Virus record (IMG/VR): IMGVR_UViG_3300046778_000102
Span: 1 to 30,276 of that record
Length of the DNA: 30,276 bases
Source: a virus
Lineage: Duplodnaviria; Caudoviricetes
Reading direction: 5' to 3' (one strand)
The first letter of the stretch is position 1. Each line of letters starts with the position of its first letter. The notes under the pieces are model-generated. The model was not told where the DNA came from. It did no database searches and worked only from the letters and a program-made list of their open reading frames with translations. The position numbers were made by a program, and so were the translations under genes. Below, one piece after another: positions 1-30,276 of this stretch.

Positions 1-1689
1 ACTTTTTATTCTAATATAAAAAGAATTTTCAAAAGTGACAATGGAGGAATAATGGTTGGGTTTGGAGGAGAAGGTGCTTTTGGAAGAACTGATGTCAATG
101 TTACTCCTTTTGGTAATACCTTGTCAGACTTAACAAACTACATTTACACTCTAAACATTAACATTCTTACTAATGGGTCTTACAGTTATTACTACAGGTC
201 TGCTCCCATAACCGTAACTCAAACAAATTTGAACATCGACACAATTTCAATTTGCTATGCCAAGTGGCCAATTGGTGGAACTTTCAAAGTTCAAACAAAC
301 ATTTCTGGAACATGGATTGATGCACAAACAATTAGCACTTTTCATGCAACAGAAACAAACGCTGCAGTTACCAACATAACGTTTGTTAAAACAAACATGA
401 CATATAGGATTGTTGGGCTTACAGGAACAAATTGGATTCACGAATCTGGAGCTTGGGATAGTCAAACAAATGACTTACTTCTTGGCAAATTCTATATCAA
501 TGCTGGTCCAACACTTGAAACAGTAGCTAATGCAAGGACTAATGTGTCTTGGCCATGGTGGAAATTTCTTAGTCCAAACTTAGTTTTAATTTTAGATTCT
601 GGGATGTATCTTGGAGGAGATTCACCTACGCCAAGCAGAGACGTTAGAATGTCTAACACCTTAGCCAAGCTAGAAATGATGTGGTCTAACACTTGCCCAC
701 TTGCGGACATTGTTCATTTTGGATGGATTCAAACCTACAACGATAACACAACAGAATATAATAAACAATTGTATGAAGGCGCACTAAAATATAACCGTGG
801 ATTCTTTGATACTGCACATTACATTCGTCTTGGCGACTTAACCAATACTACGTATGGAATGACAAATCGTCTGTTATTTCAAACAGACCTTGTTCATCCT
901 CATGGCAATGGGTTAGGAGCAGCATATCTTAATAATGCTCTTTGGAAAGAGTTGTTTTTTAATGGAACAATTCTTTCACCTACCTTTGCAAAAAGCAACC
1001 TAAGAGGAGATGGAGCAAGATTCTTACAAGGGAAATTAGGTTACTTTACAGAAGCAACAAACCTTGGAACACTGTATGGTCTTTCAGGCAGCCCATCAAT
1101 ACCTTCTATTTTTGTTGACAATGACATACTAGGAAGAGATGTCTGGTGTAGGCAGCTAATTTCAACAGGGTTAACAGCTGAAGTTACCTGGAGAATGCAG
1201 AATGACCAGTCACGAACTGTTCGTATTTCAGGAAAAGGAGCAAGAGTATTTGGAGTTACAGAAGCCTCTACAGACGTGTATTTTGCTATTACTAATAATG
1301 CAGGAGCAATTGAATATGGGTATTCTATGAATGGTTATCCAAACCCATACGTAGTAAAGTTTGGAGACCCTTCTCATCTTTTTAGGCCATACACATCCAC
1401 AACGTATATGGATGTAAAAACAAAAACGGCAAACTACACTGGAACTATTGATGACCACACAATAGTTATGTCAGGAACTTCTTTAACTTTTACCTTACCC
1501 TTAGCTGGTTCTACGATAGGGAGTGGTAAAACTTTTGTAGTAAAAAATCTTAATACTACTGCTGTAACTGTTGCTAGAACAAGTAATGGAACAATTGATG
1601 GTGTTACAGCTGATGATACTCTTGTCCAGTTTGCTTGTGTTCAATATACATCAGATGGACAAGGTTGGATACGAACAGCAAAATACTAA
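1..1689 (+). CDS. Tail fibre/appendage protein, probably 5'-truncated; possible SGNH-like central domain and C-terminal tail-fibre beta domain
   Basis: Frame 1 is open from base 1, so it extends beyond the ATG at 52. T/N/G-rich. DxxH-like 'TDLVHP'. C-terminal 'TKTANYT...TFTLP...GKTFVVKN...TIDG...SDGQGW' resembles phage tail-fibre domains. Lies at the end of the + strand late region. Confidence 0.6.
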   Translation, partial: TFYSNIKRIFKSDNGGIMVGFGGEGAFGRTDVNVTPFGNTLSDLTNYIYTLNINILTNGSYSYYYRSAPITVTQTNLNIDTISICYAKWPIGGTFKVQTNISGTWIDAQTISTFHATETNAAVTNITFVKTNMTYRIVGLTGTNWIHESGAWDSQTNDLLLGKFYINAGPTLETVANARTNVSWPWWKFLSPNLVLILDSGMYLGGDSPTPSRDVRMSNTLAKLEMMWSNTCPLADIVHFGWIQTYNDNTTEYNKQLYEGALKYNRGFFDTAHYIRLGDLTNTTYGMTNRLLFQTDLVHPHGNGLGAAYLNNALWKELFFNGTILSPTFAKSNLRGDGARFLQGKLGYFTEATNLGTLYGLSGSPSIPSIFVDNDILGRDVWCRQLISTGLTAEVTWRMQNDQSRTVRISGKGARVFGVTEASTDVYFAITNNAGAIEYGYSMNGYPNPYVVKFGDPSHLFRPYTSTTYMDVKTKTANYTGTIDDHTIVMSGTSLTFTLPLAGSTIGSGKTFVVKNLNTTAVTVARTSNGTIDGVTADDTLVQFACVQYTSDGQGWIRTAKY

Positions 1690-1690
1690 C

Positions 1691-2218
1691 ATGAAAACAA
1701 AACTAACACTAATAATCGGTCTCCTCACTTCTTTAATCTTGTTCACAGGGTGTGATATCCTGGACAAAGGTTACGATAAGCAATCAGTGTATTATCCACC
1801 AGTCACTAACACAGTGATTAAACTGGTAACTAATACAGTCACACAAGCAGTTACCCCTGAAACCGTGTTCGTTGTGACACCGGAACGAACTGAATCAGTT
1901 TTGGTTGATAAACCAATTATTAATTCAGGACTTGGCATGGCTAAGGCTGTCCCTGTTCCCTATGCCGGGTTGCTAGGTTCAATCCTAGGACTGTTCTATA
2001 CAGGATACAGGATGGTTCGAAACAAGCAAGCATTGAAGGCTGTGGTTATGGGTATCGAGGAAGGACGTAAGATACTTCAGACAACGCCTGAACTGCAAGC
2101 TATTGATATGAAAATTAAAGATGCGTTGATACGACACCAAGAGTTGGCAGGTGTTCTAACAACTGTATCTGATGTAGTTAATACCTACACAGACAAGACT
2201 GTCCCACAGAAACCCTAG
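1691..2218 (+). CDS. Lipoprotein with an internal TM helix (spanin-like or lysis accessory candidate)
   Basis: Better start is ATG 1691, 1 nt after the upstream TAA. MKTKLTLIIGLLTSLILFTG-C is a signal peptide II with lipobox. Second hydrophobic segment AGLLGSILGLFYTGY, then a helical tail. Confidence 0.65.
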   Translation: MKTKLTLIIGLLTSLILFTGCDILDKGYDKQSVYYPPVTNTVIKLVTNTVTQAVTPETVFVVTPERTESVLVDKPIINSGLGMAKAVPVPYAGLLGSILGLFYTGYRMVRNKQALKAVVMGIEEGRKILQTTPELQAIDMKIKDALIRHQELAGVLTTVSDVVNTYTDKTVPQKP

Positions 2219-2246
2219 TAGTCCAACACTTCAATCAGGTTCGGTT

Positions 2247-2277
2247 ACTCCCTACTGCTGACGACGCAGTAGGGAGT
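2247..2277. terminator. Hairpin between convergent operons, likely bidirectional terminator
   Basis: ACTCCCTACTGC-7 nt loop-GCAGTAGGGAGT, a perfect 12-bp stem between stops at 2218 (+) and 2289 (-). U-tracts are weak. Confidence 0.75.
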
Positions 2278-2288
2278 TCTGTTGTAAA

Positions 2289-3746
2289 TCAATATAGGTT
2301 CTCTCTCCAATTATCAAGAACCTGGTCAGCTATGTTCTTCTTAGCTCTGAGAGCTTTCATTATTGTTTCATCCACTGTCTTGCGAATAACAAATGAAATG
2401 TAGAGAACATTTCTAGTCTGACCAATTCGATGATTTCTATCCTGGGACTGCAACCAAGTTTCAAGGGAATAGGAGTATGAGTAGTAGATTGATAGAGCCG
2501 ATTGAATTAATGTAAGACTCTTACTCCCTGTCTCATTGGATACGAAGAACCTGCACTTAGGGTCTGTCTTAAATCTTTCAAGGTTTGTCTTACGGTCATC
2601 AATTGAAGTAAGACCATAGTAAGACACAGCAGAATTGATACCATACTCTTCGATCAAGGCAGCCATTATGTTTCTTATATCCTGTTGGAAGTGTGCCCAG
2701 ATAATGACCTTACCATCAATAACTTCAATTGTTTCCATCAAGGTAGCAACCCTGTTATTTGGTATATGATGAATGATTCCATCGTCATCCTTAACATGAC
2801 CGCAGTTAACCTGGTGAAGTTTCATCATCGTTGTTAGAACAGACGTTGAAGAAACCACAGACTCTTTTGAAAGAAAGGTCATAGCTTCCTCCTTTAGTTC
2901 AGTATACATCAATTTCTGTTCCGGGGTCTGTTCGATATATCTGTTAACAAACGTCTTGTCAGGGAGGTCTAGGCATTCAGATTTAAGAACACGAACTGAG
3001 AAGCTGGCTACCTTCTGTTGAAGCTCTGGTATGTTCTTGTAGTTATCAATTTTCTCATAAGACCGATTACCAAATTCAACCCGTCTCCAATTTGCATAAT
3101 AATTTTTGAATGACAGGAAGTTAGAGTGACCCGACAGACCTTTTTGAAGAAATTCAGCTTGAGCATAGATGTCCAATGGGCCTTTAGCCATCGGTGTTCC
3201 AGTCAAGATTCTCCTGTAATCACAGAGCCTACCAAGTTCAATGGCTGCTTTGGTTCTCTTAGCTTTATGGTTCTTGATACAGGTTGACTCATCAATCACC
3301 ATGAACGTGTAATGTTGCTTGACAAACTTCTCAGCAAAAGCAATTCCCCTGTCTGTTGCCAGAGCTTCTATATTCACAAGGAATATATCTAGCACATCGT
3401 CCTTGGCTTGAAGGATGTTGGAAGCTTCTTTCCTTTCTTTGATAGTCCAATCTGCATCCCAATAGTGGATACGAACTGGCAACCAATCTGGCAGGTGAGC
3501 AGGGAGTTCATCAACAAACCAGTTGAGATAGAAAGCTTTCGGAGCAGTGATTAAGACTCCATCAATCTGCTGCTCCAGAAACAATTGCACGAAGTTATCA
3601 ATTGTCACCTTGCTTTTACCTGTTCCCTGCTCCATGAACAGTGCAAACCTGGACGCATTCTTAGATGCAGCTAGAGCGTTGTCCTGATGTTGATACCCTT
3701 TCATCTTTTCCTGAAAAGCTGGTAGTTTGAATTTATTTATTAACAT
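2289..3746 (-). CDS. SNF2-family (SF2) helicase/ATPase
   Basis: Motif I MEQGTGKS, motif II IDES, motif III LTGTP, motif VI QSQDRNHRIGQ. Confidence 0.92.
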   Translation of the reverse strand: MLINKFKLPAFQEKMKGYQHQDNALAASKNASRFALFMEQGTGKSKVTIDNFVQLFLEQQIDGVLITAPKAFYLNWFVDELPAHLPDWLPVRIHYWDADWTIKERKEASNILQAKDDVLDIFLVNIEALATDRGIAFAEKFVKQHYTFMVIDESTCIKNHKAKRTKAAIELGRLCDYRRILTGTPMAKGPLDIYAQAEFLQKGLSGHSNFLSFKNYYANWRRVEFGNRSYEKIDNYKNIPELQQKVASFSVRVLKSECLDLPDKTFVNRYIEQTPEQKLMYTELKEEAMTFLSKESVVSSTSVLTTMMKLHQVNCGHVKDDDGIIHHIPNNRVATLMETIEVIDGKVIIWAHFQQDIRNIMAALIEEYGINSAVSYYGLTSIDDRKTNLERFKTDPKCRFFVSNETGSKSLTLIQSALSIYYSYSYSLETWLQSQDRNHRIGQTRNVLYISFVIRKTVDETIMKALRAKKNIADQVLDNWRENLY

Positions 3747-3759
3747 ATGTAATCTATGG

Positions 3760-3838
3760 TTAGGCTAAATTTTGCCCTATGGTTTGAGCCGCTCGACTAA
3801 TCATCTTGGTTTTTTGACCCGTTTGCGGTGACCGTTTT
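3760..3838. repeat. Dispersed imperfect direct repeat, copy A (intergenic)
   Basis: TTAGGCtAAATTTTGCCCTATGGTTTGA...ATCATCTT.GTTTTT...CCGTTTGCGG aligns without gaps to 16507-16585. Confidence 0.85.
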
Positions 3839-3870
3839 TGCGTGTGTTTCTCGTGACTTGTAGGGTCTGC

Positions 3871-5376
3871 TCACAAATTGTAGAAGTATTGGGTCTTAGG
3901 GTTAATGAGATACAGTTTTTCCTTAGCTCTCGTCACAGCAACATACCAGACTCTGTGTTCATTGTCTTGGTTACGTTCGTATTCTCTATATGTCTTAGGT
4001 GACATGTCACATTCTAACACTACATTATCTGCCTCTGCACCTTTCATTGAGTGAATAGTTCCAATACGGATACGAGCAGGTGCATCAAGACTCTCACCAT
4101 TTCGGATTGCTGCTGTGTAATAACTAACTTCTGTTTGTGTGAGTTTGTTGAGAGCAAATTCCCATATATCTGTAGTCAGGCAACCATAGTTCTTAACCAA
4201 TTCAATCAGATCAATCATCTGATGTTCAGGGAGAAGGTCTAATTTTGTCTTAGCACCAAAGGTAATTCGTTTTTTGGTCTGCATGAACTGATAGACAAGC
4301 TTGATGCAGGATACAGGGAGACTCTGTCCTTTACGTAGAGCTTCCCAATAACGAATTGCTTCCCAGGATTCGGGGTTAAAGTCTGGATTGAGTTTGGACT
4401 CAAATAGATAACCTTTGTGGATACAATGCTTCACATACTCTGACAGTGCATAAATGTTTCGTGCAAGCAGTAACCATGTTCCCTCTTTCATGTTAATGTT
4501 AACATAGTCATTGAGACGAGTTATTCCATTAGCATCGTTTCTGGGTTTATATGGTTTCTTAAGACGAGTAGTCATCCGTGCTGAGAGCTTATCAGCTAAA
4601 AGTTTGACTCCACAAGTTAATCGGTAACTGTGATTAAGCACTTCAGTCTGAGCTTCAAGCTCGATGAAATGATTAACGTCTGCTCCTGCCCATGTATAGA
4701 TTGCCTGATCATCGTCACCAGCTACCCACATCTCTTTTGAGTTCTTTTCTAGGATGTCAACCATCTCCCATTGAAGTTTGCTCAAATCCTGAGCTTCATC
4801 AACAATGAGTGTTTTGAATTTAGGAGAACTGCCATGTTCAACAAACTTCTGAATCATATCTGTGAAGTCAAATTTGTATCGAGATTCCTTGTATGCCTTA
4901 ATTGTTAAAGCTACTAGCTCCAGTTCCCTGAAATCAATGTCATCATTGACGAACTTCTCCCATGTCTGACGTAATGAAAGCTTGGTTGTTCGAGCTAAGT
5001 TCTCAAGAAAGAACAATCTGTCACCTTTAGTTACTGTGCCTGAATAAGCCCATTCATCATTCATCTTTCTGGATGTGATCGTGATACCAAGTTGTTTGCA
5101 CAATACCATGTAGTCGTTCCAACCCATCACCTGAATTGGAGACATACACAAGTGGTGAAAGGCTAGACTGTGCAGTGTTCTAAAATACGGAAACTCTTTC
5201 TCTCTTAAATTAAATTTCTTACATGCACGTTCCCTAGCTTCATCTGCTGCTCTCTTCGTGAAGGATACGTAACACACTTCTTCTGGTTTAACTTCTGCTA
5301 CTAACTCCCTGTCAACTATGTCGAGAAGTCGAGTAGTCTTCCCTGTTCCTGGTGGGCCTAATAATTTAGTTCTCAT
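3871..5376 (-). CDS. UvrD/Rep-like SF1 helicase
   Basis: GPPGTGKT, SFT, RTLHS, VDEAQD, GDDDQAIY, SYR, TIHSMKGAE, YVAVTRAK. Confidence 0.93.
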   Translation of the reverse strand: MRTKLLGPPGTGKTTRLLDIVDRELVAEVKPEEVCYVSFTKRAADEARERACKKFNLREKEFPYFRTLHSLAFHHLCMSPIQVMGWNDYMVLCKQLGITITSRKMNDEWAYSGTVTKGDRLFFLENLARTTKLSLRQTWEKFVNDDIDFRELELVALTIKAYKESRYKFDFTDMIQKFVEHGSSPKFKTLIVDEAQDLSKLQWEMVDILEKNSKEMWVAGDDDQAIYTWAGADVNHFIELEAQTEVLNHSYRLTCGVKLLADKLSARMTTRLKKPYKPRNDANGITRLNDYVNINMKEGTWLLLARNIYALSEYVKHCIHKGYLFESKLNPDFNPESWEAIRYWEALRKGQSLPVSCIKLVYQFMQTKKRITFGAKTKLDLLPEHQMIDLIELVKNYGCLTTDIWEFALNKLTQTEVSYYTAAIRNGESLDAPARIRIGTIHSMKGAEADNVVLECDMSPKTYREYERNQDNEHRVWYVAVTRAKEKLYLINPKTQYFYNL

Positions 5377-6899
5377 ATCTGGTCTTGTGGTGGTTGTTCT
5401 GGTAATTTGAATCTCTTAATGTCTGCGTTGAAGTTGTTTGCTAAGTAACAGTTCACGTGTTTAGTTTGTCCATCTAAGGTTGATATGTTAACTTTTCTAG
5501 CTGGTATTCCAGCTTCTCTCAATAGGTTAGATACAGCACTCCTGTTAGTAAGTTCAAACTTTGATCTAATAAGGTAGTTAAGAAAGTCTTGTAATCTGAA
5601 ATGATAGTAACCATTATTAAACCATACCATCCCACGTAACAGACCTTCTCCACTTTCTTCCTGTGAACGATTGAGACAGAATTCTTCCAACATCAGCATC
5701 ATTGAACCTGATGTAGTTGCCTCCTTTGGAACTTCAATAACGTTAACTGATTTCAATAGTTCACTTATCACGATAGTCCACTGTTCACGTTTAATTATTG
5801 GTGGCATTATGTTTAAGATGTCCATACATTTCTTCTGGAATCTCACAGGGTTCTGTAAGTCATCTGTTTCTAACTCAAGACGCCCACCTGCATCAACATC
5901 AATGAACCACTTAGGAGGTTCAGTATTGATCTTGGTCAATGACCCCATGACAGGGAGACCTGAAGATAAACCCACGCCGTATTTCTTTGTTCGACAAAGT
6001 GAAGAGTTGCAGAAGTTGCATATAGGTTGCTTCTGACATGAGTAGTTGTATTCTTTCTTGGCTAGTGACCCAATGATTAGAAGAACTTCCTTGGGTGGAA
6101 GTTGAGGTGACAAGTATTCTTCGTTATACTTCTCTACCAATGTCTTCCAATCATCTGGGTTACTCTTCTGGGCATACACACCAAGATTGAACAGACCGTT
6201 GTTCCTTGTGCCTTCAGGGAATCCAGTTGTCAGAAGATGCTGAAGACATGGCGGGCCTTCAGGAAGCTTCTCTGTTACTACAACCTTTAATTTCTCAAGC
6301 ATTACCTTACTTAATCGTCTCTTATCAGCATACCTGATGAAGTCATCCATTGAAAGCTGACCACCATCTAATCCATAAGCATATCTCTCTGTTTTATCTG
6401 CATCGAAGTATGGCATGTTAATCCACTGACCAACATCACCACGTTCTTTAAGTAACTTAGTTTGCTTAGGAAAGATTTCTGCATTACCGTATCCAATAAA
6501 TGAGGCTAGTTCTTTTAATCTTGATTGCATCAATGATGCAGGGACATGTTCCGTGAGAAAGATATACAGGTGAAGACCACCGGATTTACTTCTACAAGGA
6601 ACTAATGGTAAATTGTTTTCTATTATTTTCTTAATTATATCAACTACATTGACTGTGTAATCATCAATGTCAATAGCACCGAATTTAGCTGTGCTGTCAG
6701 AAGTGATTGGAACAATACCTAATTGAGATTGTCCTTCGATATGCTTCTTCCATAACGAGGGAGTAACAGGAAGCTTATGCGTAACGCCGTGTCCTTTGAC
6801 CTTACCATCAGCCCTGATTGAATCTCCGAAATGGTATGTTCCATGTGCGTCTTTGTTCCCGTCGAACAGTTGCATCATGAAAGGAATTAATAGATTCAT
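5373..6899 (-). CDS. AEP-type primase/prim-pol with PriCT-like domain, no fused helicase
   Basis: AEP motif I IDID, motif II SKSGGLHLY, motif III-like EIFPKQ...NMPY. PPCL...EGTRNNGLF is PriCT-like. Cys cluster CQKQPICNFCNSSLC. ATGA overlap with the helicase. Confidence 0.82.
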   Translation of the reverse strand: MNLLIPFMMQLFDGNKDAHGTYHFGDSIRADGKVKGHGVTHKLPVTPSLWKKHIEGQSQLGIVPITSDSTAKFGAIDIDDYTVNVVDIIKKIIENNLPLVPCRSKSGGLHLYIFLTEHVPASLMQSRLKELASFIGYGNAEIFPKQTKLLKERGDVGQWINMPYFDADKTERYAYGLDGGQLSMDDFIRYADKRRLSKVMLEKLKVVVTEKLPEGPPCLQHLLTTGFPEGTRNNGLFNLGVYAQKSNPDDWKTLVEKYNEEYLSPQLPPKEVLLIIGSLAKKEYNYSCQKQPICNFCNSSLCRTKKYGVGLSSGLPVMGSLTKINTEPPKWFIDVDAGGRLELETDDLQNPVRFQKKCMDILNIMPPIIKREQWTIVISELLKSVNVIEVPKEATTSGSMMLMLEEFCLNRSQEESGEGLLRGMVWFNNGYYHFRLQDFLNYLIRSKFELTNRSAVSNLLREAGIPARKVNISTLDGQTKHVNCYLANNFNADIKRFKLPEQPPQDQI

Positions 6900-6928
6900 T
6901 AGAATAAATGATTGACAACATAACAGAG

Positions 6929-6958
6929 AGCCTCCCCACGGTTCAACATGGGGAGGCT
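6929..6958 (-). terminator. Hairpin downstream of the SSB gene
   Basis: AGCCTCCCCA-10 nt-TGGGGAGGCT, 10-bp stem just after the stop at 6970. Confidence 0.65.
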
Positions 6959-6969
6959 AGGTTAACTAA

Positions 6970-7839
6970 TTAACGACGGAACGAACGAGCACCGCGGTTC
7001 TGACGGGCAGCTTCTTCGTCCGCTGCACTAGCAGCAGACTCATTAGCTTCCGTAGGAGCAGCGTGTTCTGCAATTTCAGTCATGGGTGTAGGTGCAGCCA
7101 GTTTAGAGGCAGCACATTCCTGGGCCACACTACGTGCAGCAGTGATAAGGTGTTTATCGTTGCTGTTCAACATGCGGTTGATCTCGAAGTGCCAGCCGAA
7201 CCAGCTACCATCGTTGTTGGTCTCAACGTCAGTGCTGACATCATACACGTGACTATACATTGGTGGAACTTTGCCGTTCACCTTGATAGTTTGCATCATA
7301 TTCAACCAACCACGACCTTTCTTCAGCTGAGTCGAGGTCAACGCAATAATCATGCGAATCGGATCTTGTCCTTCAACAAGAGCGAAACCGTAGAAGTAAG
7401 ACGTGGTTTTGATTTCGTTACCGTTAGGCGATATATCCTGGTTATCTGAGTTCCGCATTGTCCTGGTCAGGATGATGGGAGACTTGTGTGACTGAACGAA
7501 TCCGCCACCTTGTGTCCGAGGCTTCCATTCTTGGAATAATTTCTCATGGAACACAGGGACGAACTGCAGGGGCTTACCCTCGAACTCATACATCACTTGA
7601 CGGGACACAGTGTTGACAAGCATTCCACCTTCTGCACCCTCAATCTTTTTGAGCTTGTGGTTCTTATGAGTCTTATCAACTTCAGGTGAACCTTTCTGGA
7701 GAAGGCTCAGGAACGGAATCCCCAAGTCCTCTTGACGAGTTCCCTCGAACCCTGTTGCTCCCTGTTCTTGTGACCAGTCAATTACGTTTTCATCAACTGC
7801 TGCTGTCGTTTCTGTCGCTGCTGTTTTTGTTTGTTTCAT
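6970..7839 (-). CDS. Putative ssDNA-binding/annealing protein
   Basis: GFEG...DLGIPFLSLLQKGSPEV and EWKPR..GGGFV..H, pattern of phage SSB-like proteins in PolA/primase modules. Ala-rich disordered tail. Position next to the primase. Confidence 0.65.
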   Translation of the reverse strand: MKQTKTAATETTAAVDENVIDWSQEQGATGFEGTRQEDLGIPFLSLLQKGSPEVDKTHKNHKLKKIEGAEGGMLVNTVSRQVMYEFEGKPLQFVPVFHEKLFQEWKPRTQGGGFVQSHKSPIILTRTMRNSDNQDISPNGNEIKTTSYFYGFALVEGQDPIRMIIALTSTQLKKGRGWLNMMQTIKVNGKVPPMYSHVYDVSTDVETNNDGSWFGWHFEINRMLNSNDKHLITAARSVAQECAASKLAAPTPMTEIAEHAAPTEANESAASAADEEAARQNRGARSFRR

Positions 7840-7857
7840 ACTATTTGTATTATGGTA

Positions 7858-8379
7858 TTACTTTGTTTTTGGTTTATTCACTACTAATTCTTTGGCCACA
7901 TAGACACCAAAGAGTTCATAGGGAAATTTTACTCCATTTTCCATGGAGTTCTTAATGAAGGATTTAAGTGTTTGAGGATGAACTGCTTTCTTCTCATTCA
8001 CTTCCATCTCGTTCTCTTTAAGAAAATTCTTCAAGACTAATAGGTCAACCTGTTCTTCCTGACCTGCACCGAATGTTGCAGAGATTTCTGTTTTAATCAG
8101 CGCGGCATTACCGTTCTCTGTTAACCACTTATGTGCTGCCTCTGCACGTTCAGCAGATATGTTTCCAAAGTACTTGGTCTTGACAGAGATTGCTTCCCCC
8201 GTGTCAAGTTTTACTTCAGATAAACCCATACCTAGAATATATTCCGGTATAAGGTCGTTATTGAAAAGCTCTAACCGTTGAGTTAGTTCTTTGATTTCTT
8301 GTTCTTTATTCTCGATTAGGGTCTCGATCTTTTGAACGTATCTAACGAGTTCTTTGATGTCTGCTAGTTCTTGATTCAT
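7858..8379 (-). CDS. Conserved phage replication-module protein (coiled coil plus AHKWL..NG..ALIK / VHPQTLKSF)
   Basis: N-terminal coiled coil. Motif pattern I recognise from genes adjacent to SSB in such modules; function unknown. Confidence 0.6.
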   Translation of the reverse strand: MNQELADIKELVRYVQKIETLIENKEQEIKELTQRLELFNNDLIPEYILGMGLSEVKLDTGEAISVKTKYFGNISAERAEAAHKWLTENGNAALIKTEISATFGAGQEEQVDLLVLKNFLKENEMEVNEKKAVHPQTLKSFIKNSMENGVKFPYELFGVYVAKELVVNKPKTK

Positions 8380-8675
8380 ACTATTATCTTATCTGTTTTA
8401 TAGTTCATTGTTCTCTTGTCCCACCGTAGCACATTAATGCTGTTTGTGTTCTCGAAAGTAACCATCATGGTCAGTCCAATCGCAATAGGGTCTCCTACAC
8501 AGAGGATATAATCGTCAGACGTTATCTTGTTGTTAAGATGACGTTCAATCTTTTCCAGGATGTGTTGAGTTCCTTTTTCAAGGTCTTTGTATGAGAGAAT
8601 TACGTTGAATTCTCCGAATTGTTTTGCCGCAGAGAGGTCTCTGTCAGTCTCTTGAACTATGAATACTTTGCTCAT
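8376..8675 (-). CDS. Hypothetical alpha/beta protein
   Basis: Start re-set to ATG 8675 (ATGA overlap with the upstream stop). MSKVFIVQE...DDYILCVGDP. Confidence 0.7.
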   Translation of the reverse strand: MSKVFIVQETDRDLSAAKQFGEFNVILSYKDLEKGTQHILEKIERHLNNKITSDDYILCVGDPIAIGLTMMVTFENTNSINVLRWDKRTMNYKTDKIIV

Positions 8676-9064
8676 ATATTTGGTTTCCAAAATGTTTTGG
8701 ATAGGAAGAAATCTTTTACTTCAGTTTTATGGAAACTGTAAGTAGGTTTTGATGTTATCATCTGATACTTGTCATCATGTTTCACACATTCAACAGAGTG
8801 TAGGTAAAAATCAATACTGTAACCAGACTTGTTAATTACCCATACAGTTCCACCAGCACGTGATCTTCTAAATCCCCATACTCTCTGTTCCTTACGGACA
8901 AGAACTTTGTTTTCTGGACAAACTTTTAATTCCAACCACACTTCGTTTCCCTTCCAGCAAGCGTTGACATCAGGTGTTCCAACTCCTGCTGCATTCTCAA
9001 TACGAATAATGTCACCAGGAATCATCAGTCTTATAGAATCCCACAATCTTTGTTCAGGTGTCAT
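8672..9064 (-). CDS. PD-(D/E)XK nuclease, Holliday-junction resolvase/VRR-NUC-like
   Basis: Start re-set to 9064 (ATGA overlap with the polymerase stop). E...RIEN..GVGTPDV...WLELK...EQRVW. Confidence 0.82.
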   Translation of the reverse strand: MTPEQRLWDSIRLMIPGDIIRIENAAGVGTPDVNACWKGNEVWLELKVCPENKVLVRKEQRVWGFRRSRAGGTVWVINKSGYSIDFYLHSVECVKHDDKYQMITSKPTYSFHKTEVKDFFLSKTFWKPNI

Positions 9065-10929
9065 TTCCAATGGTCTCCTAGTTCTAGTTCCGCATAGATA
9101 GGAACTGTGCACTGCACACAATTCTCCATGACGTGTTGAATCTTCAAAGCTTGTTCCTCACATGTTACAGAGTGATCGAGTTCATCGTGAACGGTTAGTA
9201 GGGGAATCTCACCGTGCTGCTTATAGTTCTGAATCATTGCAGCCTTGGTCATGTCGGCTGCTGAACCTTGAATCAAGGCATTAAGAGCCTTGTATGTGTA
9301 AGCTCTCTTGAGTGGAGCATTGGGCCACTTCTGTCTAGCTTTCTCTAATGGCATCGCAAAGCTCTTGTAATCTTTCCTCTTGAGTTCCCACAGATTGAAT
9401 CTTCTTTTGCGACCAAGCAATGTTTTGATATATCCTCTCCTGTCTGCTAAATCCATGCAGATGTCAGAGAGTTGTTTGATGAATGGATTAGCCTCATTAA
9501 ACACACGCATTACTTCCATTGATTTCTCTGGTGAGAAGCCGAGGTCTTTGGAAATCTTGTCTTTACCTTCTCCATAACAGATTCCCAGAGTGAGGTCTTT
9601 GGCAGGTTTGCGAGGAAGTCCAGCAGCTTTCGCAACCAGAGGATAAAAGTCTGTTTTCTTATCTGCTAGATAGGCGTCTCGAATCTTGTCTGCTCCCAAT
9701 AGCTTCATGATGAAGCCATAGTGTGTCAAGATACGAGGTTCTTGTTGAGAGTAGTCAAGCTTGGCCCATTTTTCACCAACATCCGGTAGGAACAAGGCTC
9801 TAATCTTGTGAGCAAACTCATGCCTGGAAGGAATTTGCTGCAAGTTGGGATTACTGACGGCAAACCTCCCTGTTCTCGTTCCATCTTCATCGCTTCTTGT
9901 TTGATGGAACTCTGCATGTATGCGCCCATTAACATGATTTCCGAAAATTGTCGTCTCGATGAAGTTGCAACGTAACGTTTTAAGATTTCGAACCTGAAGA
10001 ATCTTCTTGAAGAAGGAATTGTCACTGTTCTTGAGGAAGTTCTTGTCGAATGAAGGATTACCTTTTTCTGTGAGAGAGTATTCATAACCAAGTTTCTTAC
10101 ACACTTTAACAATGTCTGCACTAGACATTGGATTCACATTAAATCCAGTCTCAAGTCTTATGCTCTTGTTAATTTCATCTTCTGCTTGTTTGAGTTCCTT
10201 CCTCAAACGGTCTGCTGCATCGAGGTCAACACGAACACCCTTCATTCGCATCTCAAGGACAATCTGTAACAACTCACACTCCATGTTGAATACAGACCAG
10301 ATTCCCTCTGACGTCAGAACTTCTTCCTGCTTCTCATAAATAGCAAGGGTCATGGCTGCATCAGCCTCGGCATAAGGCCCAACATATTTGGAATGTAGTT
10401 GATGTAATCCACCTTTAGGATCAACACCGTAAGTAGAGGCAGCCAGCTTGAGCAATTCCTCATTCTTCTTGAATCCAAGATACTTCTGACCTAGGGCAGA
10501 TAGGTTGTAACCCTGTAACGATTCCTCATCAATCAGAGATTCTGCAATCTGCACACATCGAAGTTGACCCTTGAGTGTAATACCCATGAACCTGAGCCAT
10601 TCAAGGTCATATCCAAAATTCGCGCATACCTTCTCTATATCTGCTCTCCCTGCCACTTCACAGAGAAAGTTAACGATGTTCTCTTTTGGTAGGTTGCCAC
10701 CAAGAGTGTGATCAAATGGATAGTAAGCCTTGAAACCTGTATTGGTTGCAATCGAGACACCAACAGGGTATCCATCACGCCTGATACTTCCTGGGCCTTT
10801 GTTTTCAATGTTGGGGTCTTTAGTTTCCAAGTCTATAACCATGCGCCTTACGTCACCAAGATTAGGAAACTTCAACTGTGGTTTCCAGTTACTATCAGGC
10901 TCAAATAATGTTAGGTTGATTCCTGTCAT
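9061..10929 (-). CDS. polA: DNA polymerase family A with 3'-5' exonuclease (Leu at the 762-equivalent)
   Basis: ExoI IDLET, ExoII NFGYD, ExoIII YAEAD; TRTGRF..SNPNLQQIP; motif A DYSQQEPR; motif B RKPAKDLTLGICYG; IQGSAAD; motif C VHDEL. Confidence 0.96.
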   Translation of the reverse strand: MTGINLTLFEPDSNWKPQLKFPNLGDVRRMVIDLETKDPNIENKGPGSIRRDGYPVGVSIATNTGFKAYYPFDHTLGGNLPKENIVNFLCEVAGRADIEKVCANFGYDLEWLRFMGITLKGQLRCVQIAESLIDEESLQGYNLSALGQKYLGFKKNEELLKLAASTYGVDPKGGLHQLHSKYVGPYAEADAAMTLAIYEKQEEVLTSEGIWSVFNMECELLQIVLEMRMKGVRVDLDAADRLRKELKQAEDEINKSIRLETGFNVNPMSSADIVKVCKKLGYEYSLTEKGNPSFDKNFLKNSDNSFFKKILQVRNLKTLRCNFIETTIFGNHVNGRIHAEFHQTRSDEDGTRTGRFAVSNPNLQQIPSRHEFAHKIRALFLPDVGEKWAKLDYSQQEPRILTHYGFIMKLLGADKIRDAYLADKKTDFYPLVAKAAGLPRKPAKDLTLGICYGEGKDKISKDLGFSPEKSMEVMRVFNEANPFIKQLSDICMDLADRRGYIKTLLGRKRRFNLWELKRKDYKSFAMPLEKARQKWPNAPLKRAYTYKALNALIQGSAADMTKAAMIQNYKQHGEIPLLTVHDELDHSVTCEEQALKIQHVMENCVQCTVPIYAELELGDHWK

Positions 10930-11333
10930 AGAGTCACCTGTTCTGTAAGGATGCCATGACGATTAGCAACTTCTAACGATTTCAAATCCTTCTCATATGC
11001 TTCATGAAAATAGACTTTTCTAATCTTAAATGCTGCTAATACAGTCATACAATAGGTACAAGGTAGGAGGGTTACGATTGCTATGACTGGTGCTTCTAGT
11101 CTCTTATGGAAGGAAGATAGTGCATCAATCTCTGCATGAATCATGAACGGTCTCCTTGCCTCCCTGTCCTGATACGCAGAGCGTGGTTCTTCCTTAGCCA
11201 AGTGATTGAAACCAAGACCAACTACAGTCTCTTGTTCATCGAGCAATACGCATCCAACTTTCTTGAACGGGTCAAGAGAACCAGATGAATAACTGTATGC
11301 TACGTGCATTAGTTCTTTAATTCTAGAATCCAT
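10926..11333 (-). CDS. dCMP deaminase family
   Basis: DP.KKVGC, HAE, PCTYC zinc-deaminase motifs. ATGA overlap with polA. Confidence 0.9.
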   Translation of the reverse strand: MDSRIKELMHVAYSYSSGSLDPFKKVGCVLLDEQETVVGLGFNHLAKEEPRSAYQDREARRPFMIHAEIDALSSFHKRLEAPVIAIVTLLPCTYCMTVLAAFKIRKVYFHEAYEKDLKSLEVANRHGILTEQVTL

Positions 11334-11334
11334 A

Positions 11335-12144
11335 TTATTTTGCTGACTTGATTAAGTCTTTAAGAAAGTTGATATTAGTTCTTTTGACCTCATGGTCTTT
11401 CATGACTTCGAGATAAGCCAATACATCATTTGCATCCTTGAACTCAGTGATGTCGAGAGGTTTATAATCCCAAGCGTGAGGAGCAGAGAGACATTGCTGT
11501 GCAGACGCGATATTTTTACGATATAGATGCTGACTGCCGGCATTGAAGTAAAGGTCTCCAAGTTCCAGTGTTGGAAGCCACTGGTGCAAGGCTTTAACCA
11601 CGTAGGCAGCAATCATCGAGAAGTTGAACACATCATACGGCCAACCAAGCCAAATGTCAGAACTACGCATAGTGTGAATAACATCGAGCCTGTTATTACG
11701 AATTAAAAACTGGTCTGATATGGTGCATGGTATGTCCTTGCTCTTAGCAGGGTTAGGTTTCCATGTAGTCATAACAGCCTGACGTGATTCAGGTGAACGG
11801 TGCAGGGTCTCAATGATTTGTGGAAGTTGGTGCATGATCTGTGGCCCATATGCACCATTGAATGTGAGTCCATTATCTGAGAATGCTGCAATTTGGCTCG
11901 AATAAGGTTCGATCGTAGAAACACGGTCATCACCTGACAGAATCCACCATGCTTCAGCAAACATGAACTTGTATCCAAGATTCCTGTTCATCACAGACAA
12001 GGCACAACGATTCATGGGAATACGTGTCGAGTAATTCAGAATTTCGAAAGTATCCATCCCACGAGGATTGACCGTGTTACCATAAGACAGTAAATCGTAC
12101 ACTGTCTTCAGCCAGACCTGATTGATATCGAGATTTAAATTCAT
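11335..12144 (-). CDS. Thymidylate-synthase-fold enzyme, probably a dCMP (hydroxy)methylase
   Basis: FAE, AYG, SRQA, KDIPCT (catalytic Cys), QFLIR, MRSSD..LGWPYD, NAGSQHLY. Asp at the Asn177 specificity position. Start likely ATG 12144; the track start 12243 overlaps the kinase by 167 nt. Confidence 0.85.
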   Translation of the reverse strand: MNLNLDINQVWLKTVYDLLSYGNTVNPRGMDTFEILNYSTRIPMNRCALSVMNRNLGYKFMFAEAWWILSGDDRVSTIEPYSSQIAAFSDNGLTFNGAYGPQIMHQLPQIIETLHRSPESRQAVMTTWKPNPAKSKDIPCTISDQFLIRNNRLDVIHTMRSSDIWLGWPYDVFNFSMIAAYVVKALHQWLPTLELGDLYFNAGSQHLYRKNIASAQQCLSAPHAWDYKPLDITEFKDANDVLAYLEVMKDHEVKRTNINFLKDLIKSAK

Positions 12145-12661
12145 TCTGGATGGATGAAATAAATTCGGTAATATTGTTTCCTTCGATTTCGATTCTATAT
12201 TTGATTCCGAGTTTTGGGATGTAGATTGCTGAGATTTGTTCATATGTGTTAGTTATCTGTTTGTATTGTTCTTCGTTGAGTGAATGAGCAGGGTCAACGT
12301 GTCCCTGTTTGTAACGATTCCATGCTCCCTCTGAGGAGCAGAAAATAAATAAGCAGTCAAGCTTTATTACTTCTTTGTGAAGCTCTAATGCTGTCTTGTT
12401 GTAATGATTCCCTCGACCCATGATCGAGCCATAGACCAATTCAGATAGAAAATATCGGTCGAGAATCACGTTATGACCCTCGGCCAACATGAGCTTCACG
12501 TTGTCCAGGATATTCCAATGATAATCTGCAAGAGCAGGAAACAGTTTCTTACTTGCTGTGCAGTGAAATGGGACAAGGTGATAAGCTTTTGTGAGTTGAT
12601 TCACCAACGTGGTCTTGCCACATTCATCTGGGCCTTCTACAATGATTAACTTTCCTTGCAT
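12077..12661 (-). CDS. dNMP/thymidylate kinase-like
   Basis: P-loop VEGPDECGKTT; LDRYFLSELVYG (TMK-type DR motif). Confidence 0.85.
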   Translation of the reverse strand: MQGKLIIVEGPDECGKTTLVNQLTKAYHLVPFHCTASKKLFPALADYHWNILDNVKLMLAEGHNVILDRYFLSELVYGSIMGRGNHYNKTALELHKEVIKLDCLFIFCSSEGAWNRYKQGHVDPAHSLNEEQYKQITNTYEQISAIYIPKLGIKYRIEIEGNNITEFISSIQNEFKSRYQSGLAEDSVRFTVLW

Positions 12662-12951
12662 AAAGCTCCTGATTTGATGGCATGCTCAGTGTAATGAGCA
12701 ATCTTTTTAAGTTTAGCACTTCGTTTCTTATAATCTCTCCAGTTTTTAGGAATAATATTCTCTTCTTCGAGAACTAGAATAACTGTGTCTAAATCATTCA
12801 GTTCATCAATTAAACGTTCAAGATTAGTTCCAATCTCCGGTTTTTCAGGGTGACTATCATCAAGTCCAAACCTGAGTGACTTGTTTGCCATTTGCCCAAC
12901 TTCGCAGCATTCTTCAGCTAGGCAGGCAAGTAAATGTTCTTTAATATTCAT
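12646..12951 (-). CDS. MazG-like NTP pyrophosphohydrolase
   Basis: LAEECCEV...K.LRFG...DELND, the EExxE...ExxD all-alpha NTP-PPase signature. Start re-set to MNIKE. Confidence 0.75.
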   Translation of the reverse strand: MNIKEHLLACLAEECCEVGQMANKSLRFGLDDSHPEKPEIGTNLERLIDELNDLDTVILVLEEENIIPKNWRDYKKRSAKLKKIAHYTEHAIKSGALCKES

Positions 12952-13525
12952 TGTTAATAGCGTCAAGATGTTGTTGCAATTCGTTAAACACGTAGTCCAT
13001 CTTATCTGTCACATCATGGTTACAGTTCCATGGTTGAGGAAACGTGATTGTTTTGCCACTGCAGTTGATGAATTTCTCAATATTTGATGGACAATCATCA
13101 ATCAGGATGGTGTTAGGTTTAGCTAGAAGATGTTTATCCTTCATCAGAATAAACTTGGATGGTGAAATAGTGGTGTTGTCACGCAGCCATCGGAACTTTT
13201 CCTCGTAACAGGAAGCATAAGGTTGCGGCCAACTGTTCACATACACTTCTCCATAACTGAGGCACATGCCAATTAACTCCTGTGTATGAGAGTATTGAGG
13301 TAACTTGTGCCAGAAGTCAGGGTGATTCTGAATTGTGTCATATATCTCCTTGTCTGACAGGGGAGTATAGAACATGTTTTCTTCACGCACCTGATTGATC
13401 CATGGAACAATGTCATAGACCAAGGGACGTTGAGCAGGGAGTCGGTTGACCTCGAACAGGCGAAGTACTGGTGTGAAGAAATCACACAACACACCATCCA
13501 TGTCTAGATAAATGACTGGTTTCAT
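12941..13525 (-). CDS. HAD-family 5'(3')-deoxyribonucleotidase
   Basis: YLDMDGVLCDF (DxDGV), FW..L, EK..WL, ILIDD, PWN. Start 13525 by ATGA coupling. Confidence 0.85.
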   Translation of the reverse strand: MKPVIYLDMDGVLCDFFTPVLRLFEVNRLPAQRPLVYDIVPWINQVREENMFYTPLSDKEIYDTIQNHPDFWHKLPQYSHTQELIGMCLSYGEVYVNSWPQPYASCYEEKFRWLRDNTTISPSKFILMKDKHLLAKPNTILIDDCPSNIEKFINCSGKTITFPQPWNCNHDVTDKMDYVFNELQQHLDAINNEY

Positions 13526-13641
13526 AGTGATTTCCATACAAAGATACAGCATCGGATTGTTGCTGTAATTCCAAGAGAGGTAAGTGAAATCATAGCACTA
13601 ATTGGTAGCCAATATTCAAATAAAAATGAAGTAGGTTTCAT
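13522..13641 (-). CDS. Small 39-aa membrane peptide, absent from the ORF track
   Basis: MKPTSFLFEYWLPISAMISLTSLGITATIRCCIFVWKSL. ATGA overlaps at both ends fill the gap exactly. Confidence 0.65.
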   Translation of the reverse strand: MKPTSFLFEYWLPISAMISLTSLGITATIRCCIFVWKSL

Positions 13642-13913
13642 TTCGCGTTCCTTTCTTTTACGTGTGGGAGGGAATTGTAAAGCTCAATTACTGACGACTT
13701 CCATTTAAATCTGTCATCATAAGATGAAACAACATTTGCTAACTCATCCACGATTTTACGTAATTGATTACGTTCTGTAATAACTTCTGAAATCAATTTA
13801 GTTCGTTCTTTCAAATCTGGTCTTTCCATCAATATGCGTTTAAGTTTCCCCTGATTATCATGAGCGTGTTTCCATTTATCACGTTCAAGTTCTAATGGGT
13901 ATTTGTCGCTCAC
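13638..13913 (-). CDS. Hypothetical coiled-coil protein
   Basis: GTG 13913 in a GTGA overlap with the ligase stop, preceded by GGAGG. Confidence 0.6.
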   Translation of the reverse strand: MSDKYPLELERDKWKHAHDNQGKLKRILMERPDLKERTKLISEVITERNQLRKIVDELANVVSSYDDRFKWKSSVIELYNSLPHVKERNAK

Positions 13914-14854
13914 ACTACCTCCATATCTTCTCGGAAGCCGAGAAACACAGGACAACGGGGTGCATCCTTCTGTCCATGAGGTTGATACTTAAACTTGACT
14001 AAACGATTCTTGTATGAATCTTTCATCAGCCAAATATTCTTCCTCGTTTGTTCATCGAACCCTGTGCCGATGTTGAATTGGACACTGTTATGTCCTACAA
14101 CAATCAATGCACCAAGTGTGTTTCCTGGAATCTTACCTGCTTGATGTGAGGAACGTTCTGATAAACCTAGAGCGTTGGTCATTGCCTCGTTTCCATTAAC
14201 CATTAGTTCCTCGAACCCAATGACCGTAGCCTCTGCATCTTGGAAGCGTTTGAGTTTCAGCAACCACTGTTGATTGAACGTCGAACGTCCAAACTTGTAA
14301 GGCCCATCTATGTTCCTGAGCATTACTCCCTCGAAACCAGTTTGCAGGCAAGCTTCTTCGTAGGCAAGCAGGTTGGTTTCATTCTGAATCAATACTGGTA
14401 GGACTTTCTCCAGCTTGCAATCTGTTGGAAAGTTCATCTTATCCTTGAGCCATTCCATCCTGTCCCAATAAGGTAATGGTTCAACGAGGTCGAACACATG
14501 GAATTTAAAATTAGGTTGACCTTCCTGACTCATGATCTTGGATTCAACCTGATAGTATTCATCCATTACTCCATCGGTGTATGTAATGAGTTCACCATCA
14601 AGACCTGTCAGGTTGTATTCACCAAGGATACTCTGCACATACTTGTTAGGTATTGATTTCAATGAACGACTTACTGCTTCAACAGATGTCTTGTTGAACA
14701 TGTCCAGGATTATCTTCTCTCTGGTCACACAACGAATACCGTCCAGTTTGGGAGTTGCTAGGAGTGGATACTCCAATTTCTTCATGTCCTTAATTGACGC
14801 CGCCAGCATTGGGCGAAAGTCAGGACGCATCACGAATTGATTCTTATGAGCCAT
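13910..14854 (-). CDS. lig: ATP-dependent DNA ligase
   Basis: PMLA, motif I PKLDGIR, LDGEL, FHVFD, EGVMLR, LLKLKRF.D.EA, IGTGF, PRCPVF. Start re-set to MAHKNQF. Confidence 0.93.
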   Translation of the reverse strand: MAHKNQFVMRPDFRPMLAASIKDMKKLEYPLLATPKLDGIRCVTREKIILDMFNKTSVEAVSRSLKSIPNKYVQSILGEYNLTGLDGELITYTDGVMDEYYQVESKIMSQEGQPNFKFHVFDLVEPLPYWDRMEWLKDKMNFPTDCKLEKVLPVLIQNETNLLAYEEACLQTGFEGVMLRNIDGPYKFGRSTFNQQWLLKLKRFQDAEATVIGFEELMVNGNEAMTNALGLSERSSHQAGKIPGNTLGALIVVGHNSVQFNIGTGFDEQTRKNIWLMKDSYKNRLVKFKYQPHGQKDAPRCPVFLGFREDMEVV

Positions 14855-14859
14855 AGTTC

Positions 14860-15276
14860 TTACTTTCTTGTTGTGACGTCCGTTTCGTAGTGATATAGTA
14901 TGTTGGACGCCTTCACATACCAAAATTGTTGACTGTTTGTAAATTGAACAGGTAAATTGATCGTTGCAAAATTTGTGACATTGATTGTCATATTAGTCAA
15001 CAGGACATAAGGCCCTGTTACATTCGTGCTTGTGAATACACGAAAATATCTCCATTGATTGAAACCATCAACGATGTCCCATGATAGGAAATGATTGATG
15101 GTTGGAGGAATTACTACTGAAAGTGAAACCGACGATGAAAGAGTCGCAGCTTTCATCGTCGGCATGGGTGGTGTCACCACGACCACCCGTTTCCTGCTCG
15201 CCAAACCAGTCGAGCAGGAAACAATGGCACAGCACGCCAAAACTGTGCCAAAATTTTTTAGGTGAAGTTTCATCAT
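14860..15276 (-). CDS. Putative lipoprotein with a small FN3/Ig-like beta domain
   Basis: MMKLHLKNFGTVLACCAIVS-C lipobox-like; Pro/Ser linker; LSWD...FRVFTSTN..GPYVLLTN...QFWYVKA. Confidence 0.55.
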   Translation of the reverse strand: MMKLHLKNFGTVLACCAIVSCSTGLASRKRVVVVTPPMPTMKAATLSSSVSLSVVIPPTINHFLSWDIVDGFNQWRYFRVFTSTNVTGPYVLLTNMTINVTNFATINLPVQFTNSQQFWYVKASNILYHYETDVTTRK

Positions 15277-15497
15277 GAAAAGTGATCTTGTGCCTTATCT
15301 AACACCTTCTCTTGATCAATTTCATGACCACAATTTTCACACTCTTCTGGGCCTTCAATCTCTGCACCGTTTCCTGGGTCACTGAACCGTGGGTCATCGT
15401 GATTGGAGCAGCACGGAGCAGGTCGAGCAGGAGTAAATTCAAACTCCATCTCTTCTTCACACACCGGACATGTGTAAGTGTATGTATGAGTAATCAT
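15273..15497 (-). CDS. Small zinc-ribbon protein
   Basis: CPVC...CC..H...CENC. Start re-set to 15497 (ATGA overlap). Confidence 0.65.
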   Translation of the reverse strand: MITHTYTYTCPVCEEEMEFEFTPARPAPCCSNHDDPRFSDPGNGAEIEGPEECENCGHEIDQEKVLDKAQDHFS

Positions 15498-15772
15498 ACT
15501 AGTTCTTCTTTCTTTGCTTCCCACCATTCCTGGACGAGGATACAATTATATCTCTCTAGTAATCTCTGATGATAGGAAAGTGATTGAGTTACTGGCCTAA
15601 CAGACTCTAGCCTCTTAGTGAGTTCCATAACTAAGTCATACCTAGTGACTGGACTCATTTCTTTAATCGTGTTCAGAATAATCTTGCCTTGAGGTTCTAG
15701 CTCAAAGGTAGGGTCAGCCAGAAAGGTAAATACCCTTCGGTTGACTTTGGAATCAGGCTTGAACACATTCAT
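15494..15772 (-). CDS. Small protein, winged-HTH-like
   Basis: QGKIILNTIKEMSPVTRYDLVMEL...LSYHQRLLERYNCI resembles a wHTH. First gene after a promoter. Confidence 0.5.
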   Translation of the reverse strand: MNVFKPDSKVNRRVFTFLADPTFELEPQGKIILNTIKEMSPVTRYDLVMELTKRLESVRPVTQSLSYHQRLLERYNCILVQEWWEAKKEELV

Positions 15773-15786
15773 ATAATACTGCTATT

Positions 15787-15815
15787 ACTATGATTTACAA
15801 CGTCGTTGGAATCAA
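15787..15815 (-). promoter_or_regulatory. Sigma70-type promoter with a palindrome in the spacer
   Basis: Minus strand TTGATT-17 nt-CATAGT. The spacer contains CAACG-N-CGTTG (15798-15808). Confidence 0.6.
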
Positions 15816-15843
15816 GGATAAAGTTAAAATTTTTTGACTGCAA

Positions 15844-16176
15844 TCATTTCTTGGCTGCAGGTGCATCAAGTTTCCACTCTAGGTTAATCAGAACACCGTC
15901 TGCTATTGCTTGATCAATGAACTCATAGGTCTCGTCTGTGATGCCATCAAGCGAATACAGGGAGACAAGCGTTACCCGCGCAGTTATTTGCCAATTGATG
16001 ATGTTCTTCAAATATCTACAACATCCGAGTATGTGCAGGATTGCCTCGTCTCTGTTAAGTTCTAACGGCTTTGCAATTTTAAGCTCTACTTTCGTGTCTT
16101 GTTGCTTGGCAACCACCAACTCAGCTTTAGGTTTCTGAGCATCAAGAACCTTGAGTATCTCGTCATGCTTGCTCAT
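15844..16176 (-). CDS. Hypothetical protein
   Basis: 110-aa ORF with ATGA coupling to the upstream gene. Confidence 0.65.
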   Translation of the reverse strand: MSKHDEILKVLDAQKPKAELVVAKQQDTKVELKIAKPLELNRDEAILHILGCCRYLKNIINWQITARVTLVSLYSLDGITDETYEFIDQAIADGVLINLEWKLDAPAAKK

Positions 16177-16472
16177 TTTGTGATTATAGTTACCTTATTA
16201 GTCTGTATTCCAAACGCACGTGCATCTTTATGCTTCCTGAAATACACATCGAACCGTGCATCAAACTTTCTAGCAAGCCTGTCCTGGACTGTGTATTGTT
16301 TCCCATTGATGATGACTTTCGAGCCTAAAGGATACATCCTGGAGGCAGCCACGGTTACACCTTGCACTGGCCTAGTTCCATTGGCCGTCAAACCCTTGGA
16401 GCTTGTAGGACAACAAACCTCAGTGCAGGAACAATATGCCGTGACTATAGCAATGATGGTATTTGTGATCAT
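16173..16472 (-). CDS. Stand-alone 3D-domain protein (MltA-like peptidoglycan-related fold)
   Basis: VTAYCSC..CC...GLTANG...TVAA...PLGSKVII...YTVQDR...RFDVYF..H..A..FG. Confidence 0.8.
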   Translation of the reverse strand: MITNTIIAIVTAYCSCTEVCCPTSSKGLTANGTRPVQGVTVAASRMYPLGSKVIINGKQYTVQDRLARKFDARFDVYFRKHKDARAFGIQTNKVTIITK

Positions 16473-16663
16473 GATTGAGGTTGTTGATTCTTGCTGGCCT
16501 CTACGATTAGGCCAAATTTTGCCCTATGGTTTGACCCGTCCGGGGCATCATCTTTGTTTTTAGGGCCGTTTGCGGCGCACGGTTTGGGCGTGTTTTGTGG
16601 GATATGTATGATGTGCGGTACGAAATAGGTGAAGAGGTAGTTATCAAGTGGAATTGTTTTCAT
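16469..16663 (-). CDS. Small hypothetical ORF containing repeat copy B
   Basis: 64 aa with ATGA overlap into the 3D gene; much of it is the dispersed repeat. Confidence 0.4.
   Translation of the reverse strand: MKTIPLDNYLFTYFVPHIIHIPQNTPKPCAANGPKNKDDAPDGSNHRAKFGLIVEASKNQQPQS
16507..16585. repeat. Dispersed imperfect direct repeat, copy B
   Basis: Ungapped match to 3760-3838, 27/28 identical over the first 28 nt. Confidence 0.85.
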
Positions 16664-16680
16664 ATATTGAAATAAATAGG

Positions 16681-16707
16681 TTGACCTCCCTGTCTCAGGG
16701 AGGTCAA
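16681..16707 (-). terminator. Hairpin, terminator or processing site
   Basis: TTGACCTCCCTG-TCT-CAGGGAGGTCAA, 12-bp stem after the stop at 16727. Confidence 0.7.
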
Positions 16708-16726
16708 ACTAGGTTTAATCTGTTCG

Positions 16727-17116
16727 TTACTTTTCAAGTATTGAACGTCCAACTTGGTGAAGTATCTCAATACCAGCAGGAAGCTGGTTGCTGCGGACGG
16801 TGGAACGAATACCAGCAAGATAATAATATTGAGCTACATGTGCTGCTTTAGTTCCGTTCTTAACCTTGTTGAGTTCGAGCAGTGATTTGAAGAACATCTT
16901 AATCTCTTCAGAGCTTAACTCCCTGACACGCTGTGTGGGTAGGTCAGGTGAACCTGTGATTACCTGTCTCACATCCCATGTGTGATGTTGACTACTTTCA
17001 GGCAACCTGTCTCCTGGGGACATGTTCATTATTGATTTGATAGCTAAGTCCAAGCTCTCAGCTTCTACGTAACGGAATCCTGTCTGTGTGTATGATACTT
17101 TGATGTGATGTTTCAT
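16727..17116 (-). CDS. Hypothetical early protein
   Basis: Start re-set to MKHHIKV at 17116, 1 nt after the upstream stop, preceded by AGAACTAAC. Confidence 0.65.
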   Translation of the reverse strand: MKHHIKVSYTQTGFRYVEAESLDLAIKSIMNMSPGDRLPESSQHHTWDVRQVITGSPDLPTQRVRELSSEEIKMFFKSLLELNKVKNGTKAAHVAQYYYLAGIRSTVRSNQLPAGIEILHQVGRSILEK

Positions 17117-17117
17117 G

Positions 17118-17306
17118 TTAGTTCTTTTGTTCTGTGTTTGTCCAATGTACTGCAAGTTTCAATCCTGCATTTTTAGTTACCACGAATGCCGTAGTGTAGA
17201 ACTTATCCAGGATTATGAGGTCAAGTTCCTTGGCTACCTGTTCCAAGCTATCACCTGTTAGAGTGAATACAACCTCTGTTGTATTGACGAATGTGAATTT
17301 TAGCAC
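17118..17306 (-). CDS. Small hypothetical early protein
   Basis: 62 aa; GTG start overlaps the pentapeptide gene stop; fills the gap exactly. Confidence 0.55.
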
Positions 17307-18049
17307 AACTCACCCCATTTCTTAATCAATTCAATTGAGTCAAGATACATGGGACATTTGTGAGTATTTTCAATTTTAGTCTTCAACTCCTCCAATGTTC
17401 CCCAGAAACATCCAGATTGAATCAGGATACACGTCTCATGTTTTACTGCGTAGATAATTCGTCCAGAAGTAAGCATTGGGCCAATTTGTATAATTCCTTT
17501 TGCTCCTGATAGGTATGCTCCTGATAGGTCTGCTCCTGACAGGTTTGCTTTTGATAGGTCTGCTCCTGATAGGTCTGCTCCTGATAGGTTTGCTTTTGAT
17601 AAGTCTGCTCCTGACAGGTTTGCTTTTGATAGGTCTGCTCCTATCAGGTATGCTTTTGATAGGTCTGCTCCTGACAGGTTTGCTTTTGATAGGTCTGCTT
17701 CTGACAGGTTTGTTCCTATCAGGTATGCTTTTGATAGGTATGCTCCTGATAGGTCTGCTCCTGATAGGTTTGCTCCTGATAGGTCTGCTCCTGATAGGTT
17801 TGCTTTTGATAGGTCTGCTCCTGACAGGTTTGCTTTTGATAGGTCTGCTCCTGATAGGTTTGCTTTTGATAGGTCTGCTCCTGACAGGTTTGCTCCTATC
17901 AGGTTTGCTTTTGATAGGTCTGCTCCTGACAGGTTTGCTCCTGATAGGTCTGCTCCTATCAGGTTTGCTTTTGATAGGTCTGCTCCTGACAGTGTATTTT
18001 CTTCAACAGTTTTGATTACTTCTCCAATTAAGTTCTTAATTTCTATCAT
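17300..18049 (-). CDS. Pentapeptide-repeat protein with a C-terminal GCFWGT domain
   Basis: About 33 A(D/N/Y)L(S/I)(G/K) units; C-terminal ...[13 protein letters not shown]. Confidence 0.92.
17501..17998. repeat. 15-bp tandem repeat encoding the pentapeptides
   Basis: + strand units tgctcctgataggtc / tgcttttgataggtc / tgctcctgacaggtt. Confidence 0.95.
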
Positions 18050-18169
18050 ATTAACCTTTCACTTGGTTGCAATCGTAGCGTTCATGTCGGCGGTATCTGA
18101 TCCAGAGTTATTTCGATTGTGATTTTCTTGCTCATAAATTGATGTCTAACCATGCGCCGTCTCTGAGCT

Positions 18170-18382
18170 TTATTCGATGGTTGCATATTCAGGAAGCTGC
18201 ATATTTACTACCCACATACGGATGATGTGATCAAGGTCAATATCTGTGGTGTCAATATCTCCCACACCGAACAACTCCCTGTTCTCATAGAATGCAAAAT
18301 GCCATCCTACAACAATGTTTGATCCTTGTTCCTCTATCCTTGGTGTTACATGGACAGTTCGGAATGTTGCAATTTTGCTCAT
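18170..18382 (-). CDS. Small hypothetical early protein
   Basis: Start re-set to MSKIATF, 4 nt after the upstream stop. Confidence 0.6.
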   Translation of the reverse strand: MSKIATFRTVHVTPRIEEQGSNIVVGWHFAFYENRELFGVGDIDTTDIDLDHIIRMWVVNMQLPEYATIE

Positions 18383-18386
18383 GTGA

Positions 18387-18647
18387 TTATTTAGTTGTGC
18401 CGTGCATGGCTGCACCAGCTGTTAACACTCTCACATACGGTGGGGTCATGTAAGTAGCATCTCCTACGCTGTGGGAGTCAGAGACAGTTCGGCCCACGCG
18501 TAGTGAACCTCTATTTCCCACAAACATGCAAGCTGCATTTGTTGGGTGAGTGAACTTCCGTTTGTTGCCTCGGTAGGATTTATCTTCTGTGTAGCCCAGG
18601 ACTATTAATCCTGCCACCAGTCTTGACTCTAGTGTTAGTTTTTTCAT
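18387..18647 (-). CDS. Small basic hypothetical early protein
   Basis: 86 aa; ATG preceded by AGAACTAACAA. Confidence 0.65.
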   Translation of the reverse strand: MKKLTLESRLVAGLIVLGYTEDKSYRGNKRKFTHPTNAACMFVGNRGSLRVGRTVSDSHSVGDATYMTPPYVRVLTAGAAMHGTTK

Positions 18648-18681
18648 TTGTTAGTTCTTTCGTTCTTGTAACCTTTATTAG

Positions 18682-18729
18682 TTACTTTCGAAACTCATTC
18701 TATAATAGAGATATAAATTTCGAAAGTAA
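18682..18729. promoter_or_regulatory. 12-bp inverted repeat, each arm containing the palindrome TTTCGAAA
   Basis: TTACTTTCGAAA-24 nt-TTTCGAAAGTAA, intergenic. Confidence 0.5.
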
Positions 18730-18739
18730 TCAATAATAT

Positions 18740-18767
18740 ACCTCCCTGACCGGATGGTCAGGGAGGT
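18740..18767 (-). terminator. Hairpin after paralogue 1
   Basis: ACCTCCCTGACC-GGAT-GGTCAGGGAGGT, followed on the - strand by ATATTATT. Confidence 0.75.
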
Positions 18768-18778
18768 AACAAGTCGGA

Positions 18779-19294
18779 TTACTTCAGGACAGCCATGATG
18801 GATGTGACCTGCGTGGGAGTCAATTGTGCCACGTTTGCCGGCACAGTGAACCACGTAGCAACCTTGGCGGCAGTCATCACTGCGAAACCGCCACTTGCTT
18901 TGTAACCGAACGAACCCTTCGCATGAACGAGTTCACCTTTCTCGTCCGTTTTCTTTTCGAGGAACTGCTTCCGAGCCTGGATTTTCTTGATTTCCATGGT
19001 GTCGAAGCCCGGCTCGGTAGTATCCACCAAGTCATTCTTGACCAGCGTGTTGAGGATGTCACGCGTAGTGTGCCGGAACTCGGTGTCCGAACCTTCTTCC
19101 TTCTCGGCCAACATCGTGTCAATGATCATAAAGCGTTCGTCCTTCTTGCTGGACTTCTCTTTTTTCTTGTCCTTGAGTTGCTTCTGCAACGAGACCAATT
19201 GTTCAGGTGTCAGTTTCCCGAGATCAATTCCCCCTGCCACGTGAGCAGAAGATTCTTGAACGGGAGCGGATGATGTTTTTGTCGGTTTTGCCAT
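18779..19294 (-). CDS. Basic early protein, paralogue 1 (function unknown)
   Basis: LTPEQLV.L...LK..KK.KSS, TT.DIL..L, E.KK.Q.RKQ.L.KK and GYKAS shared with 20630-21061. Confidence 0.8.
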   Translation of the reverse strand: MAKPTKTSSAPVQESSAHVAGGIDLGKLTPEQLVSLQKQLKDKKKEKSSKKDERFMIIDTMLAEKEEGSDTEFRHTTRDILNTLVKNDLVDTTEPGFDTMEIKKIQARKQFLEKKTDEKGELVHAKGSFGYKASGGFAVMTAAKVATWFTVPANVAQLTPTQVTSIMAVLK

Positions 19295-19334
19295 ATATGT
19301 TCTTATGTTAACTGTTTTCTACTTTGACTATAGA

Positions 19335-19400
19335 ACCGTGCTTCATTGCTACCAGTTCCGTCAACGTGTGTATCATCGCCTTTTTATTACAGGGCGTCAA
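19335..19400 (-). promoter_or_regulatory. Tandem early promoter candidates
   Basis: TTGACG(19400-19395)-17-GATGAT, and TTGACG(19364-19359)-18-CACGGT. An IHF-like TAAGTGCTTGGTT lies at 19432-19444. Confidence 0.5.
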
Positions 19401-19521
19401 GCGAAATCGTAAAATTTTCTGAAAATAGTTGTAAGTGCTTGGTTTGCAGGTAAATATAGTTTAGACGGAATGTTCCAATTCTCGTGATGATTGGAATGTT
19501 CTGGGTGATCCAGGAGTTTGT

Positions 19522-19570
19522 TGGTTCGTGGCTGGAGGGTCTTGGCTCATGAATCGTGGATATTGGGGTT
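19522..19570. repeat. Degenerate 7-nt tandem array 1
   Basis: tggttcg tggctgg agggtct tggctca tgaatcg tggatat tggggtt. Confidence 0.6.
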
Positions 19571-19813
19571 GAGACAGGGTTGCTTGAAAACAATTTGTCC
19601 TTTAATAAAAAGACTTTCTAAATGTATATGTTAAATGCTGAAAAATATGCTTATGAGATTACATTTTGAACAGATTGAAGTGTATGCCTCCCTGTTAAAA
19701 GCTAGGTTAAGAAGTAGATTTTTGGTTTTGTTCATAGGGTTGTTACCAAACACCTAACAACCATAGGACGAAACGAGGTTCATGTGTGTTTTACTAGGTG
19801 GTTGGTGATATGG

Positions 19814-19848
19814 TGGAAAGTGGCACTTGGAACATGGTTCATGGGTGC
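19814..19848. repeat. Degenerate 7-nt tandem array 2
   Basis: tggaaag tggcact tggaaca tggttca tgggtgc; 19825-19844 is a 19/20 inverted match to 21489-21508. Confidence 0.65.
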
Positions 19849-20579
19849 GCAGCAAACAGGTTGATTTGCTAAGGTTTGCGTGGTTTAGGGTATGCTGGCT
19901 AGGTGGTTGATGAGTGTTGGTTGAAATGACTATGTTTAAAGGGTTTAGTCCACTTTTCCGTGGCTTGTTAGGGTTTTTATCAGATTTAAAAAATTTTTTC
20001 AAAATCTCTAAAAAAACGGTGGAATATCCGGATTTTTTGTGATGAAACCCCTTCGATCCCTTTATATCCTTTTAAGGAAAACTACACCCATTTGTCCAAA
20101 AAGCTGTGGAATCGTGAACCCTATGATTTGTGGGTGATTTTTTATAAACTCTAGCAGTTGCAAGGTGTTGGACTGCGCCACTTCTCACCCACAAAATCAG
20201 TGAAAAATCGTGAATTGTCTAGTTAAGTGAGGATTTTAATTCTGGTTCACGAGTGCATGAGTAAATTCATAAATAATGAAACCCTATATTTACTATGTGG
20301 TTTATTTACATGGTCGTTTTTCGTGTTTTGAATACTCAGCCCGTGCAAATCACCGAAAAATAGGGTCGAAAGTGTAAATCAATGAATGATTCGTAGGGAA
20401 TGCGCGGGGTGCTATCTCCCTGCCCATGCTCCATGTGCCCAAAATCCATTGAACCATAGGCTCGTCGCCCAAAACACCCCGCAATCGCGCAAGGATGAGC
20501 CAAGGCACGTGTTTCCTGGTCGTCCTAGGTGTGGGTATAGGCAACTAGGTTAGACGCACCTTGGACGCATCTGGGCACG

Positions 20580-20611
20580 AAAAATCCCGTATGATGTAAC
20601 TCATACGGGAT
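20580..20611 (-). terminator. Rho-independent terminator after paralogue 2
   Basis: ATCCCGTATGA-6 nt-TCATACGGGAT with a T-run on the - strand. Confidence 0.8.
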
Positions 20612-20629
20612 GAGCGAGTTCCGCGTTGA

Positions 20630-21061
20630 TTATACCTTAGTCACGGTGTAACCCTGTGCAATCAAGAAACTTGTAGCTTTCTCAACCGTCATACCAAACC
20701 CGTGTTCACTGGCCTTGTAGCCATAGATCAGCTTGTTGGCTTCATCTTTCTTAACCAATTGTTGCTTACGGGTTTGCACTTTCTTGAGTTCAACTTCCCG
20801 TTCGTTGCCGTCCCAAACCTTAGCTATTTGTAAGGCTTGCAGGATGTCGGCTGTGGTGTTCTTGAACGTGCCATCCAACTCCTTCTCTTGCAGACACTTA
20901 TCTACGGTGAATACCCAAGTGCCACGATTGCTAGACTTTGCTTTCTTTTGTGTCTTGAGTTCAGTTTTCAACGCAACCAGTTGCTCTGGTGTGAGTTGTG
21001 CAAGGGTGATGGTGGATGTGGTAGCAGAAGCTACGGTTTGTGTTGCTTGTTTGTTTTTCAT
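20630..21061 (-). CDS. Basic early protein, paralogue 2 (function unknown)
   Basis: Colinear similarity to 18779-19294; has its own promoter candidate and terminator. Confidence 0.8.
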   Translation of the reverse strand: MKNKQATQTVASATTSTITLAQLTPEQLVALKTELKTQKKAKSSNRGTWVFTVDKCLQEKELDGTFKNTTADILQALQIAKVWDGNEREVELKKVQTRKQQLVKKDEANKLIYGYKASEHGFGMTVEKATSFLIAQGYTVTKV

Positions 21062-21119
21062 AGTTCTAGTGTTCTATGGTGTAGAAGGTAGGTTCATCCA
21101 TACCCTCGTCCATACATGT

Positions 21120-21148
21120 AGGTTTGCACGACGCACGGAATCCGTCAA
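21120..21148 (-). promoter_or_regulatory. Early promoter candidate for paralogue 2
   Basis: TTGACG-17-AAACCT with TGn extension. Palindrome ACGGA-A-TCCGT (21135-21145) overlaps the -35. GTTGACGGA is shared with 19357-19365. Confidence 0.5.
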
Positions 21149-21596
21149 CACATATTCTCGTGACTGCACGTAACTCGTAGCAGTTACTACCGAATATAGT
21201 TGCAAATTTTCTTGGTTCATGTGCCGTGGTGCGCTGATGTTAGACACGTCTAACATTGCTTGATGCACCGTTGATTCATTGACTCAACGAGCATTGCTTG
21301 GTGGAGCAAGCAATGTGAGACTAGGTACTAAGGTTTAGGCACGACGATATGTGATAGGTGAACCAATGAATCCTAGGCTGAGTAAAGAATTCTTTATGGA
21401 CGAGGGTGGGGTGGATGGGGAACGTGGAACTCGACGCGTGAAAGATAGGGAGGTTGCCCCACCGTGCATGAGCATTTCGCCCAGTCAACCACGAACCATG
21501 TTCCAAGTATCCTCGCTTCATATTTAGTGAATCCTTAAAAATTAGAAACAGTTTCCAGAAACACATATCGAATCTACGATTCACGCTAAATAATGC

Positions 21597-21625
21597 TTGA
21601 CAAGTCAGACCTTTCACATGATTCT
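21597..21625 (+). promoter_or_regulatory. Promoter candidate for the packaging/structural operon
   Basis: TTGACA-17-GATTCT, 12 nt upstream of the terS ATG. Confidence 0.55.
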
Positions 21626-21637
21626 TAGAAGCGTAGT

Positions 21638-22051
21638 ATGCCTTCTGAAACTAAAGATATTCGCGGTGCATTAACTCCTGCTGAAGTGAGGAGTAAGATT
21701 AATGAACTTTGCCTCAAAAGGAACTATAATCCATTTGAGGAGTTAATCAGACTGGCAACAGAAACCGTTAACACTGAAGTTAACGGTAAAATGGTTAAAC
21801 TTCCAGTTTGCGATGTTGACCAGAAGATTTTAATCGCTAAAGAAATAGCCTCATTCCTTGCTCCTAAGCTGAAATCCATTGAGGTTGATGCTCATATTGA
21901 TGGAGATTTCACATTTAAGGTCAAACATTTCGATGAATTAGGTAGAGAAGTGAAGCCAGCTGTTATTGAGATGCCGAGAATTCCGGGGGAGCTTATTAAC
22001 CCTGTTAATCAGGCACTTCGAGAAGAACTGGAAGAGGAGAAAAACTCTTAA
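21638..22051 (+). CDS. terS: Terminase small subunit (putative)
   Basis: Directly upstream of terL; NPFEEL...AKEIASFLAPKLKSIEV helical pattern. Confidence 0.65.
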   Translation: MPSETKDIRGALTPAEVRSKINELCLKRNYNPFEELIRLATETVNTEVNGKMVKLPVCDVDQKILIAKEIASFLAPKLKSIEVDAHIDGDFTFKVKHFDELGREVKPAVIEMPRIPGELINPVNQALREELEEEKNS

Positions 22052-22063
22052 CAAAGCAATCAA

Positions 22064-23371
22064 ATGCCTGAAATCTCCATACCTTACGATTTTGAACCTC
22101 GGTGGTATCAACGACCGCTGTGGAGTTACTTCCAGAAAGGTGGCTTTAAAAAGAAAAGGGGTGTAATGGTAATGCACCGTCGAGGTGGAAAGGATTTAAA
22201 TGCTATAAATCTCATTGCAACCTCGACAATGGAAGAACCTGGGTTGTATTGGCATTTATTTCCGACGTATGCACAAGGGAAGAAAATTGCGTGGGATGGA
22301 AAAACGAAGACGGGGCGTTCATTTCTCTCTGCTTTCCCTGAACAGCTAGTAGCAGGTAAGAATAATACGGAAATGAAGATAACATTGAAGAATAATTCAA
22401 TTTATCAAGTGGTTGGTGCAGATAAACCGGATTCTCTCGTAGGACCGAATCCGAAAGGTATCGTTTTCTCGGAATGGAGTATCATGAATCCCAAAATCTG
22501 GGAGTTTTTGCAGCCGATTCTGGCGGAAAATGATGGATGGGCATTATTCATCTACACTCCACGTGGAAGAAACCACGGATGGAAGATGTTGCAGATGGCA
22601 ATGAATAATCCTAGGTGGTATGCTGCTGTAATGGGAAATGATTACACGAAAGTCTTGGATGAATCCGCAATCCAAGAAATGCGTGACTCAGGTATGTCTG
22701 AGGAAATGATTCAGCAGGAAGTTTTCTGTTCTTTTGATGCACCGCTCCAAGGTTCATATTATGGAAAACTGATGGAGAAAGCAGAAAAGGAAGGACGCAT
22801 TACCAATGTTCCGTATGAATCACGTCTCCCAGTCCATACTGCATGGGACTTGGGTGTTGGTGACACTTGTAATATTTGGTTCTATCAGGTTTATGGTTTT
22901 GAGATTCGTGTAATAGATCACTACGAGAACAATGGTGAAGGTTTTGCGCACTATGCAAAAGTGCTGAGAGAACGTAACTATGTCTATGGAAGACATTACG
23001 CTCCTCATGATATTGATGTTCGAGAAATCTCAACAGCGAAAACTCGGTGGCAGACTGCAAAAGATCTTGGAATTAAGTTTGAGATCGGAAAACAATTACC
23101 TATTGACGAGGGTATCGAAGCAGTTCGAGCTTTGTTACCTCGTTGCTATTTTGATAAAGCCAAATGTGAGAACGGGTTAGAGGCATTAAAGATGTATCAT
23201 AAAGAGTATGATGAAGACAAGATGCTCTTTAAAGATAAACCATGTCATGATTGGGCTTCTCATTGTGCAGACGCTTTCCGTGAATTATCATTGTCTGTGA
23301 AGGATAGGGTTAAGCACCAGAAGAAACCGCAGGAAAAAGCTCTATCTGAGTATGATTTACTAAAAGCATGA
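22064..23371 (+). CDS. terL: Terminase large subunit
   Basis: PRWYQ adenine-binding motif, Walker A HRRGGKD, Walker B IVFSE, motif C YTPRG.N, nuclease AWDLG..D, PHD, HDWASHCADAFR. Confidence 0.96.
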   Translation: MPEISIPYDFEPRWYQRPLWSYFQKGGFKKKRGVMVMHRRGGKDLNAINLIATSTMEEPGLYWHLFPTYAQGKKIAWDGKTKTGRSFLSAFPEQLVAGKNNTEMKITLKNNSIYQVVGADKPDSLVGPNPKGIVFSEWSIMNPKIWEFLQPILAENDGWALFIYTPRGRNHGWKMLQMAMNNPRWYAAVMGNDYTKVLDESAIQEMRDSGMSEEMIQQEVFCSFDAPLQGSYYGKLMEKAEKEGRITNVPYESRLPVHTAWDLGVGDTCNIWFYQVYGFEIRVIDHYENNGEGFAHYAKVLRERNYVYGRHYAPHDIDVREISTAKTRWQTAKDLGIKFEIGKQLPIDEGIEAVRALLPRCYFDKAKCENGLEALKMYHKEYDEDKMLFKDKPCHDWASHCADAFRELSLSVKDRVKHQKKPQEKALSEYDLLKA

Positions 23372-23667
23372 GTACCTGGAACAAAGCATTAGAGTTGTAT
23401 GCAAAGAAAGGTGAAGGAAATTTTGAAAAAGATTTACTCTTCTATGCAAGAGAGCATTACCTTTTTATGTCTCCAGACTGTATTATTATGGCACGTCTGG
23501 AAGAGTCTCATTGGTTTGTGTATCTTGCTGTTGGTCATAATCACATTAGTTATTTTCTTCATATTATGCCTGTTTTCAGACCATTGGTTGCATGGTGTCG
23601 TGGATTACGTTCTGACAAAGTGAAATTTTACCAAACTGAACGTCTACTTAAATTGTTTAAATTATGA
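23368..23667 (+). CDS. Hypothetical protein between terL and portal
   Basis: ATGA-coupled on both sides. Confidence 0.7.
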   Translation: MSTWNKALELYAKKGEGNFEKDLLFYAREHYLFMSPDCIIMARLEESHWFVYLAVGHNHISYFLHIMPVFRPLVAWCRGLRSDKVKFYQTERLLKLFKL

Positions 23668-23897
23668 AAGAAACTCTCAATACAAACATCTTGGCTGTAA
23701 CTCGTTGTTATTTTGGTGGCGGTGGGCCGAAATCTCCTCCTCCTCCTCCTCGTCCACCAGAACGTGGTGATGCGGCAAAACTAGTTAGAGAACGAAACCA
23801 GTCAGTTTCCCGTCAAGGTCGTTCTTCCACGATTCTTGGTGGAGCTTCGCCTAACATCAGTTACGAAGGACAAAAGAAAACACTCTTAGGTTCATAA
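23664..23897 (+). CDS. Small pre-portal virion protein
   Basis: FGGGG-polyPro...RQGRSSTIL...KKTLLG, the pattern of small genes preceding T7/BPP-1-type portals. Confidence 0.7.
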   Translation: MKETLNTNILAVTRCYFGGGGPKSPPPPPRPPERGDAAKLVRERNQSVSRQGRSSTILGGASPNISYEGQKKTLLGS

Positions 23898-23898
23898 T

Positions 23899-25515
23899 AT
23901 GAAAACTCTACTTGAATCGTTAATCCGAAAAGATGAGGAACTTGGAACGATGCGTCGTCCATGGGAAGCTCAATGGCAGGAAATCAAGGACTTGGTATAC
24001 ACTTCTGCCGGAGACTTCAACAGGGTAACAACACCAGGAAATCGAACACAGGATTTGATACTCGATGGCACTGCTCCATGGGCCTTGGAACAACTGTCCG
24101 CAGGACTTCATTCTTTCTTGACCTCGCCTCAAGACCGATGGTTCAATCTTTGTATTCAAGGTGAAGAATACAGAAATGACCCTCAAGCTCTATTGTGGCT
24201 TGAAATGGTATCAGATATGATTTACAAGAATTATTCGAGTCCTAAATCGAATAATGACAATTCTCTTCACGAGACTTACATGAACCTTGGCGCATTCGGC
24301 ACAGCTGTTGAATACCAAGATATTGACATGAAGGAGAAACGTGCAATCTTTCGTTCAATTCAATTGCGTGATTGTCGTATTCTCGAGAACTCGAAGGGTG
24401 TGATTGACACACTCTTCCGTGATGTCATGATGACAACTCGTCAAATTCTTCAAGAGTTCCCAGATACAGACTCTAAGAAGATTAAAGAAGAGAAGAATCA
24501 AAATAAGGAATGGCTGGTTGTGCATGGAGTGTTTCCTCGAACTGATCGAGACACTACCATGATGAATGCAAAGAACAAACCGTTTGCTTCTTTCTGGTTT
24601 TGCAAAGCAGCAGACACAATTTTCAAGGAATCAGGTTATGATGAGTTTCCTTTCAGTTGTCCTCGTTGGGTGAAGCGTTCAGGTGAAGTGTATGGAAGAT
24701 CGCCGGGCATGACTTGTCTCCCTGACATTAAGATGGTCAATGCCATGGAGAAAGTGCAATTGAAGGCAATCCAGAAGATTGTTGACCCTCCTCTGCTAGT
24801 TCCTGATGACGGGTTCATGTTGCCAATTGCAACGAGTCCTTCGTCACTCATCTTTTTTGAAGCTGGTTTGCCTGGTGAACAGATGATTAAACCTTTGGAA
24901 ACCAAAGGCAGAGTCGAAGTAGGTGAGGACAAGCTCGAACAGAAACGAAGTCATATCCTTCGTTGTTTTTACGCTGATTGGGTTTCACGTATCAAGAAAA
25001 AGGAACGTCAGACTGCAACAGAGATTCAGGATGACCGTGAGGAAATGATGCAGATGATGTCTCCAATTCTGGGACGTCTGCAATCAGAATTACTAGGGCC
25101 GAGGTTAGCCAGAACCTACAACATTCTTTCACGTCTTAATCTTATTCCTCCAGCACCAAGGTCTTTGGAAGGACGTAAGCTCGTTATTGAATACATTTCT
25201 CCAGCAGCGAAAGCTCAGATGGCCAGGAAGAGTATCAACATGCGTCGTTATCTTGAGGAATTGATTCCTCTTGTTCAAGTTGACCCTACTATTCTGGATA
25301 CTATTGATACAGATGCTTATGCCAGAGAGATGGCAAGCCTCCAGGATGTTTCACGTCTTATCTTCAGAACTCCTGAAGAAGTTAGCGCGATACGTGAAAA
25401 ACGTAATCAAGCTCAAGAAGCTCAACAAATGGCAGCTACGGCTCAACCAGCTGCTTCTGCAATGAAGGATATTGCAACTGCACAAGAGAAGGGACTTAGC
25501 TTAGGAAGCTTATGA
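23899..25515 (+). CDS. Portal (head-tail connector, T7 gp8-like)
   Basis: R..WE.QWQE, DGTA, LGAFGTA, RW...SGEVYGRSP, DPPL.VPDDG, TATEI...EE....LGRLQSELL.P, IEYISP.AKAQ. Confidence 0.95.
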   Translation: MKTLLESLIRKDEELGTMRRPWEAQWQEIKDLVYTSAGDFNRVTTPGNRTQDLILDGTAPWALEQLSAGLHSFLTSPQDRWFNLCIQGEEYRNDPQALLWLEMVSDMIYKNYSSPKSNNDNSLHETYMNLGAFGTAVEYQDIDMKEKRAIFRSIQLRDCRILENSKGVIDTLFRDVMMTTRQILQEFPDTDSKKIKEEKNQNKEWLVVHGVFPRTDRDTTMMNAKNKPFASFWFCKAADTIFKESGYDEFPFSCPRWVKRSGEVYGRSPGMTCLPDIKMVNAMEKVQLKAIQKIVDPPLLVPDDGFMLPIATSPSSLIFFEAGLPGEQMIKPLETKGRVEVGEDKLEQKRSHILRCFYADWVSRIKKKERQTATEIQDDREEMMQMMSPILGRLQSELLGPRLARTYNILSRLNLIPPAPRSLEGRKLVIEYISPAAKAQMARKSINMRRYLEELIPLVQVDPTILDTIDTDAYAREMASLQDVSRLIFRTPEEVSAIREKRNQAQEAQQMAATAQPAASAMKDIATAQEKGLSLGSL

Positions 25516-25775
25516 GTCTATTAACAGAAAAACTGCATGAACGACTTGTCATGCAGGCAAAATTTCGAACCGTCTTTGATACCAAAGATGGTAAGGAAGT
25601 TCTATCTCATCTGATGAAGATGAGTGGAATCTTAAAACCCCAAATAACAGCTGACCCAAGTATGGCGTTAGTGCGCCAAGGTCAACAACACATAGTATTG
25701 TCGATACTGAGGGTTCTCGGCAAAGACCCAATGGAAATAACAGAACAAATAAAAGAAAGCATGAAATATGATTAA
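25512..25775 (+). CDS. Small post-portal protein (Bbp19-like)
   Basis: FRTVFDTKDGKEVLSHL...QGQQHIVLSI, between portal and scaffold. Confidence 0.75.
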   Translation: MSLLTEKLHERLVMQAKFRTVFDTKDGKEVLSHLMKMSGILKPQITADPSMALVRQGQQHIVLSILRVLGKDPMEITEQIKESMKYD

Positions 25776-26616
25776 ACTTCTATATACAGCACTTGGTGGA
25801 GAAGGCGGTGGAGCAGGAACTGGTGGTGGCGGTGCAGCTAATCAACCTCAAGATTGGCGTCTTGGTATTCCAGAAACAATTCGTGGAGAAGCGAATTTGA
25901 AAGATTTCAAGAATATAGGAGACTTGGCGCAATCTTATCTCTCTGCTCAACGTCTCATTGGTGTTGATAAGATTGCCAAACCTCTTCCGACTTGGAAGCC
26001 TGAGCAGTTGGATGAGTTCTATAACACAATTGGTCGCCCTTCAAAACCTGAAGAATACACCTTTAAAGCTGACAAGCTTCCTGAAGGTGTCCAGATTGAT
26101 GATGCAAAACTTGGAGAAGTCAAGAAACATCTTCACTCCCTAGGTCTCACAGACAAACAGGCATCAGGTGCATTGACTTATTATCTTGAGTCAATTGGAC
26201 GTTCAACAACTGAGTTAACTCAACAACAAGAAACAGCCAAGCAAACCGCACTCACAGAACTCAAAAACAGTTGGGGTGCTGAATTTGATGCAAAGCTCAA
26301 CATGGCCAAGGCCGTGGTTCAGAAGTTCGGTGGTGCGGAAAACGAAAGCATCAAACAACTCATCGAACAGAATGGTAACAATCCTGGATTCATCAAACTC
26401 TTTGCAGACATTGGTGCTGCAATGATGGAAGACCAAGCTACTGGTTCTGGTCGTGGTGACTTGTTCATTACGGACAAGACTCGTGCAGTCCAGGAGATCA
26501 ATTCTCTTAAGGGAGATAAAGACTTCCAGGCTGCATTAAATGACCGCAGTAATCCTGGTCATCAAGCAGCACTTGATCAATGGACTTTGCTTCATACAAA
26601 AGCATACTCTGAGTAA
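25768..26616 (+). CDS. Capsid scaffolding protein
   Basis: Gly-rich N-terminus; LAQSY..AQRLIG; FY..IGRP..PEEY; LK..WG..FD; NP..IK; directly upstream of the capsid gene. Confidence 0.85.
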   Translation: MIKLLYTALGGEGGGAGTGGGGAANQPQDWRLGIPETIRGEANLKDFKNIGDLAQSYLSAQRLIGVDKIAKPLPTWKPEQLDEFYNTIGRPSKPEEYTFKADKLPEGVQIDDAKLGEVKKHLHSLGLTDKQASGALTYYLESIGRSTTELTQQQETAKQTALTELKNSWGAEFDAKLNMAKAVVQKFGGAENESIKQLIEQNGNNPGFIKLFADIGAAMMEDQATGSGRGDLFITDKTRAVQEINSLKGDKDFQAALNDRSNPGHQAALDQWTLLHTKAYSE

Positions 26617-26685
26617 TTCAGCGTAAAAAGTTGAAAATATATCTTGACTTCAGACCATTGATATGTCAAAAGAAACTTTGTTCAT

Positions 26686-26793
26686 GGGACAACCTGAATG
26701 GCCCTGTGTGACACAGGATACACTCCTGTCTGCTGGCGGCAGCAACCGCAAGATTGAATCCGTAAGGACAACTTAATCGAACCAAGATAGTTC
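26686..26793 (+). ncRNA. Candidate structured cis-regulatory leader of the major capsid gene
   Basis: Several consecutive hairpins, two containing GGACAAC; one closes a GUAA (GNRA) tetraloop. Confidence 0.45.
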
Positions 26794-26809
26794 TTAAATT
26801 GAAACTTAT

Positions 26810-27700
26810 ATGAGTCAACAAATTGACAAAGCGTTAGTTCAAACCTACCGCTCAAACATCGAAGTTCAATTTCAGCAGAAGGGTTCTCGTCTCCGTGACA
26901 CAGTCCGAGTCGAATCCCAAGCAGCTGAATTTGACTTCTATGACCGCATCGGACCAGTCGAGGCACAGAAGGTTACTACTCGACATGGTGACACCCCGTT
27001 GAATGAGACTCCTCATGATCGTCGGCGAATCGCGTTGGAAGATTATGATTGGGCTGACCTCATTGACAAGAAGGATAAGCTCCGCATGATTGCTGACCCG
27101 ACGTCTGCTTACACGCAGAATGCGGTGATGGCAATGGGACGTGCAATTGATCGTGCGATCATTGCAGCTGCGACTGGAACTGCTTACACCGGCAAAACTG
27201 GTGCAACAGCAGTTACGTTTCCTTCTGCTTCTGAAATCGCGGTTAACTACCACGAAGTCACCCCGGCAAACTCCAATCTCACAATTGGAAAATTGCGTCG
27301 TGCGAAGTTCTTGCTTCGTTCCACAGAAGCCGTTGAACCCGGTGAAGAGTTGTATTGCATCTTGACTGAATCCCAGATTCAGTCTTTGTTGCGCACGACT
27401 GAAATCACTAGTGCTGATTACAACACCGTCAAGGCGTTGGTCAATGGCACTGTTGATACGTTCATGGGCTTCAAGTTCATCCAGACTGAATTGCTGACGA
27501 AAGTTGGTAATAACCGTGAAGTTCTTTTCTATCCCAAATCCGGCATTACGCTGGCTATGGGCATGGAGTTGAATGTTCAGGTTGACCCGTTGCCTGGGAA
27601 ACGTTATTCCACGCAGGTTTATGTCTGCGGTAACTTCGGCGCAAGCCGTATGTGGGAGGAAAAGGTTATTCGTTGTAAGTGTGACGAAACTGTCCTCTAA
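26810..27700 (+). CDS. Major capsid protein
   Basis: QQKGSRLR.TV, FYDRIG, RHGDTP....H.RR, DK.DKLR...DP.S.Y, MGRAIDR.II, SADYNTVKALV.G..DTFMGFKF, GASRM.EEKV. Confidence 0.93.
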   Translation: MSQQIDKALVQTYRSNIEVQFQQKGSRLRDTVRVESQAAEFDFYDRIGPVEAQKVTTRHGDTPLNETPHDRRRIALEDYDWADLIDKKDKLRMIADPTSAYTQNAVMAMGRAIDRAIIAAATGTAYTGKTGATAVTFPSASEIAVNYHEVTPANSNLTIGKLRRAKFLLRSTEAVEPGEELYCILTESQIQSLLRTTEITSADYNTVKALVNGTVDTFMGFKFIQTELLTKVGNNREVLFYPKSGITLAMGMELNVQVDPLPGKRYSTQVYVCGNFGASRMWEEKVIRCKCDETVL

Positions 27701-27728
27701 ACCAATTCAACCTTAACAAAGGAATAAT

Positions 27729-28235
27729 ATGATCAAACAAATGAATCGTCTGTTGCTCGCTGCAACAGCTATTGATGGATACGGAACGGAGTTGGCCCAA
27801 ATCCAACCTCCTGCGTATTCACCACTCAAACCTAACCAACGTGAAGGTCGTATCCGTGTTGCTGTATTTACCAAAGTGTTCACCACGGATGTTGCTGGAA
27901 CTGACATTGCATTGTGCGAGCTTCCTGCTGGTGCTCGTATTCTGAATGGTGAAGTTTGTGTGTCGGCAACCACTGGAACTGCTACCCTCTCGTTTGGTCT
28001 CATGGCTAAAGATGGAAGTGGTCTCATTGATAAGGCCAATACAGTTAGTGACAACACTGCTTCAGCTTTTGCTGCGGCTGCTATCACAACCACTGCGTTG
28101 ACACCTATCTTTACAACACAAGCGTTGCAGCGTTACTACGAGACTGAAAAGCCTCTGTTGTTGACGTGCACCACTGGAACTGCAGCGATGGCAGGACAGA
28201 CCCTCAAAGGCTGTATCTACTACGTTGTAGATTGA
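27729..28235 (+). CDS. Capsid decoration/cement-like protein
   Basis: Beta-rich GRIRV...I.LCELPAGARI...YVVD, directly after the capsid gene and before a hairpin. Confidence 0.65.
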   Translation: MIKQMNRLLLAATAIDGYGTELAQIQPPAYSPLKPNQREGRIRVAVFTKVFTTDVAGTDIALCELPAGARILNGEVCVSATTGTATLSFGLMAKDGSGLIDKANTVSDNTASAFAAAAITTTALTPIFTTQALQRYYETEKPLLLTCTTGTAAMAGQTLKGCIYYVVD

Positions 28236-28241
28236 CTCATT

Positions 28242-28271
28242 AGGAGACACCTGTTAATTCAGGTGTCTCCT
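28242..28271 (+). terminator. Terminator after the capsid genes
   Basis: AGGAGACACCTG-TTAATT-CAGGTGTCTCCT, 12-bp stem. Confidence 0.75.
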
Positions 28272-28292
28272 TCTAACTTAAACATAATTCTT

Positions 28293-28514
28293 ATGTTCAT
28301 TCGATTTGAAATTTATCCATCTTCCTCAATGGCAGAAGGTAACGATTTTCTGACTCCAGGCTCTGTTGACAATTTGAAGATTCCGAATGGGCCTTGTCAG
28401 ACTGTTGTTGACCTTACACCGGCAAAGCTAACAGCTTTGTTAACCTATATTCAAGCAAACAAAGAAGGTGTCAATACATCAGCGGTTGATGCTTCAATGA
28501 CAGCTTTGACGTAA
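28293..28514 (+). CDS. Small hypothetical virion-region protein
   Basis: Start re-set to ATG 28293 (MFIRFEIY), downstream of the hairpin. Confidence 0.65.
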   Translation: MFIRFEIYPSSSMAEGNDFLTPGSVDNLKIPNGPCQTVVDLTPAKLTALLTYIQANKEGVNTSAVDASMTALT

Positions 28515-28517
28515 CAA

Positions 28518-28547
28518 TTACTCCAGGAGGTTCTACTCCTGGAGTAA
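28518..28547 (+). terminator. Hairpin directly before tail tube A
   Basis: TTACTCCAGGAG-GTTCTA-CTCCTGGAGTAA, 12-bp stem ending 4 nt before ATG 28552. Confidence 0.65.
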
Positions 28548-28551
28548 ATTT

Positions 28552-29154
28552 ATGGCACAATCAATTATAGAAATTTGCAACTCTGCTCTCACCAAAATTG
28601 GTGCAGAGTCAATTCTGTCTTTAAATGATGGAACTAAAACTTCAGCGGCTTGTAAAGAGCGATATGAGCCTTGTAAGAAATATGTTCTTAGGAGACACCC
28701 ATGGAATTGTGCAATTAAAAGAGTTGTCTTGTCTCCATTATTAACTGCTCCAGAATTTGGTTTCTCTAGTAAATTCCAATTTCCTTCAGACCTTCTTCGT
28801 ATTCTATCAATTGATGGTGGGGATTCAGACTATCAAATTGAAGGACGAAACATTCTTAGTGATGAGAGTTCTCATGAATTAATATACATTTGGGATGTTA
28901 ATGATCCTAAGTTATTTGATTCAACTTTAGATGAAGCTATTGCAGCTTATCTTGCATGGGACATTAGTTACAAGATTACTCAATCTGCAAGTCTCAAAGA
29001 GACTTTGATGCGTGATTTCCGTGAAGCTCTTAAACGAGCAAAGACACCTGATGCTCAAGAATCTGCTCCAAGTGAATTGAGTGCAGACTATTATCTTGAG
29101 TCAAGACAGTCAGGTTCTTCAGCAACACCAAAAAGAAATTGGACAGGAGTATAA
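28552..29154 (+). CDS. Tail tubular protein A / adaptor (T7 gp11-like)
   Basis: ICNSAL.KIG...I.SL.D, LRRHPWNCA..R..L, P.D.LR, IEG..I, DA.E. Confidence 0.88.
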   Translation: MAQSIIEICNSALTKIGAESILSLNDGTKTSAACKERYEPCKKYVLRRHPWNCAIKRVVLSPLLTAPEFGFSSKFQFPSDLLRILSIDGGDSDYQIEGRNILSDESSHELIYIWDVNDPKLFDSTLDEAIAAYLAWDISYKITQSASLKETLMRDFREALKRAKTPDAQESAPSELSADYYLESRQSGSSATPKRNWTGV

Positions 29155-29155
29155 T

Positions 29156-29395
29156 ATGGAACATACTTTCTTGGATGCAATGAAACAGTTACCTTATTGC
29201 GCATTGATGATTGCTCTAGTAATTATCTTTTTGAAGCAAATGGGTGCAAGAGACAAAAGAAATGAAGAAATGTATGATAAACACATACAAGCATTTCATG
29301 AAGTTGTAAAAGAAAATTCTTCAGCAATGAAAGAAGCAGCTTCATCCAGAACAGAATTGATGGTAGTTGTTCGAGAACTCAAAGACAGATTGTGA
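29156..29395 (+). CDS. Single-TM plus coiled-coil protein, holin-like
   Basis: Start ATG 29156, 1 nt after the upstream TAA. TM LPYCALMIALVIIFL, then a charged coiled coil. Confidence 0.55.
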   Translation: MEHTFLDAMKQLPYCALMIALVIIFLKQMGARDKRNEEMYDKHIQAFHEVVKENSSAMKEAASSRTELMVVVRELKDRL

Positions 29396-29396
29396 T

Positions 29397-30276
29397 ATGC
29401 CTGAAGCCTATCCTATTCAAACAAACTTCACTGCTGGTGAAGTTTCTCCGTATATTCGTGGTAGAGTAGATATCACGAAATACTTCAACGGAGTTGAAAG
29501 ACTTCAAAATTTCATTGTCAAACCTCAAGGTGGAATTACCCGTAGATCAGGAACAAGATTTGTAGTTGAAACAAAAGACTCAAGTAAGCTCTCTATTCTT
29601 GTTCGATTCGAATTTTCTTCTACTCAAGCTTTTCAATTAGAATTTGGTGACGAGTATATACGTTTCGTAAAAGATGGTGCACAAGTTCTAGATACTGGAG
29701 TTCCAGTTGAAGTTACTTCTCCATATCTTGAAGCACATCTTCGTCAACTTTCATTTTCACAATCGGCGGATGTTATTTACATCTGTCATCCCTTGTATCA
29801 AACCAGAACACTATCAAGACTTTCAGATACTAATTGGGTTCTTGCTTTATTTGAGACTAAGGATGGGCCTTATCTCGATATTGATACACGTGACTTCACA
29901 ATGACATTAACAGGAATTGTGAACAGAGCCACGTTGAAGTCAACGGCTAATGATTTTAGTCCAAGTGACGTAAATAAGTATGTTGAGTATCCTTACAAGA
30001 CTCAACTTGTAATTGCTAAGATTATCACTTATGTTTCAGCAACAGAAGTAGTAATTGAACCTTATGAGAATGTAGTTGATGTGACAGGGTTAGATGGACA
30101 AGCTGTATTACAGTATCAGGCAGGAACTCCATCAAATACTTCACTTGATATTCTTTTTGATGGCACACTTAGCATCACTCCTGTAACTTACACTCTTAGT
30201 GCTGGAGAATTAACTAGGGCTGGTTCTGTGGTTATAATGAGCCACACAGGAATAAATTCATCACTTAAAGTTGGAG
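29397..30276 (+). CDS. Tail tubular protein B / nozzle (T7 gp12-like), 3'-truncated, absent from the ORF track
   Basis: ATG 29397: MPEAYPIQTNFTAGEVSPYIRGRVDITKYFNGVERLQNFIVKPQGGITRRSGTRFV; later LEFGDEYIRF and QSADV. Runs to the window edge. Confidence 0.88.
   Translation, partial: MPEAYPIQTNFTAGEVSPYIRGRVDITKYFNGVERLQNFIVKPQGGITRRSGTRFVVETKDSSKLSILVRFEFSSTQAFQLEFGDEYIRFVKDGAQVLDTGVPVEVTSPYLEAHLRQLSFSQSADVIYICHPLYQTRTLSRLSDTNWVLALFETKDGPYLDIDTRDFTMTLTGIVNRATLKSTANDFSPSDVNKYVEYPYKTQLVIAKIITYVSATEVVIEPYENVVDVTGLDGQAVLQYQAGTPSNTSLDILFDGTLSITPVTYTLSAGELTRAGSVVIMSHTGINSSLKVG

Follow-up and report, generated by a model that had tools for sequence, protein, structure and literature searches.

In the 30,276-nt stretch of viral DNA analysed here (the window, a contig about 73% complete), we find a five-gene nucleotide cassette next to polA whose TS-fold enzyme is probably a dCMP 5-hydroxymethylase, judging from its active-site residues, in a genome that nevertheless avoids restriction sites that full cytosine modification would block. 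We consider the best explanation to be a compact T4-like hydroxymethylcytosine (hmC) pathway that would replace part of the cytosine in the phage DNA, and give this model as a whole a probability of about 0.4. Cassettes of this type are known from a large family of small phages.

The cassette is real, as judged by open reading frames and Pfam/PHROG profile matches, and lies with polA on the minus strand. It comprises an NT5C-type (HAD) 5'(3')-deoxyribonucleotidase of 194 aa (12941..13525; PF06941, E = 5.8e-13; phrog_2643), a MazG-like NTP pyrophosphohydrolase of 101 aa (12646..12951; phrog_4856, E = 3.4e-20, no significant Pfam match), a dNMP (thymidylate-kinase-like) kinase of 194 aa (12077..12661; PF02223, E = 1.2e-9; TIGR00041 below cut-off), the TS-fold enzyme of 268 aa (11335..12141; PF00303, E = 4e-22), whose start position is backed by homologues, and a dCMP/dCTP deaminase family protein of 135 aa (10926..11333; PF00383, E = 5.8e-13), followed by a family A DNA polymerase with a 3'-5' exonuclease (polA, 9061..10929; PF00476, E = 1e-56; PF01612). 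The sequence-only reading had described five tightly overlapping genes running straight into polA; genes, order and overlaps are as described (NT5C/MazG 11 nt, MazG/kinase 16 nt, kinase/TS 65 nt, and a 4-nt ATGA shared by the deaminase stop and the polA start), except that a 1-nt gap separates the TS and deaminase genes, which hence do not strictly overlap. The polymerase was also considered as a DpoZ and rejected (297 bits against a model cut-off of 500). As that reading had reported, no glycosyltransferase is visible: neither this nor a carbamoyltransferase matched among the 38 window ORFs scanned, or among the 57 ORFs of the complete relative G001. Likewise, neither DHFR nor ThyX was found in the window contig, DHFR is absent from 4/4 genomes of the window's clade, and no ThyA or ThyX was found in the clade.

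The motifs KDIPCT, QFLIR, MRSSDIWLGWPYD and NAGSQHLY, from which dCMP specificity had been proposed, are all present in the TS-fold protein, in which Asp136, Cys139, Thr140, Asp162 and Asp170 correspond to ThyA L143, C146, H147, D169 and N177. The proposal turned on the Asp of PYD being the Asn177 equivalent, and this residue (Asp170) does align gaplessly with ThyA Asn177 and T4 gp42 Asp179 in three alignments, a register taken from sequence and profile alignments; in an AlphaFold model (pLDDT 96.7), Asp170 lies inside helix 166-185. At ThyA positions 143/146/147/165/169/177 the window enzyme reads D/C/T/M/D/D, exactly as T4 gp42 does, including the DxxCT loop (Asp143/Cys146/Thr147) whose likeness to the T4 enzyme had been suggested, while Xp12 and PaMx74 read N/C/P/L/D/D and SPO1 and M6 read D/C/N/N/D/N. 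According to a published rule, N177D denotes dCMP, L143D/E hydroxymethyl and D169N hydroxy products, with residue 143 said only to "appear to correlate" with the product (PMC13326640). The catalytic Cys and the Asp143, Asp169 and Asp177 typical of T4 gp42 and MilA are all found, and D143, D169 and D177 are conserved in 40/40 loci and 119/119 homologues; two family members (G008 and G011) have Asn at position 143, which counts against the hydroxymethylase call. The D169N mark of the RB69/DLP3 5-hydroxy-dCMP synthases is absent (Asp in the window and 159/159 relatives), as is the Asn177 of the SPO1/M6 dUMP hydroxymethylases. The best PDB sequence match is the CMP hydroxymethylase MilA (E = 1e-22), and identity to T4 gp42 is about 26%. 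With Asp at position 177 in the window and in 159/159 relatives, the predicted dCMP specificity is well supported.

These residues bear directly on whether the cassette is an ordinary dUMP-to-dTMP module of dCMP deaminase, TS and dTMP kinase, as AXL3 is annotated. Database names and a genome that looks unprotected agree with this, but Asn177 is replaced by Asp throughout, Leu143, His147 and Gln165 are replaced too, and every NCBIfam ThyA model falls far beneath its cut-off, leaving that reading very improbable. A reversed thymidylate route of the Xp12 type, in which dCMP is methylated and 5m-dCTP deaminated to dTTP with some 5mC in the DNA, has more in its favour: Xp12, PaMx74 and mSCD-B5, where the route is described, likewise encode an Asp177 TS homologue followed by a PF00383 deaminase, with a PRA-PH enzyme and polA as typical neighbours, and the window's clade lacks ThyA and ThyX. 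Also, 5/7 deaminase-linked enzymes tested yielded 5mdCMP (bioRxiv 10.1101/2024.12.05.627091), which counts against the hydroxymethylase call. Against the Xp12-type route, however, the window enzyme has Asp143/Thr147/Met165 instead of Asn/Pro/Leu, there is no DHFR, which Xp12 and PaMx74 carry next door, and Xp12 and PaMx74 cluster with E. coli ThyA (100/99), apart from the window's clade, in a phylogeny of the kind that the sequence-only reading had proposed as a check, and the window protein is not close to either. We thus regard this route as quite unlikely. Because of Asp at L143, Thr147, the missing DHFR and the separate branch, the predicted product is 5-hydroxymethyl and not 5-methyl, so that of the 5hm- or 5m-dCMP products first put forward the former is favoured, and a dTMP outcome of modification before deamination becomes unlikely. 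NT5C was considered as a counterpart of the Xp12 "HAD hydrolase" and rejected as such, since the two show no similarity and the Xp12 protein is PRA-PH-like. Both models of the sequence-only reading, genome-wide C substitution and modification before deamination, have already appeared in print for phages with methyl-C, and neither is conceptually new: in Xp12 and mSCD-B5, a 5mdCMP synthase and a 5mdCTP deaminase together lead to dTTP (bioRxiv 10.1101/2024.12.05.627091).

Among known systems, the T4 hmC pathway (gp42, gp1 kinase, gp56 dCTPase and cd deaminase) shares its set of functions and the D143/C146/T147/D169/D177 signature with the window, which in contrast represents a small polA podovirus-like genome in which no glucosyltransferase, ThyA or DHFR was found. 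AXL3, PW916 and ct3Et533 carry enzymes of the same clade (41-44% identity, DVPCT/DIPCT plus PYD) in identical gene order, their cassette consisting of methyltransferase, NTP pyrophosphatase, kinase, Asp-TS and deaminase; the window differs in having no methyltransferase, an extra NT5C and a different MazG, and, compared with AXL3 and PW916, a deaminase of another subtype. Most relatives have a SAM methyltransferase within the cassette. What is new here is that this class I enzyme (PF13489) is absent from the window phage (G000, 73% complete) and three close relatives (G001 and G005, both 100% complete, and G006, 97%), and that three of these four have NT5C instead. In two other relatives, the methyltransferase slot is filled by a C5 DNA methylase and by a gene resembling T4 beta-glucosyltransferase (Atlas features 0.96, no more than a lead), a pair compatible with a hydroxyl handle and residual plain C; the glucosyltransferase-like protein is absent from 4/4 clade genomes.

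Genomes with and without the methyltransferase differ in restriction-site content. Across the window (1..30276), under an order-2 Markov null and a synonymous-codon shuffle, we observe a purge of GGNNCC, GGWCC, GDGCHC, GTMKAC, RGGNCCY, GAATTC and ATGCAT, which full C5 modification blocks, and also of GTAC and RGATCY, which it does not (sites classed according to supplement file 2 of PMC7653180). GGNNCC occurs 0 times against 51 expected under the Markov null, and synonymous-codon shuffling gives 0/39 for the window and 0/54 for G001; these two genomes are only about 74% identical in DNA yet both have none, indicating that selection is ongoing. Counting independent sites, 7 avoided blockable ones are found in the window, 7 in G001, 8 in G005 and 4 in G006. 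Overall, 4-8 are avoided in seven methyltransferase-negative genomes, which represent three lineages only and include three that are 49-69% complete, against 0-2 in 20 methyltransferase-positive genomes. Five cassette-free relatives avoid 5-21 such sites, with the methyltransferase-negative genomes near the low end, although these controls are distant capsid relatives (38-49% identity) and the hosts of the compared genomes may differ in restriction load; no clear cassette-free control was found within the primase family. A pooled palindrome measure overlaps between groups (0.71 in the window; 0.66-1.08, median 0.87, in methyltransferase-positive loci). CpG depletion (0.65) was rejected as a deamination scar, being common to low-GC relatives of all classes.

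Genome-wide C replacement in the window phage is thus doubtful, since it avoids blockable sites, unlike the protected references (Xp12 1, PaMx74 2, and T4 0 in the 36 kb read) and the methyltransferase-positive relatives. The earlier model of genome-wide substitution does fit those relatives: AXL3 DNA was cut by 2/37 enzymes, both with A/T-only sites, and resisted all 35 with G/C-containing sites (PMC7504290), whereas the window genome looks cuttable, judged from site counts. The split is evidence from sequence that methyltransferase-bearing members are protected and methyltransferase-free members are not; it links the uncharacterised methyltransferase to protection, and cautions against presuming that C is replaced genome-wide wherever an Asp177 TS occurs with a kinase and MazG. 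Full replacement by undecorated 5hmC, as in a T4 glucosyltransferase mutant (T4gt), could be reconciled with the avoidance if host restriction enzymes tolerate 5hmC. The gene set is complete for it, with a synthase, a kinase, a pyrophosphatase and a polymerase of the phage's own; site counts make relatives look protected, AXL3 with its 44% identical enzyme is resistant, and the purged GTAC is a site at which T4gt DNA remains partly open to RsaI and CviQI. Depletion of GATC/GTAC had itself been taken as support for full modification, which was dropped after degenerate and 6-base sites were counted. Against it, NlaIV, AvaII, BanII, Bsp1286I, AccI and EcoO109I are blocked on T4gt and Xp12 DNA, and NsiI and EcoRI on T4gt DNA (PMC7653180), yet their sites are purged in the window; the near-lack of avoidance in Xp12, PaMx74 and T4 also speaks against it, and each genome would have to face 4-8 isoschizomers that tolerate 5hmC. 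We consider it unlikely.

Under partial hmC replacement, the TS-fold enzyme would place a hydroxymethyl group from CH2-THF onto C5 of dCMP, with DHFR unnecessary because folate is not oxidised in hydroxymethyl transfer. The kinase would form the diphosphate, the phage polA would insert hm-dCTP beside remaining dCTP, MazG and NT5C would trim canonical pyrimidine nucleotides, and the deaminase, like T4 cd, would feed the host's thymidylate synthesis by converting dCMP into dUMP. The lack of a decorating enzyme and the swapped MazG may leave protection incomplete, and host restriction enzymes would therefore still select against C-containing sites. A retained dCTPase-like gene, on the other hand, would be expected to drive substitution to completeness, against partial replacement. 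We infer a dCTPase role for the window MazG, which has no BLAST match in the 26 other genomes compared; its position in relatives is taken by a PRA-PH-type (PF01503) enzyme, G001 and G005 having PF01503/phrog_671 there. A PRA-PH-type pyrophosphatase is kept in 3/4 clade genomes, from families shared with the Xp12 enzyme, and a kinase match is found in 25/27 genomes, the window counted. Viral-contig relatives of NT5C (80 loci) are 25-33% identical, and both of the two genomes checked for TS lack it.

Site avoidance indicates cuttable DNA; it cannot tell partial hmC from full hmC with tolerant host enzymes or from hydroxymethyluracil (hmU) with plain C. The last would arise by modification before deamination, with hm-dCMP/hm-dCTP converted to an hm-dU nucleotide replacing T, C remaining canonical, and NT5C and MazG clearing dTMP/dTTP. 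Most enzymes cut hmU DNA (8.3% resistant for SP8), and the hmU phages SPO1 and M6 avoid C-containing sites (3 and 20, respectively); their pathways share Asp143, and M6 likewise encodes a dCMP deaminase, but they keep Asn177, so that deamination comes first, unlike in the window with its Asp177. Loss of the methyltransferase coincides with gain of NT5C (3/4 clade genomes versus 0/20 methyltransferase-positive ones) and with an SxDP-type deaminase (4/4), and the clade shows no avoidance of AAGCTT (14/12, 31/20, 17/12 and 45/26 under synonymous-codon shuffle), a site that is hardly cut in SP8 DNA. However, G001, with no NT5C match, has the same avoidance, a T7-like methyltransferase-negative genome avoids sites without a deaminase match, SxDP deaminases also occur alongside the methyltransferase (ct3Et533, G002), the window is depleted in GAATTC (2/12, same shuffle), which stays intact in SP8 DNA, and several specificity changes, all hypothetical, would be required. 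The switch to hmU seems unlikely, as does the corresponding scenario in which this lineage rewired a C-replacement cassette for T replacement, giving a natural hmU-DNA route that bypasses dUMP; if true, methyltransferase loss, NT5C gain, deaminase subtype and returned site avoidance would all follow. In the literature, mostly outside subscription journals, we found no relevant paper on HTVC200P DNA chemistry, a methoxymethyl-C phage base, the avoidance of sites by such phages or a natural path from hmC to hmU.

The deaminase has an intact HAE...PCxxC in the alignment and is of the SxDP subtype, while most relatives have the STCxRR subtype. Reading its substrate from sequence was dropped as not diagnostic (27% identity to both the Xp12 and M6 deaminases), and 5mC/5hmC selectivity of deaminases is polyphyletic (bioRxiv 10.1101/2024.12.05.627091), so that sequence does not reveal the substrate. 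With 6/20 methyltransferase-positive genomes showing no deaminase BLAST match within the at most 40 kb covered per genome, the deaminase is an accessory part of the cassette. In previous work, 104/149 deaminases on modified contigs sit close to a TS, and family deaminases converted T4-made 5hmdC to 5hmdU in E. coli (bioRxiv 10.1101/2024.12.05.627091). The clade's deaminase is a candidate hmC-selective enzyme, a class now used in methylation sequencing, and the methyltransferase-free clade offers a natural control for identifying the family's base.

The closest solved structure to the window's TS-fold protein by sequence is the CMP hydroxymethylase MilA (E = 1e-22), with T4 thymidylate synthase ranking lower. 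The protein, 268 amino acids long with its start at 12141, carries D143, C146, T147, M165, D169 and D177 (E. coli ThyA numbering), and T4 gp42 is identical at all six positions. In contrast, the 5mC enzymes of Xp12 and PaMx74 have N143, P147, L165 and D177, and the hmU enzymes of SPO1 and M6 have D143, N147, N165 and N177. Profile alignments are gapless at both motifs, confirming the sequence-only reading that the Asp of PYD is the Asn177 equivalent; in the AlphaFold model (pLDDT 96.7) this residue, Asp170, sits within a long helix, with the register of the alignment taken from sequence and profile. D143, D169 and D177 are invariant at 40/40 loci and in 119/119 homologues. According to the accessible part of PMC13326640, N177D selects dCMP, L143D/E goes with hydroxymethylation (stated as a correlation) and D169N marks 5-hydroxy-dCMP synthases, and the accessible part of PMC8670742 gives 177 and 147 as the top two marker positions of C-modified contigs. 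From its sequence, the protein is predicted to be a dCMP hydroxymethylase (probability roughly 80%). The residue tests contradict both an ordinary ThyA, which is very improbable, and the 5mC route of Xp12, which we consider improbable. In a tree of 45 proteins, whose deep branches are long and unsure, Xp12 and PaMx74 join ThyA (100/99) and the window protein falls among AXL3, PW916 and two pelagiphages. Two family TS proteins (G008:C1:16230-19869 and G011:C1:11356-12171) have Asn143 instead of Asp, as in Xp12; both genomes still have the methyltransferase, and the ThyX of G008 is located inside the cassette.

The pathway kind is already known. As reported in the accessible part of bioRxiv 10.1101/2024.12.05.627091, a TS gene is found close to 104 of the 149 deaminases encoded on C-modified contigs, other frequent neighbours being PRA-PH and polA, 7/90 deaminases yielded 5hmdU in a T4 gp42/gp1 strain, 5mdCMP was made by five of the seven TS enzymes tested, and the thymidine of Xp12 derives from 5mdCTP (1982 work cited there). 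Both earlier models, C substitution and modification before deamination, are therefore in print for methyl-C phages. AXL3 has the same cassette with a TS 44% identical to the window's, plus a methyltransferase and ThyX, and only two of the 37 enzymes tried cut its DNA, each of them recognizing an A/T-only site (PMC7504290, accessible part).

The window is a linear virus record of 30,276 bases (completeness ~73%) encoding portal, capsid and tail tube proteins of podovirus-like type together with a polA/primase/helicase module. Positions 9000-15000 lie within one contig of a public freshwater run with 0 differences, so that this run may be where the record comes from, and 14 of the 15 contigs compared from a freshwater sediment run match the window at ≥99%. 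The five-gene cassette is indeed coupled to polA, but not all junctions overlap, as had been read, since TS (12141-11335) and deaminase (11333-10926) are separated by 1 nt. Immediately upstream of the cassette is an ATP-dependent DNA ligase (13910-14923, - strand), and the ligase is also kept in G001, G005 and ct3Et533; modified contigs are enriched in ligase domains (PMC8670742, accessible part). A 105-aa ORF without a family match (13638-13955, - strand) between ligase and NT5C is dispensable, since a related contig (run X5) joins 13525 to 13914. For polA (9061-10929, - strand), the top-scoring NCBIfam model is DpoZ (297 bits, below the cut-off of 500), and no purZ-like gene was seen within the window.

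A class I SAM methyltransferase (PF13489) is found within the cassette at 36/47 loci (a redundant set, some loci truncated) and in 32/35 further records searched. The window lacks it, as do three close relatives, G001 (100% complete), G005 (100%) and G006 (97%), and together the four form one primase clade (SH-aLRT 99) nested among methyltransferase-positive genomes. NT5C is present in 3/4 clade genomes versus 0/20 methyltransferase-positive genomes, and G005 has the window's gene order, NT5C-pyrophosphatase-kinase-TS-deaminase-polA. The SxDP deaminase subtype occurs in all four clade genomes and also in a few methyltransferase-positive ones, and a phrog_4856 MazG replaces the PRA-PH enzyme in the window alone. 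DHFR, ThyX and GT-like genes were not found in the four clade genomes. A literature search covering few subscription journals did not find the methyltransferase-free, NT5C-bearing variant or the avoidance split described below. In two other genomes (G027:C1:30157-32504 and G028:C1:21753-24085; L391, L393) the methyltransferase slot of the same cassette is occupied by a C5 DNA methylase of family PF00145 together with a protein resembling the T4 beta-glucosyltransferase, the latter assignment being an Atlas lead; these genomes have a CpG ratio of 0.21-0.30 and have been purged of CTAG. A minimal version with only kinase and Asp143/Asp177 enzyme occurs in T7-like phages (L002, L003, L019, L021, L032, L043), including the temperate pelagiphages HTVC200P and HTVC119P. 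In many relatives (L011:9556-9999 and similar kinases of 330 aa) the kinase carries a fused 150-aa C-terminal domain that has no Pfam or PHROG match and by eye may resemble a uracil-DNA-glycosylase-like fold; ct3Et533 has an annotated G:T/U glycosylase as a separate gene.

For restriction-site avoidance, sites were classed by published cutting of fully C5-modified DNA (PMC7653180 and its supplement file 2, accessible parts): 31 are still cut, fully or partly, on T4gt or Xp12 DNA and 123 are blocked, with A/T-only and 'very partial' sites excluded from both classes. For GATC, Xp12 gives the clearer reference because T4gt DNA has 17% glucosylated hmC and Dam methylation. A site counted as avoided at observed/expected <0.3, expected ≥8 and Poisson P < 0.001, with nested sites removed. 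The seven methyltransferase-negative cassette genomes avoid 7 (window), 7, 8, 4, 4, 4 and 4 independent blocked-class sites, versus 0 in 13, 1 in six and 2 in one of 20 methyltransferase-positive genomes, which were hand-picked for spread from ~40 and counted over ≤40 kb each (Mann-Whitney, P = 2e-5, uncorrected for kinship, the negatives being three independent lineages). Five cassette-free capsid relatives avoid 5, 7, 14, 15 and 21 sites, and the reference phages, over 25-50 kb of each, 1 (Xp12), 2 (PaMx74), 0 (T4), 1 (AXL3), 3 (SPO1) and 20 (M6). Still-cut-class sites (GTAC, GATATC, CATATG, GATC) are avoided by 11/20 positive genomes (16 cases versus 8 blocked-class), which shows that restriction does operate in their hosts. 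The split between the groups is less clear in a pooled palindrome score (0.71 for the window; 0.66-1.08 for the positives, with a median of 0.87), in which some loci are mislabelled because their genes fall beyond the stretch analysed.

Synonymous-codon shuffling confirms the purge in the window (observed/expected: GGNNCC 0/39, GGWCC 3/24, GRGCYC 0/10, GTMKAC 2/14, GDGCHC 6/22, GTAC 5/68; weaker for ATGCAT, 0/5). The route would run from dCMP through hm-dCMP and hm-dCTP to DNA, and we tentatively suggest that C substitution in the window phage's DNA is incomplete, because hmC-blockable sites are under continuing selection, the window and G001 being ~74% identical in DNA and both having zero GGNNCC. 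Full C replacement facing tolerant host enzymes would require many unusual isoschizomers and is unlikely. Diversion to hmU, which we likewise regard as unlikely, explains unprotected C and fits the NT5C gain, as human NT5C-family enzymes prefer dUMP/dTMP; however, G001 has no NT5C match, one T7-like methyltransferase-negative genome has no deaminase match, and two hmU-sensitive sites conflict (AAGCTT not avoided, GAATTC depleted under codon shuffling). The window also encodes a 249-aa pentapeptide-repeat protein (17300-18049, - strand; PF00805, E = 9e-85); GGWCC, ATGCAT and GDGCHC sites are common in filamentous cyanobacteria, and the protein and the avoidance of these sites together give a weak lead on the host. 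In methyltransferase-positive G002, G003, G042 and G045, AAGCTT and GAATTC are depleted under codon shuffling (for example, 0/17 and 1/9 for G045); both sites have one C per strand and are blocked on T4gt DNA, and their depletion may reflect the chemistry of these phages' base.
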